DNA of 64,000 nucleotides. It comes from Candidatus Berkelbacteria bacterium (GTDB lineage Bacteria > Patescibacteriota > UBA1384 > DTJR01). Under the pieces are notes generated by a model. The model worked only from the letters and a program-made list of their open reading frames with translations, searched no databases and was not told the origin of the DNA. The position numbers and the translations under genes are program-made. Positions within the stretch are counted from its first letter, which is position 1. Each line of letters starts with the position of its first letter. Of this stretch, positions 1 to 64,000 are shown one piece after another. Location: contig JAOUGE010000002.1 in assembly GCA_029865605.1 (NCBI GenBank), forward strand, positions 24,555 through 88,554, written 5' to 3'.

Positions 1-1196
1 ATCTTCCGCGTACTCATGGCTCGGGGCTTTTTACCCGCGGGCAGACCCAATGCTTGACCGTTGCTACACTGGCTTCTCCGGGGATGGAGCAGTTTATCGA
101 CACTATGGAAACGGAAACAACCAAGCGCTACATGCATTTTTATAATTTCCCGCCCTATTCAACTGGTGAAGTAAAGAGGATGGGTTCTGCTTCCAGAAGG
201 GAAATTGGCCACGGTGCTTTGGCGGAAAAGGCATTGCTGCCGGTAATACCAAGTCGCGATGACTTTCCCTACACGGTCAGGTTGGTTTCGGAAATTTTAT
301 CGTCAAACGGATCCTCGTCAATGGCTGCTACTTGCGGCTCCACGCTGGCTTTGATGGATGCGGGAGTGCCGCTTAAAAAACCGGTTGCCGGGATCGCGAT
401 GGGTATGGTCTGCCAGCCTAAAGACCAGGAGGGATCGGGCGTTGAGGGTCTGGGCGAGGATGAAAAGTATAAGTTTGCAGTTTTGACCGATCTTCAGGGG
501 GTTGAAGACTTCGGCGGTGATATGGATTTCAAGATTGCCGGGACCCGTGACGGAATAACCGCGATTCAGCTTGATGTAAAGATTGACGGGTTGTCGCAGG
601 AAATGATAAAAGATACTCTTGCCAAAGCTAAAATTGCCCGTCTCAAAATCCTTGATGTTATCGAAGCCGCCATTGCCGCTCCGAGAGGTGAGCTTTCGCC
701 TTATGCTCCACGGATTATTAAAGTCACGATTGACCCGACTAAGATAGGGGAGTTAATTGGCCCCGGTGGGAAGAATGTTCAAGGCATTATAGCTCAAGCC
801 GGAGGCAAAGAGCTGGTTTCAGTTGATATTGAAGATGACGGGACGGTTTTGATCTCTTCGGCTGACGCTAATGCCGCCAAAATCGCTGAAGATTTAGTCA
901 AGGCCCAAACTGCGTCAGTTGAGCTAGGCCAGATTTACGAAGGCGAGGTCAAATCAATTTTGAAAGATAGAAATACTGGTAAGGAAATCGGGGCAATCGT
1001 TGAAACTTTACCCGGGAAAGATGGAATGGTTCATATCTCGGAGATTGCTAACCGTCGGATTGAAAAGGTGTCAGACGAACTGAAGGTTGGACAACGTGTT
1101 AAAGTCAAAGTTGTGAATATTGACAGCGAGCGCGGCCGCGTTGCCCTTTCAATAAAGAAAGTAAACGGCGAGGATAAGGCTGTTGACAAAAGCTAA
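1..1196 (+). CDS. pnp: polynucleotide phosphorylase (PNPase), 3' portion; the gene continues upstream of the window
   Basis: The frame is open from nt 1 and reads ...HGSGLFTRGQTQ, matching the second RNase PH domain. KH (GELIGPGGKNV) and S1 (GQIYEGEVKSI...RGRVALSIKK) domains follow. Stop at 1194-1196. The listed TTG at 54 is internal. Confidence 0.9.
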   Translation, partial: LPRTHGSGLFTRGQTQCLTVATLASPGMEQFIDTMETETTKRYMHFYNFPPYSTGEVKRMGSASRREIGHGALAEKALLPVIPSRDDFPYTVRLVSEILSSNGSSSMAATCGSTLALMDAGVPLKKPVAGIAMGMVCQPKDQEGSGVEGLGEDEKYKFAVLTDLQGVEDFGGDMDFKIAGTRDGITAIQLDVKIDGLSQEMIKDTLAKAKIARLKILDVIEAAIAAPRGELSPYAPRIIKVTIDPTKIGELIGPGGKNVQGIIAQAGGKELVSVDIEDDGTVLISSADANAAKIAEDLVKAQTASVELGQIYEGEVKSILKDRNTGKEIGAIVETLPGKDGMVHISEIANRRIEKVSDELKVGQRVKVKVVNIDSERGRVALSIKKVNGEDKAVDKS

Positions 1197-1246
1197 GGTT
1201 TATGTTAACCTGAAAGTAGAGTTAAGGGTTCTCTAAAGGTTTTAAT

Positions 1247-1810
1247 TTGGATAAAGACGAAAGTATTTCGCTTTTGGCTGATGAAGTTAAGGCTTGCCAG
1301 AAATGCCCCCTTTATAAATTTGCAAAAAACCCCGTGCCGGGCAGCGGAAGTGTTAATTGCGAAGTCATATTTGTTGGCGAGGGGCCGGGGGAGAAGGAGG
1401 ACGAGCAGGGCTTACCCTTTGTCGGCTCGGCGGGTAAGCTTCTGGACGAACTCCTTGAATCAATTGGTTTAAAAAGAGCTGATGTTTATATCGCTAATAT
1501 TGTCAAACACCGACCGCCCGGCAATCGTGACCCGAAGCCTGAAGAAGTAGAGGCCTGTTGGCCGTATCTTTTACGCCAGATCGAAATAATCAAACCGAAA
1601 TTAATCGTCTGCCTGGGGAGACACTCTTTGGGACGGTTCTTGCCAACTATCGGGCCGATATCTTCCGTTCACGGGAGATGTTTTAAAAAAAGCAATCAAC
1701 ATTTTATGGCTCTTTATCACCCCGCAGTTGCGCTTTACAATGGTTCGTATCGGAAAACCCTTTTTGAAGACTTTAAAAAAATAAAAATAGCATTGAAGAA
1801 AATTAAATGA
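1247..1810 (+). CDS. family 4 uracil-DNA glycosylase
   Basis: Motifs [32 protein letters not shown] and LYHPA. Apparent TTG start at 1247. Confidence 0.75.
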
Positions 1811-1891
1811 TTAACCAACTAGACAATTGCTCAATTGTGAGATTGTAAATTGTCAATAATTTGAACTCTTAAGAAAGGAAAAATATAAGAG

Positions 1892-3847
1892 ATGGAAAAT
1901 AATAAAAATAATGGCCAAGCGAAACAAGCGGTCTATCATGCTTCTTTAGAGGATTTTCGTCCCAATTTTCGCCGGGGCGCATCGGATCGATTCGCCTCGA
2001 TGCGCCAAGACGGGCGAAGCGGGTACCAGAATCGAGGCGGGTCGGGAAATGGTTTTAGTGGTTCGCGAAACAGAAGTCACAGTCAAACTAATCGGGCCGA
2101 TCGATTAAGAAATCGCAATGGAGGTAATGTTAAATTTTCTGCCGGTGCTCCTGCTCAAAAGATGGTGACATTTAAGGCCTCTAAAACGCTAAAACTCTCT
2201 CATCTCGGTGGTCTTGAAGAAGTCGGCCGGAATATGTCCTTTTTGGAATTTGGCAATGATATATTGGTAGTTGATGCCGGTTTTAGCTTCCCGACCGATG
2301 ATATGCCTGGAGTTGACTATGTTATCCCGGACGTATCATACTTGCAAGAGAACAAAAAAAGGATTAAGGGGATAGTTCTGACTCATGGCCACATGGACCA
2401 TATCGGCGCAATTCCCTATATAATCGAAAAGCTTGGCAGCCCGACCATTTATGGGACTAATCTTTCGCTCGGCATTTTGAAAGAAAAGCTTGAAGAGTTT
2501 GGTCTTAAGGATCGGGTTAAAACGGTTGTGGTAAATCCTGAAAAGGACGTGCTGCAGCTGGGGGTTTTTAAAGTCAGCTTTTTTAGAGTAAATCACAATA
2601 TTCCTGACACGGTTGGGTTGGTGATTGAAACTCCGATTGGCAAGGTAGTAAATACGGCTGACTTTAAATTTGATTTAACTCCGATTAATGAACCGGTGAT
2701 TGATCTAGGGCGGATCGCCGAAATTGGCAAAAACGGCGTTTTAGTTTTGATGATTGACTCAACTGGGGCAAGAAATGCTGGTTATGCTATTTCGGAGAGT
2801 GAGATCAAAAATAACTTAAGGGAGATTTTTGCTAAGTCTCGTGGCCGCGTTTTTATTGCTTCCTTTTCAACTTTGATTTCCAGAATTCAGCAGATTGTTG
2901 ATGTAACGGCCGAGATTAACCGCAAGCTGACTGTAACCGGCCGTTCGATGCTCTCCACTATTGAAGTTGCCTCGAAGCTTGGCTATCTCAAGGTTCCGGA
3001 GGGACTTATCGTAACCGCTCAGCAGGGTTCAAGATTGCCTGATGACAAGCTGATTATTTTGTCAACCGGCACGCAGGGCGAGGATGCTTCTGCTTTGACT
3101 CGAATGAGCCGCGGGGAGCATAAATTCTTCAAAATTCGCAGAGGCGACACGGTAATTTTGTCGAGCTCGATTATTCCGGGCAACGAGCGCCAAGTAGTTG
3201 AAGTCTACGATAATCTTCTTCGCGCCGGCGCCAAAGTGATCGATTACAAACAGATGGACATTCACACTTCCGGTCACGCTCATCAGGAAGAGCTGAAAAC
3301 GATGATGCGGCTCTTTAATTCAAAGTATGTCTTTCCTATTCACGGCAATCGCTATATGCGCCAAGCCAATGCTGATTTGGCTAAGTCGCTTGGGATGGAG
3401 GAGGAAAACCTGATCGTCATCGACAATGGCGAGGTGGTTGAATTTACTCCAACGAAATGCGAGATCCTTAAGATCAAAGTCCCGACCTCTTTTGTTTTGG
3501 TGGACGGGCTGGGAGTTGGCGATGTCGGTAATATCGTGCTTCGCGACCGTCAGGCAATGGCCGAGGGCGGTATCTTTGTCGTCATTTTGACGATTGATCA
3601 CAAGACCTCGCAAATTGTAACTTCGCCTGACATTATCTCGCGCGGCTTCGTTTATATGCGCGCCGCCGAAGATTTGATTCATCGAGCCCGCCAGGAGATC
3701 AAAAATATTTTCCGCCGCCACACGTTGCAGGGCAAACCGGCTGACTGGAGCTATATCAAAACTACACTTCGCGAAGATATGGGTGAGTTTTTGTTTAACG
3801 AAACCAAAAGACGTCCTATGGTGATACCAGTGATTATTGAAGTATAA
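1892..3847 (+). CDS. rnj: ribonuclease J (metallo-beta-lactamase / beta-CASP) with an about 90-aa Arg/Gly/Ser/Asn-rich N-terminal extension
   Basis: HGHMDHIGAIPYI zinc motif, beta-CASP region and RNase J C-terminal domain. ATG at 1892 with an AAGGAAA Shine-Dalgarno. Confidence 0.9.
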   Translation: MENNKNNGQAKQAVYHASLEDFRPNFRRGASDRFASMRQDGRSGYQNRGGSGNGFSGSRNRSHSQTNRADRLRNRNGGNVKFSAGAPAQKMVTFKASKTLKLSHLGGLEEVGRNMSFLEFGNDILVVDAGFSFPTDDMPGVDYVIPDVSYLQENKKRIKGIVLTHGHMDHIGAIPYIIEKLGSPTIYGTNLSLGILKEKLEEFGLKDRVKTVVVNPEKDVLQLGVFKVSFFRVNHNIPDTVGLVIETPIGKVVNTADFKFDLTPINEPVIDLGRIAEIGKNGVLVLMIDSTGARNAGYAISESEIKNNLREIFAKSRGRVFIASFSTLISRIQQIVDVTAEINRKLTVTGRSMLSTIEVASKLGYLKVPEGLIVTAQQGSRLPDDKLIILSTGTQGEDASALTRMSRGEHKFFKIRRGDTVILSSSIIPGNERQVVEVYDNLLRAGAKVIDYKQMDIHTSGHAHQEELKTMMRLFNSKYVFPIHGNRYMRQANADLAKSLGMEEENLIVIDNGEVVEFTPTKCEILKIKVPTSFVLVDGLGVGDVGNIVLRDRQAMAEGGIFVVILTIDHKTSQIVTSPDIISRGFVYMRAAEDLIHRARQEIKNIFRRHTLQGKPADWSYIKTTLREDMGEFLFNETKRRPMVIPVIIEV

Positions 3848-3888
3848 GGCTCTTAACGGACTCTTATCTTTTTGCTAAAATATAGTAG

Positions 3889-6015
3889 ATGGCAAAGCGT
3901 GGGCGTAAACCCAAGAACCCTAATGTTTTTGAGTCAATAAATCCCGAACTAACGAGGGAGATTTTTGGCGTGATCCTTGCGATCGTGGCCATAATTTTGA
4001 TCTTGGCCGAGTTTAACGCTGCCGGCAAGCTCGGCGCTACCTTGTTTTCTCAGATAAAATCGTTTTTCGGTGCCACTGCCTATGTCGTAACTTTTTGGAT
4101 CGGCTTTTCGGCAATTTATGTTTTAGCTCCCGATTTTATGCGCCGCTCCAAAGCAATTCTTTGGGGTTCACTAATTTTTCTGGTTTTATTTTCAGCTCTG
4201 ATCGCTCCCTTTGGCTCATCCGGAGGCGTTGTTGGCAACTCGCTTTTTAGTGCTGTTCAGTCGCTCACCGGCCAGTTTTTGGCAATCGTTATTTTCCTGG
4301 GGCTTTGCCTAGCGGCTCTCATTTTTACCTTCAATTTTTCAATCGTTAGTTTTATCAAAAGCGCCCGGATGAAAGCAGAACAGGGGTATACCGGCTTGAA
4401 TGTGAGGGAGGGGGGAGTTTCTGTTTTTAGGACGGTTCGACGCCGAATCGGTATGGGTGATGATAGGAAGAAGCGTGAAGAGGGAGTTCCGGTTATGACA
4501 ACGCCTGACGGGACCTGGGAATTTCCTTCAACTGAACTTCTCGAGGAGTCAACTGGCAAAGCTCAGCCGGGTAATTTAGCCAAAAATGCCGAGATAATTA
4601 TTAAGTGCTTGGCTGATTTTGGAATTGATGCTTCACCCGGGACGATTAATGTCGGTCCGACGGTTACTCAATACGAGCTTAAACCAGCTGAAGGGGTGAA
4701 GATAAATAATATTGTTTCGCGCTCCGATGATTTGGCTTTGACTTTGGCGGCTCACCCAGTCAGGATTGAGGCGCCGATTCCGGGTAAGTCGGCAGTGGGG
4801 ATTGAAGTACCAAATAAGGTGGTGGCCCGTGTTGCTCTGCGCGATTTGCTGGAATCGGAAACTTTCAAAAAGAGATCGTCAAATCTGACTCTTCCCCTTG
4901 GTCTTGATGTTTCGGGCCATGTTATTTTAGCTGATTTGAAAAAAATGCCCCATATGCTAGTTGCTGGGGCGACAGGTTCAGGTAAATCCGTCGGGTTAAA
5001 TTCGGTCCTTTTATCTCTTCTTTTTCAGAATTCGCCGAAGGATTTGAGAGTTCTTCTGGTTGACCCAAAGAGGGTTGAATTTACCTCATACAACGGAATT
5101 CCCCATCTTTTGACCCCGGTGGTAGTTGAGGTGGAGAAAACGGTTAATCTTTTGCGCTGGGCAATCGCGGAAATGGACAGAAGGTTTAAGCTTTTTGAGC
5201 AAGTTGGCTCGAGAGACATCGAGTCTTATAATGGCAAAAACGGTAATTCAAACCAAGGTGGCGAAGGGCGCTCTCAAGAATTGCCTTATATTGTCATTGT
5301 TATTGACGAGCTGGCTGACCTTATGGCCCAGGCGGCCAATGAAGTCGAAGCGGCGATTGTCCGGCTGGCACAGCTTGCCAGGGCAACCGGTATCCATCTG
5401 GTTATTGCTACCCAGAGGCCAAGCGTTGACGTTTTAACTGGTTTGATTAAAGCCAATATTACTTCGCGGGTAGCTTTTGCCGTCGCCAGTCAAGTTGACT
5501 CACGTGTTATTATCGATCAAGCAGGAGCAGAAAAGCTTCTAGGCAATGGCGACATGCTTTTCTTGGGTGGCGAATATAATAAGCCCAAACGCGTTCAGGG
5601 GGCATTTATCTCCGAGCATGATGTTAAAAATGTAACTGATTTTCTCAAGCGTCACGGTTCGGCAGTTTATGACAATTCCATTACTGAATATCATGAGGTC
5701 GCTGGTATAAAAAGCCGCGGCACAGGCACGGCGGGAGGGTTTTCCAGCGGCTCTGACCCTCTTCTTGAAGAGGCAAAAAATCTTGTTGTCGATTCGGGGA
5801 GGGCGTCAGCATCCTTTTTGCAAAGAAGGCTCGAGGTCGGTTATGCTCGAGCGGCAAGACTGCTTGATCTTATGGAGGAAGAAGGCATCATCGGGCCGGG
5901 ACGGGGAGCAAAACCGAGAGATATTTTAGTCGGTTCAATAGATAAAAGGAACTACGACAGGGAGCGTTTCGAGGAAGAGGGAGAAGATCGCCCTCGGTTC
6001 GGAAGATACCGCTAA
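3889..6015 (+). CDS. ftsK: DNA translocase FtsK/SpoIIIE
   Basis: Four N-terminal TM segments, Walker A (GATGSGKS), Walker B (VIVIDELAD) and a C-terminal gamma winged-helix region. Confidence 0.9.
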   Translation: MAKRGRKPKNPNVFESINPELTREIFGVILAIVAIILILAEFNAAGKLGATLFSQIKSFFGATAYVVTFWIGFSAIYVLAPDFMRRSKAILWGSLIFLVLFSALIAPFGSSGGVVGNSLFSAVQSLTGQFLAIVIFLGLCLAALIFTFNFSIVSFIKSARMKAEQGYTGLNVREGGVSVFRTVRRRIGMGDDRKKREEGVPVMTTPDGTWEFPSTELLEESTGKAQPGNLAKNAEIIIKCLADFGIDASPGTINVGPTVTQYELKPAEGVKINNIVSRSDDLALTLAAHPVRIEAPIPGKSAVGIEVPNKVVARVALRDLLESETFKKRSSNLTLPLGLDVSGHVILADLKKMPHMLVAGATGSGKSVGLNSVLLSLLFQNSPKDLRVLLVDPKRVEFTSYNGIPHLLTPVVVEVEKTVNLLRWAIAEMDRRFKLFEQVGSRDIESYNGKNGNSNQGGEGRSQELPYIVIVIDELADLMAQAANEVEAAIVRLAQLARATGIHLVIATQRPSVDVLTGLIKANITSRVAFAVASQVDSRVIIDQAGAEKLLGNGDMLFLGGEYNKPKRVQGAFISEHDVKNVTDFLKRHGSAVYDNSITEYHEVAGIKSRGTGTAGGFSSGSDPLLEEAKNLVVDSGRASASFLQRRLEVGYARAARLLDLMEEEGIIGPGRGAKPRDILVGSIDKRNYDRERFEEEGEDRPRFGRYR

Positions 6016-6122
6016 GAGAATCGCTTTATATTTTCTGATTTTTCTGTATTTTGAGTTTAGTCTGTCTGCCGCCTGCCTGACGGCAGTCGGGGCAGACAAA
6101 AATTTTCTTCTGAAGGAGTCTA

Positions 6123-6791
6123 GTGGCTTTTAGGCACAAAAAGATAGAAACACAAAAGACGGTTGGCAGACGCCTTAAGGAGGCTCGTCGAAAGAAGAGA
6201 CTATCAATCGAACAAGTTGAAGAGGCGACTAAAGTAAGAGCCAAATATCTTGAGGCAATAGAAGCGGATCACTGGAAACAGTTTCCCAGCTTTATTTATG
6301 TTTTAGGTTTTGTCCGCCGTTACAGCGATTTCTTGGGCCTTGATAGCCGGAAGATAGCTGAGGAATTTAAGCGCGAATTTGGCCATACGCCCCGCGCCTT
6401 TCCTTTAAAATCTCAAAGGGAAAAGCTGGTTGTTAATCGCTTAATTATCACTCCCAGGTTGGTTCTTGGGATTGCTGCTATTGCCGTAGTGGTTTTGATC
6501 GTCGGCTATATTATTTATTCAGTCGAAAAATTCTCGCGGGCGCCCCAGCTTGAGGTTACTTTTCCCCAAACCGAGGTGGTAACTCAGAAAGATATTGTGA
6601 TTGAAGGCAATACTTCATCAACGGCTATAGTTGAAATTAATAATCAACTTGTTAGTGTTGACGATGCGGGGCATTTTTCCCAAGCGGTTGAATTAACTCT
6701 CGGCGTAAATTTTTATGAGATTAAGTCGAAAAGCCGTCTTGGCAAAGAATCAACTAAAGTGTTAAAAATATTGTACGAGGCAAATCAATAA
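6123..6791 (+). CDS. RodZ-like HTH (XRE) membrane protein
   Basis: N-terminal HTH (GRRLKEARRKKRLSIEQVEEATKVRAKYLEAIE), one TM segment and a C-terminal beta domain. GTG start at 6123 with an AAGGAG Shine-Dalgarno 5 nt upstream. Confidence 0.5.
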   Translation: MAFRHKKIETQKTVGRRLKEARRKKRLSIEQVEEATKVRAKYLEAIEADHWKQFPSFIYVLGFVRRYSDFLGLDSRKIAEEFKREFGHTPRAFPLKSQREKLVVNRLIITPRLVLGIAAIAVVVLIVGYIIYSVEKFSRAPQLEVTFPQTEVVTQKDIVIEGNTSSTAIVEINNQLVSVDDAGHFSQAVELTLGVNFYEIKSKSRLGKESTKVLKILYEANQ

Positions 6792-6816
6792 AATGTGATT
6801 GGGGGCGGGAGGCTCA

Positions 6817-7896
6817 ATGGCGAGAAAAACGAAAATTGAGGGGAGAAAACTGAAAACTGATACAAGCATAAGTTCAGGCAAGAAGCGCGCCCTTGAGGCG
6901 GCAATTTCTGTCATTGAAAAGCAGTTTGGCGCCGGAGCGATCATGAAAATGGGCCAAACTAAGAGTATGAATGTCGGGGTTATTCCAACCGGCTCGCTTT
7001 CTTTGGATTTGGCTCTTGGTGTGGGTGGCGTACCGCGTGGTCGGATAATTGAGATTTTTGGTCCCGAAGCGTCAGGCAAAACCACTCTTGCTTTATCGAT
7101 TGTTGCCCAAGCTCAGAAAAGCGGAGGGATGTGCGCTTTTGTTGATGCCGAGCACGCTTTTGACCCTGATTATGCCACAAAACTTGGTGTAGACACCGAT
7201 GGTCTGCTTATTTCCCAGCCGGATACCGGCGAGCAGGCGCTGGAGATCACTGAAACTTTAATTCGTTCAAACGCCCTTGATGCAATTGTCATTGATTCGG
7301 TTGCAGCGCTTGTGCCGCGAGCGGAAATTGAAGGAGAGATGGGGGATGCGATGGTCGGGGTTCAGGCAAGATTGATGAGCCAGGCTCTGCGCAAGATCAC
7401 CGGTACTGTTTCGAAATCAAAAACGGCAGTTATCTTTATTAACCAGATTAGAATGAAGATCGGGGTTATGTTTGGCAATCCGGAAACGACAACCGGCGGA
7501 ATGGCGCTTAAGTTTTACTCGTCGGTTCGGCTTGACACCAGGCGGGTTGAGCAAATCAAGCGCGCCGATGAGGTGATCGGCAATCGAATCAGGGTCAAAG
7601 TAGTCAAAAACAAAGTTGCTCCGCCTTTCAGGATGGCCGAATTTGAGCTAATGTACTCGACGGGTCTCTCGCAATCTGGGGAGGCCATCGATCTCGGGAT
7701 GAAATACGGGCTTGTTTTGAAAGCTGGAGCCTGGCTGACTTTGGCTGAGCCCAAAAAGCTGGGTGCGGAAACGGATAAGCTGGGCCAGGGTAGAGAATCC
7801 GCCAGGGGCTATCTCGATAAGAACCCGAAATTATTGGAGAAACTGGTTGATGAAATCAAAGCTCGCTTTCAAGAGGAATCAAAAGAAGATTCTTAA
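6817..7896 (+). CDS. recA: recombinase RecA
   Basis: GPEASGKTT Walker A, the canonical RecA core and C-terminal tail. The ATG at 6817 (MARKTK...) follows a GGGAGG Shine-Dalgarno, and the listed 6799 start is an upstream TTG. Confidence 0.95.
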
Positions 7897-8356
7897 TTAT
7901 GCTCTCTGGTTAATTGGGCGAAGAGCAAGAACCCAGAGGGAAATCGAAGAAAAGCTCTCTCGGAAGGGATTTGATAAAAGCGAGATCCTGAAAACCGTAG
8001 ACAAACTCAAACAGCTCCGGCTGCTTGACGATAAAGAGTATTCCCTTTCATATATTAAGGCAAGCAAGTCCTTAAAACCCAAGGGACGTTACCGACTTTT
8101 GCTTGAGCTGACAAAGCACGGCGTTGATAAGGGGACGGCCCAGCTTGCTCTTGATGAGGAACTAGAGGATACAGGCACTCTGGCCGAAACGGCGCTCAAA
8201 TCTTATCTCAAGCGAAGCGGCGGACTTTCTAAAGAAAAATTATATCAGCGCTCGATGGGCTTTCTTTTGCGCCGGGGTTTCTCGCTTGATGAAGCAAAAA
8301 AAGCGGTTAAAAAAGTTTTGACTTCTGCTTCTTCTTCTGATAATTTTGACTTATGA
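7850..8356 (+). CDS. recX: recombination regulator RecX
   Basis: [36 protein letters not shown] three-helix repeats of about 168 aa. It overlaps the recA 3' end by 47 nt, and its stop overlaps the pyk ATG (ATGA). Confidence 0.7.
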
Positions 8357-9411
8357 TTGCCAGATTTTTTAAACCAAAACTTCCAGATAGAAGAACGAAA
8401 ATCGTATGTACTATCGGGCCGGCAACTTCCAAGGACTCGACTTTACGCAAATTGGTCAAAGAGGGAATGGATTTTGCTCGTTTTAATTTCTCTCACGGGC
8501 ACCTATCGGAGTTTGAACAATGGGCAAAAACAATTAGGAAATTTGCTAAGGCGGAGCGGCGCAAGGTGGAGATTATTCAAGATCTGCAAGGGCCAAGAGT
8601 AAGGGTGGGTACATTGGCTCATGAGGGGCGGACAATCATTGCTGGTCATAAGGTCGTTCTGGTTTTTGACGCAAAGGCCGAGCTCCGCCGAGGCGAAATT
8701 CCGATTGAAAACGATATCGGTTTGGACTTAAAGCGCTCTGATAAGATTTTAATGGATAGGGGGTTGATTGAACTTGAGGTTAAAAAGATAGAAGAGCTAC
8801 GGGTTGTTTGCCGCGCTTTGACCTCGGGGCATATTTTTACCGGCAAAGGCGTTAATTTGCCATCTACTGAAAGTAAGGCCGCTCTAACTCAAAAGGATCT
8901 CGAGGATATAAAGCATGGTCTTGAGATGAGAGTTGAGTGGATAGCGCTCTCGTTTGTTGAGGGCGCGGACGATATACGGGAGCTTAAAAAACATATTAAG
9001 GACTCGGTTAAAATAATCGCCAAGATTGAGCGGCCTCAGGCAATTCATAATTATCACGATATTGTCGAGGCGGCTGATGCGGTGATGATTGCCCGGGGCG
9101 ATTTGGGCATTGAAATTCCGTTTTGGAAACTACCGGTTATTCAAAAGCGGGCGATAAGACGAGCTCGAAATGCGGGAAAACCATCGATTGTTGCTACCGA
9201 TATGCTCGGCTCGATGGTTGTGGCCCAGCGCCCGACGAGGGCGGAGATTTTGGATGTAGCCAACGCGGTGATAGACGGGGCGAGCGCGGTGATGCTCTCT
9301 GATGAAACAGCAGTTGGCAAGCATCCGGTTGAGGCATTAGTTGCAATGCGAAAAATTATTGAAGAAGCCGAAGATTTCAAACGAACTCACGAGCTGAAAA
9401 GCTTATTGTAG
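8353..9411 (+). CDS. pyk: pyruvate kinase, short form (352 aa; no C-terminal regulatory domain evident)
   Basis: KIVCTIGPAT, NFSHG and MIARGDLGIEIP motifs. It ends shortly after the A-domain. Confidence 0.8.
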   Translation: MIARFFKPKLPDRRTKIVCTIGPATSKDSTLRKLVKEGMDFARFNFSHGHLSEFEQWAKTIRKFAKAERRKVEIIQDLQGPRVRVGTLAHEGRTIIAGHKVVLVFDAKAELRRGEIPIENDIGLDLKRSDKILMDRGLIELEVKKIEELRVVCRALTSGHIFTGKGVNLPSTESKAALTQKDLEDIKHGLEMRVEWIALSFVEGADDIRELKKHIKDSVKIIAKIERPQAIHNYHDIVEAADAVMIARGDLGIEIPFWKLPVIQKRAIRRARNAGKPSIVATDMLGSMVVAQRPTRAEILDVANAVIDGASAVMLSDETAVGKHPVEALVAMRKIIEEAEDFKRTHELKSLL

Positions 9412-9470
9412 GGCAAAGGACAAGGGTTGCTTTTTGAGCTCTTTTTTTTTAAAATAAGGGCTACTACGGC

Positions 9471-9499
9471 TTGACTTTCGGGTTAAGCTGTAGTATAGT
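9471..9499 (+). promoter_or_regulatory. sigma70-like promoter (TTGACT-17-TATAGT) at the entry to GC-rich island 1
   Basis: TTGACT at 9471-9476, a 17-nt spacer and TATAGT at 9494-9499, directly after a T9 run that ends pyk. Confidence 0.45.
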
Positions 9500-9633
9500 C
9501 CAGTGTTTCGCCTCTGAAGTACTTGAGGCGAAGCGTTTGTACATTGACGTAAGGTGGCGCTTGAGCGCCGCTATCGCACCACACTCGCACCTGCCCTCCG
9601 TAGCTTTACGCGAAGGAGGGGCACACAGAAAGG

Positions 9634-9960
9634 ATGAAGCAACAGATGAAGCCGACGCGACTTGAAGCTCTGGTTGCTGTTGCTTTTGCGCTTTTTGTTC
9701 TGCTCGTTGCAGGGTGGAATGAGCGGCGCGAAGCACGGCAGGAGCGGAAAGCAGACCAGCATGCAGCGTTCCACTGGGAGGCTGTCTACTACGGTCTGCC
9801 GCCGGAGGGGGTTAAGGCGTATGAGCTCGCTTGCGAGCGAAACGCCGACAACCCTCGGTTCGAGCGACGTCGCGCTCTACGGCAGCTGGCTCTGCACTAC
9901 TCGGGCGATCTCTTACCCGGGAGTGATGCGGAGGAAGCTGTCCGCTGGGCGCACCGCTAG
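9634..9960 (+). CDS. small membrane-anchored protein in GC-rich island 1 (function unknown)
   Basis: 108-aa ORF with an N-terminal TM (LEALVAVAFALFVLLVAGW). About 65-70% GC, unlike the flanks, and preceded by a roughly 130-nt leader with three hairpins. Confidence 0.4.
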   Translation: MKQQMKPTRLEALVAVAFALFVLLVAGWNERREARQERKADQHAAFHWEAVYYGLPPEGVKAYELACERNADNPRFERRRALRQLALHYSGDLLPGSDAEEAVRWAHR

Positions 9961-10021
9961 CATGGCTTCAACCCCGATCCGCCCTCGGGCGGGCGGGGAC
10001 AACGCGAGGGAGGGATCTGGC

Positions 10022-10210
10022 ATGACGGACAGCCCTATCGTTGAGTCGTTGGCCGGCGGCGAGGATCACTCGCCGGGTAGCCTCACGAAGGAAGAACTTC
10101 GGGAGGAGAACCGGCGGCGACGCAGGAAGAAGCGGAAGGAGAGCCGCAAGAGCAATGGCGGCTCTCGCCGCCAGCCCTGCACAGGCCGTCGTGTCAACGG
10201 CCACCGCTAG
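10022..10210 (+). CDS. possible small basic protein (62 aa, RRRRRKKRKESRK) in GC-rich island 1
   Basis: ATG at 10022, followed by a strong GC hairpin at 10232-10258. This could equally be a composition artefact. Confidence 0.2.
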   Translation: MTDSPIVESLAGGEDHSPGSLTKEELREENRRRRRKKRKESRKSNGGSRRQPCTGRRVNGHR

Positions 10211-10297
10211 GGGGTGGTGTCGTACACAGGGGCCGGGGTCTGTATTGACCCGGCCCCTCTTGCTGTCTGAAACTGGTGCCGAGGGAGGTGAACCCAA

Positions 10298-10780
10298 GTG
10301 GCACCGAGGGCAAAAGCGATCAAATTGCCGCTCATGGCAGCTGACATCGTGGCGATCTTGCCTCACCGCTTCCCGTTCCTTCTCGTAGATCGTGTTGTCG
10401 AGCTGGAGCCGGGCAAGCGGGTGGTTGGACTCAAGAACGTCACGGCCAACGAGCCCTGGGCGCAGGGTCACTGGCCGGAAACGCCGGTCCTGCCGGGTGT
10501 TCTTCAACAGGAGGCGCTGTATCAGCTTGGTGGCATTCTGGCTGTGAATAGTGAGTTTGACGGCCGGAAGCCGGTGCGTGGGAATATCTCGGCCGTCGAG
10601 AAGGTTCGCTACCGCGGGGATGGCGTAATCCCGGGCGACCAGCTGGTCCTCGAGGTCGTGTCTCTTCGCGGAAAACCCGGTGTTGGTATTCTGAAGTTCA
10701 GGGGTGCCGCTCGGGTTGGTGAACTCGAAGTCTGTACGATTGAGGAGTTCACCCTCGCTGTTGAGTTCGCCGAGACCTGA
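10298..10780 (+). CDS. fabZ: FabZ-like 3-hydroxyacyl-ACP dehydratase (hotdog fold), GC-rich
   Basis: ILPHRFPFLLVDRVVELEPGKRVVGLKNVTANEPWAQGHWPETPVLPGVL...EAL. The catalytic His and Glu positions are present. GTG start at 10298 with a GAGGGAGG Shine-Dalgarno. Confidence 0.6.
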   Translation: MAPRAKAIKLPLMAADIVAILPHRFPFLLVDRVVELEPGKRVVGLKNVTANEPWAQGHWPETPVLPGVLQQEALYQLGGILAVNSEFDGRKPVRGNISAVEKVRYRGDGVIPGDQLVLEVVSLRGKPGVGILKFRGAARVGELEVCTIEEFTLAVEFAET

Positions 10781-10806
10781 TCGAGCTGCGATGTGGTGGC
10801 ATACAG

Positions 10807-10848
10807 GGGCGTCCTGAGCGTAGTCGAAGGACGCCCTTTGTGGTTTTA
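10807..10848 (+). terminator. intrinsic terminator
   Basis: GGGCGTCCT...AGGACGCCC 9-bp stem followed by TTTGTGGTTTT. Confidence 0.6.
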
Positions 10849-10887
10849 TAGATATTCTTAACCTGATTTGCTAATATTTAACCAGAC

Positions 10888-10977
10888 GGAGAGATGCAGG
10901 AGCGGTTTAACTGGCAGACCTGGAAAGTCTGTGCGCGGGAAACTGCGCCGTGGGTTCGAATCCCACTCTCTCCGCCA
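10888..10977 (+). tRNA. tRNA-Ser (anticodon GGA), type II with a long variable arm, CCA encoded
   Basis: Acceptor GGAGAGA/TCTCTCC, anticodon stem-loop CAGAC-CTGGAAA-GTCTG, variable arm GCGCGGGAAACTGCGCC, T-arm GGGTTCGAATCCC, discriminator G, then CCA. Confidence 0.85.
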
Positions 10978-11098
10978 GCATATGTTGTGTCGACTGAGGG
11001 GTAGACGCAGCCTGTGCGGGAATGGAACTTGAAAGGCATAAGATTAACTTGAGTGCTGCGAGAGCGAATGATAATATGGGAGTGAGCAAAAGGATAAA

Positions 11099-12907
11099 AT
11101 GACTGTGAAAAAAACCGCTTTAAATTTGTTTAGTATTTTGTCAGGGTTGTTAATAATTTTTTACCCGTTTTTTGTCAATGCTTCTATTGATATTTACTAT
11201 GATTGGACTTATTCAATTGGTGGGACTCAGGACGAAGAAATCCGAGATATTGTTATAGATTCATCTGGAAATGTGTATTTTGTGGGATATTTTAAAGGCA
11301 CGGTAGATTTTAACCCCACAGGTGGAATTGATAGTCATACCTCTGCTGGTGATAGAGATATCTTTTTAACAAAAATTAACTCAAACGGAAGCTATGGTTA
11401 TACTTATTCAATTGGAAATACCGGCAAGGATGATGGCATGGGCATAGCAGTTGATGACTCTGACAATGTATATATAACGGGGCAATTTTCACTGACAGTA
11501 GATTTTAACCCCACCGGCGGGACGGATAATCATGCAAGCAATGGGGGGCAGGACATATTTTTAACAAAAATCAATTCAGATGCTACATACGGATACACCT
11601 ATACTGTGGGTGGAAATAGCTTAGATGAGCCTTCTGAAATAACACTCGACTCATTAAATAATATTTATATCTCCGGTTATTTTTACGATACAGTAGATTT
11701 TAACCCCACAGGCGGAACTGACAATCATGCGAGCAATGGTGAAAACGATTCGTTTTTATTGAAAATTAATTCCGACCAAACCTACGGATATGCCTATACG
11801 ATTGGTGGTCTCAATTTTGATGGCGGCAGTGCTGTTGACTGTGATTCATCTAATAATGTTTATATTTCAGGATATTTTACTGGTTTCAATATTGATTTGA
11901 ACCCCACTGCCGGAATTGATAATCATACTAGCAATGGAAATCGTGATGGATTTTACACTAAAATTAATTCCGATGGAACTTATGGATACAGCTATTCTTT
12001 TGGCGGTAGTAGCGCAGACGGCAGCTCCAGTATTGTTCTTGATTCATCTGACAACATTTATATTACTGGTGGTTTTTTTGGCACCGCCGACCTTGATCCG
12101 ACAGCGGGAACAGAAAATCATACCAGCAGTGGCAGCGCAGATTTCTATTTGATAAAAATTAATTCCGATGATTCATTCAACTTTGCTTACACTTTTGGCG
12201 GAACGGAAGGCGACTATTGCTATAAAGCAGAGATTGACTCTCACGGAAATATGTATTTAGTTGGAGGATATCAAGGAACAGCGGATTTTGACCCCACTGC
12301 AGGTACTGATAATCATACTGCCGTAGCATGGTATGACGCATACTTAGTGAGGATTGAAGCGGATGGAAGCTATGGAGGAATGTATAATTTTGGTGGAATT
12401 GACACTGATATTGCCTATGCAACAGCGATCAATAGTTCCGGAACTTTTTATATCGGGGGTTATTTTATGGAAACGGCTGATTTTGATCCTGGGACAGGGA
12501 CGGAAAACCATACTAGCAACGGAGGTTACGATATATTTTTGTCAAAGTATTCAATAGATTCTGCCCCTCCCATAATTAATAGTGTCAATCTTAGTGAGGG
12601 CCAAGTTATCTCTGGGTCTTACCACATAGAAACTTATGCTGAAGATGCCAAGAGCGGTGTGAAAAAAGTAGAATTTTTCATTGATGATAGTTTTCGATCT
12701 GAAGATTACAACAATCCTGCATATGACTACGAGTGGGACACCACCGGCCTTGCTGACGGTTCATATAGGGTTGGGGTTGTTGCTTATGATAATCAGAATA
12801 ACATGGCACAAGTTACTTATAATGTGCTAGTTGCAAATAGATCGTCACAAGTTTCGGTCGCCAGCGAATTGCCACAGACGGGAAGTGATTTAGGAAATTC
12901 ATTTTAG
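11099..12907 (+). CDS. secreted beta-propeller-repeat surface protein ending in LPQTG
   Basis: N-terminal signal/TM, then about ten repeats of (S/T)xGxxDxF(L/Y)xKINSDG(S/T)YGY..., a C-terminal Ig-like region and an ...ASELPQTGSDLGNSF* end. Confidence 0.7.
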   Translation: MTVKKTALNLFSILSGLLIIFYPFFVNASIDIYYDWTYSIGGTQDEEIRDIVIDSSGNVYFVGYFKGTVDFNPTGGIDSHTSAGDRDIFLTKINSNGSYGYTYSIGNTGKDDGMGIAVDDSDNVYITGQFSLTVDFNPTGGTDNHASNGGQDIFLTKINSDATYGYTYTVGGNSLDEPSEITLDSLNNIYISGYFYDTVDFNPTGGTDNHASNGENDSFLLKINSDQTYGYAYTIGGLNFDGGSAVDCDSSNNVYISGYFTGFNIDLNPTAGIDNHTSNGNRDGFYTKINSDGTYGYSYSFGGSSADGSSSIVLDSSDNIYITGGFFGTADLDPTAGTENHTSSGSADFYLIKINSDDSFNFAYTFGGTEGDYCYKAEIDSHGNMYLVGGYQGTADFDPTAGTDNHTAVAWYDAYLVRIEADGSYGGMYNFGGIDTDIAYATAINSSGTFYIGGYFMETADFDPGTGTENHTSNGGYDIFLSKYSIDSAPPIINSVNLSEGQVISGSYHIETYAEDAKSGVKKVEFFIDDSFRSEDYNNPAYDYEWDTTGLADGSYRVGVVAYDNQNNMAQVTYNVLVANRSSQVSVASELPQTGSDLGNSF

Positions 12908-12972
12908 ACCTTTTGGTTTAATGGGACGTTTTGAAAATATGCGCCACAATAATGGTTTTGACAAGAGGCATT

Positions 12973-13149
12973 ATGGCGAGTGAGCCAAAGGAAGAAAAAG
13001 ACTATGGAGCGCTTTTCATCCCGGGCGGATTGCTCCTGGGGTTAGGTGTCGCGCTTTTAATTGACCCGGGCCTGGTTCCTGGCGGACTGCTTGCTGGTCT
13101 TGGCGCAGGCTTTATCGCTTGGGCGATTGTAAGGGTAGCGAAGAAGTAA
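12973..13149 (+). CDS. small membrane protein (58 aa) with a basic tail (RVAKK)
   Basis: ATG at 12973 with an AAGAGG Shine-Dalgarno. Gly/Leu-rich TM segments. The listed 12931 start is TTG. Confidence 0.35.
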   Translation: MASEPKEEKDYGALFIPGGLLLGLGVALLIDPGLVPGGLLAGLGAGFIAWAIVRVAKK

Positions 13150-13212
13150 GGCGGTCAAGATTTTGCTAGCAAAAATATTTTGGTAGAGTAAATTTAATTT
13201 TTAGGGGGTAAA

Positions 13213-13713
13213 ATGCCAAAGCCAACTCAATATGCGACCCCGATTTGCATCGTTCTTTCAATTGTTGCTGTGATTGGAGTCGTTTTGGGCTTTTACCTTA
13301 AAAATCCGCTTATCCCGACCATTTTAGTTTTACCGGCTGTGGCTTATGAGGTTTATCGCACAGAGGGGAAGTCAACCCGCTGGTCATCAATAGGGATCTT
13401 GCTTCTTATAATCGCCGAACTCGTTTTGATATTTGCGAAGGTGAATTTTGATTTGGCGGGCTATCTCGGCCAAGGCGAGAAATATGTCGGCGGTTATCTG
13501 GTGCCACTTGGGGATATCAAAGTCATAACCCCGGTTATTATTGCCGTCTTATCGATTGTTCTTTTCTTTAGGACTTATGGCAAATACACGAAATGGCTGG
13601 CGGTTGTCATTTTTGCCTCTTGTTTTGCGATTATATACATAATCAACCCATCATTTTTCAGCCAGCTGATTAAGGTTGTTGTTGACGAAGGGCTGTACCG
13701 AATCAGATATTAA
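13213..13713 (+). CDS. integral membrane protein, function unknown
   Basis: 166 aa with about five predicted TM helices. Confidence 0.4.
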   Translation: MPKPTQYATPICIVLSIVAVIGVVLGFYLKNPLIPTILVLPAVAYEVYRTEGKSTRWSSIGILLLIIAELVLIFAKVNFDLAGYLGQGEKYVGGYLVPLGDIKVITPVIIAVLSIVLFFRTYGKYTKWLAVVIFASCFAIIYIINPSFFSQLIKVVVDEGLYRIRY

Positions 13714-13714
13714 A

Positions 13715-14923
13715 ATGATATATCTTGCCCCGATTGCGGGTTATATATTGGGCTCAATCAGTCCCTCATATTTTTTGGGAAGAGTTTTGCGCCATATTGA
13801 TTTACGCGAATATGGCGACGGAAATTTGGGGGCGACTAATACTAAACGCGTTTTAGGGCTTGCTCCGGCCGTGATCACGGCTATTTTTGATCTTTCTAAG
13901 GGGGTACTGGCGCTTTATATTGCCATATTACTTGGGGCACCCGACTGGCTTGCCTATTTGACGGGGCTTCTTGCGGTTGTTGGTCATATTTTTCCCTTTT
14001 ATTTGGGCTTTCGCGGCGGCCAGGGTGCGGCCACGGCCATGGGGCTTTTGTTCTATAGTTTTTATCAGATAATCACCGGTAAAATCTATAATTTAGCTCT
14101 TGATACCCTTTTAGCATTGGTTGTTTTGGGTGTATTGGCTCTTGGCGTTTATTTTATTTCAAGACGAGGAAATATTGTCGGCCTGGTTACACTGCCCGCG
14201 GCAATTGCTTTGGTTTTTCTTGTCCTACCGCTTAAAACCGTTCCTATTTATCTGGCCATTATCTTTGCTTTCCATTTTTCTATTCAGGTTTTTAATCTAG
14301 CTAAGGGCAAGGCGACGTTAAATATTCCTGAGCAGGTATCAAGGCAGATATTCAATTGGCGCTCGATCGCGAGGCCTCTCGCGGCACTTTTTGTAGTGAT
14401 TTCATTTTTTGTCTCGCATAATATTTTGCTTTATTTTGTTGGCGTGATCGCCTTGTTTTTTATTATTTTAGACCTCTTGCGGCTTTTAATCGGGCGTGTC
14501 AACTTTTTATTTTTTGCTAAATTGAAGGGATTTTTTAAGGAGAAAGAGAAAGCTAAGTTTTCCTCAATGACCTTGTTTTTAACGGCGGTATTTATTTTGT
14601 ATTTGGTCTTTCCGGGCAATATTGCCTCGGTGGCAGCGCTGTTTTTGATATTTGGCGATTTAATGGCAAAAGTTTTCGGACTTATCTTTGGCAAAACCAG
14701 GTTTGTCACCAAAACGCTTGAAGGCACGACAGCTTATTTTATTTTTTCGCTTTTGGCGGGGTTTATTTTCTCGCTTTTTACTCCATTGCCATTTTGGATT
14801 CTATCTATTGGCGCGTTGACCGCTGCCCTAGTTGAACCCCTTTCAATCTTTGGCATTGATGATAACTTTACCGTGGGGCTGATTTCCGGCTCGGTGATGT
14901 ACGCGCTATTAGTTTTGGTTTAA
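13715..14923 (+). CDS. plsY: PlsY (glycerol-3-phosphate acyltransferase) domain fused to a C-terminal CTP-transferase-1 family (polyprenol/phytol-kinase / CdsA-like) domain
   Basis: N-terminal half: GDGNLGATN, FDLSKG, GHIFPFYLGFRGGQGAATAMG. C-terminal half: LIFGDLMAKVFGLIFGKTRFVTKTLEGTTAYF, matching GD..A...G...GK...K(T/S)xEG. ATG at 13715. Confidence 0.6.
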   Translation: MIYLAPIAGYILGSISPSYFLGRVLRHIDLREYGDGNLGATNTKRVLGLAPAVITAIFDLSKGVLALYIAILLGAPDWLAYLTGLLAVVGHIFPFYLGFRGGQGAATAMGLLFYSFYQIITGKIYNLALDTLLALVVLGVLALGVYFISRRGNIVGLVTLPAAIALVFLVLPLKTVPIYLAIIFAFHFSIQVFNLAKGKATLNIPEQVSRQIFNWRSIARPLAALFVVISFFVSHNILLYFVGVIALFFIILDLLRLLIGRVNFLFFAKLKGFFKEKEKAKFSSMTLFLTAVFILYLVFPGNIASVAALFLIFGDLMAKVFGLIFGKTRFVTKTLEGTTAYFIFSLLAGFIFSLFTPLPFWILSIGALTAALVEPLSIFGIDDNFTVGLISGSVMYALLVLV

Positions 14924-14959
14924 TTTGACTTTTCTGATTTCTGGTGTTGAACTAAGTTC

Positions 14960-16699
14960 ATGGATCACACCGAAGAGATAAAAAAACGTATCGATATCGT
15001 TGATTTTATCAAGGCGTATTTGCAGTTAAAAAAAGTCGGCATCAATTACAGCGCCTTATGCCCTTTCCACGGCGAAAAAGCCCCTTCATTTATGGTTTCG
15101 CCCGAGCGCCAATCCTTTAAATGTTTCGGCTGCAATGAATCGGGGGACGTAATTTCATTTTTTATGAAGATGGAGGGTCTTGAATTTTCGGAAGCGTTGC
15201 GGATTTTGGGCGAGAGAGTGGGGGTTCAGGTCAGTTTTCGGCCCAAAGAAGAGGTGGATAGGGAGAAATCTAGGCGCGATCGTATCTTTAAAATAAACCT
15301 GTTAGCGGCCAAATATTATAAGGTGGTCTTGCACTCTAAGGCGGGGAAGAAAGCCCTAGCTTATCTCGAAGGTCGAGGCTTAAGTTTAGAGACGATTGAA
15401 AAACTAAAATTGGGCTATGCCTCGCCGGTCAATGAGCTCGAAAAATACTTTAAAAAATACGGTTTTTCCTACCAGGAAATAGCTCTGGCCGGTCATCCTG
15501 AGCGCTTTCGCTACCGCATAATTTTTCCAATAATCGGTGTCTTAGGTCAGGTAGTTGGCTTTTCCGGTCGGATTTTTGAAAAAGAATTGCCTAAAGGTGT
15601 ATCAGCTCATCCAAAATATCTGAATACCCCCGAAACGCCTGTTTTTCACAAATCAAAAGCGCTTTACGGGATAAATATCGCCAAAGACGCGATTAGAAGC
15701 GTAAAAAGAGTGATCGTTGTGGAGGGCCAAATGGATGTTGCCGCGGCTTTTGAGGCTGGTTTATATGAGGCGGTGGCAACTTCAGGAACGGCAGTAACCC
15801 GGGAGCATCTGAAGGCACTTTCTCGCTACACGCCTAATATTATTTTCGCGTTTGACGAAGATGAGGCTGGGGAAAAAGCGGCCAAAGCAGCTGTAGAACT
15901 TGCTTATGAGGAGGCACTTGAGCCACGCCTTACAATCCTTTCCGGTTATAAGGATATCGGGGAAATGGTTGAAAAAAACAAAAAAGCTCTTGCTAAAGCT
16001 GTTGACGGTGCCTTGCCGCCGGTCGAGTGGCTAGTCGAAAGAACTCAAAGAAAATTGGCCGCCCATAAGATGGAGGCGACTGATAAAAAAATCCTTGTTA
16101 GGGAAGCGCTGCCGATGATTAAAAGAATGCAAGATGAGATAGAAAGGGCCCATTATGTTGAGTATTTGTCTGCCGCTGTCGGAGTTCCCCGAATTTCGGT
16201 AGAGAAGGCTTTGGAAGAAGCGAAGGCTCCCGCATCCTTAAAATCAGATCAAAAACAATCAGCGAAGCCCGATTTTGAAGCCGACTATCTTTCCTTTGTT
16301 ATTAATTTCCCCGGCGCAGCGGAAAAACTGGGTTTAAGCAGAAAGGTAAAGCTCAAAAATCCTGATTATAAAAAAATTTACGAAGCCGCTCTGGCCTGTT
16401 ATGATAAAAGCAAAGCTAAGGAGTGCCTTTTGGGGTTATTGGGAGGGTTGCCGCGTGGAATGAAAGAAAAGATTACCTCCTCGGCGCTTGTCTGGGACCA
16501 AAGGTTTGCTGAAAATCCCCAAGCGGTAGAGATCGAGTTTGTGGCGATAAAAAGGAGACTTGAGAGCGATAGTTTAGAGTTGACAAAAGAGAGTTTTGCT
16601 AGTAGAATCGCCGAAGCGGAAAGTACTGGAGATCTAGACAAAGTCAAAGAATTACTTAAGGAGTTGCAAGAAAAACTAAAAAGTGGCGCTGACGGCTAA
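14960..16699 (+). CDS. dnaG: DNA primase DnaG
   Basis: CHC2 zinc finger (CPFHGEKAPSFMV...FKCFGC) and TOPRIM (VVEGQMDV, FDEDEAG). Confidence 0.9.
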   Translation: MDHTEEIKKRIDIVDFIKAYLQLKKVGINYSALCPFHGEKAPSFMVSPERQSFKCFGCNESGDVISFFMKMEGLEFSEALRILGERVGVQVSFRPKEEVDREKSRRDRIFKINLLAAKYYKVVLHSKAGKKALAYLEGRGLSLETIEKLKLGYASPVNELEKYFKKYGFSYQEIALAGHPERFRYRIIFPIIGVLGQVVGFSGRIFEKELPKGVSAHPKYLNTPETPVFHKSKALYGINIAKDAIRSVKRVIVVEGQMDVAAAFEAGLYEAVATSGTAVTREHLKALSRYTPNIIFAFDEDEAGEKAAKAAVELAYEEALEPRLTILSGYKDIGEMVEKNKKALAKAVDGALPPVEWLVERTQRKLAAHKMEATDKKILVREALPMIKRMQDEIERAHYVEYLSAAVGVPRISVEKALEEAKAPASLKSDQKQSAKPDFEADYLSFVINFPGAAEKLGLSRKVKLKNPDYKKIYEAALACYDKSKAKECLLGLLGGLPRGMKEKITSSALVWDQRFAENPQAVEIEFVAIKRRLESDSLELTKESFASRIAEAESTGDLDKVKELLKELQEKLKSGADG

Positions 16700-16723
16700 T
16701 AGCTGTCAGCTGAAAGCTAAACT

Positions 16724-17833
16724 ATGGCTAAGCGGGCAATTAAAATGCCGGTTGACAAGCGGGAAAGACTCACCCCAGAACTTGAGAAACTAATTACCAA
16801 GGGCGACCTTCACAGTTTTGTCACCGAGCACGAGATTTTACAGGCGATTCCCGAACCGGAAAGGAATATTCCTCTCCTGGATCAGCTTTACGCAACTTTT
16901 TTTGAGAAAGGCATACAGGTAGTCGAGAAAACTAGGCTTCTTGATATTGAATCATTTCTGGAGGAGGGCAAAGAAGAGCCGGCCAAAGCCGGTGAGCTTT
17001 CTGAAATTTCGGACGATTCGGTTAGGATGTATCTTCGTGAAATAGGCAAGGTTTCGCTTTTAACTGCTGATGAAGAAATGCGCCTCGCCAAGAGAATTGT
17101 TGCCGGGGATAAAGTCGCCAAGAAAAAGCTGGCCGAAGCCAACCTGCGCCTTGTTGTGTCAATTGCCAAAAAGTACATTGGCCGGGGACTATCGCTTTTG
17201 GATCTGATTCAAGAAGGCAATACTGGTCTCCTGCGGGCGGTCGAAAAATTTGATTTTAGAAAAGGTTATAAGTTTTCGACTTATGCTACTTGGTGGATTC
17301 GCCAGGCGATAACGAGGGCTATTGCTGACCATGCCCGAACGATTAGAATTCCGGTGCATATGGTAGAGACGATTAACAAAATGATCAGGGTTCAACGTCA
17401 ATTGGTCCAAGAGCTCGGCCGTGAGCCGATAGTTAGTGAGGTGGCAAAAGAGATGGGCGTAACGCCCGATAAAGTAGAACACATAATGAAAATCTCCCAA
17501 GAAACGGTTTCGCTTGAATCGCCTGTTGGTGAGGAGGAGGACTCAAAACTCGGAGATTTTATTGAAGATAAAGACTCTCTCTCGCCGGAAGAAGCGACTA
17601 TCCGCTCGATGATGAAGGGCGATCTGGACATTTTTTTGGAATTTTTGTCTCCTCGGGAGCAGAAGATATTAAAAATGCGCTTCGGCCTGGAAAGTGGGAG
17701 GACTCATACTCTTGAAGAAGTAGGGAAAGAATTTGGCGTAACTCGAGAGAGAATTCGTCAAATTGAAGCAAAAGCGCTGCAAAAGCTCAAAAAACATGAG
17801 TCCTCGGGAAGACTAAAAGATTATCTCGGGTAA
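16724..17833 (+). CDS. rpoD: RNA polymerase primary sigma factor (sigma-70 family)
   Basis: Regions 1.2, 2 ([28 protein letters not shown]), 3 and 4 ([24 protein letters not shown]). Confidence 0.9.
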
Positions 17834-17835
17834 AA

Positions 17836-19533
17836 TTAGGCCCTCGCCGGCTCTTTTAGTTCCTTAATTTCTTTCAGTTTTAAGTTCTTCAGGCTCTCAT
17901 CGCCCTCAAAAACTTTTCTTAAAACGTGCGAGGCATATTCGCCAGAAACGAGAGTGGGAATTATGACCAAATCGACCCCGTCCTTATAAAGCTCTAATGC
18001 ATCTTGGGTAGAATTAGCGCAGACAATAATCTGCAAATCCCTATTCAATTTTTTATAGGTTTTAACTAATAGTTTATCCTCTTCAAATTTATCAATTGTG
18101 GAGATTAGCATTTTGGCCTTCTCAACAGATAGCTCCTCGGCAATATCGTGATCGACTGCGTCACCGTATATACAGGGCTGATTTTTTTCGACTAGTTCCT
18201 TCATTTTACGCGGGTCGACATCAACGACGACGACATCGCGATTTTCCTTCTTCAGGGTTTCAAGTATTACCGAACCGATTCTGTTGCAGCCGACTAGAAT
18301 TGTGTGATTTTTGAGCTCCTCGGGTAGATTCAGCATTAATCCGTCTTTTTTGCTAGACCGGATAAAGCCTAGGTATGGTCTCAGAGCGGCATAGATTCTG
18401 TCGGAGTGAGAAATGAGATAGGTTGAGACAAAGACGGTGATGATGGCGACGAGGGAAACGAGAGAAACAGCGCTTTGGGGCAGGATTTCAAGCTTCGCTC
18501 CAAGTATTGCAACAATGAAAGAAAATTCGCTGATCTGGGTAAGGGTAATTCCGGTAATAAAGCTGGTTCTTCTTCTAAAGCCCAAAGCCGACATCACTAT
18601 TATTACTATAATTGGGTTGACGATCAGGATAAGCAAGGAGAATATTAGGGCTGGGCCTATTTGGGTGAGGAAATTATCAAAGGCGAGGGTAGTGCCAAGA
18701 TAAATGAAGAAAACCATAATAAAGAAGTCCCGAAGCGGTTTGGTTTTTGCTGCTACGTGAGCACTGTAGGGCAGGGGGGCAAGGGAGATACCGGCCAGGA
18801 AAGCCCCAATTTCGGCCGAGAACCCTAGCGCTAAAGCGATAATGGCTAATAAGAAACACCAAGCTAATCCTGAAAGAAAGAGTAGCTCCTGGTTCCTGGC
18901 GATGCGATGGAAGACGGGGGGTAGGACATAGCGGGCAACGAGGTAAGTCAAAGCGAAGAGAATGATTGCTTTAATCAGGGTTTGGAAAGTGATTTGAAGC
19001 GGTGTTAGGTTTTGGAGTGATGCACTAAAGCCGGAGGAAAGGGCAAGGAGAAGAATGGCGACAAAATCTTGAATTAGAAGCACGCCGATTAAAATCTTGC
19101 CGTGTAAGCTTTCGAGATCATTTCTGTTTGATAAAAGAGTAATAATAATTGCTGTTGAAGAAAAGGCGAAAGCCGCTCCCAGATAGATGGCCCCAGTATT
19201 AGTTAGTCCAATTGCTTTGGCGGCAAGATAATAAACTATGCCTGAAATCACGATTTGGGCTATCCCGATAACCAGGGCGGATTTTCCAACCTCAATTAGC
19301 TTGCGTGGGTTTAGTTCGAGCCCGATGAGATATAGGAGAAAGATAATCCCAATCGAGGCAAAGCTTTCGATCAGCTCACTATTTTCAACTAGGCTAAAGA
19401 CAAATGGGCCGATGATAACCCCGGCGGCGAGATAAGCGAGAATTAGCGGCTGGCGAAGGGCTCTGGCAATTATGCCAAGCCCAGTCGCAACCACCAAAAC
19501 CAAACCAAATTCAATTAGAAATGCTTGGTCCAT
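17836..19533 (-). CDS. CPA2-family monovalent cation:proton antiporter with a C-terminal RCK/TrkA-N domain (Kef-type)
   Basis: About 12 TM helices followed by HTILVGCNRIGSVILETLKKENRDVVVVDVD, a Rossmann GxGxxG-like motif. Confidence 0.75.
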   Translation of the reverse strand: MDQAFLIEFGLVLVVATGLGIIARALRQPLILAYLAAGVIIGPFVFSLVENSELIESFASIGIIFLLYLIGLELNPRKLIEVGKSALVIGIAQIVISGIVYYLAAKAIGLTNTGAIYLGAAFAFSSTAIIITLLSNRNDLESLHGKILIGVLLIQDFVAILLLALSSGFSASLQNLTPLQITFQTLIKAIILFALTYLVARYVLPPVFHRIARNQELLFLSGLAWCFLLAIIALALGFSAEIGAFLAGISLAPLPYSAHVAAKTKPLRDFFIMVFFIYLGTTLAFDNFLTQIGPALIFSLLILIVNPIIVIIVMSALGFRRRTSFITGITLTQISEFSFIVAILGAKLEILPQSAVSLVSLVAIITVFVSTYLISHSDRIYAALRPYLGFIRSSKKDGLMLNLPEELKNHTILVGCNRIGSVILETLKKENRDVVVVDVDPRKMKELVEKNQPCIYGDAVDHDIAEELSVEKAKMLISTIDKFEEDKLLVKTYKKLNRDLQIIVCANSTQDALELYKDGVDLVIIPTLVSGEYASHVLRKVFEGDESLKNLKLKEIKELKEPARA

Positions 19534-19543
19534 CCTTTAGCTG

Positions 19544-20224
19544 TTATTTGAACCTTACCTGGATTGTAACGGTGTTTTTGTCTTCTCCGGTTGCGGCGTC
19601 GGTCTCGTATACCTCAATTGTTCCGGTGTCCGTGGTTGGCGAAGAGAAAGTTAGTGAAGCAGAGTATTTGCCCGGAAGACCGACGTCTGATGCTTCGGTA
19701 GTGATTGTGACGTTACCCAGGATTTGGCCGTTTGAATCTTTGATGCGGGCGTAAATGGTGTTCTCGAAAGCGATTGCAGATCCTGTGATGACAACCGGGC
19801 TGGTGACAAGTTGTTTGGCTACAGGCCTTGTTACGACAATCGGTTGCTCTTCTGTGGCGGTGGGTTGAGTTGAGGCAGTAGGACTAACTGTGGCTGTTCT
19901 TGTAATAGAAGGCGAAGCGACTGCACTGGCCGTGCTAGTTGAGGTTGCTTCGCTCTCCTCGCTGGTTTGGGTGGTTTGCCAGTAGAAGTATCCTGCTGCT
20001 GCAACGGCCAACACCAAAGCGACTACGATAAGGACTATTAGTGTTTTCGACCCGCCTCTCGGCGAGGCAGGTCCGCCTGCTGGTGGGGCAGTCCCGCCTG
20101 ACTGCTTAGACTCGTCGGGCCCGCCCGCCCGCTTTGACTCGTCGGGGCTGGCCGGTGGGGCGGGGCTTTTTGCGTCTTGGGGCGCCGCTTGCTCTGGCGG
20201 CACCGGTTGATTTTCGTCTGCCAT
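19544..20224 (-). CDS. Pro/Ala/Ser-Thr-rich single-pass membrane protein, unknown function
   Basis: ATG with an AAGGAGG Shine-Dalgarno. N-terminal PDESK repeats, one TM segment, an S/T-rich linker and a small C-terminal beta domain. Ends 10 nt before the kef-like gene, suggesting an operon. Confidence 0.4.
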   Translation of the reverse strand: MADENQPVPPEQAAPQDAKSPAPPASPDESKRAGGPDESKQSGGTAPPAGGPASPRGGSKTLIVLIVVALVLAVAAAGYFYWQTTQTSEESEATSTSTASAVASPSITRTATVSPTASTQPTATEEQPIVVTRPVAKQLVTSPVVITGSAIAFENTIYARIKDSNGQILGNVTITTEASDVGLPGKYSASLTFSSPTTDTGTIEVYETDAATGEDKNTVTIQVRFK

Positions 20225-20372
20225 TTTTCCTCCTTGTTTTAACCATTATACCAAAGAAAGATAGATTTTTACCCTTTCTTTCTGAATTGTTCTTGGCGCT
20301 GTTTTAGAGAATGTGGCTTGCTGGCTGAACGGGAAAAGGAGTATTATAAATATAAAACTAGACAGAAGGGGG

Positions 20373-20897
20373 AAGATGGAAGAGAATAGAGTGCCGGGGA
20401 GCGCGCCGAAAGGTCTCGTGGGGTATAAAATAGCTGTTATTGTGCTTGCAGTTGCGGTTTTGGCTGTTTCGGGTGTGCTGGTATTTGTTTATTTGAATAG
20501 AAGTTCTGATTCAGGAGCGGGGACGACAGCAACTAAAACGCCGACTGCCGAGGCGTCATCGGCTGCGGCTTCTGGGCAGAGTGCGACTGTATCGGTTGGA
20601 TCAAGCGCGTCTAGTCGGTCAACAGCTACGGTTGAATCAAGCGGGGAAGGTACAGTTGGAGCTGCCTCTTGCACGACATATGAGTATAATCTCGACGAAT
20701 CGCTATGTCCAAGCCAGCCCCCGGAAAGAGTTTGTGGTGTAATTAGATATGTCTATGATAATGGTCAAGAGGCAACCCTGTCGAGCACTTTTACGAATGT
20801 ATGCGAATATTGTTCCCAGTTTGACGCAAGTGGATTTTTAGAACTTCGTGGCACAAAAATGTACTCCAAGGGATACACAATGGGCCAATGCCAGTAG
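20373..20897 (+). CDS. membrane-anchored secreted protein with a Cys-containing C-terminal domain
   Basis: ATG at 20373 (MEENRVPG) after a GAAGGGGGAAG Shine-Dalgarno. One TM segment, an S/T-rich linker and six Cys in the last 80 aa. Confidence 0.4.
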   Translation, partial: KMEENRVPGSAPKGLVGYKIAVIVLAVAVLAVSGVLVFVYLNRSSDSGAGTTATKTPTAEASSAAASGQSATVSVGSSASSRSTATVESSGEGTVGAASCTTYEYNLDESLCPSQPPERVCGVIRYVYDNGQEATLSSTFTNVCEYCSQFDASGFLELRGTKMYSKGYTMGQCQ

Positions 20898-20949
20898 CAG
20901 AAACCATATTCTCTTTATGCCGTGAAAGATGAAGATGGTCATAAGGTTT

Positions 20950-21540
20950 TTAACTGTATTTGTGTTTGTAAAAGCAATCGAGTAATTCTTGGGGATACTG
21001 GGAGATCATCTCTGGGGTAAATCCGGGATCGCGACGAAATAATTTGGCGTTTATTGAGCATGATTGAATAAATGGGAACAAGGTACATAGTTCAATCGTG
21101 AATAGCAGACTGTTCATTAATATCTCCGAACCGATTTTGAATCTTTCTATCGGGCTGAGGGTTTTTTTGAGGCAACCAGATAATGTTTCGAGGTGTTTCC
21201 TATCGATTTCATTTTTATAATTATGCGCAAAGCCATTGCGTATTTTGTTTAATGCGTTGAGCTTTTCGTATAATTCCCAGCCGTGGGGAAAATAATCGAG
21301 GTCTGACAATAACTTAATTTTTTCTGAAAATCTCTGGTCCTCGATTCTTTTCGGATGGGGTATTACCAATAAAATAATTCTGTTTATCAAAATCTCGACA
21401 AAAAGGTGGGATTTTAGGATTACTGACAGATCGTCGCCGGTATTATTTATATAAGCCTTGAACTCACGCAGTTCTTTTACGTAATTGGTTTCAATTTTAT
21501 ATATTCTGTCGAGAATATTGTCTTCAGATATTTTTTTCAT
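20950..21540 (-). CDS. HEPN-domain protein (Rx4H motif), possible abortive-infection or toxin RNase
   Basis: ...LNKIRNGFAHNYK..., with R-x4-H in the position typical of HEPN. Alpha-helical and 196 aa. Confidence 0.45.
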   Translation of the reverse strand: MKKISEDNILDRIYKIETNYVKELREFKAYINNTGDDLSVILKSHLFVEILINRIILLVIPHPKRIEDQRFSEKIKLLSDLDYFPHGWELYEKLNALNKIRNGFAHNYKNEIDRKHLETLSGCLKKTLSPIERFKIGSEILMNSLLFTIELCTLFPFIQSCSINAKLFRRDPGFTPEMISQYPQELLDCFYKHKYS

Positions 21541-21647
21541 AAAGTTTAATCAAGAAATTTTAGTATATTTTTTCCCATCCGAAAAAATAAATTGCTCGTC
21601 GGTCAAAGTTAGGACGGGATATTTTGTGGATTTTTTGCATGGCCCAG

Positions 21648-22031
21648 TCATATGATCCTTCTTTTTAACATGATTCTCTTGATCAAACCAAGTTCTTTTT
21701 TGTTGAGTTGTTTCATCGAAAATACTTTATGACCAAGGATGGAATAGAGTATTGCCCCTTGGGGAATCGGTTTTTGGGGATACTTTATGTCTTTGTCTTT
21801 TTTGACCCTGCCAATTGCTTGAAAATTTTTAATTCTATAGTTATCGCAACTAAGCTTACCAATGGTACTACTACTCTGCCTATATACTCTAAGCGTAAAA
21901 TCGTTTATATTTCCACCTAGAACAATGTACTCGATTTTCTCTTTAAGAATTGGGCTTTTAGAAATATAGCTCGGCACGATCGGGTTTGAAGACGTCGCGG
22001 ATATCCCAAAAATTACTGTTTCCCTTCTCAT
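21648..22031 (-). CDS. hypothetical protein (127 aa)
   Basis: ORF only. Same strand as the HEPN and ParB-like genes. Confidence 0.25.
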   Translation of the reverse strand: MRRETVIFGISATSSNPIVPSYISKSPILKEKIEYIVLGGNINDFTLRVYRQSSSTIGKLSCDNYRIKNFQAIGRVKKDKDIKYPQKPIPQGAILYSILGHKVFSMKQLNKKELGLIKRIMLKRRII

Positions 22032-22101
22032 TGTTTTATCCTAAAAAAAATTTCTTGAAATCGCCTCAAGTATAAACCTGTTAGTTCAAAAATTCAACCA
22101 G

Positions 22102-22599
22102 TCATATTTTTTCCGTTTGAGCCCTATAATTTTTCCACATTTTTGTGGTTATTTGTGGAATATAATCTCTCGAAATTTTTCGGACTTTAACCGTTTTATG
22201 CCTGAGCTGGTGTGCGCGAGCGAGGCGGTGGTATCCGTCTAGCAATGTCCACTTACCTTTGTTCCGCATTATATCAATTGGATATTGCATATCTGATTCA
22301 ATGATTTTTTTGAAATGCGACGGTTCTTTTTCTGGGTTTTTTAGCGTTTGCGCAGGAGTTAAATTCCAATCGTCCGTGCCCTCTTGCTCCCAAACTGGAA
22401 TTTCTAGATGCCAAACTAGCTCGTCAATGGGCATATCTTCCGCTTCGATCGGTAATTCCCAGACTTTTTTGTCGTCCCAGTCAAACTCAAATCCAGTGTC
22501 TTTAATGATCTGCGGCCTCGGGTCTAAATCCGGTGTTTTTCGAACGCCAGCCCCCAATTCGTGAAAACCATCGTTGGTATTTTTCATTGCCTTCCTCAT
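22102..22599 (-). CDS. ParB/Srx-like nuclease-domain protein
   Basis: ...WTLLDGYHRLARAHQL... matches the xxDGxHRxxA core of the ParB N-terminal nuclease fold. Confidence 0.4.
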   Translation of the reverse strand: MRKAMKNTNDGFHELGAGVRKTPDLDPRPQIIKDTGFEFDWDDKKVWELPIEAEDMPIDELVWHLEIPVWEQEGTDDWNLTPAQTLKNPEKEPSHFKKIIESDMQYPIDIMRNKGKWTLLDGYHRLARAHQLRHKTVKVRKISRDYIPQITTKMWKNYRAQTEKI

Positions 22600-22698
22600 A
22601 TTTTTAGGATATTATTTTTCCTCTTTATTTCAAGGGTTCGGTTGATTTTTCTCGGTTTTAAAGGTAGAATTTGAACAGTTCTTTGAAAGTAATAAGAT

Positions 22699-22773
22699 TC
22701 CGGTGTAGCTCAATGGCAGAGCGGGTGCCTGTTAAGCACTAGGTTGCTGGTTCGAGTCCAGCCACCGGAGCCA
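22699..22773 (+). tRNA. tRNA-Asn (anticodon GUU), CCA encoded
   Basis: Acceptor TCCGGTG/CACCGGA, D-arm GCTCAATGGCAGAGC, anticodon loop CTGTTAA, T-arm GCTGGTTCGAGTCCAGC, then GCCA. Confidence 0.8.
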
Positions 22774-22775
22774 AT

Positions 22776-23030
22776 TTGAATGATGAGTCTCGCTCTTTAG
22801 CAAAAATATGGTATGATGCTCTTGTGAACACGAAAGATAATCAGGCTAAATTTATCGAAGACTACAATTTACTTTTTAATGTTCCCAATAATAAAGCCAG
22901 CAAAGCTACTTGTGAGCAATATAGGAACGAACATACAAACGAGTTCAGAAATTCGGGGTGGTCTATAGATAAACATCGAAAAAAGTTTATGGACTGGATG
23001 TCCGGACAAGTTTACGAAGCGCATAAATAA
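22776..23030 (+). CDS. hypothetical small protein (84 aa; TTG start abutting the tRNA)
   Basis: ORF only. The start is uncertain. Confidence 0.2.
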   Translation: MNDESRSLAKIWYDALVNTKDNQAKFIEDYNLLFNVPNNKASKATCEQYRNEHTNEFRNSGWSIDKHRKKFMDWMSGQVYEAHK

Positions 23031-23041
23031 AAAACCGAGAT

Positions 23042-23069
23042 TTGCATGTAGCAATAAAAGTATTATAAT
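23042..23069 (+). promoter_or_regulatory. sigma70-like promoter TTGCAT-16-TATAAT
   Basis: TTGCAT at 23042-47 and TATAAT at 23064-69, followed by the AGGAGGGG Shine-Dalgarno and the ATG at 23108. Confidence 0.5.
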
Positions 23070-23107
23070 TGAGATAAAGGCTAGACTTGCTGATTTTTAG
23101 GAGGGGA

Positions 23108-25000
23108 ATGAGCCCGAAAAAAGCGCTTTGGCGCAAGGTTTCAAAACTCGTTTTAGTTTTATTTTTGATCTCCCAAGCCGTTCTTTTTGGTTTTAAAGGT
23201 GCTGATAGAGCCGAAGCGGCAAATATGTGGTTTGTGAAAGAGGGCGGGGCTGGGGACTGCTCGAGCTGGGCCAATGCCTGCGGTAATATCTTAACGGCAA
23301 TTTCTACTGCGGCAGAAGGCGATACGATTGCTGTTAAAGCCGGTTCGTATTCAGTTGTAGCTCCGATTATAGTCGATAAGCCCCTTAGTATTATCGGCTA
23401 TAAATCAGACGAGATAACCCCGGCATTTGATCTATATGAGACCGGCGAAGTGGATGGGCCTGATCTGACTGTCGGGGGCGACATAGGCACGGTGTTTTTG
23501 TTTGATGCTAACGAGATCCATCTTTCTGGCTTTCATATTGATACTACCTTCCCCGCGGCACAGGTTAGCGCTATCTGGCTAAATGGCGAGGTCAAATACC
23601 CAGTTATTGAATATAACCGCTTTGATTTTGAGGAGGCCGATTCGGCGATATATGTCGGTCCGCTTGCGAAGTTAGTCGCCCCGGCAGGCATTAATTTCAA
23701 CGTCTTTAATGGACCGGTGAATGCCAATGCTTTCTGGTTTCAGGTCGACACTGGCGGGTCGATTGATTTTGATTTGGGCTTTGGACTGCCTAATGAATTT
23801 GGCTATAGTTTTTTTGACCTTTCCTTTTATCATAACAGCATAAATCAATCCGGGGCGCTTTTTCAATTAGCTAACGGGATTGTAGGTAACGGTATCAAAC
23901 ACATCATATTTCTCTATAACACTTTTAGCAATTCCCAAGGATTCGTAATTTTTGATGAGATTGGAGATGCTGCTACCACAGCTAAACTCGATGACATATA
24001 TTTTATGTATAATACTTTTAATAATTCTCCAACACTTGATAATCAGTACGCGATTTTGCTCGGTGACGGCTTGGACAATGATGATGTCGCCGATGGCTGG
24101 GACGAAGATTTTATAATCCTTTTTAACAAGTTTAATCAGGCGAGGGACGATACCTATCCGACGGTTGGATTTACAAATGCGGGTTTAACCAATCCTACGG
24201 GGAGTATTCTCGCTTGGGCTAACTGGTGGGGGAGCGCTGATGGGCCAACTAATTTCACGACTGGCAGCGCCGCAAACGCGACGGTATCGGACCATATTAA
24301 TTTTAATCCATGGGCTACCGCCTCTAATTTGTCGGGGCTTTTTATTGATGCGTCTACTTTTGCAGATGTTGAATTGGGCCAGAGTTCATTTTTGCCTTCC
24401 CAGTTTACCGCTTATCTTAAACAGGGAAGTTTTATTGTTCCTCTACCCTCATATATTTCCGACCCCGAAACAATGTTTGATGAGGAGAAAATGCTTGGCG
24501 GGGAAGATGATTATAACTACGATATCACCAAGCCGCCGTATCTTGATGTGTATCGCAAAGTCGTCTTTGAGATTCCCAATAACGGGGGCAATATAGTTAT
24601 CACTATTCCTGATGACACTAGAATTTCTCCGGCCACTGGTAATGAAATTGATATCTCAAAGCTCCTGGCGCAAGCGAAGCTGACTTCTGCTCTGACTGGT
24701 CTCCCAAGCGGCTCTGAGGTCTTTGGCGCTGCCGAACTTGGTATCCCCAATCTGGGTCTTAATTTTAGCAAATCAGTTGAGATTAAAATCTATGTCGGCA
24801 CGAGTTTAAACGGCAGGACTTTAAGCGTTCGCCGTTCAATATCCGGCACAGGGGATTGGACGACTGAAGGCATAGAAGTATCGGATTGCACTATCAACGA
24901 GGGATATTGCACTTTCCAGACTACGAAAGCTTCCAATTTTGCTGTCGCTAATATTCCTTCATCTCAAATCTTGCCGGAAACTGGAGCGGGAGCGGAATAG
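23108..25000 (+). CDS. large secreted surface protein ending in LPETG
   Basis: N-terminal signal/TM (LVLVLFLISQAVLFGF). The protein ends ...SSQILPETGAGAE*. Confidence 0.7.
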   Translation: MSPKKALWRKVSKLVLVLFLISQAVLFGFKGADRAEAANMWFVKEGGAGDCSSWANACGNILTAISTAAEGDTIAVKAGSYSVVAPIIVDKPLSIIGYKSDEITPAFDLYETGEVDGPDLTVGGDIGTVFLFDANEIHLSGFHIDTTFPAAQVSAIWLNGEVKYPVIEYNRFDFEEADSAIYVGPLAKLVAPAGINFNVFNGPVNANAFWFQVDTGGSIDFDLGFGLPNEFGYSFFDLSFYHNSINQSGALFQLANGIVGNGIKHIIFLYNTFSNSQGFVIFDEIGDAATTAKLDDIYFMYNTFNNSPTLDNQYAILLGDGLDNDDVADGWDEDFIILFNKFNQARDDTYPTVGFTNAGLTNPTGSILAWANWWGSADGPTNFTTGSAANATVSDHINFNPWATASNLSGLFIDASTFADVELGQSSFLPSQFTAYLKQGSFIVPLPSYISDPETMFDEEKMLGGEDDYNYDITKPPYLDVYRKVVFEIPNNGGNIVITIPDDTRISPATGNEIDISKLLAQAKLTSALTGLPSGSEVFGAAELGIPNLGLNFSKSVEIKIYVGTSLNGRTLSVRRSISGTGDWTTEGIEVSDCTINEGYCTFQTTKASNFAVANIPSSQILPETGAGAE

Positions 25001-25092
25001 ATTAAAAAGTAGAACGGGACTTCATTCCTGGGATGGTTTTTTGGTAAAATAAAGACAAATAAATGCTAGCTAATAAGCAAATAGGAGGGAGA

Positions 25093-25674
25093 ATGCCAGA
25101 GCAGACACAAACTGCGCCTGCGACGCCTGCGGCGCCAAGCACGCCAAGTGCCCCGAATGCGCCCAAGAAGGGCAAAAGTGCTACGACCATAATTATTATC
25201 GTGGTTGTGGTGTTAGCGGTGTTAGGAATCGGAGGATATCTCATCAGCCGTTACCTAGCCGAAAAAACGGCCGAAGGGCTTATTGGTGGGTTAACTGGCG
25301 GCGAAGTTGATGTAAGCGCCAGCAAGGTAACTTACTCGGGCGAGGGCGGTTCTCTTGAGTTCTCAGAGGGTGCCAAATGGCCAACTGATCTGCCAAGCGA
25401 TGTTCCTGAATTTACTTATGGAACAGTTAAAGCGACTGCCAAAACAACGAGTGACGGCAAGGGAAACTGGAGTATAACTTTGGAGAATGTCCAGAGCGGT
25501 GCTTACGACAAGTATGTGAGCGATCTCAAAGCGGCTGGCTGGGAGGAAGCAACTACCTCAACCGCGGAGGGCGTTAACTACATTGATATGTCGAAGGGAA
25601 GCTACGATTTGATCTTCACTTATGAGGAGAACGAAAAAACCGCTTCGCTTCTAGTTTCGTCGAAAAGTGAGTAA
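25093..25674 (+). CDS. single-pass membrane protein with an extracellular domain
   Basis: ATG at 25093 after an AGGAGGGAGA Shine-Dalgarno. Pro/Ala-rich N-terminus and a TM segment (TTIIIIVVVVLAVLGIGGYLI). Confidence 0.4.
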   Translation: MPEQTQTAPATPAAPSTPSAPNAPKKGKSATTIIIIVVVVLAVLGIGGYLISRYLAEKTAEGLIGGLTGGEVDVSASKVTYSGEGGSLEFSEGAKWPTDLPSDVPEFTYGTVKATAKTTSDGKGNWSITLENVQSGAYDKYVSDLKAAGWEEATTSTAEGVNYIDMSKGSYDLIFTYEENEKTASLLVSSKSE

Positions 25675-25700
25675 CTCTCAGGCCGACTAGTTCCGCCTCT

Positions 25701-26258
25701 TTATTTTAGGGCGTTTTCAATTCCGTCAACGATCTCTTTTTGAACTCGTAGAACTCGGTCGTAAGGCGGTATGCTTGTTTCGTACCAAGCCCAGTTGATA
25801 GTTGAAACAAAAGAGGCATCGCCGGTAGCCTCGGCTTTTTGTTTACCGGTTTCAAATTCTGCGTCGGTCCAACCGGTGTAACCGCCGTGAGTCTCAATGA
25901 CAGAGTTTAGGAACTTATAGAATTCATTATAAGCTTGGGCTTTCTTTATTTTTGATTTATAGGAGTTAACCTGTCCCTCGAGATTACTCTTTTCTTTTTC
26001 CAAAGCAGAAACCCTGTTTTTTAATGACTGGAGTTCGGTGCTGGTTGCGGCGGGCGAGGGACTTACCGAGGCACTGCTTAGCTGTTCAAGGAGCGATTTA
26101 TTTTGGTTGGCCAGGTTATCCTTTTCGCCTCGGCTTTTGTAGTATAGATAGCCCAGCACCCCGCTGCCGATAACAAGAATACCCAGCACAACAATTAACG
26201 TAACCAAAGTCCCTTTCTTGCCCTTCGGCTTGATTGGGTCAGGTGTTTGTGGATCCAT
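25701..26258 (-). CDS. membrane-anchored coiled-coil protein
   Basis: ATG at 26258 after AAAGGAGGG. One TM segment and a heptad-like region (LQSLKNRVSALEKEKSNLEGQVNSYKSKIKK). Confidence 0.4.
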   Translation of the reverse strand: MDPQTPDPIKPKGKKGTLVTLIVVLGILVIGSGVLGYLYYKSRGEKDNLANQNKSLLEQLSSASVSPSPAATSTELQSLKNRVSALEKEKSNLEGQVNSYKSKIKKAQAYNEFYKFLNSVIETHGGYTGWTDAEFETGKQKAEATGDASFVSTINWAWYETSIPPYDRVLRVQKEIVDGIENALK

Positions 26259-26367
26259 CTTCCCTCCTTTATTTATTTTAATAATATCACAAAACAAACT
26301 AATCCGAAGGGGGTTGTGTTCAAAAATAGGGGTTGGTTTGCTAAGATTGGTTTGTGGGAGGTAGGAA

Positions 26368-26934
26368 ATGAAAGATGAAATTGTTGGAAAGTGGAGAAAT
26401 TGGCACTATAAAAATACCCTCTTTCTTGCTTTGGGCCTGCTTAGTTTTTTTCTGCTCTTGCGCTCGCCAGCAGTGGTCAGCCTGCTTAAATCGGCAGGCA
26501 ATTTTGGTTATTTAGGTAGTTTTATCTCGGGCGTCTTTTTTGTTTCTATTTTTACCGTTGCCCCGGCGACTGCAGTTCTTTTTGAATTGGCGGAAAATTT
26601 CAACCCGGTTTTGGTTGCTCTTTTTGCTGGTCTTGGCGCGGTTTTAGGTGATTATTTTATTTTTAGGTTTTTGAAGGATAGGGTCTTTCAGGAACTGTCA
26701 GAGCTCTTTAGAGGAGTAAAGAGAGGTTTTATTGGTGGGGTATTTAGGACACCCTATTTCTCTTGGCTAATCCCGCTTCTAGGTGCTTTGATCATTGCCC
26801 TGCCTTTACCTGACGAGATGGGCGTTGCTGTGATGGGGTTATCAAAAGTGAAAACATGGCAATTTGTAGCAATAACCTTTTTGTTGAACTCAATAGGAAT
26901 ACTTCTTGTTGTGACTCTTGCTAGATCTTTTTAA
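26368..26934 (+). CDS. integral membrane protein (about 5 TM helices)
   Basis: Hydrophobic ORF after a GGGAGGTAGGAA Shine-Dalgarno. Confidence 0.4.
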   Translation: MKDEIVGKWRNWHYKNTLFLALGLLSFFLLLRSPAVVSLLKSAGNFGYLGSFISGVFFVSIFTVAPATAVLFELAENFNPVLVALFAGLGAVLGDYFIFRFLKDRVFQELSELFRGVKRGFIGGVFRTPYFSWLIPLLGALIIALPLPDEMGVAVMGLSKVKTWQFVAITFLLNSIGILLVVTLARSF

Positions 26935-26947
26935 ACCGATTTTATTC

Positions 26948-27292
26948 TTACTCGATTCCTAACTGACCGTCTGAAAGCTGGTCTTCGGAATAATCATCAT
27001 TTGAGATTGTGGCAATTGAGCTGTCGAGAGCATTTATCTCGGATTCAATTTCGGTTGAAATCGAAATTGCCCCTGGGGAAGTAACAGTCGAAGTAGAGGT
27101 TGGGCTTATTGAGACCGGTGAACTTGCCTCTTCCGACACGGGAGCATACTTTAGGGCCAGAAAGAGACCGATAACGGCTAGAACAAGGACTGCGACCAGA
27201 ACAACCAATAACGGTGTATGCTGGGGCTTTTCGGTCTTAATTTCCGGCTTTACTTCGGTTTTTGGTTCCTCAGTTGGTTTTTGCTCTTCCAT
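26948..27292 (-). CDS. small acidic membrane-anchored protein
   Basis: N-terminal Glu/Lys-rich region, a TM segment and an S/T-rich tail. Confidence 0.35.
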   Translation of the reverse strand: MEEQKPTEEPKTEVKPEIKTEKPQHTPLLVVLVAVLVLAVIGLFLALKYAPVSEEASSPVSISPTSTSTVTSPGAISISTEIESEINALDSSIATISNDDYSEDQLSDGQLGIE

Positions 27293-27300
27293 ATTCCTCC

Positions 27301-27864
27301 TTATTCGCCGGAACTTGGCGACGCGGTTTTAGTTGAATTGGAAACTGCCCCCGGATTTTGCTGCTTTAGGGCCTTGAGATCCTCTTTGATGGTTGTTCCA
27401 ATGAAGGCTCTGATTTCAGCTGCTTCTTGGTGGGCAAACTTCAGCTGGTTTTTAACTTCAGCTAGTTTATCTTTAAAATCCTCGGGTTTGCTGCAGGGAT
27501 AACCCTTCATTTCTCTTAGGGCATTCATGTATCGGTTGTGAGCCTCGGAGAATTCAGTAATCATGCCGTCAAGCTTTGCCAAATCTGCCTCTAGCTTTGT
27601 TGTGTCATAACCTTTGCTTTTAATTCTTGAGGCAAATTTGGTCAGCCTTTCCTTCATATTGCGGTATACGTTCATGTGGGCGTTTTGAATCGTTTCGAAG
27701 GCAGAAAGCCTAGATTCGATCTTACCCTCAACATTTGCGCAGTTTGCTCTAACCCTTTCGGTGTATTCGTTCTGATTCTGGTTATTTTGGGGGGCGGCTA
27801 TGGCGAAGCCAGTTAGGGCATAAACCCCCAAGGCTGCTAAGACACCAATCAAAATTCTTTTCAT
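27301..27864 (-). CDS. secreted alpha-helical protein (signal peptide)
   Basis: MKRILIGVLAALGVYALTGFAIAAP signal. Confidence 0.4.
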   Translation of the reverse strand: MKRILIGVLAALGVYALTGFAIAAPQNNQNQNEYTERVRANCANVEGKIESRLSAFETIQNAHMNVYRNMKERLTKFASRIKSKGYDTTKLEADLAKLDGMITEFSEAHNRYMNALREMKGYPCSKPEDFKDKLAEVKNQLKFAHQEAAEIRAFIGTTIKEDLKALKQQNPGAVSNSTKTASPSSGE

Positions 27865-27910
27865 AGACTCCTTTCGTTATCCCTGGTTTTTTGTAGCAAA
27901 TCTTGAGCTA

Positions 27911-28333
27911 CTATTCTTTTTTGGGCTCGGTTTTTTCTTGGGTTTGAGCGGGGGCTTCTGTTTCAGCAGGGGCGCTGGCTTTCTTGGTCCCAATGCCTTT
28001 TTTAACGACGCCGAAGTAGTAGATTAAATCCATTAGCCAGATGAAACCGAGGAAGAACGACAGGATCATCAGGATAAGATAAGTCCCTCTTTGGGGAAAG
28101 TCTCGGTTGACAAGGTCAACCATGAGTACAATCCACCAGATGAGAAATGCCAGTCCAATAATGCCTGCGATTATCCAGAAGATAATAAACCCGCCAGCCA
28201 GAACTCCAAGCCCTAAACCAGCAGCTTCTGCCGCGCCCTCAAGTTGCCCCCAATCAATAGATATTGTTGCTTCGGGCGCTGCGTCAACAGCTCCCTCGAG
28301 TGCACCTTCGGCTTGCGCTAATAACATTAACAT
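27911..28333 (-). CDS. small membrane protein (2-3 TM helices)
   Basis: Hydrophobic core and a C-terminal E/K/T-rich tail. Confidence 0.4.
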   Translation of the reverse strand: MLMLLAQAEGALEGAVDAAPEATISIDWGQLEGAAEAAGLGLGVLAGGFIIFWIIAGIIGLAFLIWWIVLMVDLVNRDFPQRGTYLILMILSFFLGFIWLMDLIYYFGVVKKGIGTKKASAPAETEAPAQTQEKTEPKKE

Positions 28334-28423
28334 TTATCCCTCCCTTATTTTTACTTATCTTTATTTTAATTGAGCTTAGCTCTGGCGTCAACTTTATTTG
28401 TCTGCTAAACTACTTTAGGCAAA

Positions 28424-29422
28424 ATGAAAAATATTATTGAAGTAAAAAATCTAGTCAAAACTTTCAAGGGTGGCGTGAGGGCGGTTGATGATGTTTCGTT
28501 TTCAGTGCAGCAGGGTCAATTTTTTGGCTTTTTGGGCCCAAACGGTGCTGGCAAAACGACGACGATGCGGGTTTTGGCGACTTTAAGTCAGCCGACAAGC
28601 GGCAAGGTTAAAGTTAACGGTTATGACGTCGTCAAAGAGCCAGACGCTGTCAGAAAGTCAATTGGGTTTGCGATGCAGTCTGTCGGGCTTGATGATTTGG
28701 CTACGGCTTGGGAGAACCTGATTTTGATCGGTAACCTTTACGGTCTGACGGTGCTTCAAGCAAAGGACCGTGCTCGAGAGCTACTGGAAATGTTTCATTT
28801 AGAGAAGGCGGCTGATCGTTATGTTCAGCACTATTCAGGCGGAATGCGCCGCCGGCTTGATGTAGCGACTGCTCTCATGCACAACCCCAAAATATTATTT
28901 TTGGATGAACCGACAGAGGGGTTGGACCCCTCCGGCCGTCGGGTTATATGGAAATATCTTCAAGACTTAAATAAGGGGGGAACAACGATTTTTCTCACCA
29001 CTCACTATATGGAGGAAGCTGACTATCTTACCCGTGATTTGGCAATTATAAATCACGGGAAAATCGTTGTCAGGGACACACCCAAAGAGCTGAAACGAAA
29101 AATAGGCTGTTCCTTTATTAATCTCGAGTTAAGCGATAAGGACAGGAAAAAGGCCTTCGATTTAATCTGTGAAAAGTTTAAGAAGTTGAATTGCAGGCTA
29201 GTGCCTGGGGGATTAGAAATTGAAATTGCCGAGGAGGATAATCTCCTGCCAGCCATTATAAGCGCGCTGGACAAAGTGAAGGTTGAAATCGTTAATTTTA
29301 ATTTGCACTCTCCCTCTCTTGAAGATGTCTTTCTCAAATATGCTGGCGAGAGATTTGAGGGCGAGGAAGCGGGTAAAGGAATTGATCCGTACGTAAGAAT
29401 GCGACAGCGGCCGAGGCATTAA
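28424..29422 (+). CDS. ABC transporter ATP-binding protein (ABC-2 / DrrA-like)
   Basis: Walker A GPNGAGKTTTMR, signature YSGGMRRRL and Walker B ILFLDEPT. Confidence 0.85.
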   Translation: MKNIIEVKNLVKTFKGGVRAVDDVSFSVQQGQFFGFLGPNGAGKTTTMRVLATLSQPTSGKVKVNGYDVVKEPDAVRKSIGFAMQSVGLDDLATAWENLILIGNLYGLTVLQAKDRARELLEMFHLEKAADRYVQHYSGGMRRRLDVATALMHNPKILFLDEPTEGLDPSGRRVIWKYLQDLNKGGTTIFLTTHYMEEADYLTRDLAIINHGKIVVRDTPKELKRKIGCSFINLELSDKDRKKAFDLICEKFKKLNCRLVPGGLEIEIAEEDNLLPAIISALDKVKVEIVNFNLHSPSLEDVFLKYAGERFEGEEAGKGIDPYVRMRQRPRH

Positions 29423-30193
29423 ATGAAACAATCTTTTTTCAGGACATTTAGCTATCTATTTATCAGGGCAATCAAGCAGGCCATAAGGCCTTTAATCGCG
29501 ATCCTACCGAGCTTTTTTATGCCGCTTTTTTTCTTTATCGTTTACTCTTATGCCTTTACCAATATCAGCAATCTGCCTGGCTTTGGGGGCTCGAGTTACC
29601 TGGCTTTTTATTCTCCGGTCGCGCTGCTTATGGCGGTCTTTTTTACCTCGGGTGATGCCGGTTTCGAGCTAATGTTGGATATCACTAGCGGATACTTTGA
29701 GAAGCTTCTTTTGGCGCCTATTCCACGCTTGGCCATACTCTTGCCAAGAATAGTAGCAATGGGCCTGAGGGCTCTGGCTCAATCTATCGTTATGCTGATT
29801 TTACTTTTCTTGTTTGGCGCGCCTCTTAAAGGCGGGATAGTGGGAATTCTGCTTATCTTCGGTTTGGTTATAATTTTCGGGATGGGTTGGTCGGGCATTG
29901 GCTTGACCCTCGCCGCTTTAACCAAAAACCCAAGGGTGCTTCAGACCTCATTTATTTTTACTTTTCCTCTAACCTTTATCACAACAGCGCAGCTTCCTAA
30001 GGAGTTGCTGACTGGTTGGTATAAAGTAGCTGTAACAATTAACCCCCTTACTTATATTCTGGAAGGCGTAAGGGGGATTATGACCCAAGGAGTGGACTGG
30101 CACCAAGTAGCCGTTTCTTACCTTGTAGCGTTTTTGATTTTGGTTGTGACATCGGCAAGTTCTATCTGGGCTTTCAAAAGAATGGTACGCTGA
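29423..30193 (+). CDS. ABC-2 family transporter permease
   Basis: Six TM helices. The ATG overlaps the stop of the upstream ATPase gene. Confidence 0.7.
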   Translation: MKQSFFRTFSYLFIRAIKQAIRPLIAILPSFFMPLFFFIVYSYAFTNISNLPGFGGSSYLAFYSPVALLMAVFFTSGDAGFELMLDITSGYFEKLLLAPIPRLAILLPRIVAMGLRALAQSIVMLILLFLFGAPLKGGIVGILLIFGLVIIFGMGWSGIGLTLAALTKNPRVLQTSFIFTFPLTFITTAQLPKELLTGWYKVAVTINPLTYILEGVRGIMTQGVDWHQVAVSYLVAFLILVVTSASSIWAFKRMVR

Positions 30194-30219
30194 AAAGAGG
30201 CTGGCAAGGACTTGCTGTT

Positions 30220-31881
30220 TTAGGGGCCAAAAGATCTCAAGTAAAGCTTTTCGATGTATTCTTTAAGCATTCTTGAAGCGCTAAATTCATCGCTAACCAG
30301 GACTCTCGCTGAATCCATTTTCTTAAACCATTCATCTGAGGGCTTGCCTCGGCCGGAGTTGTAGTATAAAGGCACGACTTTGTTTTTTAAAGTTTCAATG
30401 ATGTCATCGCCGATGTTTTCGGATGATAAAGTCCAGCCGATTTTTTCTAGTCCCACTTCAGCCAGCCAGCCGTCTTTTGTCGAGATAAGCAAAGTTCCGT
30501 TAAGGGCTGCCTTCATTGTCGAAGTGCCGCAGGCTTCCCATCCAACCATGGGTGTGTTAAGCCAGACGTCTGCTCCAGAAACCAAATGTTTTGCCACATC
30601 TAATGAGTAGTTGTCGATGTAGACAAGGTGTTCCCTTAGTTCGGCCCCGGCCAATCTTTTTATTTCATTAACCATCTGGATTCCGGCAGAATCAGCGTGA
30701 TGAGGAACACCGGCGATAATAATTCTTAGTGGTTGGTTCGGATTATTTACAATCGGAACCAGCTCTCTAATTTTTTCAAATAAAGCAAGAGGTCTTTTAT
30801 AAGACACAATTCTTTTTGCCCAGCATAGCACTAGCTCGTTTTGCTCCCACTTTCCGCCTGTTTGGGAGTTGATTCTATCTAAAAGTATCTGCTTGTTTTT
30901 TTGATGTGCCTCGAAGGCATTTTTTCCGGGGCCTATCTTGTCCCAGGTTTTAAGATGAATTCCGTTGGTGACAGCCCCGATTTTAAATTCCGGCCAGAGT
31001 TCTTTGGCCTCGCGACTGTGAAGCTGGCTGACGCAGTTAGTCGCCCCCGAGCTTTTAAGAGCAAGTAAGGTCATGGAAAAGCTTTTCTCTCCGGGTACGT
31101 GCCCGTAGAGTATCAGATCTTGGAGATTAAGACCGTTTTGTCTGGCGTAATTGTTAAGATGGGTTTCGACCAGTTCGACCGGAAAGGCATCATTGCCGAC
31201 TGCGACCAAAGTGTGGTTAGTGTAGGCAATTTGCCTGACCGCTTTTTGCATTGCATTCCTAAACTCGATTTTTTCGTTCTTTGCAATATTTTGGGCTACC
31301 TGATAGGCAAGAAAGGCTCCATAGCTGTCATTCATATGGTAGATCGAGGGTTGGTATCCGGCTGCTTCAAGGAATTTGACTCCGCCGATTCCCAAAATGA
31401 TTTCTTGCATGATGCGGACGTCTTGGTCGCCGCTGTATAGGTAGTCTGAAATCCGGCTGTATTCCGGCTCATTTTCTTCAACATTGGTGTCTAGAAAATA
31501 AACAGGTACGGTCTCTGAATCATAGACCCAGCCTTTTACTACCACTTCCTTGCTATTGACCGAAACAGCTATTTTAATCCTTTCTCCGTCTGACCCTATT
31601 GCTGGTTTTAGTCCCATCTGCTCGGGGGAAAGTGTTTGGTGGTTATCTGTTACGGCTGATTTGTAACCGTGATAGTAAAATAGACCAACCCCTACCATTG
31701 GAAATTTTTGATCAAATGCCTCTTTAACGATATCCCCGGCGAGCACTCCAAGTCCGCCGGCAATTGGGAATTGGTTGTTTATACCAAATTCGGTGCAAAA
31801 ATAGGCAACCGGGTTACGCTCAAATAAAGCCTGGGTCTTACTTTTTCGAAAGTTCTCAAACCAAATATCATGCTGGCTCAT
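30220..31881 (-). CDS. glgP: alpha-glucan (glycogen/maltodextrin) phosphorylase, short GT35 form
   Basis: GGLGVLAGD near the N-terminus and the pyridoxal-phosphate-lysine motif EACGTSTMKAALNG. Confidence 0.8.
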   Translation of the reverse strand: MSQHDIWFENFRKSKTQALFERNPVAYFCTEFGINNQFPIAGGLGVLAGDIVKEAFDQKFPMVGVGLFYYHGYKSAVTDNHQTLSPEQMGLKPAIGSDGERIKIAVSVNSKEVVVKGWVYDSETVPVYFLDTNVEENEPEYSRISDYLYSGDQDVRIMQEIILGIGGVKFLEAAGYQPSIYHMNDSYGAFLAYQVAQNIAKNEKIEFRNAMQKAVRQIAYTNHTLVAVGNDAFPVELVETHLNNYARQNGLNLQDLILYGHVPGEKSFSMTLLALKSSGATNCVSQLHSREAKELWPEFKIGAVTNGIHLKTWDKIGPGKNAFEAHQKNKQILLDRINSQTGGKWEQNELVLCWAKRIVSYKRPLALFEKIRELVPIVNNPNQPLRIIIAGVPHHADSAGIQMVNEIKRLAGAELREHLVYIDNYSLDVAKHLVSGADVWLNTPMVGWEACGTSTMKAALNGTLLISTKDGWLAEVGLEKIGWTLSSENIGDDIIETLKNKVVPLYYNSGRGKPSDEWFKKMDSARVLVSDEFSASRMLKEYIEKLYLRSFGP

Positions 31882-31957
31882 ATCATTATCATACCAGAAC
31901 GAAAAACCATCTTTTGCAAAATTGTCTCTCTGGCTCTAAAATGAACATAGAGGGGAA

Positions 31958-34030
31958 ATGAAGAAAGAAACTTATGGGTGTCTTTCGGGTCGTCCCCATC
32001 CTTTGGGTGCGACTCCGGATGAAAATGGGGTAAATTTTTCTGTTTTTTCGGAGCACGCCAGCTCTGTTGAGCTTTTGCTTTTTTCCCGGCATGATGATCC
32101 AGAGCCGGCTCAAGTTTTTGTACTCGACCCTAAAAAGAATAACAGCTTCCATTTCTGGCACATTTATGTCAAGGGTCTTAAACTTGGGGCGGTTTATGCT
32201 TTTAGGGTTGATGGCGAAAGAGATCCTGCAGAGCATGGTTTTAGGTTTGACCAAGATAAAGTGCTGATTGACCCATATGCCAGGGGAAATACTAATGAGC
32301 TTTGGGATCGCCAAGCTGCTTGTGTTGTAGGTGACAATATGGCGAAATCGATGCGCTCGGTTGTGATCGACACGTCTGTTTATGATTGGGAGGGGGATAA
32401 ACCACTAAAGTTACCGATGAGCAAAACTGTTATTTACGAGCTTCATGTTGGCGGGTTTACTAAATCACCGACTTCGAAGGCTTCGCACCCCGGGAAATTC
32501 AAAGGTTTAATTGAAAAAATCCCTTATCTCAAAGACCTTGGAGTAACCGCAGTCGAACTAATGCCGGTCATGGATTTTGACTCTTCGGAATATCATCTCT
32601 CTCCAGATAAGAGTAAATTGCTGAAAAATTACTGGGGGTATGGCACAATCGGATATTTTGCGCCGGAGAGCTCGTACTGTGTTTCACCTAATGAAGGCAC
32701 GCACACAAAAGAATTTCGCGATATGGTCAAGGCTTTTCACAAGGCGGGTATTGAGGTGATCCTTGACGTTGTCTTTGGCTACAGCGGAGAAGGCGATGAG
32801 CATGGCCCAACCATCAGTTTTAGGGGTTTTGACAACCCCGTTTACTATTTGCTTAGCCCGCAGGATAGAAACTTTTATATGAACTTCTCGGGTTGCGGCA
32901 ATACTTTTAGATGCAATCATCCGATTGTGAGCAAATTCATCATTGATTGCCTTGAATTTTGGGTGAGAGAAATGCATGTTGACGGTTTTCGTTTTGATGA
33001 AGCCTCGATTTTGTCTCGTGGTGAAGATGGGAATCCGATTGCCTATCCACCAGTTCTTTGGAATATTGAACTCTCTAAAATTCTCTCGGGAACGAAAGTT
33101 ATTGCCGAGGCTTGGGATGCCGCTGGCCTCTATCAGGTGGGATATTTTCCCGGCTACAGATATTCGGAATGGAATGGCCACTTCCGTGACGATGTGAGGC
33201 GCTTTGTTCGGGGTGACCCGGGGATGGTTGGGGCGGTGGCCGAAAGGATCGCTGGTAGCCCCGACCTATATCAACCGGCGGGAAGGCTGCCGGCGAATAG
33301 CATTAATTTTGTTGCTTGTCATGACGGCCTGACAATTAACGATCTTGTTTCGTACGCTGAGAAACATAATCAGGATAACGGTTTTGATAATAGCGACGGA
33401 ATCAATGAAAACTTAAGCTATAACTATGGGGCTGAAGGGGCGACTGACGACAAAGCAATTGAGCAAACGAGGTTAAAACAAATAAAGAACTTCTTTACGA
33501 TTTTGATGCTTTCCCGAGGCACGCCGATGATTTCGATGGGGGATGAGATAAGAAGAACTCAACTTGGCAATAATAACACTTACTGCCAGGATAGTGAGAT
33601 CAGCTGGCTTAATTGGGATAATGTTCGCATTCATGCCTCTCTTTTGGGATTTGTCAAAAAGCTGATAGGTTTTCGTAAAAACCACGAAGAGTTTTGCGAG
33701 AATAGCTTCTTCACCGGCGAGGTCAATCCCAGAGGGCTTCCCGATATCGCTTTTCACGGTTGCCATCTTTATAACCCTGGCTGGAGTGATCCCTCAAGCC
33801 GGGTTTTGTCTTTTACAATTGGGGGTAAATCTGATAATCAGGATATTCACGTGGTGATGAATATGGATTTTCAACCTTTAGATTTTGAAATTCCCGAGGT
33901 TGGAGATAGAAAATGGTTCAAAGTGATCGATACCTCTTTGGATATTTCCTTTTCAGAGAGAGGAGATTTGGTTGAGGGGAGGATGCTGACTTTGCCTCCA
34001 AGGAGCATTGTTGTGTTGACAAATAGATAG
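31958..34030 (+). CDS. glgX: glycogen debranching enzyme / isoamylase (GH13, GlgX-type)
   Basis: N-terminal CBM48-like region and GH13 regions (VILDVVFGYS, GFRFDEAS, EAWD). Confidence 0.8.
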   Translation: MKKETYGCLSGRPHPLGATPDENGVNFSVFSEHASSVELLLFSRHDDPEPAQVFVLDPKKNNSFHFWHIYVKGLKLGAVYAFRVDGERDPAEHGFRFDQDKVLIDPYARGNTNELWDRQAACVVGDNMAKSMRSVVIDTSVYDWEGDKPLKLPMSKTVIYELHVGGFTKSPTSKASHPGKFKGLIEKIPYLKDLGVTAVELMPVMDFDSSEYHLSPDKSKLLKNYWGYGTIGYFAPESSYCVSPNEGTHTKEFRDMVKAFHKAGIEVILDVVFGYSGEGDEHGPTISFRGFDNPVYYLLSPQDRNFYMNFSGCGNTFRCNHPIVSKFIIDCLEFWVREMHVDGFRFDEASILSRGEDGNPIAYPPVLWNIELSKILSGTKVIAEAWDAAGLYQVGYFPGYRYSEWNGHFRDDVRRFVRGDPGMVGAVAERIAGSPDLYQPAGRLPANSINFVACHDGLTINDLVSYAEKHNQDNGFDNSDGINENLSYNYGAEGATDDKAIEQTRLKQIKNFFTILMLSRGTPMISMGDEIRRTQLGNNNTYCQDSEISWLNWDNVRIHASLLGFVKKLIGFRKNHEEFCENSFFTGEVNPRGLPDIAFHGCHLYNPGWSDPSSRVLSFTIGGKSDNQDIHVVMNMDFQPLDFEIPEVGDRKWFKVIDTSLDISFSERGDLVEGRMLTLPPRSIVVLTNR

Positions 34031-34111
34031 TGTTAGACTTAGCTTAAGTGCCCCTTGAGGTTCTTTTTTACAGTTACAGATAAGTCTAAATAAAAGGAGG
34101 AAAGCTATTTA

Positions 34112-35422
34112 GTGGCGAAATTTGGAGAAGTATTCAGCCGCGTTTTTCGGCAAGCATTCGGGCAGTTTAAGAGGAGGTCATTGGGGAAAATGCCGAAAAA
34201 TAGTTCTCCTGTTGTAGGGGAGAAGGTTTTGATGTTTGGCTGGGAATTGCCCCCATTTAATAGTGGTGGCTTGGGGGTGGCCTGCTTTGAGCTGGCTCGA
34301 TCTCTTACCCAGTTTGGTGTCAAAGTTACTTTTGTTTTGCCCCAGACCCAGGCAATCAAAATCCCGTTTCTTAAACTGCTCTTTGCCGACCAAGGGAATT
34401 TGAGGGTTAAATCTGTTAAAACTAAGCTGCATCCATACATCAGTTCAAAGCTCTCAAAAGATGATCTGACGGAAAGCGAAAAAGAAAGATATTCGCAGGA
34501 GCTGGTCAGTGAAGTCGAGGGGTACGGCAGAAGAGCAGTGAAGATTGCCAAAAGCGAAAAATTCGATATTATCCACGCTCATGATTGGCTTTCTTTTCCC
34601 GCTGGAGTTGAAGCGAAGAGAGCGACGGGCAAACCGTTAATAGTTCATGTTCATGCGACCGAGTTTGATCGCTGCGGTGGTGAATGTGTTGACGCGAGAA
34701 TTTATGAGATTGAGAAAAGGGGCCTGGAGGCAGCTGACAAGATAATCGTTGTGAGTGATTTTACCAAGAGAAAAATTATTAAATACTACGGTATTAGCGC
34801 AGATAAAATTGAGGTGGTTCATAACGGCCTAACCTCTCTTGATCGCAAAGGAAAGGCAAGCCTTGAAGCATTTAAGAAAACTGGCTATCGCGTAGTTCTA
34901 TTTTTAGGGCGAATGACTTTGCAAAAAGGTCCGGATTGGTTTTTAAAAGCTGCTCAAAAAGTTCTCAGAGTTTATCCTAAGGTGCTATTTATTATGGTCG
35001 GAACTGGGGACATGGAAAGGCAGGTGATTGAAGAAGCAGCCCAAATGGGGATTTCAGACAGAGTTCTTTTTACGGGTTATGTTAAAAATGAGGATTTAAG
35101 CCGGATGTACCGCACTGCCGATCTTTATGTTATGCCTTCTGTATCGGAACCTTTCGGAATTGTTGCTCTTGAAGCTTTGTCCTATAAAACTCCGGTTATA
35201 ATCTCAAAACAATCAGGCGTTGCCGAAACGGTTAACCACGCCCTCAAGGTTGACTTTTGGGACACTGATGAGATTGCCAATAAGATTAATGCTATCTTAA
35301 CCCACCCCTCGCTTCGCCGCTGTCTCAAAAATTATGGCGAAGCCGAGGCGAAAAAGAATAACTGGAGAAAAGCCGCCCTTAAGTGTATCGGGGTGTATCG
35401 GAGTTTTGCAAGTTCGAAGTGA
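34112..35422 (+). CDS. GT4-family glycosyltransferase, glycogen-synthase-like
   Basis: SGGLGVACFELARSL, then the GT-B fold E...E motif region (MPSVSEPFGIVALEAL). The start is uncertain between 34112, 34190 and 34232. Confidence 0.6.
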   Translation: MAKFGEVFSRVFRQAFGQFKRRSLGKMPKNSSPVVGEKVLMFGWELPPFNSGGLGVACFELARSLTQFGVKVTFVLPQTQAIKIPFLKLLFADQGNLRVKSVKTKLHPYISSKLSKDDLTESEKERYSQELVSEVEGYGRRAVKIAKSEKFDIIHAHDWLSFPAGVEAKRATGKPLIVHVHATEFDRCGGECVDARIYEIEKRGLEAADKIIVVSDFTKRKIIKYYGISADKIEVVHNGLTSLDRKGKASLEAFKKTGYRVVLFLGRMTLQKGPDWFLKAAQKVLRVYPKVLFIMVGTGDMERQVIEEAAQMGISDRVLFTGYVKNEDLSRMYRTADLYVMPSVSEPFGIVALEALSYKTPVIISKQSGVAETVNHALKVDFWDTDEIANKINAILTHPSLRRCLKNYGEAEAKKNNWRKAALKCIGVYRSFASSK

Positions 35423-35524
35423 GGCCGCACTATCCATAATTGCTAAGCTAGTTATGTAGTGTAATAATGTATTTGCACGAATACCTAATTTTACTTTTTA
35501 CTTTTTACATTTTACATTTATAGT

Positions 35525-36763
35525 ATGTCTTCAGTCTGTTTTTATTTTCAAGTTCATCAACCACATCGGGTTAAGAAATATACTGTTTTTGATGTTGGGA
35601 GCGACAGGGATTATTTCAAAGATAGTCATAATGAGCGGCTTGATAACAAAAAGATTTTAGAGAAAGTTGCCAGGAAAGCTTATCTGCCTACGACCGCCCT
35701 GCTTTACGAGCTACTTAAAAAACATCCTGAGTTTAAAATTAGCTTTTCGATTTCAGGGACGCTTCTGGAGCAGCTTGAGGAGCATCTGCCTGAAGTAATT
35801 GATTCGTTCAAACGCCTGGTGGCAACCGGGCGAGTCGAGCTTTTAAATGAAACTTACTATCATTCTCTCGCCTTTATCCACTCTAAGGATGAATTTCGCC
35901 GACAAGTTGAGCATCACCAGAGGAAAATAGATTCTGTATTTGCTGTTAAACCAAAAGTTTTTCGCAATACCGAGCTAATTTATTGTAATGATCTCTCGCA
36001 AGAGATAGCAAAAATGGGTTATTCGGGGATGCTTCTTGAGGGAGCTGACCATGTTTTAGGCTGGCGGAGTCCCAATTATATCTATTCGGCTAAGGATAAT
36101 CCTAATCTTAAGTTGCTTCTTCGAAACTATAAGCTTTCCGATGATATTGCTTTTCGGTTTTCAAACCGTCATTGGGAGGAATTTCCGCTTAACTCGAGTA
36201 AATTTGCCGATTGGGTGTCGCAGGTCAATGGAACCGGCGAGGTAGTTAATCTTTTTATGGATTTTGAGACATTTGGCGAGCACCATTGGGAAGATACAGG
36301 AATTTTTGAATTTTTAAGGACCTTGCCTCGCGAGCTTTTAAAACATCCTGATAACGACTTTGTCACACCAAGTGAGGCAATTGAGCGCTATGAGCATAGA
36401 GGGGAGCTCGATGTTCCCGATTTTACTTCTTGGGCCGATATTGAAAGAGATCTTTCTGCTTGGCTTTCCAATCCAATGCAGGCTGATGCGATGAAGAAGC
36501 TTTATGGTCTGGAAAAGAAGATTCTTTTAAGTGGCGATGAGAGGTTAATTGAAGATTGGCGGCGTCTGCAGACTTCGGATCACTTCTATTATATGTGCAC
36601 GAAGTGGTTTGCCGACGGCGATGTCCACAAATATTTTAATCCTTATGAAACTCCCTATGAAGCCTTCATCAACTATATGAATGTGATAGCCGATCTGAAA
36701 TTAAGACTTAAAGAAAGTTCTGCTTTGAGAACTCGCAGAAAAACTAAGCTAAGTCCTAAATAG
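35525..36763 (+). CDS. GH57-family glycoside hydrolase (alpha-amylase / glucanotransferase-like)
   Basis: N-terminal FQVHQPHR, FSISGTLLEQL and ELLNETYYHSLAF resemble the conserved GH57 regions. Confidence 0.5.
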   Translation: MSSVCFYFQVHQPHRVKKYTVFDVGSDRDYFKDSHNERLDNKKILEKVARKAYLPTTALLYELLKKHPEFKISFSISGTLLEQLEEHLPEVIDSFKRLVATGRVELLNETYYHSLAFIHSKDEFRRQVEHHQRKIDSVFAVKPKVFRNTELIYCNDLSQEIAKMGYSGMLLEGADHVLGWRSPNYIYSAKDNPNLKLLLRNYKLSDDIAFRFSNRHWEEFPLNSSKFADWVSQVNGTGEVVNLFMDFETFGEHHWEDTGIFEFLRTLPRELLKHPDNDFVTPSEAIERYEHRGELDVPDFTSWADIERDLSAWLSNPMQADAMKKLYGLEKKILLSGDERLIEDWRRLQTSDHFYYMCTKWFADGDVHKYFNPYETPYEAFINYMNVIADLKLRLKESSALRTRRKTKLSPK

Positions 36764-37415
36764 CTTTTACGAGGTCGGCTTCGACGATTAATCTTCTCCA
36801 GCTGGTTCCGATTGGAACGCAGGTCATAAGGTGAAGGACTTTCGGATTTTGTCCTCCGAAATTAATATTTATCCCGTCGTTGCCTGCGACCTGGTAGATC
36901 TTTTTAACCTTGTAGAAGTAAGTGACGTCTTTTCTTCGGATCGTGATGTCGTCGCCCTCCTTGGCTCTGATAAGCGGAGCAAAGACGCTTTTGTAGCTCC
37001 CCTTGCTCCACCAGTAATAGGAACTGTGTCCAGCGATTAGAACATCGCCGTTGGCGTCGGGGGTTGCTGTGCCATCGAGGTGAATAAGGCTGTCAGGCAT
37101 AAGCCGGTGGACATTGGATTTAAGAACGTTCCACTCAACTGGAGCCTTAATATTCAAGGCCGGATAATAAAGCCAATCGTTTTTGAACTGCTTGGCTAGC
37201 TCTGATCGAAGTTGGGCGAGCTGGTCTACCTGCGGTTTGTACGATATTGAAGTTGCTTTGTCTATTGCTTGAGACGTTGATTCCTCCGCTGAAACGGGGT
37301 TGAACTTAGCTTTGAAGAGCTTTAAGAGTGTTGGAGCATTTAGGGCAATATAAGCTCCGTAGCTTACCAACGCTAAAGCAATGATCGACTTTAAGATTTT
37401 AATCGTGACTTTCAT
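36756..37415 (-). CDS. sortase (cysteine transpeptidase)
   Basis: N-terminal TM, LIAGHSSYYW (His), LHLMTCVPIGTSWRR (the TLxTC-type Cys, and an Arg). The ATG at 37415 (MKVTIK) avoids overlap with the upstream gene. Confidence 0.7.
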   Translation of the reverse strand: MKVTIKILKSIIALALVSYGAYIALNAPTLLKLFKAKFNPVSAEESTSQAIDKATSISYKPQVDQLAQLRSELAKQFKNDWLYYPALNIKAPVEWNVLKSNVHRLMPDSLIHLDGTATPDANGDVLIAGHSSYYWWSKGSYKSVFAPLIRAKEGDDITIRRKDVTYFYKVKKIYQVAGNDGININFGGQNPKVLHLMTCVPIGTSWRRLIVEADLVKAI

Positions 37416-37425
37416 CTGGTAGCGA

Positions 37426-38406
37426 TTAGGATTTGGCGATTCGGTAAACGATAAACCCACCAATTGTAGCGACTAGAACGATAAGAACTATGAACGAGGG
37501 GCCTGATTTGATGCCCGAAACAAGCAAGTTACCGTCTGGCGAAGCGAAGATATTCGCCGTTGTAACTTGAGTCCCTGTGGCAGTCGGCGTTTCTTCAGGT
37601 TCTAAGGATTCGGTTGGTGAAACGGTCGGTGTTGAAGTTAGCTCTGGAATTATTGGTGTTCCGCTGTCGCCGGGTCCGGGTGGAACTGGCGGTGTTCCGC
37701 TGTCGCCGGGTTCGGGTGGAACTGGCGGTGTTCCGCTTTCGCCTGGGCCGGGAGGAACCGGCGGTGCTCCGACCGAGCCCGTAGCTGTAACTATAGCGGA
37801 GGGCGTAACGGTCGCGACTGCTGTAACCCTTCCCCAAACCCCGAGATTGAGCAATTGGGGGGATTGGTTGGAATTATCCGCGATTAGGGTGATTTTATAT
37901 TTTATATATTTGTATTTTCTTGTGCCCAGTCTTGAAGCAAGTTCGACCGTGTCGGTTCGGTTGGAGCTATAGGTAGGGCTCCATGTTTTTCCGTCTCTTG
38001 AAACGTTTACTTCTAGGTTTATCCGCGACGCGTTAGGATAGGGCCTTCTCACGCCAATCTTCACTTTAGTAAGAAGGGAGAGCTGGCTTAAATCGGCCCT
38101 TCCTTCAATCGTTCCTCTTTCTCTTTGTGAAGATAGCACGATCTTGTCGCCGGAGCGGACGACACCAGTTAAAGTATCCTGAGCAAAATGACCCTTTGAA
38201 ACCCTTTTAAATTTTAAAACCCGTTCCTGGGCCGAAACATCGGCTAAGATTTCGATACCTTTGCTCAAGAGGTAGGATCTTAGTAAGAAGAGTCCGGCTA
38301 CGGCCAGGGCCGTAAGCACAATCGTAATAATTATCTTAGTAACTTTCGAGCCCGCTTTGCCTGGGTCGGGCTTTATTCTATCTGCCATTTCCCCTCCATT
38401 CCCCAC
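37426..38406 (-). CDS. surface protein with Pro-rich repeats, an N-terminal signal anchor, and a C-terminal hydrophobic segment plus basic tail (RIAKS)
   Basis: Repeats GTPPVPP(G/E)PG(D/E)S x3. The C-terminus reads ...SGIKSGPSFIVLIVLVATIGGFIVYRIAKS*. It ends 10 nt upstream of the sortase gene. Confidence 0.55.
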   Translation of the reverse strand: MGNGGEMADRIKPDPGKAGSKVTKIIITIVLTALAVAGLFLLRSYLLSKGIEILADVSAQERVLKFKRVSKGHFAQDTLTGVVRSGDKIVLSSQRERGTIEGRADLSQLSLLTKVKIGVRRPYPNASRINLEVNVSRDGKTWSPTYSSNRTDTVELASRLGTRKYKYIKYKITLIADNSNQSPQLLNLGVWGRVTAVATVTPSAIVTATGSVGAPPVPPGPGESGTPPVPPEPGDSGTPPVPPGPGDSGTPIIPELTSTPTVSPTESLEPEETPTATGTQVTTANIFASPDGNLLVSGIKSGPSFIVLIVLVATIGGFIVYRIAKS

Positions 38407-38488
38407 ATCTTATTAAAACAGAAGTGTGGGTTCACCCTCATATTATTAAAATTAACTCTGTATCTATTTTTTCAGGAATTTATTTATT

Positions 38489-38503
38489 TGTCAAAATTTG
38501 ACA
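38489..38503. promoter_or_regulatory. perfect inverted repeat TGTCAAA-A-TTTGACA in a divergent intergenic region (operator-like)
   Basis: 7-bp arms with a 1-nt centre. It overlaps a TTGACA -35-like hexamer (38498-38503) oriented toward the riboswitch. Confidence 0.3.
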
Positions 38504-38544
38504 TATCTTGTTTGTTTTGAAATATTACGAATTGGTTCATTAAA

Positions 38545-38762
38545 AACTAAACCACATGTGCAGCCCCGCCTATGGTGGGGTGGGAAGTGAGGTTGGATTC
38601 CTCCACAGTCCCGCTACTGTAATCCTTTGAGCTTGCCCCGAGGCTTGCGCGAAGGGAGTCAGAAAACCAATATGTGGTAAAACCGCAGTCCGCCTCTTGG
38701 CGGAGGTGGTGCCTCGGTCGAGGGCAAGGTCAAACATGGCTTTGCGCCATGTTTTTGTTATT
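38545..38762 (+). promoter_or_regulatory. cobalamin (B12) riboswitch-like leader with an intrinsic terminator
   Basis: GGGAAGTGAGGTTGGATTCCTCCACAGTCCCGCTACTGTAATCC matches the cobalamin-element core (GGAA..GGUG.AA.UCC...C.G.CCCGC.ACUGU.A). GGGAGTCAGAAAACC resembles the B12 box. Terminator stem AAACATGGC/GCCATGTTT plus a T-run at 38733-38760. Confidence 0.65.
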
Positions 38763-38779
38763 AAAACAAAAGGAGACAC

Positions 38780-39151
38780 ATGAGGATAAAAAATAGTGTT
38801 ATATATAAAGTTATATTGATTTTAGTGTTAGGGGTAGGGATTTTGGGGCTTGCTGGTTGCGCAAGGAAAACGGAAACAAGCAGTGTAGAGCAGTCTAGTG
38901 TTGCTCAGGAGAAGACAATTGAGTATCAGGGGGAGGACGGCAAGACAGTTTGTGACCTCTTGCAGGCAAAATATCAAGTTGAAGCAAGCGAAGGTTCGAT
39001 GGGTATGCTAGTTAATTCAATTAATGGACTTAAAGCAACTGACAAGGAGTTCTGGCTCTATTCGGTTAATGATAAGCCTGGTGAAGTCGCCTGCGATAAG
39101 CAAGAAACAAAAACCGGCGATAAAGTTCTCTGGGAGTATAAAGGGTTTTAG
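38780..39151 (+). CDS. small lipoprotein, DUF4430-like (candidate B12-binding protein)
   Basis: Lipobox LGLAGC. The C-terminal pattern ...FWLYSVNDKPGEVACDKQETKTGDKVLWEYKGF resembles the W.Y.VNg......DGD.v.W.Y signature. Sits directly behind the riboswitch with an AAAGGAG Shine-Dalgarno. Confidence 0.5.
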   Translation: MRIKNSVIYKVILILVLGVGILGLAGCARKTETSSVEQSSVAQEKTIEYQGEDGKTVCDLLQAKYQVEASEGSMGMLVNSINGLKATDKEFWLYSVNDKPGEVACDKQETKTGDKVLWEYKGF

Positions 39152-39152
39152 G

Positions 39153-40511
39153 TTACTTAAATAAATACGACCAAATCGTATAAAAGCTCAGCAGGCCGAA
39201 GAAAAGCCAGATAAGAAAAATAATCACTTTGCGAAGGGTGCTTGTCTCAATTTGATGAGGCAGGGCTTTTCGGTTTAGAAGATAGGTTGCTCCTATGTGA
39301 ACAAACATCGCCACGGCGTTAATTACAGCGCTGGTGATGACCAGGGTGAACGGGTCGGAATAGCCCGAGAGGAAAACGATTATTCCAGCGATTATCTGGA
39401 GCCATAAAATCGTGTAATAAACCTTGGAGAGATTTGCCTCTGTTTTTAAAATAACGAAGTTCTCGCTCATAATTCTTGAAGTTGAATCGAGCACTGTAAA
39501 CTGGGTTGCAAAAAGCATTACCGCTGCGATGAGGATGAAGAGAACCCCCAAAGTACTCCCGAGTATTCCGCCAAGGATTTTTGACTCGTAAAGGATAAAA
39601 TCTATCCCCTGGCTAGTGTCGGACCCGCTGGTTGTTGAATAGGCAATTAAGGCAAGCAAGATTATTGTAAAGGCTCCGGCTAGAAGAAAAACTAAGCCGT
39701 GCTCTATATTGACCGCTTTCCACCAGAGCCGGAAGTTGCTGATGTTTTGATCAGTTAGGCTAAATCTTTCGCCCTTAAGCGATATTTTCTCGCTTTTTCT
39801 GGTCAGGACGCTGGTGATGCCTTTTGCGCCGGCGCACATGCCGTAGCCCTTTTCTTTAATATAGAGAGATTGGGCTAAATTGAGATTACCGCCGGCACCG
39901 GCGTAAGCTAATGCTCCTAGAAAGGTTAGAAGCGGCAAGTCTTTGGGGATAAAAATGAAACCATCGCCAACACCCATGAGGCCAAGCCCCAGAGCTCTAA
40001 GGTCTGATTTTGTCGCTATAAGGCAGGCAATAATAAAAAGCAAGGGAATTCCTACCGATACAATCACTTTTTGAAAGGTTTCAACTGTCTTGTAGAGGCG
40101 AGGACCAAGGGTTAGGATGGCACCGATTAAAAGAAGAAAAATGATTGCCAGGTACTCAAAGTGGGCAATGCCGAAAACCTGGGCGAAAAGTTTGGCGCTT
40201 GATGCAATAATTCCTGGCCAAATCCAAGCAATAAATGTTGAAAATATGAACCAATAGGGCGCCAGGCGGAAATATCGAGAAAAGCCGATAAAGATGCTTT
40301 CGCCCCAGGCCAAGCTGTAGCGCTCAATCTCCATGTTCATAAAAAATTGGGCGGTGATGCCCAAAACTGCTGCCCAAATGATACCAAGGCCGAACTTTGA
40401 AGTTAAGTATGGCCAGAGGATTATTTCGCCCGACCCGAGCCCAAGCCCAAGCAAAATTATGCTTGGCCCGATAAGATACTTAAGCCGAGGGGCCTTTGAG
40501 AGATTTGCCAT
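39153..40511 (-). CDS. NRAMP-related membrane transporter (variant motif GSGE in place of DPGN)
   Basis: About 11 TM helices. GPSIILLGLGLGSGEIILWPYL...GLGIIWAAVLGITAQFFMNMEIERYSLAWG is laid out like NRAMP TM1-TM2. Confidence 0.45.
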   Translation of the reverse strand: MANLSKAPRLKYLIGPSIILLGLGLGSGEIILWPYLTSKFGLGIIWAAVLGITAQFFMNMEIERYSLAWGESIFIGFSRYFRLAPYWFIFSTFIAWIWPGIIASSAKLFAQVFGIAHFEYLAIIFLLLIGAILTLGPRLYKTVETFQKVIVSVGIPLLFIIACLIATKSDLRALGLGLMGVGDGFIFIPKDLPLLTFLGALAYAGAGGNLNLAQSLYIKEKGYGMCAGAKGITSVLTRKSEKISLKGERFSLTDQNISNFRLWWKAVNIEHGLVFLLAGAFTIILLALIAYSTTSGSDTSQGIDFILYESKILGGILGSTLGVLFILIAAVMLFATQFTVLDSTSRIMSENFVILKTEANLSKVYYTILWLQIIAGIIVFLSGYSDPFTLVITSAVINAVAMFVHIGATYLLNRKALPHQIETSTLRKVIIFLIWLFFGLLSFYTIWSYLFK

Positions 40512-40559
40512 AGTTTAATTATACCAAGGATGATTTTTTTGGTATTGTGTAATTGAGTT

Positions 40560-41099
40560 ATGAAAAGAAAACTTAGAATTGCCCTGATAATTATTTTGGT
40601 TGCAGCTCTGGCAGCAGCTGTGGTGTTGTATTTGATTAGCAGGGGGCAAAAAGAATGCGACAGCTGTAACTCGCTCGAGGGAGTTCAGATTAACAGTAGT
40701 ACAGCTTCTGCCGTTAGCACGCCTATAGCATCGGTCAGTAAAAGCTCTTCTCCCCAAACTAGTTCGTTGGTTTATGAAAATAGTATTTACAAATTCAAGA
40801 TTACTTTGAGTGAAGTTTGGAAGGACTACTCCGTAGAGAAGGCTACGGCCCCCTCTGATCAATCGGCTGAAATCCAACTCGACTTTGTTCTGCCGAGCAG
40901 TTCGGGACGAGCTGTACCACTTTCGATTTTGGTCTATCCGATTGATAAAGTAAGTGAAAAACTTACTGGCTCAGTTGAAATTAAACGAAACAGCCAGTAT
41001 GTTTTTGGCTATAAAACCTGGTCGGCAGCGCCTTCGGATCTTCAGCAAGTCACGGAAAAAGAAATCGCCGATCGGCTAGAAACTTTTGTAACATATTAG
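40560..41099 (+). CDS. membrane-anchored extracytoplasmic protein, unknown function
   Basis: N-terminal TM (IALIIILVAALAAAVVLYLI) and an S-rich linker. Confidence 0.35.
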   Translation: MKRKLRIALIIILVAALAAAVVLYLISRGQKECDSCNSLEGVQINSSTASAVSTPIASVSKSSSPQTSSLVYENSIYKFKITLSEVWKDYSVEKATAPSDQSAEIQLDFVLPSSSGRAVPLSILVYPIDKVSEKLTGSVEIKRNSQYVFGYKTWSAAPSDLQQVTEKEIADRLETFVTY

Positions 41100-41171
41100 T
41101 TTGCAATTTTTAAATTTTGAGATTATATTTTTTAAAGTTAAGAATTTAGGGTTTCTCCCGAAAGGAGTTGC

Positions 41172-41336
41172 ATGTCTAAGACCGCATTAAAAATAGTATC
41201 GATATTGCTTATTTTAATGGGGATCGCAGCAATGAGACCGGAAAGTTTTTGGAGCTGTTCGGCTGATTGGTACGCCGTCGCCAAAATCATCGTTGGCGTT
41301 ATCGCCTTTGCCATTGCTTTTTCGGATAAGAAATAA
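41172..41336 (+). CDS. small membrane protein (54 aa), absent from the ORF track because it is under 60 aa
   Basis: ATG at 41172 four nt after an AAAGGAG Shine-Dalgarno. Two hydrophobic segments. Stop at 41334-36. Confidence 0.35.
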   Translation: MSKTALKIVSILLILMGIAAMRPESFWSCSADWYAVAKIIVGVIAFAIAFSDKK

Positions 41337-41343
41337 GTTAGTT

Positions 41344-41901
41344 TTACCAGTTCTTACATCTTGGTTCGTACCAGCTTTGAGGTTTCGCGCAGGCGGGGCA
41401 TTTTTCCGGTGCTTCTTTTCCCTTATGAACGTAACCGCAGTTTAGACATTTCCATTCAATCTCTTGATCGCGCTTGAAGACCGTTCCCGCTTCAACGTTT
41501 TTTAAAATATCTTTATAGCGGTCACGGTGTTTTTCTTCCACCTCTCCGATTTCTTTGAAGATGTCGGCGATTTCATCTTCTCCCTCTTCGCGGGCGATTT
41601 TTTCAAAACTTGGATACATCTCCGTTGTTTCGTAGTCCTCGCCGGCAATGGCGGCTTTTAGATTTTCAGCAGTTGTTGAAACGGGGTCATGAGCGACATC
41701 CGCGGCCGTTTTTGCGCCTTTTTCAACAAATTCCAGTTCTCTTTCGGCATGCTCCATTTCATTCCCGGCAGTTTCCTCAAATATCCTGGCGATTCCCTCA
41801 AAACCTTCGTCTCTAGCCTTGATGGCAAAGAAATTATATTTATTCCTTGCCTGCGATTCTCCGGCAAACGCCTTTAGCAAATTCTCTTGGGTTTTTTTCA
41901 T
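41344..41901 (-). CDS. rbr: rubrerythrin
   Basis: Ferritin-like diiron E..H motifs (EMEHAERE, EDYETTEMY) and a C-terminal rubredoxin-like CLNCGY...CPAC. Confidence 0.85.
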   Translation of the reverse strand: MKKTQENLLKAFAGESQARNKYNFFAIKARDEGFEGIARIFEETAGNEMEHAERELEFVEKGAKTAADVAHDPVSTTAENLKAAIAGEDYETTEMYPSFEKIAREEGEDEIADIFKEIGEVEEKHRDRYKDILKNVEAGTVFKRDQEIEWKCLNCGYVHKGKEAPEKCPACAKPQSWYEPRCKNW

Positions 41902-41957
41902 ATTGCCTTTCTTTTAGTTTTTCCTATTCCAATTGCTATAATAAATCAAGAGGGAGA

Positions 41958-43358
41958 AAAATGGAAGAAGCAAAGAAAAAGCCGAGTAGGAAAGTTTTGG
42001 AGAAATTAGCTAGTGTACCAGCAATAGCCGTTGAAGAGACAATTGAGGCAACTGAAACTGTTGGCAGGACAGTCATCAAGCAAGAGTCGGTTAAAAAAGC
42101 GAAGGAGTACTGGGAAATATTAGGCCCCGGTCTTTCAACCGGCGCGGCCGATGACGATCCGTCGGGAATTGCTACTTATTCCCAGACTGGTGCGCGCTAC
42201 GGATATTCTTTAGCCTGGCTAGCGGCCTTTAGTTTTCCTCTGATGGCGGTAGTTCAGGAGATGTGTGCCAGAATTGGCTTGGTGACGGGCCGCGGTTTGG
42301 CGGCTAACATAAAGCATTATTTCCCCAAATGGGTTCTTTATACGACAACAATTCTTCTTTTTATCGCAAATACCTTCAATATTGGGGCGGATTTTGGCGC
42401 TTTGGCAGCGGCGGTCAGACTGTTTTTTCCCACCCTTAGCTTTACCTTAATCGTAATCGCTTTTGCTGTGCTCATCTTGGGGTTACAGGTTTTTAGTTCC
42501 TATCGCAACTATGCTAAATATTTAAAATGGTTGGCCCTGGTTCTTTTTTCATATGTGCTCTCGACCCTGATGATTAGGGGATTAAATTGGCGCGATGTGG
42601 GTCTGAGTGTTGTCACACCCCACCTTGATTTTTCACGAGATCAAATCATATTGATTTGCGCCATTTTAGGGACGACTATTTCGCCGTATCTTTTTTTCTG
42701 GCAAACATCGCAGGAAATTGAAGAGAAGATAATGCAGGGAAAAACAAAGATTTCTGAAAGGCAGCATGATTTGAAAAAAAAGCATATCAGTGATATGAGA
42801 ATCGATGTTTGGTCGGGGATGTTCCTTTCCAATTTAGCGATGTTTTTTATTATCACTGCTTGCGCAGCAACTCTTAATGCTAGTGGGCTGACCAATATTC
42901 AAACAGCTGCCCAGGCGGCCGAAGCGCTTCGGCCGCTAGCAGGGGATTATTCGTATTTACTCTTCGCCGTTGGCATCATCGGGGTAGGGCTTTTAGGCAT
43001 TCCGATTTTGGCTGGCTCGGCATCATATGCAATTGCCGAAAGTTTCGGCTGGAAGGAAGGACTAAGCTATAAATTGAAGCAGGCCTCCGGTTTTTACGGA
43101 GTAATTATTCTCTCGATTGTGATCGGGCTTCTCCTTAATTTTGTAGGTCTTGACCCGATTAAAGCGCTTATTTACTCGGCAGTGGCCAACGGCCTTGTCG
43201 CACCGGTCGTTTTGGTCTTGATTGTTTTGCTAAGCTCTAATCGAAAAGTTATGAATCAATGGGTCAGTGGCCCAGCAACGAAAATTGTTGGCTGGGCGGC
43301 AACAGTCATTATGGTAATTGCCGGACTTGCTACGATCTATTCTATTTTTACTCTTTAG
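41958..43358 (+). CDS. NRAMP-family divalent metal (Mn2+/Fe2+) transporter
   Basis: GPGLSTGAADDDPSGIATYSQTGARYGYSLAWL...MAVVQEMCARIGLVTG. ATG at 41958 (MEEAKKK). Confidence 0.75.
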   Translation, partial: KMEEAKKKPSRKVLEKLASVPAIAVEETIEATETVGRTVIKQESVKKAKEYWEILGPGLSTGAADDDPSGIATYSQTGARYGYSLAWLAAFSFPLMAVVQEMCARIGLVTGRGLAANIKHYFPKWVLYTTTILLFIANTFNIGADFGALAAAVRLFFPTLSFTLIVIAFAVLILGLQVFSSYRNYAKYLKWLALVLFSYVLSTLMIRGLNWRDVGLSVVTPHLDFSRDQIILICAILGTTISPYLFFWQTSQEIEEKIMQGKTKISERQHDLKKKHISDMRIDVWSGMFLSNLAMFFIITACAATLNASGLTNIQTAAQAAEALRPLAGDYSYLLFAVGIIGVGLLGIPILAGSASYAIAESFGWKEGLSYKLKQASGFYGVIILSIVIGLLLNFVGLDPIKALIYSAVANGLVAPVVLVLIVLLSSNRKVMNQWVSGPATKIVGWAATVIMVIAGLATIYSIFTL

Positions 43359-44610
43359 GTCTTTTAATGATTGCCGTGGCTATTCTTTGGATCGCAATTA
43401 GATAGGCCGCCTCTCGCATCGTTATTTTTTTCTCTCTAGATTCTTGCTGGACGTCTTGGCAGGCTTTTTTCATTTGATCGATCAATTTCTTCTTGGCCTG
43501 CTTATACGAGAGTTTCTTGCCGGAAACATTTTCCTGCCATTCAAAGTAACTAGCTAAAACTCCGCCGGCGTTGGCTAGAATGTCGGGGACAACTACAACA
43601 CCTTTTTTGTTCAAGATAGCTTCTGCATCTTGGTCAATTGGTCGGTTGGCCATCTCAACTATTATTTTAGCCTTAATCTTGTGAGCGTTTTTACGAGTTA
43701 TGACGTTGCCGATTGCGGCCGGGATTAGGATATCTACCTTTGATTCGAGAATTTTGTCGGCTGCGATTTTATGGCAGTCTGTTGACGGCCCGTGGATCTG
43801 GCAGAAGCAGAGCTCGGGAATTTTTTTGCCCCTTTTGCTTTCGCGAGCGGTTTGGTAATAATCTAGGCCATCTTCGTGAACCGTCCCACCGTCGATATCA
43901 GCAATGCCCGTAATTTTGAATCCCATATGGTAAAGATGATGGGCAATATGGGCCCCAACATTGCCGAATCCTTGGATAGCAATCGAGATCTCCGAATTCG
44001 CCTTTTTAAAACATCCTCGAGCGATTTCTTCTGTCACTGCCGCTCCGCCGAGTCCTGTTGCTTCATCTCTTATTTTGATGCCACCGGATTTAACCAGCTT
44101 GCCGGTGATTACTCCCGGCTCTTTTTTGCCGGTATGCTTTTCGTAGGCCTCCTTGAACCAGCTCATTATTTGCGGGTTGGTGTTGATGTCTGGCGCGGGG
44201 ATATCTTTTTTCTCGCCGATAAAATCGGCAATCGCAATTGCGAATCTATGAGTTAGACTCTTTAATTCATTTTCAGTTAATTTCGAAGGATTGACCTTGA
44301 CTGCACCCTTCGCTCCGCCAAAGGGGATATTAATTAAGGCGGTTTTTAAACTCATCAGCGCTGCCAAGACTTTAACCTCATTAATGTCAACCTCTTCGTG
44401 GTATCTTACCCCACCCTTATAGGGACCGCGCACTCCTAGATGTTGGACTCGATATCCTTTGAAGACTTTGAATTTTCCGGTTTTCATTTTGACGGGAAAG
44501 CTGACCTCGATCGTTCTTTCGGGCTCAAGCATTTGGTCAATAATGTCTTCGGGTAATTTCAGCTTTCTGCCGGCTTTTGTTATTAGCTGGTGAATTTCTG
44601 AATAATCCAT
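43348..44610 (-). CDS. gdhA: glutamate dehydrogenase (Glu/Leu/Phe/Val dehydrogenase family)
   Basis: NIPFGGAKGAV (catalytic Lys region) and GFGNVGAHIAHHL (NAD(P)-binding). Confidence 0.85.
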   Translation of the reverse strand: MDYSEIHQLITKAGRKLKLPEDIIDQMLEPERTIEVSFPVKMKTGKFKVFKGYRVQHLGVRGPYKGGVRYHEEVDINEVKVLAALMSLKTALINIPFGGAKGAVKVNPSKLTENELKSLTHRFAIAIADFIGEKKDIPAPDINTNPQIMSWFKEAYEKHTGKKEPGVITGKLVKSGGIKIRDEATGLGGAAVTEEIARGCFKKANSEISIAIQGFGNVGAHIAHHLYHMGFKITGIADIDGGTVHEDGLDYYQTARESKRGKKIPELCFCQIHGPSTDCHKIAADKILESKVDILIPAAIGNVITRKNAHKIKAKIIVEMANRPIDQDAEAILNKKGVVVVPDILANAGGVLASYFEWQENVSGKKLSYKQAKKKLIDQMKKACQDVQQESREKKITMREAAYLIAIQRIATAIIKRPKE

Positions 44611-44750
44611 ATTCCTCCTCTATTTCTTAGACAATTAATAATATTCAGCTTTTACTGCTTTTGGCAAGGGGGGTGTGGGTAGGTTGAGGGTTGCTGGCAA
44701 ATCAATCTAGGGGCTGGTAAAATTGTCTAGAAGATAAAAGAGGGGCAAAA

Positions 44751-45467
44751 TTGAAGGGCGCACTGGTTTTTGGTGGTTCGGGAGGCATTGGCACGGCAAT
44801 TGCCGAGGAACTTAAAGATCTCGATTATAAAATTGTTGTTGCCGACCGCCGCGGGCCAAAACCTGAAACTTGTGACCATTACGTTCCGGTTGATGTGACC
44901 AAAGAAGCTGACATCAAGCGAGCGATCAGCTTTACCCAAGATAATTTTGGTACTTTGGATGCGGTCATAAATTCTCAAGGTATTTATATTCTTGAAGCGG
45001 CGGAGCTGACCAAGGTTAGTGATTGGCGCAAGATTATCGAGGTGAATCTAAGCAGCGTTTTCTTGGTCTGCAAGCATACTATTCCGATAATGAAATGGCA
45101 GAGACAGGGCGGGTATATTATTAACATCGCTTCGATGTCCGGACTTAGGGGACGAGCGGGTAAGGCGGCTTATTGCGCCAGCAAATTTGGGGTGATTGGG
45201 CTAACCGAATCTATTTATGAAGAATTGCGGGGAACAAAAATAAGGATTACAGCAGTTTGCCCCGCTTCAGTTGACACTTCGCTTACTAATAACAAGCATC
45301 TTTTGAAACGCGATGAGATTGAGAAAATTTTGCAGCCGGAGGATGTGGCTCGAGCAGTTGGAGAATTAGTTGAATCGAATCCGCGGGTACTGCGCAAAAC
45401 TGTAGTTTTGGATATTGAGCTAAAAATAGATAAGTTTCAGCGCCTAAAGACCTCAAAGTTGGAGTAG
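44751..45467 (+). CDS. short-chain dehydrogenase/reductase (SDR)
   Basis: GGSGGIGTAIA (TGxxxGxG), NSQG, and YCASK (YxxxK). TTG start at 44751 after an AGAGGGG Shine-Dalgarno. Confidence 0.8.
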   Translation: MKGALVFGGSGGIGTAIAEELKDLDYKIVVADRRGPKPETCDHYVPVDVTKEADIKRAISFTQDNFGTLDAVINSQGIYILEAAELTKVSDWRKIIEVNLSSVFLVCKHTIPIMKWQRQGGYIINIASMSGLRGRAGKAAYCASKFGVIGLTESIYEELRGTKIRITAVCPASVDTSLTNNKHLLKRDEIEKILQPEDVARAVGELVESNPRVLRKTVVLDIELKIDKFQRLKTSKLE

Positions 45468-45512
45468 GGAATAGCTCTTGACATAGTGTAAAGCGTACTT
45501 TACAATTGGGCT

Positions 45513-46244
45513 ATGAAAGAGCCGATTTCGACATATCTCAAGGGTTATAGGGAAAAGGCCGATTTGACTCAAGGGGAGTTGGCGGAAAAGCTGGGGATCT
45601 CGAGACAGTCTATCATTTCGCTTGAATCGGGAAGATGCATTCCTTCGGTTATGCTGGCTTTGAAAATCGCCAAATTTTTCGAGCTTCCAGTTGAGTTTAT
45701 TTTTAGAGAAAATTTTAATCAATTTGAGTCTCTGGTCGATGAAATAATTAATGAAAAGAAGGGAGATAATATGACAAGAGATCTTATGCCTTGGTCGCCG
45801 TGGCGAGAGATGATGAGTCTTCGGGAAAACATTGACAGGTTTTTCGAAGAGCCGATGTCTCCCGCGAGAGCGTCTAGCGGCATCTTCCATCCGGCCATTT
45901 CAATTCGTGAAACGGATAAAGAAATGGTTATTGAGGCCGATGTTCCTGGAGTTAAAGAGGAAGATATTGATGTCGAGATTGAAGATGATAAGGTTATCAT
46001 CAAGGGGGAGAGGAAGCACTCTCAAGAGGTAAAGAGGGAAAACTACTATCATATGGAGAGTTCATACGGTTCTTTCTCCAGGGTAATCGGCTTACCAAGC
46101 CATGTCCGGGCCGATAAAGCGGAGGCGGAGGTTACCGACGGAACACTCAAAGTGAGAATCCCCAAGATAGAAGAGAGGAAACCAAAGAAAATTAAAGTTG
46201 CGACCAAGAAAGTCGAAGCAAGCAAAAAAGCGATAAAAAAGTAA
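45513..46244 (+). CDS. XRE-family HTH domain continuous with an Hsp20 / alpha-crystallin domain (one ORF; an internal Shine-Dalgarno and ATG at 45768 could also give a stand-alone Hsp20)
   Basis: N-terminal LTQGELAEKLGISRQSIISLESGRCIPS. From 45768: MTRDLMPWSPWREM...IRETDKEMVIEADVPGVKEEDIDVEI...GTLKVRIPK. AAGAAGGGAGAT lies 4 nt before the ATG at 45768. Confidence 0.6.
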   Translation: MKEPISTYLKGYREKADLTQGELAEKLGISRQSIISLESGRCIPSVMLALKIAKFFELPVEFIFRENFNQFESLVDEIINEKKGDNMTRDLMPWSPWREMMSLRENIDRFFEEPMSPARASSGIFHPAISIRETDKEMVIEADVPGVKEEDIDVEIEDDKVIIKGERKHSQEVKRENYYHMESSYGSFSRVIGLPSHVRADKAEAEVTDGTLKVRIPKIEERKPKKIKVATKKVEASKKAIKK

Positions 46245-46263
46245 ACTCGCTTTCAAGTAATAG

Positions 46264-46288
46264 AAAAAGCCCCATCGCGGGGCTTTTT
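46264..46288. terminator. bidirectional intrinsic terminator
   Basis: AAAAAGCCCCATCGCGGGGCTTTTT, a GC stem flanked by A-runs and T-runs on both sides, between convergent genes. Confidence 0.75.
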
Positions 46289-46300
46289 CTATATAAAATG

Positions 46301-47998
46301 TTATATTACACTTTTCTGATAGCAATCTTCGCAGTAAACTTTCTCTGGTCTATCCGGTGCATAGGTCGTTTCAAATTCGTTTTTGCAACCTTGGTTCATA
46401 CATTTTCTATGCCAGAGTTTACGGGGGTTGCGTAAGGCAAAACGTTCTTTGTATCTAATATTATAGTGTTTGGTTGGAATAGGTATTTTATTTTTAAGAT
46501 AATATGCTAACTCTTGCGGCATAATTTTAAATGGTTTATTTGATATCTCACACTTTAGTATCCCAGCAAGCAGTTTTTCTCTTTCATTTTCATTTTCGAT
46601 GTATTCATCAATATCATCTTTTGGCTCATAAAATGGTCCGTTGTACTTAATGCCATAATCTTTATCCTGCCACTTAGCATCAAGCTTTAGAGCCCCCTCT
46701 TTTTCAAGAGGAAAGTAGTCCATAGCCACTGTCTCGTTATAGCCAAAGGGACTTATTGAAACAGGGAAAAACTCTCCCCATTCGCCGTCTTTTTGCATTT
46801 TCTCAATTATCTGACCCGTTAACTTCTCATATTCTTGTTTAGAGTATTGTTTATTTAAAATGCAATATTGTTTATGGCGAAGACCGACACAGCCGAAGCA
46901 ACGCGAACAATATTCGCAGTGATTACAATACAGGTTGTTGTCTCCGTATGTAGCCCAAGTGCAAAACAAGTGCTTGTATCCAGCAATGCTTTCTCCCTCA
47001 TAACAGAGCTGCATTTCAGCAGATATATTTAAATCCTGGCAATCTTTTGCATCGCTATCGATATTATAAATTTTTTTGCAACCCTCGCACTTATAAGAAT
47101 TATATGAATCCTTGCAGTTTTTGCATTCGACTAAATAATCACCAGTGCATCCCTCTGATTTCTTATTGTTGTCGGATTTTCTAATGACACCTAGTTTGAT
47201 CCTTTTAAGTTCATTTATCAGGTTCCTTTGGATAGAACGGCTGGACAGATTTATTTTTTTAAATTCTTCAAAATATTTTTCTTTTGTATACTTTTTGTTT
47301 TTGATGTAGTACTGCTTGTTTCGTAGGTTCGTGCATAGCAAGACATTGTTGCACCCCTTGCAATCGTACGAGAAATGGGATTCAGTGCAGTTCTCACAAT
47401 GCTCCAAAAAGGTGGATGAATTACACTTGTCACAGTCAGTACAAAAGTAGCAATTCTCGCAATTCCTAACATAGAAGCAGTCTACGCAATCTTTCACCCT
47501 AAGAATTTCATTCGAGTAATAGCAGCTTTCGGCATATCCAGCGATAAAACACAAATAAGAATCCTTTAGGTGCCAAACTTCTTGGCAATATTCGCAGTTT
47601 TCGACAATTGTGGAGAGGGTTGCGAGTTTTGGAACTTGTCTGAATAAACTTTCGAATTGGGAGAAAAAATCTCGTTTTGAATCAAAATCGCAGCCATATT
47701 TTAGCGGATCCCAGTCGTCTTTCCATATTTCAATATTTTTCCAGACTTTGTATGGTTTGTCCGGAGAGTAGATGCTAATAATATTTTCTTGCGTTTTATC
47801 ACACTTTCGTTTGTATAGATTGGTAGATGCTTCCCAAACCATTCGCCTTTGGTCTCTACATTTTGGACACAGTGTCGGCGGAGGAATTTCGTAGGTTTTA
47901 CCCGCAAAAGTAGGGGAGATTTTTTTATAGAACTCTAAATCCTCGTCCTCAACGACGAATTTCTGATCGCACTGTTTACAGGTCTTATTCATACTCAT
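46301..47998 (-). CDS. cysteine-rich protein, paralogue 1 of 3 (unrecognised family)
   Basis: 565 aa. N-terminal CKQCDQKF...LCPKCR, dense CxxC runs, and a C-terminal ...FETTYAPDRPEKVYCEDCYQKSVI. Its ATG overlaps the upstream stop (ATGA). Confidence 0.7.
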   Translation of the reverse strand: MSMNKTCKQCDQKFVVEDEDLEFYKKISPTFAGKTYEIPPPTLCPKCRDQRRMVWEASTNLYKRKCDKTQENIISIYSPDKPYKVWKNIEIWKDDWDPLKYGCDFDSKRDFFSQFESLFRQVPKLATLSTIVENCEYCQEVWHLKDSYLCFIAGYAESCYYSNEILRVKDCVDCFYVRNCENCYFCTDCDKCNSSTFLEHCENCTESHFSYDCKGCNNVLLCTNLRNKQYYIKNKKYTKEKYFEEFKKINLSSRSIQRNLINELKRIKLGVIRKSDNNKKSEGCTGDYLVECKNCKDSYNSYKCEGCKKIYNIDSDAKDCQDLNISAEMQLCYEGESIAGYKHLFCTWATYGDNNLYCNHCEYCSRCFGCVGLRHKQYCILNKQYSKQEYEKLTGQIIEKMQKDGEWGEFFPVSISPFGYNETVAMDYFPLEKEGALKLDAKWQDKDYGIKYNGPFYEPKDDIDEYIENENEREKLLAGILKCEISNKPFKIMPQELAYYLKNKIPIPTKHYNIRYKERFALRNPRKLWHRKCMNQGCKNEFETTYAPDRPEKVYCEDCYQKSVI

Positions 47999-49725
47999 AT
48001 AACTGCTTTCTGATAACAGCTCTCGCAATATACTTTCTCTGGTCGGTCGGGGGCGTAGGTGGTTTCAAATTCATTTGGGCAACGACTAGAATGTCCATGC
48101 TCTGTTTCTTCACACATGCACTGGCGGTGATATAAATTCATTTTATTGAACATATCCAGTCGCTCTTTGTATCTTACATCAGGATGTTTTCTCGGTATTT
48201 GGAGTTTATTTTCGATATATTGAGCTAATTCTCGCGGGATTATCTTAAATGGTTTCCCAGAAACTTCGCACTTGATTATACCTTTAATGCATTTTTCTAT
48301 TTCATCATTCGCATCGGGGTTGTATTCTATATCATATTCTTTTATATCCTTCGGCTTATAATAAGGCCCAGCATTTTTTGTGGAGTAATCCTTGTCTTGC
48401 CATTTTAGGTCAAGTCTTTTTGCCTTATCTTTTTTAATTGGAAAGTGCTCGAAAGCGTTTGATTCATTGTAGCAAAATGGTGAGATAGCGGTCGGAAAAA
48501 ATTCTCCCCATTCACCCTGTTTTGACATTTGTTCGATAATTCGGGCAACCTTTATCTTGTATTCCTCCTCGGAATATTGCTTGTTCAAAATACAATATTT
48601 TTTGCGATTTAAACTTACACATCCAAACAAATCATTGCTGTTAGTACAGTTATAACAATAATATGAATTTCTGACTGAATCACAAGAAGTCATAAATGCT
48701 GAATTATATAATTTTGTAGAAGATGCGCCCTCATAAATAAGTTCGCCTCGGCCAATTGAGAGGGCATCCATAATCTCTTTCATACTATCAATCATATAAA
48801 CATAACGAGCGTTCTCGGTTTTGTAACAATAATAACTGTCCTTAACATCCTTGGAATTAAGCATTATATCTCCCGTACAATCACCTTGGCAAGAAATCAC
48901 AGTAACATACTTAAAGGGATATCTGAGTTTATTTTTTTTAGACATTGCTTGAGCTCGCATTACCCCCTCATAGCTATCGGTATATTCTTTAACCCTTTTA
49001 AGATACTCTTCTTTTTTTAGTTCTTCGTTAAAAAAATAGTATTTTTTATAACGCAGGTTTGTTGAGCTAAAACAAGAGTTGCATCCAACGCAGTCATTGC
49101 AGAATAAACAATCATTGCACATATGGCAATTGAACAAATATTGACTATCAAAGCATCCTACAGAGAAGACACTATTATGAACTTTATCTGAATAGCCGAC
49201 ACCAAAACAATCTGTCATGTCATTTCCGTGGATACAGCTATTACAATGGAAACAATTTCTGTTGTCGTTTCCTCCAGTACATAAATAACAATTGCTGCTG
49301 TTCATTTCCTGATTTACAAATTCACTATTTTCACAGTTTGTTGCAAAAAGGGTCAGAAGGTAGGTGCTATGCAATAGGTCATCGAATTGCTCAAAAAAAG
49401 ATCTGTTAATATCATAATTCCGCTCGCTTTCATGCTGGTTCCACTTATCTGACCAAAAACAATCCTTGCATAAAGCCTTTGGTTTTTTGTCGGGAGAATA
49501 CACGGAAATTATCTCTCTTTTGCAGATTGAGCACTCATTTTTATAAAACTTTCTTTCGTTTCGCCAATTCATTCTTCTTATCAATCGACACTCAGGACAC
49601 AGTGTCGGCGGCGGAATTTCAAAAGTCTTGCCGGCAAATGTCGGGGAGATTTTTTTGTAAAAGGCTAGGTCGTCATCTTCAACGACGAACTTTTGGTGGC
49701 ATTGTTTGCAGGTTTTATCAATCAT
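47995..49725 (-). CDS. cysteine-rich protein, paralogue 2 of 3
   Basis: 576 aa with the same architecture. Ends ...FETTYAPDRPEKVYCESCYQKAVI. Its ATG overlaps the upstream stop (ATGA). Confidence 0.7.
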   Translation of the reverse strand: MIDKTCKQCHQKFVVEDDDLAFYKKISPTFAGKTFEIPPPTLCPECRLIRRMNWRNERKFYKNECSICKREIISVYSPDKKPKALCKDCFWSDKWNQHESERNYDINRSFFEQFDDLLHSTYLLTLFATNCENSEFVNQEMNSSNCYLCTGGNDNRNCFHCNSCIHGNDMTDCFGVGYSDKVHNSVFSVGCFDSQYLFNCHMCNDCLFCNDCVGCNSCFSSTNLRYKKYYFFNEELKKEEYLKRVKEYTDSYEGVMRAQAMSKKNKLRYPFKYVTVISCQGDCTGDIMLNSKDVKDSYYCYKTENARYVYMIDSMKEIMDALSIGRGELIYEGASSTKLYNSAFMTSCDSVRNSYYCYNCTNSNDLFGCVSLNRKKYCILNKQYSEEEYKIKVARIIEQMSKQGEWGEFFPTAISPFCYNESNAFEHFPIKKDKAKRLDLKWQDKDYSTKNAGPYYKPKDIKEYDIEYNPDANDEIEKCIKGIIKCEVSGKPFKIIPRELAQYIENKLQIPRKHPDVRYKERLDMFNKMNLYHRQCMCEETEHGHSSRCPNEFETTYAPDRPEKVYCESCYQKAVI

Positions 49726-51449
49726 TTCTCTTCATCCCAATAGCACTTTTCACAATACACTTTTTCTGGTTTTTCAGGAGGATATGAAGTTTCGAATTCC
49801 GTCTTACATCTGCCTTCGTGGTCATGGTCTGTTTCTTCGCAATCGCACTGACGATGGAATAATTTTATATGGTTTATTAAATTGAATCTCTCGGTGAACC
49901 GAGTTTCAAAGTGTTTCTGCGGAATAGGTATCTTATTTCTAATATAAAAATGCAGCTCTTGAGGTGTAATTTTATACGGTCTGCCGCTAACTTTGCACTT
50001 TAAAACTCCGTCTAATAGCTCCTGTCGCAATTTCTCGCTTTTTGCATATTCAACAATTGCTTTCGGCTCGTAGGGCGTGCCGTCAAATTTCAGGGAGAAG
50101 TCGTCATCTTGCCACCCAAATCCAAGTTTCTGTGCCTCTTCCTTACTCAAGGGATAATAATCGTTAGCGATCGTCTCGTTATACCCAAAAGCGCTAACAT
50201 TATTTGAAAACCACTCTCCCCACTCCTCATCTTTCTGCATCCGCCCAATTATTTTCGCAACCGTTGCCTTGTATTCTTCTTCGGAGTATTGCTTGTTTAA
50301 AATGCAGTGTTTTTTATGGTTTTTGACTCCGACGCAACCAAAGAGACTGTCGCAGTAGTAGCAGTGATCACAGTAGAACGAGTTGGATAATTGATAGGCA
50401 AAAGAGATAAACGAACTTCTGGTTGTTCCAAGGCCGATGTTTGTTCCTTGATACAGCAGTTCGCCGGTATTGCCGAAACCGGATACATCATAGGAGTCCT
50501 TGGTCGAAAACATCCCGTAGCAGAATTTGCAGTCCTCGCAATTCGTCATCATAAAACATCTCTGGCAGTTTTTAGAATCGAAAATATCCTCTCCTGAACA
50601 ATTTTCGCTCCGCAGCATTTGGGAGAATTTCTTGGGGCGAGAAATTATTATTTCTCTGAATTCTTTTCTATATTCATCTATCTTTGTCTCAAGTCCGGCT
50701 AAAAATTCTTTTTTTACTTTTTCGTATTCGTCTTTTTCAAGTTGTTGATTTTTATAGCAATATCTTTTTCTGTACAGGCAGCTGCATAGGATGCAGTCAG
50801 CACAACTGTTGCAATCTTCTATAAAATACGAATCTCGACAATTTCCGCAGTTTATCGACCAATTGATGTTATAGCATTTGCCAAGGTTTATTCCTTCGTA
50901 ACAAAGTTCGCTAAATGCGCCGAAGGTGAGATCAACGCACGATTTACAATTATCAACGTAGTAGCCGTAATAGACGCTCTCGTTATTTCCGGCTAAAAAA
51001 AGCAGATAGCAGTCTCTGTTTCCGTCGGCCAAGTTGGTATATTCGGAGTTTTCCGATTTTACATTCATAAGGGCCGCCTTTGGAACAGCGGTCTTTAACT
51101 CAGCGAATTGTTGGAAAAACGGCTTTAAGGGATCGAAGTCGCGCCCGTATTTTAGCGGCTCCCATTTGTCTGACCACCAGCATTGCTGGCAATAAACAGT
51201 TACTTTTTTATCTGGCGAATAGACTGTGATTATGTCTTTCTGGCACAAATCACACTTTCTTTTATAGAGTTTCACCACGTTTCTAAAAGCAAAACGGATC
51301 TGCTGCCGGCAATCTGGGCACAACGTCGGCGCTGGCATCTCGTAGGTCTTACCCGCGAAAGTAGGGGATATTTTTTTGTAAAATATTAAATCGTCGGCGG
51401 TGACGGCGAATTTGGTTTTACATTGTCGGCATTGTTTTTCTAGGGCCAT
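49722..51449 (-). CDS. cysteine-rich protein, paralogue 3 of 3
   Basis: 575 aa. Ends ...FETSYPPEKPEKVYCEKCYWDEEK. Starts 9 nt after the L,D-transpeptidase stop. Confidence 0.7.
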   Translation of the reverse strand: MALEKQCRQCKTKFAVTADDLIFYKKISPTFAGKTYEMPAPTLCPDCRQQIRFAFRNVVKLYKRKCDLCQKDIITVYSPDKKVTVYCQQCWWSDKWEPLKYGRDFDPLKPFFQQFAELKTAVPKAALMNVKSENSEYTNLADGNRDCYLLFLAGNNESVYYGYYVDNCKSCVDLTFGAFSELCYEGINLGKCYNINWSINCGNCRDSYFIEDCNSCADCILCSCLYRKRYCYKNQQLEKDEYEKVKKEFLAGLETKIDEYRKEFREIIISRPKKFSQMLRSENCSGEDIFDSKNCQRCFMMTNCEDCKFCYGMFSTKDSYDVSGFGNTGELLYQGTNIGLGTTRSSFISFAYQLSNSFYCDHCYYCDSLFGCVGVKNHKKHCILNKQYSEEEYKATVAKIIGRMQKDEEWGEWFSNNVSAFGYNETIANDYYPLSKEEAQKLGFGWQDDDFSLKFDGTPYEPKAIVEYAKSEKLRQELLDGVLKCKVSGRPYKITPQELHFYIRNKIPIPQKHFETRFTERFNLINHIKLFHRQCDCEETDHDHEGRCKTEFETSYPPEKPEKVYCEKCYWDEEK

Positions 51450-51458
51450 GATTGATAA

Positions 51459-52913
51459 TTACCTGTGAATATAAACCGGTGTTCCGATATCTGCCCAATT
51501 ATACACTGTTTCAGCGCTGCCACGTCCTAGTCGCACGCAGCCATGAGAAACTGGAGTGCCCAGGTGGCTTTCGCCTTCCTTGGCCCCGCTTGGCCATTCA
51601 GGTAGTTCATGAATTCCATAATCACTGCCGATAAAAGACATCCAATAGGGCATATACAGGCCATATTTCTGTGAATATGCCCGGGGATCTTTGTTATTGA
51701 TAGCATACTCTCCGATCGGGGTCGGCATAGACCATTTCCCGGTTGAAACCTTATGACTGCCGACCATGTTCGATCCCTCAAACTGATAAAGCATCTGTTC
51801 AGAGAGATTTATCTCGATGTATCTTCCCGGATATTTGCCGGGGGTGAACCCTGGTGCAACGTATTCCGTTTCTATTTCCGAAGTGGTTACCTCAAGGGTT
51901 GCTTTCGTTTCCTTATTATTAAGAGCGTTGACTAGAATCTCTTTGCTTTTTTTCTCATCAACTTTTAACCCCTCACGACCTTCGGATACGAGAGAGCCAT
52001 CATAGGTTGAAATCTGTTTTGGTCGTGCTCGCTGGTTGATTTTTTTTGAGAGTTCTTTCAAATAATCTTCAATTGACTGATCACCAAAAGTAAGTTTTTG
52101 GTTTAAGACCGTCCTTTCAACGTCAATAAGTTCAAGTATATTCTCTCTCTCAAGATAAGTCCTCCTGTAGGAGTAGGATAATAAAATTCTCGATCGTGAA
52201 ACTTCTTTTATTGCATCTAGAAATGGCACTAGGTCAGAAGTGACGATATTACTTTTTGTTGGATATTTTTCCCCGTAAAGTTTTCCGCTGCATCCGAGCA
52301 GAAAGCACCCTTCAATTCCGTTTTTTAGTCGAGTGTAATTTATGGCATAGCCGGCCTTTTCATCTTCTATTTTTACCTCGTCGTTTTCGAGCTTTAATTT
52401 TGGGTTCTCCGGATCGGCTTTTTTGCTAGGAAATAGTTCGAGAAATGTTTTCTCGGGCGCTTTTATCCAGAGCTTAACTGGTAAGGCATAAATTTCTTTG
52501 TCGGTCGTCTGGCGCAGGTAGGCGGGGGAGGGAAATATTCCGGCCAGCTTACCGAAGTTTAAGATCTTACCTGGGCTTTGGACGTAATCAATCGTGACGC
52601 CGAGTTCAATGTATGATTTCGAGATTTTTTCGCCTTCGAACTCGATTTCAATCTTCTGGTTGTTTTTTTCAATAAAAATTTCTTGGAGCTTTGAGATTAT
52701 TTGCCCCTTATTAAGCCCTCCTAAGTCCTCTCCGTCTACCTTTATAAATGGTAGGGATTTATCTTTATAGGCGTAGGCGAAGCCTCCATAGAATAGGATG
52801 AGAACTCCTAGTAAACACAAAAAAGCCGCCAAAAAATACTTGCCAAATCTAAACCTTTTGGCAGTATTCTTGATCGTTTCTACAATCTTCGCCTTTTTTA
52901 TTTCTTCTGCCAT
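51459..52913 (-). CDS. L,D-transpeptidase (YkuD domain) with an N-terminal membrane anchor
   Basis: C-terminal ...HLGTPVSHGCVRLGRGSAETVYNWADIGTPVYI (His/Cys catalytic motif). TM at residues about 25-47. Confidence 0.8.
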   Translation of the reverse strand: MAEEIKKAKIVETIKNTAKRFRFGKYFLAAFLCLLGVLILFYGGFAYAYKDKSLPFIKVDGEDLGGLNKGQIISKLQEIFIEKNNQKIEIEFEGEKISKSYIELGVTIDYVQSPGKILNFGKLAGIFPSPAYLRQTTDKEIYALPVKLWIKAPEKTFLELFPSKKADPENPKLKLENDEVKIEDEKAGYAINYTRLKNGIEGCFLLGCSGKLYGEKYPTKSNIVTSDLVPFLDAIKEVSRSRILLSYSYRRTYLERENILELIDVERTVLNQKLTFGDQSIEDYLKELSKKINQRARPKQISTYDGSLVSEGREGLKVDEKKSKEILVNALNNKETKATLEVTTSEIETEYVAPGFTPGKYPGRYIEINLSEQMLYQFEGSNMVGSHKVSTGKWSMPTPIGEYAINNKDPRAYSQKYGLYMPYWMSFIGSDYGIHELPEWPSGAKEGESHLGTPVSHGCVRLGRGSAETVYNWADIGTPVYIHR

Positions 52914-52995
52914 TTTATCTTATGCATTTTTATTTTCGCTGAAATTATCTTGCATTTCAAGAGGTAAATGAGGTAAGATGTATAAGGTTTACTAC

Positions 52996-53070
52996 CGGCC
53001 CGTAGCTCAGCGGTAGAGCGGCGCTCTTATAAGGCGTATGTCACAGGTTCGAATCCTGTCGGGCCGACCA
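52996..53070 (+). tRNA. tRNA with anticodon UAU (Ile, AUA-decoding) by manual folding; CCA encoded
   Basis: Acceptor CGGCCCG/CGGGCCG, D-arm GCTCAGCGGTAGAGC, anticodon stem GCGCT/GGCGT with loop CTTATAA, T-arm ACAGGTTCGAATCCTGT, ACCA end, and a downstream terminator hairpin ATGGCGTAAGCCAT plus a T-run. Confidence 0.6.
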
Positions 53071-53279
53071 GAATGGCGTAAGCCATTTTTTTGGTTGGCA
53101 CAGGATTCGAAAGCCGGAGCGCGACCGGCGGATTATTTTTATATATAGATTGTTATATAGAATTTAAGGTTAGAGGAGGGGGCTTCACCCCGCCAGAATT
53201 TCTTCCGGTAAAAGGGACTTCGTCCTCTACTTACAGGAGCGAAATCTGCAAGGGTCTGCGGCCTGACAAAAGTTAGGCC

Positions 53280-53308
53280 TTGACAAAATATATATAAGAT
53301 GTTATATT
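53280..53308 (+). promoter_or_regulatory. sigma70-like promoter TTGACA-17-TATATT
   Basis: Consensus -35 at 53280-85 with 17-nt spacing to the -10 at 53303-08, about 40 nt upstream of the CAP-domain gene. Confidence 0.5.
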
Positions 53309-53345
53309 AGATATGTAATGGCACGAGCGTGAACTTAGAGGGGAA

Positions 53346-53882
53346 ATGAAAAACAAATATCTAATCATAACAGTTCTAACCTCAATTAACCTGACATTAA
53401 TCGGATTATTTACTGTAGGTTTTCAAAAAGAAAAAGTTACTGCTGCAACCTTATCTGAAGCCGCATATCAAGATCTAGCTTTAGTCAATGATTTAAGGTC
53501 TAAATCTGATCACAGTTCTCTTGTTTGGAACGAGAAACTTGCCCAGGCGGCTAGGTTAAAGGCAAACGATATTATTGATAACGACTATTTTGAACATTCC
53601 TCCCCCAAAGGAAAAACCGCTTGGAGTTTTATTGAAGATACTTCTTATTCTTATCGCTTTGCCGGGGAGAATCTAGCGATTGACTTTAGCAATGTTTATG
53701 ATGCCCAGGAGGCCTGGGAGAAAAGCCCGACTCACCTTAAAAATATCCTTTCGGACAATTTTACCGATTTTGGCTTTGCCGAGGTTGAAGGTGAAGTTGA
53801 CGGACAGTTTTCTAGGGTTTATGTTCAGCTTTTTGGTAAACCGCTATCAGTATACGAGCGTGAATTAACTACTAACAGGTAA
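53346..53882 (+). CDS. secreted CAP/SCP (PR-1-like, YkwD-type) domain protein
   Basis: Signal anchor, FEHSSP, AGENLA and THLKNIL...FTDFGFA motifs. Confidence 0.7.
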   Translation: MKNKYLIITVLTSINLTLIGLFTVGFQKEKVTAATLSEAAYQDLALVNDLRSKSDHSSLVWNEKLAQAARLKANDIIDNDYFEHSSPKGKTAWSFIEDTSYSYRFAGENLAIDFSNVYDAQEAWEKSPTHLKNILSDNFTDFGFAEVEGEVDGQFSRVYVQLFGKPLSVYERELTTNR

Positions 53883-53913
53883 GGAGGTTGTAATGTAATA
53901 TATATAGGAGGGA

Positions 53914-53946
53914 GCCGCCCCGAGCATATCGGGGCGGCTTTTTGTT
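53914..53946 (+). terminator. intrinsic terminator
   Basis: GCCGCCCCG-agcatat-CGGGGCGGC followed by TTTTTG. Confidence 0.7.
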
Positions 53947-54099
53947 CGGCATCTGTCTGGCCTTGACATCAAATTTTCCTTTGTTACTCTTGCCCTGCAA
54001 GCTATGGCAAACGCTATGGCCTCGCCCAAATCAGATTGAATGCGAGGCCATTTGTTATATAAGAAGGTATATAAGTTATTTGATGGAGGAAGACTAACA

Positions 54100-55803
54100 A
54101 TGAAGAAGGCATTGAGCGTATTTTTGGCAATATTGGTTGGGGGGACAATTACGGTTTTTGGTAATCCCTTGATTTCAAAAGCTGAAGCCATCTTTGAATT
54201 GTCTTTTCAACCTCGAGGCGGAAATGTCACAGATGGGTATCTTAACTCAACAAACTTATCTTTTCGGGCTCTTGCTTATCTTCCTGATTACACAATCGTT
54301 AAGGAAACTGAACTGTTAATTGATGACGATCCATTTCCTTTGCCGATTTTTGGCTCTTCAACAGAGGAGCCGGGTTACATTGAATTTTTGTCGGGCACGA
54401 TGTCATTTTCTGGTCTGCAAGCACAAGTATCTGGGGGAGAACACGTTTTATCTGTAAAAAAGACATTTCTACCAGGCGAAACGGGTTCTCCGGTGGAGGG
54501 TAGTCTTAAAGTCATTGCTGATTATACTTTGCCAGTCGGGACGATCGCTCCTTCTCCGCTCGGTGGAGTGTTAAAGATTGGGGATACAGCTGAATTTACT
54601 CTTGACGTTTCTCCTGACTCAACCAATGATATTGATTCTGTTTTTGGCTCATATAACGGACGTGAATTAAGCTGGGTAGTAAGCGCCCCGGGCAGTTTTA
54701 TTGGACAATATATTGTTGCCCCTGGCGATCCTGATCAGATCGTTCCCATTCAGATCGAAAATGTGATTATTAGCGATTTGGCGGGAAATACGAGTGATCC
54801 CGTTTCTTCGGCTGATGTAGATTTTACTATCGATGCAAACGCACCGATGGTAGCTATAGCTTCCCCGGTCGAAGGGAAAAACTATAACCAGAATCAAGTT
54901 TTGCTCGACTATTTGGTTGATGATCCGACGGCGGTGGTAGATTTGACTCTTGACGGAGCCCCGCTTGCTTTGGCGAATGGTTCGCCGATTACTGGTCTGG
55001 GCGATGGCGAGCACACACTCATCGTAGAGGCGACTGATTTAGCCGGCAATACAACGGTAGTGGCTTCAGTATTTATAGTTGATACAATTGCGCCATATCT
55101 TTCTCTTACGACAGGCCCTGATGGGGGTAAGATAGAGCAAGGGAGTAAGATAATTTTTGAAGGAACGAGCGAGCCTGGAGCTGGAGTAAAGCTGGAGATT
55201 TTTTCTGAACCTTTGGTTTGGACAACCGTAGCTGACCAGGCGGGCAACTGGCGATTTGAAATTAGCTCGGACGAGTTGGGAATCGGCTCTCACGATGCTT
55301 TTATCACCGTATATGATTTGGCAGGCAATGCCTTAAGGGTTAGGGTAGCTACCTTTGAGGTAACTGCTAAGCCGGTCATCGCGCAGGAGCCGATTAAGGT
55401 AGCGAGGGCGGAGGAGGTGGTAGTAGATGTAGCCGCTGCTCAATGTGCTGGTGAAACCTGTAAACTACCGCCGCAAGAGGTGGCGAAAGAGGGGCAGATT
55501 TTATCGAGCGAAGATGCCAAGGCAACAGGGATTAACTGGAGTGCTTGGATAATCCTTTTAGCAATAATTGTTCTAGCGAGTGCTTTGGCGACTGCCGGCT
55601 ATTATGGCTATGGCTGGGCTCTTCAGGCTGCAAATCAAACGAGAACCGCAAAGATTGGCGATTTGGAATCCAAACTGGGCCAGAAGGGAGGATTGGACGC
55701 CCTGATTCAAGCCCAGAGGAAGAAATCCACTCCACCAGATAAAGTAGATAAAGAACCTCTGGACGAGGAAGAGCCTCCTTCTCGGCCGCCGACTCGCTGG
55801 TAG
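54100..55803 (+). CDS. type-I membrane surface protein with bacterial Ig-like domains (DLAGN motifs)
   Basis: Signal peptide MKKALSVFLAILVGGTITVFG. Repeated ...DLAGNT... beta domains. C-terminal TM (WIILLAIIVLASALATAGYY) and a charged cytoplasmic tail. Confidence 0.6.
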   Translation: MKKALSVFLAILVGGTITVFGNPLISKAEAIFELSFQPRGGNVTDGYLNSTNLSFRALAYLPDYTIVKETELLIDDDPFPLPIFGSSTEEPGYIEFLSGTMSFSGLQAQVSGGEHVLSVKKTFLPGETGSPVEGSLKVIADYTLPVGTIAPSPLGGVLKIGDTAEFTLDVSPDSTNDIDSVFGSYNGRELSWVVSAPGSFIGQYIVAPGDPDQIVPIQIENVIISDLAGNTSDPVSSADVDFTIDANAPMVAIASPVEGKNYNQNQVLLDYLVDDPTAVVDLTLDGAPLALANGSPITGLGDGEHTLIVEATDLAGNTTVVASVFIVDTIAPYLSLTTGPDGGKIEQGSKIIFEGTSEPGAGVKLEIFSEPLVWTTVADQAGNWRFEISSDELGIGSHDAFITVYDLAGNALRVRVATFEVTAKPVIAQEPIKVARAEEVVVDVAAAQCAGETCKLPPQEVAKEGQILSSEDAKATGINWSAWIILLAIIVLASALATAGYYGYGWALQAANQTRTAKIGDLESKLGQKGGLDALIQAQRKKSTPPDKVDKEPLDEEEPPSRPPTRW

Positions 55804-55834
55804 ATCCGTCATACCATAGGGGGAAAACGTTCTC

Positions 55835-56275
55835 TTGTGCTATAATTGCCTCGTGGCAGACAATCTAGAAAATTTAATCGGCCGCGATTCTTTCTGGGGG
55901 AAATTGAAGAATTTCATTTTTCCTATTTTAATCTTGGCGGCAATCGGCTATGTGGTATTCGTTTTGTACCAAGCGATTTATTATAATTTTAAAGTTAACC
56001 AGAAGATTAGGGAACTCAAAACGGAAATAAATGTTCTGGATCAGGAAAGAGGGAAGCTTGAGGCCTTGATTGCTTATTACAAGACAGGGACCTTTCAGGA
56101 GCTTGAAGCGAGGAAAAAACTGGGGCTTAAGTTGCCAGGCGAGAAGGTGGTTAAAGTTGAAGTTCTGGAGGAGGCGACTGCCAGCCCAACCAGCAAGCCC
56201 GAGGCGGTATCTCCTCAAAGTAATAAGCCCAACTGGCAGCTCTGGCTTGATTATTTGCGGGGAGAGGAGATTTAG
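55835..56275 (+). CDS. FtsB/DivIC-like septum-formation initiator
   Basis: Single TM, a coiled coil (ELKTEINVLDQERGKLEALIAYY) and ELEARKKLGLKLPGEKVV. The start codon is uncertain. Confidence 0.5.
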   Translation: MCYNCLVADNLENLIGRDSFWGKLKNFIFPILILAAIGYVVFVLYQAIYYNFKVNQKIRELKTEINVLDQERGKLEALIAYYKTGTFQELEARKKLGLKLPGEKVVKVEVLEEATASPTSKPEAVSPQSNKPNWQLWLDYLRGEEI

Positions 56276-56491
56276 GATCTACTTGACAATTTCTTCTTTA
56301 CCCTCTACAGTCATCTTGTAAAAAAGGGGGATAAGGAGAGAATAAATGTCAGTTTTGATGCGCGCCAAATTTCCGACTGTGAAGGCATTCAGGCGCGTTT
56401 TTTATTTGACAAAATAAAATACAAAGCGAGGTCGACGTTTTGAGAGTTGAGTAATTCCCGCTCCACCATGGAGGGCGGGAAAGGAGAAAAT

Positions 56492-57106
56492 ATGTTAAGA
56501 ATCGCAAAAAGCTTAATCACGATTCTGGCTGTTGCGGCCATTGCTGTCGGTGCTACCGGAGCGTACTTCAGCGACACCGAAACGTCAATCGGTAACACCT
56601 TTTCTGCTGGATCGCTTGACTTGAATATTGACGGGGGAAATACCAACGTTGTAAAATTCAATGTCACAAATATGAGGCCAGGTAATCAACCAAAAGGCTC
56701 GTATACTCTTGCAAATGTCGGAACGATCAATGGCTATCTGGATCTTGAGAGTATTGCGGTTACAGATACAGAAAACGGCTGTGTCGATCCTGAAACTGTA
56801 GCTGGAGATATAACCTGCGATAATCCGGGAGTCGGTCAGGGTGAACTTGGCGATGTGGTCAACCTTCGTCTTTTCGTTGATAGAAACGGAGATGGTTGGA
56901 TTTCAGTTGGTGACACTGTATTCTATAACGACAAAGTGGCAAACTTACCGGCAAGCTTCGATTTGAACGAGCCAATTAATGCTGGCTCCTCGACTAAAAT
57001 CGTTGCTCTTCTGGACTGGTGGTCAACACCTAACGATGACTTGGCCCAAGGTGATTCGATGCAACTCGATATAACCTTTGAGCTAGCCCAGACTACAGGA
57101 CAATAA
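56492..57106 (+). CDS. TasA/camelysin-like secreted protein with a SipW-cognate signal peptide
   Basis: MLRIAKSLITILAVAAIAVGATGAYFSDTETSIGNTFSAGSLDL, the hallmark ...GATGAYFSDTE... signal. ATG at 56492 after an AAAGGAGAAAAT Shine-Dalgarno. Confidence 0.7.
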   Translation: MLRIAKSLITILAVAAIAVGATGAYFSDTETSIGNTFSAGSLDLNIDGGNTNVVKFNVTNMRPGNQPKGSYTLANVGTINGYLDLESIAVTDTENGCVDPETVAGDITCDNPGVGQGELGDVVNLRLFVDRNGDGWISVGDTVFYNDKVANLPASFDLNEPINAGSSTKIVALLDWWSTPNDDLAQGDSMQLDITFELAQTTGQ

Positions 57107-57165
57107 GTTCTTGAGCTTCTCGAGCCCCGACAAATACTGTTTGTCGGGGCGAAGAGGAGTTTACA

Positions 57166-57774
57166 GTGGCCGCTAAAAAATCTGACAAAAGTGGTAGAAA
57201 ATTGAACGCTAAAGCTATTTGGCTAGTTTTGGCTAATGCCATCTTTGTTTTTCTGATATTGGTGGGACTTATAATTGCTGCATCACTTCTGCCTATAAAA
57301 AATAATTTTAAAATTTATGCTGTGATGTCCGGATCGATGGAATCGACTATCTCAACTGGGAGCGCAGTGATAGTCAAGCCACAGTTGATGTACCAAAAGG
57401 GTGACGTTATTACATTCCTTCCGATAAACGCAAAATCGAAGAAGGAGTCCATTACCCATCGAATTGAATCGGTGATCGATGAGAACGGGTTGATATATTT
57501 CCGGACAAAAGGTGATGCAAACGAGAATGTAGACGAGCAGCCTATACCGAGCGATAGGGTTATCGGCAAGGTGCTGTTTTCTATCGCAATAATCGGCTAT
57601 GTTGTCGGTTACATCAAAACCTTACCTGGCTTGGTCCTAATTATCATTATTCCAGCAACGATAATTATTTATGAAGAAGTAAAAAAACTGAAGTCGGAGG
57701 CCAAAAAGATCATAGAGAAGCGGAAGGCAAAAGGTGAGGGTAAAAAGAGTCTTAGAAAAATCAAAACAAAATAA
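57166..57774 (+). CDS. sipW: signal peptidase I, SipW type (S26B)
   Basis: VMSGSMESTI (SGSMEP box), and the TM anchor, His and Asp boxes. GTG start after an AGAGGAG Shine-Dalgarno. Confidence 0.75.
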   Translation: MAAKKSDKSGRKLNAKAIWLVLANAIFVFLILVGLIIAASLLPIKNNFKIYAVMSGSMESTISTGSAVIVKPQLMYQKGDVITFLPINAKSKKESITHRIESVIDENGLIYFRTKGDANENVDEQPIPSDRVIGKVLFSIAIIGYVVGYIKTLPGLVLIIIIPATIIIYEEVKKLKSEAKKIIEKRKAKGEGKKSLRKIKTK

Positions 57775-57811
57775 TGTTATATAGAAATTTATATAAGTGT
57801 AAGGAGTAGGA

Positions 57812-58468
57812 ATGAATAAATATGTAAACTATATAAAGGTTTTGTTCGTTTGCGCAGCGGTCATTTTGATTGGTGTAGTAGCGACGGGGGCATATTTTAC
57901 TGATCGCGAGACCTCGGTGAACAATTCATTTACTGCGGCAATCTGGTCACCAACCCCGTTGCCCTTACCGTCACCGGGTGCTGCTAATATTCTTATCACA
58001 GAGGTTTACTATAATCCGGATGCGAATCACGGCACTGCCGATGACGAGTGGATCGAAATATATAATGCTGGTTCGGGTTCTGTTAATCTGAAAGGCTGGA
58101 TCTTGTGGGATAACAACTCGAGCGAAACAATTCACGAGAATCATATTTTGAATCCCGGGGAATATGCCCTGATATCCTCCAATGCCAGCACTTGGAACTA
58201 CTGGTCCGAGCCGTCAAGTGCCGAAATAATAATTGTCGGCGGGTTGGAGTTATTTAATGGACTGGCAAACACTGGCGACAGGGTAGTTTTGTTTAATCCG
58301 ACGCCTTCTGAAAAAGACGCCGTGAGCTGGGGAACAGACACCTATGCCTTCTCTCCGTCTGTGGCTGTTTTTACTCAGGGCCACTCAGCCGAGCGATCTA
58401 ACCATTCAGTAGATACCAACAGCGCTTCAGATTGGATAGATCAGACTAATCCAACACCAGGAGGATAA
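57812..58468 (+). CDS. secreted lamin-tail-domain (LTD) protein with a SipW-cognate signal peptide
   Basis: ...VVATGAYFTDRETSVNNSFTAA..., then ILITEVYYNPDANHGTADDEWIEIYNAGSGSVNLKGWILWD, the LTD signature. Confidence 0.65.
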   Translation: MNKYVNYIKVLFVCAAVILIGVVATGAYFTDRETSVNNSFTAAIWSPTPLPLPSPGAANILITEVYYNPDANHGTADDEWIEIYNAGSGSVNLKGWILWDNNSSETIHENHILNPGEYALISSNASTWNYWSEPSSAEIIIVGGLELFNGLANTGDRVVLFNPTPSEKDAVSWGTDTYAFSPSVAVFTQGHSAERSNHSVDTNSASDWIDQTNPTPGG

Positions 58469-58469
58469 A

Positions 58470-59441
58470 ATGGCAAAAAAAAGAATGGTTAGAAGAAATA
58501 GTAAAAAGCTTGGTAATCTGCTTGTTGCTATCTCTGTTTGTCTGGGTTTGGTCGGCATGGCTAATTTTGCCCTTAAAGCACAGGCTGACAGCTTGTCGGC
58601 TGGGCCGTTGACAATAACTTATACCGGGAGCGGGCCGATTTTCAACGAAGTTAATATTGCTCCTGGTGCAACCTTCAACAAAGACATCACGGTGACTAAC
58701 GATGGCTCGGTCGCTCATTCCTTTGCTTTGGCGACCGATAATGTTTCCGGTGATTTGGCCGATAAGGTTTATCTTGAGCCGGTCGGCGGGGAAGTCTGGA
58801 AGATGTCGATTAAGGAACTCTCGGAAATTCCCACTGTCAGCAAGACGGTCGTTTCGAGCATTGCTCCCGGTGCTTCGGCGGCAATAACACTGAAAGCGGA
58901 ATTCGATACAGCGGCGGATAATGCCTATCAAAATAAGGGAGTATCTTTCGATTTAGTTTTTGGCTCGCAGGAGGCGGAGCCGACTCCGGTGTCATCTCCT
59001 TCACCTTCGCCAGTGGCGGTTGCTAGCCCAACTGTTGATGCAATTGGCGGTGGCTATCTCGCTTTTGCTCCTTTGCCCGCTATCGTTTCACCTGCGCCCT
59101 CAGCTTTGGCTTCGCCGAGCCCGGAGGGGGAAGTAAAGGGGGCGGGAGAAGAGAAGGAGACGGGCAAGTCCTGGCCGTTGCTTCTGATTGTGCCAGCTGT
59201 GGCAATAGCGAGCCTGCTTATTCCACTCGGCTCGAGAACAGGCATCAGGACTCCTATCGTTGCCGGAGCGGTGGCTGCGATCTTGTCTTATTTCTATAAA
59301 GGGACACTCGAGCCCTGGATTTTCTGGCTGATTCTGATTGTGGAAGTCATCGTTATTCTGGTTGCTGGTTGGTTTATCGTTTCTCGATACAGAACGAGGA
59401 AAGCCAGAGAGAAGAGAGCGGCTTCGAGGAAGAAAAGGTAA
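58470..59441 (+). CDS. secreted protein with an N-terminal signal, a beta-rich domain, an Ala/Pro/Ser linker and C-terminal TM segments plus a basic tail
   Basis: ATG one nt after the upstream stop. Ends ...RYRTRKAREKRAASRKKR*. Confidence 0.45.
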   Translation: MAKKRMVRRNSKKLGNLLVAISVCLGLVGMANFALKAQADSLSAGPLTITYTGSGPIFNEVNIAPGATFNKDITVTNDGSVAHSFALATDNVSGDLADKVYLEPVGGEVWKMSIKELSEIPTVSKTVVSSIAPGASAAITLKAEFDTAADNAYQNKGVSFDLVFGSQEAEPTPVSSPSPSPVAVASPTVDAIGGGYLAFAPLPAIVSPAPSALASPSPEGEVKGAGEEKETGKSWPLLLIVPAVAIASLLIPLGSRTGIRTPIVAGAVAAILSYFYKGTLEPWIFWLILIVEVIVILVAGWFIVSRYRTRKAREKRAASRKKR

Positions 59442-59642
59442 CAACGAGTATTTGATCTTGAGAAAAGCAATAATAACCCACTAACCTTGACTTATGGGGG
59501 GGATTTGGAGTAAGTTAATGCCGACGGTTAAGGAGCAATAGCTTGACCGCGCGGCGCTTTTAGCGCTAGTTTCAAAATCCATGCCCGCCGGCAGGCGGGC
59601 AGTTCGGGCTCAAAGCTCGGACGATATGCGGAGGTCGGAACG

Positions 59643-60407
59643 ATGGGACGGATCGGCCCAGCTGTTCTGATGTTGCTGACTTTCGTCGTCTTGGCCGGAT
59701 GCGGAGGATCCGGCCCCGGAAACGGCGGAGGTGGTGATCTCCAACTCTCTCTCACTGGTGGCGGGCCGCCGACGTCGGGGGGCGGCCGAATGTACTACCC
59801 GATGCTGGAAGGTGAGTCCAGGCCCCTCAAGTGTACCTGGGCCGGTGGGCCGGTCTCGGGTGCTCCGGTGTGGACGATCACATCGGATAACCCCCGGGTC
59901 AAACCTGTTACGGCTCGCTTCAACGCGATGCGCCTGCCCCCTGAAACGCTGGGGGGAAACCTCCTCTTGATGGGGACGGTGTATGAGGAGGGCTGGAACC
60001 GAGTCCGGGTGGAGTACGGCGGCCAGAGCAAGGAGGTATGGGTGAAGGGAGACCCCACGGATTGGTCGCCGCCGAAGATGACTGCTCCACTCAATGCTAG
60101 TGGCGCTCGGCTTGAAGTGGTGGGCGATCCCTCAGTCTGGTCGACCTCGCTGGCCTATGGTAGTAGCAACTACTGGACGGAACAGACCGGGGTCTTGGAG
60201 ATCGGTGCCCAAATCGTGGGAGACTACCCTGGCGCCTCCCCACCGCAGTGGACAGCCGAGCAATCTCGCCTAGAGTTTGTCGGCTTGTCCAGGGGCTGGA
60301 AGGTCAAGTTCGAGATCAAGGACCTGCAGTATGGGCGGTTCTGGCCGTTGACGGCGGAGATCGGGGGGTATGCTGTCACGGTGGGGATCAGCGGGAATGT
60401 GAACTAG
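59643..60407 (+). CDS. lipoprotein paralogue A (GC-rich; function unknown)
   Basis: MGRIGPAVLMLLTFVVLAGCGG, a signal peptide plus lipobox Cys. Conserved blocks YYPMLEGESRPLKCTWAGGPVSGAPVWT, WNRVRVEYGGQSKEVWVKGD and TAPLNASGARLEVVGDPSVWST. Confidence 0.6.
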   Translation: MGRIGPAVLMLLTFVVLAGCGGSGPGNGGGGDLQLSLTGGGPPTSGGGRMYYPMLEGESRPLKCTWAGGPVSGAPVWTITSDNPRVKPVTARFNAMRLPPETLGGNLLLMGTVYEEGWNRVRVEYGGQSKEVWVKGDPTDWSPPKMTAPLNASGARLEVVGDPSVWSTSLAYGSSNYWTEQTGVLEIGAQIVGDYPGASPPQWTAEQSRLEFVGLSRGWKVKFEIKDLQYGRFWPLTAEIGGYAVTVGISGNVN

Positions 60408-60422
60408 CGTTTTCGTTCTCAA

Positions 60423-60450
60423 AGGGGCGGGCCTGTGTAGGCCCGCCCCT
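60423..60450 (+). terminator. intrinsic terminator
   Basis: AGGGGCGGGCC-tgtgt-AGGCCCGCCCCT followed by TTCTCGTATT. Confidence 0.6.
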
Positions 60451-60620
60451 TTCTCGTATTGAGTATTGACTTTTTAAGATATTTATGGTATAGTTTTTGC
60501 CGACGGTTAAGGAGTGATGACTTGACCGCGAAGCGCTTTAAGCGCTAGTTTCAAAATCTATGCCCGCCGGCAGGCGGGCAGTTCGGGCGCAAAGCTCGGA
60601 CGATATGCGGAGGTCGGACG

Positions 60621-61496
60621 ATGGGACGGTACGCTCTGGTCGTTCTGATGTTGACGGCGTTCGTCGTTCTGGCCGGATGCGGATCCGGCCCCGGAGTCAA
60701 CGAGATGTCTGGTGGCGGCTTCGCCGCCGCCTCTGAGAATGGGGAGTTCGTCCCGGCGGACGAGCCGGGCGACCTGGTCTTGGACGAGCCGTTCGATCCC
60801 CAGGCGGCTTTGGAGCTCCCTCTCCCGGAGGTGGCCGCGGCGGCTAGCCCGTTGAAGCTCTGGCTGACGGGGGGCCGGGCGCTGAAGCACGACACTGGGA
60901 CCGGCCGTGACTATTACCCAATGAAGATGGGGGAGTCCCGACCTATCTGCTGCACCTGGAGCGGCGGGACCGTCACTAACCTGCCGGTCTGGACTGCTCC
61001 TCTCGACCCCTACGCTCGGGTCGGGATCAACGCTATGCATCAACCCCCCAGGACGCTGAACCGCAACTTCCTCTACCCTAAGGACGGAGGGGAGCTGTGG
61101 AACCAGGTGCGCGTGAGGTATGGCGGCCGGACGCAGAGCGTCTGGGTCAAAGTGGATGGCCTCTGGCCGCGACCTGGCCAGACTGCGCCGCTGAATCCCG
61201 CCGGGGCGCGGCTGAAGATCGTAGGGAGCGCCTCTGCGTGGTCTACGGGCACCCAGCACGGTGCGCGGTACTTCTGGACTACGCAGAGCGGCATCCTGAC
61301 CTTGCGAGCTAGGATGGTGGGAAGCTACGCTAACTCGCCTACGCCGATGTGGACGGCTGACCAAGCGAAGCTGAAGTTCGTCGGCTCGTCCACAGGGAGG
61401 ACGGTCCAGTTTCGGATCCGTCAGCGGGGTGAGTGGTACCCTCTGACGGCGAAAGTAGGAGTCTTCTCTGTCACGGTCTTGGTCAAGGGGCAATAG
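60621..61496 (+). CDS. lipoprotein paralogue B (GC-rich; function unknown)
   Basis: MGRYALVVLMLTAFVVLAGCGSG, plus the same conserved blocks (YYPMKMGESRPICCTWSGGTVTNLPVWT...). Confidence 0.6.
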   Translation: MGRYALVVLMLTAFVVLAGCGSGPGVNEMSGGGFAAASENGEFVPADEPGDLVLDEPFDPQAALELPLPEVAAAASPLKLWLTGGRALKHDTGTGRDYYPMKMGESRPICCTWSGGTVTNLPVWTAPLDPYARVGINAMHQPPRTLNRNFLYPKDGGELWNQVRVRYGGRTQSVWVKVDGLWPRPGQTAPLNPAGARLKIVGSASAWSTGTQHGARYFWTTQSGILTLRARMVGSYANSPTPMWTADQAKLKFVGSSTGRTVQFRIRQRGEWYPLTAKVGVFSVTVLVKGQ

Positions 61497-61518
61497 CCAC
61501 CTCGACCTCTAGTACTCG

Positions 61519-61547
61519 ATGGGGCGGACCTACATAGGTCCGCCCCA
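61519..61547 (+). terminator. intrinsic terminator
   Basis: ATGGGGCGGACC-tacat-AGGTCCGCCCCAT followed by TCTTGTTT. Confidence 0.6.
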
Positions 61548-61644
61548 TTCTTGTTTAGTTGATATTTCTGTTTGACAGCAAATTCTAATTTGATAGCCTT
61601 AAATTAGTCAGCCTTTTACTGCAATCTGTCCAGAGGAGGAGTTT

Positions 61645-64000
61645 TTGGATGTAAAAAGCGTCACTTCTTTAATAAAGAAGAGACTTGGTCGGATTTTAGC
61701 TTTGGTTATCGCCTTAGCACTTTTGGTTTCAATCTCGATTTTTAGCCACAAGGATATCGGGGCCGAAGCCATCACAATCCCAAATGGGACCTATATTTCG
61801 GCTAAAAATTTCACCTATGACTATTCCGATGTTGTTATTAAGAATGCCGATGTTACAATTGATGGCTATCATTATTTTAAGAAGTTGACGATTGGTAATG
61901 GTGGGACCTTAACCCAAAGCCCGGCCGGTATTTACCGAAAGAACACAAGAAGTCTTGACTATTATGGTTTTGTCAGCCGCTCCTGGGCATTTCATGCCGA
62001 AGGACTCTTTGACCCGGCTGCAACAAAACATTATAAATTTAAGATTACCGATGCCGATGATGCGGTACTTTTTAGAATAAATACCGAGACCTGTTTGAAC
62101 GATCCTCTTGGCTGTGGTTCGGGTAACGCTTATAGTTGGGTGCGCGCTTCTAAATCCAGCGCCGCGGCCATAGCAGCCGGCTGGCCGGCGAACAAAGTAA
62201 CAAGCAACTATGTCTCACTCGACCAAACCAAAAATTATCAAATTGAGTTGTTTTTTGCCCAAGCCAATGTGACCTATGGCACGAATAACGCTGCTTCTTT
62301 CCGCTTAAAATATTGTATGTCGGACACAGGATTACCGGCTGACTGTGATGAGGACGCGGAGTTTAATGACCTGAATACTTCAACAATGATTAAAGACAGG
62401 GACGGAACCGCCTCCCAGCTTGATCTTTCTTTTTATGTTGGCGGCAGCGGGGCGGATGTTGTGGGATTGGATAAAGACCCCCAAGGAGCTAGCCCCGACT
62501 CAACAGACGTCTTTTTTGATTTTACCAACGCTACCTCGATGGTTCACGTTTCGAGCTATAACCTCTTCTCGGCTAAAGCGTACTTCCCCAAGAGTTTAAC
62601 TGCCTCCGGCCAAGCCTATCGAAGCTATACCTCAAGCGGTTATTTGAGCACAAATTCTTCTGACAATATGGAGGATATTTACCCGATTAATCGAGCTTAT
62701 TCTGATGAAAAGGGTGTGGCAACAGCAGCGGCAACAAATCATTATTTTCAGTTTGATTTTAGCAGTTACCATTCGGGTGATAATATTGGCTACACAAATC
62801 CCTTGGGTTATCTTCCCCTTAAACAAGCAAGAGACACCGGCAGTTTTGATTACAAAAGCTATTGGGGCGCTTTTTATTCGCTGGTGGTTCTTAACGCATT
62901 AAGAAATCTGGTGCCGCTTGAAATCGAAGCTGAAACACTAGAAATTCTGAACGAGGGGAAGATAGATTTAACGGGTAAGGGTTATTCTGGGGGAAGATGG
63001 CACTATCGCAAATTTTATGAGTCGGCTTATGGGGTAACTGGCGCTCCTTCGTCGAGCGGTTTTGGCCCGGGGGGCGGTCAAGGTTACTATGCCGGTTCAA
63101 ACCAACAATCTGCCGGCGGCGGCCATGGCGGGGTCGGCGGCGGCCATAACCTGACGGTAAATGAGGGTCTAAAGTCAGTGGGAGGTAAAGACTACGGCGA
63201 GGCGTCAAACCCCCTGATCCCCGGCTCAGGTGGAGGATTGGGTTTTTATAATTCGGACACAAGCGATATTAGAGTAGGCGGGAACGGTGGAGGACAAGTT
63301 AAAATTTGGGCCAGATCGATGAAACTTGTAGGTTCGGCAAAGATAATTGCTGATGGCACTTTAGGCAACGGTTTGCATTTAAACTACAGTGGATATGATC
63401 TGCCTGATTCGTGGATTGGCGGAGGCAATCGCAACTGTACGACTGGCTGCCAAAGCTACGGCGGCGGCGGCGCAGGAGGAGCGATCCAAATAAAGGCGGC
63501 GGTAGAGCTGGTGATTGGTAATTGGGATATATATGATGATAGCCCAAGAGGAGGGATTTTTGCCGAAGGCGCTAGCTCGTTAAGCCTTGGTAATGTCCCC
63601 GATTTTGCCGGAGGGGATGGCGGCGGCGGCGGGCGGATAAGGTTTGCCGTACCGACTGAGGGTTCTCGGTCTACGCTCCAGGACGAAGTTAATAGCGCCA
63701 GTTCGGATATACGTGCTAGCCGCCGCTGCCCGACCGGGGTGACTAGCCGGTGTGGCACAAACGGAACGGTGAGAATTGCCCATGAAGCCCCGGACGCGTT
63801 TTTTACGGGGCTGACTAAAAAGAACACAATTGAAAGGATTGCTTACACTAACAGTTCTCGAGGTGAAGCAGCAAAAGATTTTAACTTCCAAGCCGGGGAA
63901 AAGGTTTTTGTTAGACTAGGAGTTCTAGCTACGGGGAATACAACTGAAGTGGTTTCGCTGGTTGAGGAAGTGAGCCGAATTAGTGGCAGTATCACAGTTA
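61645..64000 (+). CDS. large secreted Gly-rich repeat protein, 5' portion (runs off the window end); TTG start
   Basis: The frame opens after the TAA at 61600-02 and has no stop through 63999. A GAGGAGGA Shine-Dalgarno lies 4 nt before the TTG at 61645. Signal/TM (ILALVIALALLVSISIFS) and internal GGGHGGVGGGHN and GGDGGGGGR glycine runs. Confidence 0.55.
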   Translation, partial: MDVKSVTSLIKKRLGRILALVIALALLVSISIFSHKDIGAEAITIPNGTYISAKNFTYDYSDVVIKNADVTIDGYHYFKKLTIGNGGTLTQSPAGIYRKNTRSLDYYGFVSRSWAFHAEGLFDPAATKHYKFKITDADDAVLFRINTETCLNDPLGCGSGNAYSWVRASKSSAAAIAAGWPANKVTSNYVSLDQTKNYQIELFFAQANVTYGTNNAASFRLKYCMSDTGLPADCDEDAEFNDLNTSTMIKDRDGTASQLDLSFYVGGSGADVVGLDKDPQGASPDSTDVFFDFTNATSMVHVSSYNLFSAKAYFPKSLTASGQAYRSYTSSGYLSTNSSDNMEDIYPINRAYSDEKGVATAAATNHYFQFDFSSYHSGDNIGYTNPLGYLPLKQARDTGSFDYKSYWGAFYSLVVLNALRNLVPLEIEAETLEILNEGKIDLTGKGYSGGRWHYRKFYESAYGVTGAPSSSGFGPGGGQGYYAGSNQQSAGGGHGGVGGGHNLTVNEGLKSVGGKDYGEASNPLIPGSGGGLGFYNSDTSDIRVGGNGGGQVKIWARSMKLVGSAKIIADGTLGNGLHLNYSGYDLPDSWIGGGNRNCTTGCQSYGGGGAGGAIQIKAAVELVIGNWDIYDDSPRGGIFAEGASSLSLGNVPDFAGGDGGGGGRIRFAVPTEGSRSTLQDEVNSASSDIRASRRCPTGVTSRCGTNGTVRIAHEAPDAFFTGLTKKNTIERIAYTNSSRGEAAKDFNFQAGEKVFVRLGVLATGNTTEVVSLVEEVSRISGSITV

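Follow-up and report, generated by a model that had tools for sequence, protein, structure and literature searches.

In the Escherichia coli lpp and ompA mRNAs and in the Bacillus aprE leader, 5'-terminal hairpins and a strong terminator protect abundant envelope (lipo)protein mRNA from decay. In S-layer genes (for example, Geobacillus sbsC and Lactobacillus slpA), transcription starts at a strong promoter, runs through a long and structured 5' UTR, and ends at a strong terminator; this design gives very stable and abundant mRNA. S-layer genes are not known to be compositional outliers of the size described here. Atypical GC content or codon usage is routinely taken as evidence of horizontal transfer. 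The tandem lipoprotein genes lipoA and lipoB of a Candidatus Berkelbacteria MAG (CPR) have a design like that of the S-layer genes and are a clean counter-example to this practice: their GC3 of ~0.8 compared to 0.45 is inherited, stationary, and bounded by the transcription unit, with signs of selection on RNA structure. Literature searches on GC-rich genes or lipoproteins of Berkelbacteria found nothing. The genes were analyzed within a stretch of 64,000 nucleotides (the window), in which an earlier sequence-only reading had marked them as a GC-rich island, one of two.

Two autonomous transcription units

The region consisted of two autonomous transcription units, each with its own promoter, leader of ~123 nt, and strong terminator (Table 1). 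Both ORFs were found as the sequence-only reading had described them, including the MGR...VLAGC start in which a signal peptide is followed by the L-A-G-C lipobox, and the conserved blocks that it had listed all lay inside a BLASTP alignment of lipoA and lipoB (43% identity, E 9e-64). Its observation of GC-rich genes in an ordinary context was likewise sound, with a CDS GC content of 0.63 (lipoA) and 0.65 (lipoB) and an atypical codon usage in which A and T occupied 0.08 and 0.14 of third positions, respectively. GC3 of the remaining window ORFs of at least 150 aa was 0.32-0.53, the sole exceptions being two ORFs of the other GC-rich block, island 1 (0.63 and 0.68), so the genome is without a general GC mosaic that could have made the region unremarkable, as that reading had allowed. 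The GC-rich stretch began with the leader and reached as far as the terminator, and the bias ended exactly at the promoter and past the terminator.

Table 1. Features of the lipoA and lipoB units, with positions in the window.
Feature	Position	Strand	Description
Promoter, unit A	59487..59516	+	TTGACT 59487-59492; weak -10 TAAGTT 59511-59516; read from sequence
Leader A (5' UTR)	59520..59642	+	Helices P0, P1, P2, extra hairpin, P3; CM R1 88 bits, E 1e-22
lipoA CDS	59643..60407	+	254 aa; lipobox LAGC, short Gly-rich linker, two predicted Ig-like domains; GC3 0.74
Intrinsic terminator, unit A	60421..60452	+	14-bp GC-rich hairpin, then UUUCUCGU; -29.8 kcal/mol, z -6.4
Promoter, unit B	60466..60494	+	TTGACT, 17 nt, TATAGT, TG extension; promoter scan, 10/12 matches
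Leader B (5' UTR)	60499..60620	+	Architecture as leader A; CM R1 83.5 bits
lipoB CDS	60621..61496	+	291 aa; lipobox LAGC, disordered acidic/Ala-rich stalk of ~55 aa, two predicted Ig-like domains; GC3 0.79
Intrinsic terminator, unit B	61518..61549	+	14-bp hairpin, then UUCUUGUUU; -29.6 kcal/mol, z -6.3; terminator scan

The two promoters aligned column by column; promoter B was near consensus and the -10 box of promoter A was poor (TAAGTT/GTAAGT), a small correction. Orthologous units carried TTGACT or TTGATT, a 17 nt spacer, and TATAGT, TATAAT, or TACAGT at the same spacing to the leader, and the promoter of the B unit in the relative L011 was identical to promoter B. The proposal of one GC-hairpin terminator per gene stood, as both hairpins (about -30 kcal/mol) were G+C-rich, carried U-rich tails, and were located 3' of the stop codon, that of unit A also being picked up by blastn as an inverted self-match. 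Promoters and terminators were kept in every ortholog.

An artifact, either as an assembly chimera or as a GC3-driven false gene call with the real gene on the antisense strand, is scarcely credible. An antisense ORF of 311 aa (60558-61493) covers lipoB and would fit such a false call, but it stayed open in 200/200 synonymous shuffles and was broken in the orthologs, identifying it as a product of high GC3, and the sense proteins were conserved with their lipobox and domain structure. Assembly chimerism, which the sequence-only reading had named as a risk, is contradicted by identical junctions in independent ENA, JGI, and Logan assemblies from different samples.

A four-helix leader RNA

The leader forms a previously undescribed RNA motif, with four helices and covariation, that was found only ahead of this lipoprotein family, and the earlier proposal of a conserved structured leader before each gene was borne out by the CM R1 scores of both copies (Table 1). 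In leader A, P0 is formed by CGAC/GUCG and adjoins the SD (GGAGG, 59630-59634), the extra hairpin GCCCGCC..GGCGGGC is lineage-specific, and GUUUCAAAA was predicted to be unpaired with a probability of 0.96. The first helix begins within a few nt of the predicted 5' end. Leaders A and B were ~92% identical. The CM retrieved each of the seven leaders, one of which had been held out and scored 60 bits, and had no further hits. With an alignment that was itself fitted to the model, 94.7% of cells were paired compared to 27-40% with slid partners, and seven pairs were altered on both sides, with 0/500 shuffles matching the observed values. As P1 and P3 contain G-U pairs, the structure can be assigned to the sense (plus) strand. 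SD accessibility in predicted ensembles was only 0.23-0.54, a range that would also fit a leader that is regulated and not constitutive.

The motif had no match in the region at Rfam 15 gathering thresholds, and a comparison with 4227 Rfam families at E <= 10 returned chance-level matches only, led by CRISPR-DR9, whose 21 bits fell short of its threshold of 45. Further copies were not found by the CM in the window (island 1 included) or in other loci, the matches of DNA-pattern scans in GTDB genomes and JGI metagenome contigs were all due to chance and lay within GC-rich coding regions, and a scan of IMG/VR gave none. Several other identities of the leader were rejected. A minus-strand CRISPR-like repeat was discarded on the sub-threshold Rfam score, the G-U pairs that fix the sense strand, and the presence of two copies 979 nt apart, each in a 5' UTR. 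A leader peptide was discarded as the small ORF that starts in the window-specific hairpin was missing in the orthologs.

It seems doubtful that the leader is a sensor, that is, a riboswitch-like or protein-bound translational switch in which ligand or protein binding at the P0-P3 junction and at the conserved unpaired GUUUCAAAA would control access to the SD next to P0. The multi-helix junction closed by a CGAC/GUCG helix abutting the SD, the covarying helices with a conserved single-stranded GUUUCAAAA, the SD that is only half accessible in predicted ensembles, and the strict association of the motif with one gene family are all consistent with such a switch. Against it, the 3' half of the leader is not fixed, P3 being missing in L011B and extra hairpins occurring in the window, L010, and L011B; P0 has only 4 bp, is almost invariant, and is broken in two of the seven leaders; no alternative terminator/anti-terminator pairing and no Rfam match were found; and seven sequences are too few for defining a binding pocket. 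A sensor would concern the role of the leader only, which may be that of a stabilizer or that of a switch, and is compatible with the rest of the explanation preferred below.

Inheritance, GC3 constancy, and folding of the lipoprotein family

Searches of billions of proteins (5.8 G clustered and 1.84 G representative proteins) yielded only eight genes of the family, distributed over six contigs that came from different samples. No relatives outside a small Berkelbacteria clade were found in those proteins, GTDB genomes, JGI metagenome contigs, IMG/VR, plasmids, or phages; protein-pattern scans of metagenome, genome, and viral contigs and tblastn against plasmids and phages also returned nothing. 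Therefore, no donor can be named; homologues in high-GC Actinobacteria or other candidate hosts, which the sequence-only reading had suggested looking for, did not appear in the searched databases. In four genomes (window, L001, L002, and L011) the lipoprotein genes were syntenic, following the same surface gene cluster, and in L010 a family gene occurred in another context beside a HicA-like gene. Between distant genomes the lipoproteins shared 43-49% aa identity, compared to 35-59% for their neighbors, and TM323 was 74% identical between the window and the closer relative L011. The lipoA ortholog P0005 was 69% identical.

Both copy types were present in the same order in L011, namely an A-type gene (69% aa identity to lipoA) and a B-type gene (71% to lipoB), so the duplication is older than the split from L011. 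The earlier proposal of an old tandem duplication that took in the entire unit holds, with the promoter duplicated along with leader, gene, and terminator. Comparison of the two window units by blastn gave one DNA match only (59513-59720 and 60492-60695, 86% over 208 nt), beyond which the CDSs were ~59% identical in codon-aligned nucleotides. The A and B leaders of L011 differed from one another, which indicates that the high leader identity in the window reflects later gene conversion and not the age of the duplication; homogenization of the leader and signal-peptide region between the window copies is evident. A VR/TR pair of a diversity-generating retroelement (DGR) was rejected, in agreement with the earlier reading, as mismatches between the codon-aligned copies fell on all bases (A 69, T 59, G 96, and C 73) and a third, template copy was absent from the window.

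In each of the six GC-rich family genes (orthologs and paralogs), GC3 stayed within 0.74-0.83, compared to 0.26-0.54 in neighboring genes. At conserved residues, the window and L011 used different codons in ~40% of cases, and GC3 was unchanged (0.74/0.75 and 0.79/0.77). At 4-fold sites of the neighbors, identity between distant genomes was 0.24-0.37 compared to 0.25 by chance, so neutral amelioration would have run to completion. The GC-richness is thus inherited and has been held over long divergence with the transcript, and is not the mark of a recent import. Amino-acid composition was rejected as its cause, as the bias lies in GC3 itself and L012, a distant family member without lipobox, had a GC3 of only 0.42/0.52, demonstrating that high GC is not forced by the protein sequence.

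These data bear directly on the claim that the unit is a foreign block from a high-GC donor, possibly shared with island 1, that has retained the donor composition. The clearly atypical composition and codon usage speak for it, as do the similar bias of island 1 and its FabZ, which has ordinary bacterial relatives at ~55% identity and appears to have been acquired from them. However, the synteny and co-divergence with neighbors across four genomes, a GC3 that is stationary despite saturated synonymous sites in those neighbors, and the lack of homologs in the other lineages and mobile elements searched argue against it. Furthermore, the unit is flanked by no integrase, repeats, or tRNA but directly by ordinary neighbors, its promoter is of native type, and a blastn comparison of the unit with the window detected only the match between leaders A and B and the hairpins of both terminators. 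Foreign origin as a recent event is largely refuted, an ancient transfer into the ancestor of the clade is possible, and as a whole this origin is unlikely. The idea of a donor in common with island 1 also found no support, as the islands have a property in common but no demonstrable donor; island 1 was also conserved and GC-rich in the relative L013.

Evidence of selection on the RNA came from folding and from synonymous sites. Compared to synonymous-codon shuffles (20-24 per gene, predicted energies), the seven family genes, which are related and thus not independent, had folding z values of -1.3, -2.5, -5.9, -4.3, -2.2, -2.8, and -5.4, and 25 background genes had a mean of -0.85 (sd 1.2; Mann-Whitney p = 4e-4), with one background gene at -4.0. 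Predicted MFE was -0.45 to -0.51 kcal/mol per nt in the family compared to -0.17 to -0.35 in background genes. The consensus-fold energy relative to codon-column shuffles gave z values of -2.1 (7 sequences) and -3.5 (4 sequences), compared to -0.8 and -0.9 for two neighbor genes. At conserved residues, 0.41-0.55 of the lipoprotein 4-fold sites were identical compared to 0.32 by chance. An ancestor of the lipoprotein genes more recent than that of the neighbors, together with fast protein evolution, could also yield such conservation.

GC-biased gene conversion (gBGC), or a local recombination or mutation bias, could raise GC without selection on the RNA, the idea being that surface-protein genes recombine often, and the gene conversion seen between the window copies and the many G<->C transversions among lipoprotein synonymous changes are in line with it. 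This process is nevertheless very unlikely: the highest GC3 (0.83) was found in the single-copy gene of L002, the bias stops sharply at the unit boundaries, and neither the excess folding stability nor the conserved consensus fold is predicted by a process acting on composition only. Reported bacterial gBGC effects are also far smaller than a GC3 shift of ~+0.35. Another consideration concerns expression level. A TasA-like subunit encoded nearby, probably abundant, had a GC3 of 0.43; as other probably abundant surface genes are not GC-rich, high expression alone cannot account for the bias.

The explanation to which we give an even chance is that of an abundant surface lipoprotein made from stable, highly structured mRNAs. 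The lipoprotein family was inherited vertically within a cell-surface gene neighborhood of a small Berkelbacteria clade, and selection would act on the RNA of its units. Each unit would be transcribed from a strong sigma-70-type promoter into an mRNA with its 5' end buried in the conserved four-helix leader, an unusually structured coding region, and a very strong terminator hairpin, which together may make the mRNA durable and high in output, as would suit an abundant protein of the surface coat. The purpose of the structure would be mRNA stability or output, with stability being read from the design, and the protein would probably be abundant and adhesive or structural.

A broader and more tentative possibility is that Berkelbacteria keep a small class of hyper-structured, GC-rich mRNAs, including both islands of the window, in which transcript-wide synonymous selection holds GC3 at ~0.8 compared to a genomic 0.45 over family-level divergence. 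If so, in cells that are ultra-small and poor in ribosomes, GC-rich transcripts with the new leader could survive RNases or toxin endonucleases, and a compositional island in a CPR genome would be the sign of a mode of gene expression instead of horizontal transfer. If the case of the lipoprotein pair is general, some of the sequence labeled "foreign DNA" in CPR and other genomes carries the wrong label, and selection on the structure of entire transcripts can far exceed the strength that is usually assumed.

The surface protein and described systems

The N-termini MGRIGPAVLMLLTFVVLAGC and MGRYALVVLMLTAFVVLAGC each contain the signal peptide and lipobox of a lipoprotein, and the L/M-A-G-C motif was invariant among all full-length orthologs. 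Pfam, NCBIfam, PHROGs, and PDB sequence searches identified no family or domain for lipoA or lipoB. The AF2 model of lipoB had an overall pLDDT of 63, with values of 70-92 across the C-terminal domain. Foldseek aligned this model with SbsC, an S-layer protein, at its tandem Ig-like domains 4-5 (E 1e-6), but with a TM of only ~0.2-0.3. The protein is predicted to be a lipid-anchored stalk bearing two Ig-like domains with a putative S-layer-like fold. The genes upstream of lipoA in the window form a TasA-like/SipW/LTD/membrane-protein cluster, and the wider cell-surface neighborhood included the TasA-like fiber protein, SipW signal peptidase, LTD protein, membrane protein, and a PA14-like giant protein, with type IV pilus genes in a relative. 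NCBIfam matched the SipW-type signal peptide TIGR04088 in the upstream proteins at 56447-57106 and 57812-58468 and in neither lipoA nor lipoB. The analysis yields an unannotated family of surface lipoproteins with predicted Ig-like domains in a lineage with a cell surface, and hence a host attachment, that is almost unexplored.

Several described systems resemble the locus in part. Atypical GC and codon usage with sharp boundaries are shared with horizontal genomic islands, but the lipoprotein units are syntenic in diverged relatives and show no amelioration, mobility genes, flanking repeats, or donor homologs. A 5' UTR of ~110-125 nt with a multi-helix junction, covarying helices, and a closing helix beside the SD is reminiscent of Rfam translational riboswitches and cis-regulatory leaders. 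In contrast to these, the leaders differ in how many hairpins they have, and they show no evident ligand or logic of an expression platform. The position after genes for a TasA-like protein, a SipW-type peptidase, and SipW-signal proteins recalls Bacillus tapA-sipW-tasA, and by this analogy a TapA-like anchoring or accessory role of the lipoproteins is conceivable. However, they carry a lipobox instead of a SipW-type signal peptide and have their own promoters and terminators, and family searches of lipoA and lipoB gave no similarity to TapA.

The closest parallels are in envelope protein mRNAs. As in lpp, ompA, and aprE, the first helix of the leader lies within a few nt of the predicted 5' end, whereas the sequence and structure of the leader are unrelated, its four helices with the single-stranded GUUUCAAAA are more elaborate, and the entire lipoprotein CDS is also GC-enriched and over-structured. 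LipoA and lipoB differ from S-layer proteins in that they have no sequence similarity to them, lack an SLH or cell-wall-binding domain, appear to be anchored by lipid via the lipobox, and have only two domains in ~250-290 aa. The S-layer genes nevertheless share the arrangement of promoter, 5' UTR, and terminator with the lipoprotein units, and the best fold match of both predicted domains, though at low TM, is to the tandem Ig-like domains of SbsC.

Anatomy, rarity, and surroundings of the lipoprotein genes

The window derives from a Candidatus Berkelbacteria MAG in which lipoB, the second of two GC-rich lipoprotein genes, bears the NCBI name OEV37_01050 on a 97.5-kb contig. The sequence-only reading had described lipoA and lipoB as two ORFs with a signal peptide and lipobox, and both were confirmed at the lengths it gave. 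Their products are paralogs (43% identity, E 9e-64), and an L-A-G-C lipobox closes the signal peptide at each N-terminus. Each gene forms one complete transcription unit (units A and B) with a sigma-70-type promoter, a leader, and a terminator. The -10 box is weaker in unit A than in unit B, and both ribosome-binding sites (SD) are strong (GGAGG, 8 nt 5' of the ATG).

Features of the window and of related contigs
Feature	Location	Description
Leader A	59520-59642	~123 nt
lipoA ORF	59643-60407	254 aa
Terminator, unit A	60421-60452	14-bp G+C hairpin, ~-30 kcal/mol
Promoter, unit B	60466-60494	TTGACT, 17 nt, TATAGT
Leader B	60499-60620	~123 nt
lipoB ORF	60621-61496	291 aa
Terminator, unit B	61518-61549	14-bp G+C hairpin, ~-30 kcal/mol
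Leader reverse complement (-)	59569-59605; 60548-60584	Hairpin, then AUGGAUUUUGAAAC
Island 1	9470-10980	Near-consensus promoter (TTGACT, 17 nt, TATAGT), hairpin-rich leader, GC-rich ORFs, strong terminators
Island-1 ORF	9634-9960	108 aa, GC-rich
FabZ (island 1)	10298-10780	GC-rich
tRNA-Ser(GGA)	10888-10977	Follows the island-1 ORFs and terminators
Cobalamin riboswitch aptamer (+)	38542-38686	Rfam RF00174, 38.9 bits (gathering score 31.5)
Single ORF (+)	45513-46244	N-terminal HTH_3 DNA-binding domain, C-terminal HSP20/alpha-crystallin domain
Three tandem paralog-sized ORFs (-)	46301-51449	575, 576, and 575 aa; AT-rich (GC 0.36-0.41)
Fibre secretion set (+)	56447-59441	SipW-type signal peptides (TIGR04088) on TasA/camelysin-like and LTD-domain proteins; SipW-type signal peptidase; 323-aa protein with C-terminal membrane segment
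Large secreted protein (+)	61645-63999	Just 3' of lipoB terminator; at least 785 aa, leaves window; weak PA14 hit
Leader-like element	L001 6795-6889	3' of lipoprotein terminator: hairpin, AGTTCAAAAC, second hairpin, GGAGGT
Upstream gene's end	L010 1-177	Resembles HicA-family mRNA interferase toxin (judged from translation alone)
Distant family member	L012 3-805	Apparent frameshift gives two ORFs, P0008 and P0006
FabZ locus	L013 1-830	FabZ 74% identical

Combined searches of 5.8 billion clustered proteins, with an exhaustive profile scan covering 1.84 billion representatives and a word-index profile search, recovered only eight genes of this family: lipoA, lipoB, P0002, P0003, P0004, P0005, a partial gene after P0005 on contig L011, and the distant frameshifted member. 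No member turned up among GTDB species genomes, JGI metagenome contigs, IMG/VR, plasmids, or phages, and none matched Pfam, NCBIfam, PHROGs, or PDB sequences. AlphaFold modeling from a seven-sequence alignment predicted, downstream of the lipobox, a disordered stalk and two all-beta domains (pLDDT 63 overall, 70-92 in the C-terminal domain). Foldseek against the PDB matched tandem Ig-like domains: those of SbsC, an S-layer protein of Geobacillus, ranked first (domains 4-5, E 1e-6), and Ig tandems of titin and contactin came next. TM-scores were low because the domain orientation differs.

The neighborhood is devoted to the cell surface, encoding L,D-transpeptidase, CAP protein, Big_13 adhesin, TasA-like, SipW, LTD, and PA14-like giant proteins. 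The fibre secretion set is Bacillus-like, here in a CPR genome, and is conserved in the related contigs L001 and L002. The large secreted protein has 837 aa in the full contig (L016), and its counterpart is the 815-aa gene after the lipoprotein gene in L002, a contig on which what follows the lipoprotein is a gene for a giant secreted protein plus genes of the type IV pilus. An L,D-transpeptidase gene adjoins the three tandem ORFs, for which no Pfam hit was obtained.

Inheritance and maintained base composition

The lipoprotein gene occupies the same position on three further contigs from different samples (L001, L002, and L011), with a shared upstream order of DivIC, TasA/camelysin-like protein, SipW signal peptidase, LTD-domain protein, and a ~320-aa membrane protein. 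Neighboring genes have diverged as far as the lipoproteins, with identities in distant genomes of 35-59% for neighbors and 43-49% for lipoproteins, and in the closer relative L011 of 74% for the membrane protein, 69% for lipoA, and 71% for lipoB. This context is not universal in the family, as the upstream neighbor in L010 is the end of a HicA-like gene. A-type and B-type copies in tandem on L011 place the duplication before the split of the window and L011 lineages. The A and B leaders of L011 differ from each other; those of the window are ~92% identical, a similarity that runs on to the end of the signal-peptide coding stretch (208 nt at 86%) and then vanishes. The 5' part has thus undergone recent gene conversion.

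The coding sequences of lipoA and lipoB have a GC of 0.63 and 0.65 and a third-position GC (GC3) of 0.74 and 0.79, compared to 0.32-0.53 in all 47 other long ORFs of the window, the sole further outliers being two island-1 ORFs (0.63 and 0.68). Third-position A and T are avoided in general (0.08 and 0.14 vs. 0.24 and 0.32 in the background), with AAG for 93% of Lys codons (background 34%) and ATC for 88% of Ile codons (background 30%). The GC anomaly is therefore real and codon-level, and genome-wide mosaic GC, which would have rendered the pair unremarkable, is not the case.

Lipoprotein orthologs were likewise GC-rich at third positions (L001, 0.77; L002, 0.83; L010, 0.78; L011, 0.75 and 0.77) compared to 0.26-0.54 in neighboring genes, and GC3 was unchanged between the window and L011 with ~40% of codons at conserved residues altered. 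In distant genomes, 0.24-0.37 of 4-fold sites in neighbor genes were identical (0.25 expected by chance), indicating that synonymous sites had fully turned over; had a donor's composition persisted only as a neutral remnant, GC3 would by now have fallen to ~0.45. The GC-richness is thus conserved rather than residual, and at every locus it starts at the leader, 3' of an AT-rich promoter, and stops at the terminator. The distant L012 member carries an ordinary Sec signal peptide in place of a lipobox, and its composition is normal (GC3 0.42 and 0.52), indicating that the fold needs no GC-rich codons.

Shared synteny, co-divergence with neighbors, and conserved ortholog GC3 contradict a recent arrival of the foreign block that was initially proposed, and the homologue searches named no high-GC donor. 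The evidence best supports a surface lipoprotein that is specific to the lineage, was inherited vertically, and exists as two old paralogs; confidence is high for the anatomy, inheritance, and maintained composition of the units.

Island 1, the other GC-rich block (FabZ region), is built like the lipoprotein units. Contig L013, from a relative, has the same FabZ, terminator, and tRNA-Ser layout, with an island GC of 0.62 vs. 0.38 in its flank, and the next-best relatives are ordinary FabZ proteins in LPS clusters of diderm bacteria (~55% identical). A transfer is a plausible origin for island 1, but here too the high GC has been conserved and is not fading, and the island-1 genes gave synonymous-shuffle folding z of -2.7, -1.9, and -4.6. 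The suggestion that both islands came from one donor was not borne out, as they have a behavior in common and no traceable donor.

Leader RNA and transcript structure

All seven available leaders have one common layout: 5' CCGAC, helix P1 (consensus CGGUUAGGC/GCUUAAUCG), the P2 hairpin, unpaired GUUUCAAAA, one or two more hairpins (P3 and/or lineage-specific), GGAGGUCG, and the start codon. The leader CGAC is able to pair with GUCG immediately 3' of the SD (helix P0). A covariance model from six leaders recovered the seventh (60 bits, E 9e-15) and detected no further leader in 99 kb of the window and related loci. Standard pairs filled 94.7% of cells in the model alignment vs. 27-40% with partners slid by 1-3 columns, seven pairs changed on both sides vs. 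1-4 in the slid controls, and none of 500 shuffles reached the observed pairing values. No Rfam family matched the leaders. GUUUCAAAA was predicted unpaired in all of them (P 0.64-0.96) and the SD about half accessible (0.23-0.54).

The leader-like element on L001 may be a diverged second unit; the contig ends 3' of it before any gene, and it escaped the covariance model. On the minus strand, the leaders look like CRISPR repeats of type I (Rfam CRISPR-DR9, 21.4 and 15.8 bits, threshold 45; best E 0.13). An antisense CRISPR repeat was rejected, as the score is sub-threshold and the structure, with its frequent G-U pairs, belongs to the sense (plus) strand; the likeness looks coincidental.

All seven family coding sequences were predicted to fold more stably than synonymous permutations of themselves (z -1.3, -2.5, -5.9, -4.3, -2.2, -2.8, and -5.4), compared to a mean z of -0.85 (sd 1.2) for 25 background genes of the window (Mann-Whitney p = 4e-4). 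At conserved residues, 0.41-0.55 of 4-fold sites were identical among lipoprotein orthologs vs. 0.32 by chance, whereas neighbors in the same genome pairs were at chance. RNAalifold consensus energy against codon-column shuffles gave z of -2.1 (seven sequences) and -3.5 (four B-type orthologs), compared to -0.8 and -0.9 for two neighboring genes. As the energies are predicted, the shuffles few, and the sequences related, these tests favor selection on the transcript in a supportive, not conclusive, manner. Part of the composition could stem from biased gene conversion, but this process leaves unexplained the sharp transcript boundaries, the highest GC3 in the single-copy L002 gene, and these structural signals.

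An mRNA-stability function is proposed with moderate confidence, in which four features would make transcripts of the surface lipoprotein persistent: the promoter is strong, the 5' end is bound up in the conserved leader with its several helices, the GC-rich body is over-structured, and the terminator is very strong. In the main rival reading, the leader would control translation as a switch of the riboswitch kind; its variable 3' half and its short, nearly invariant P0 speak against a precise ligand pocket, although both stay compatible with protein binding. The persistence design proposed for the lipoprotein transcripts is shared by the mRNAs of S-layer genes, lpp, and ompA.
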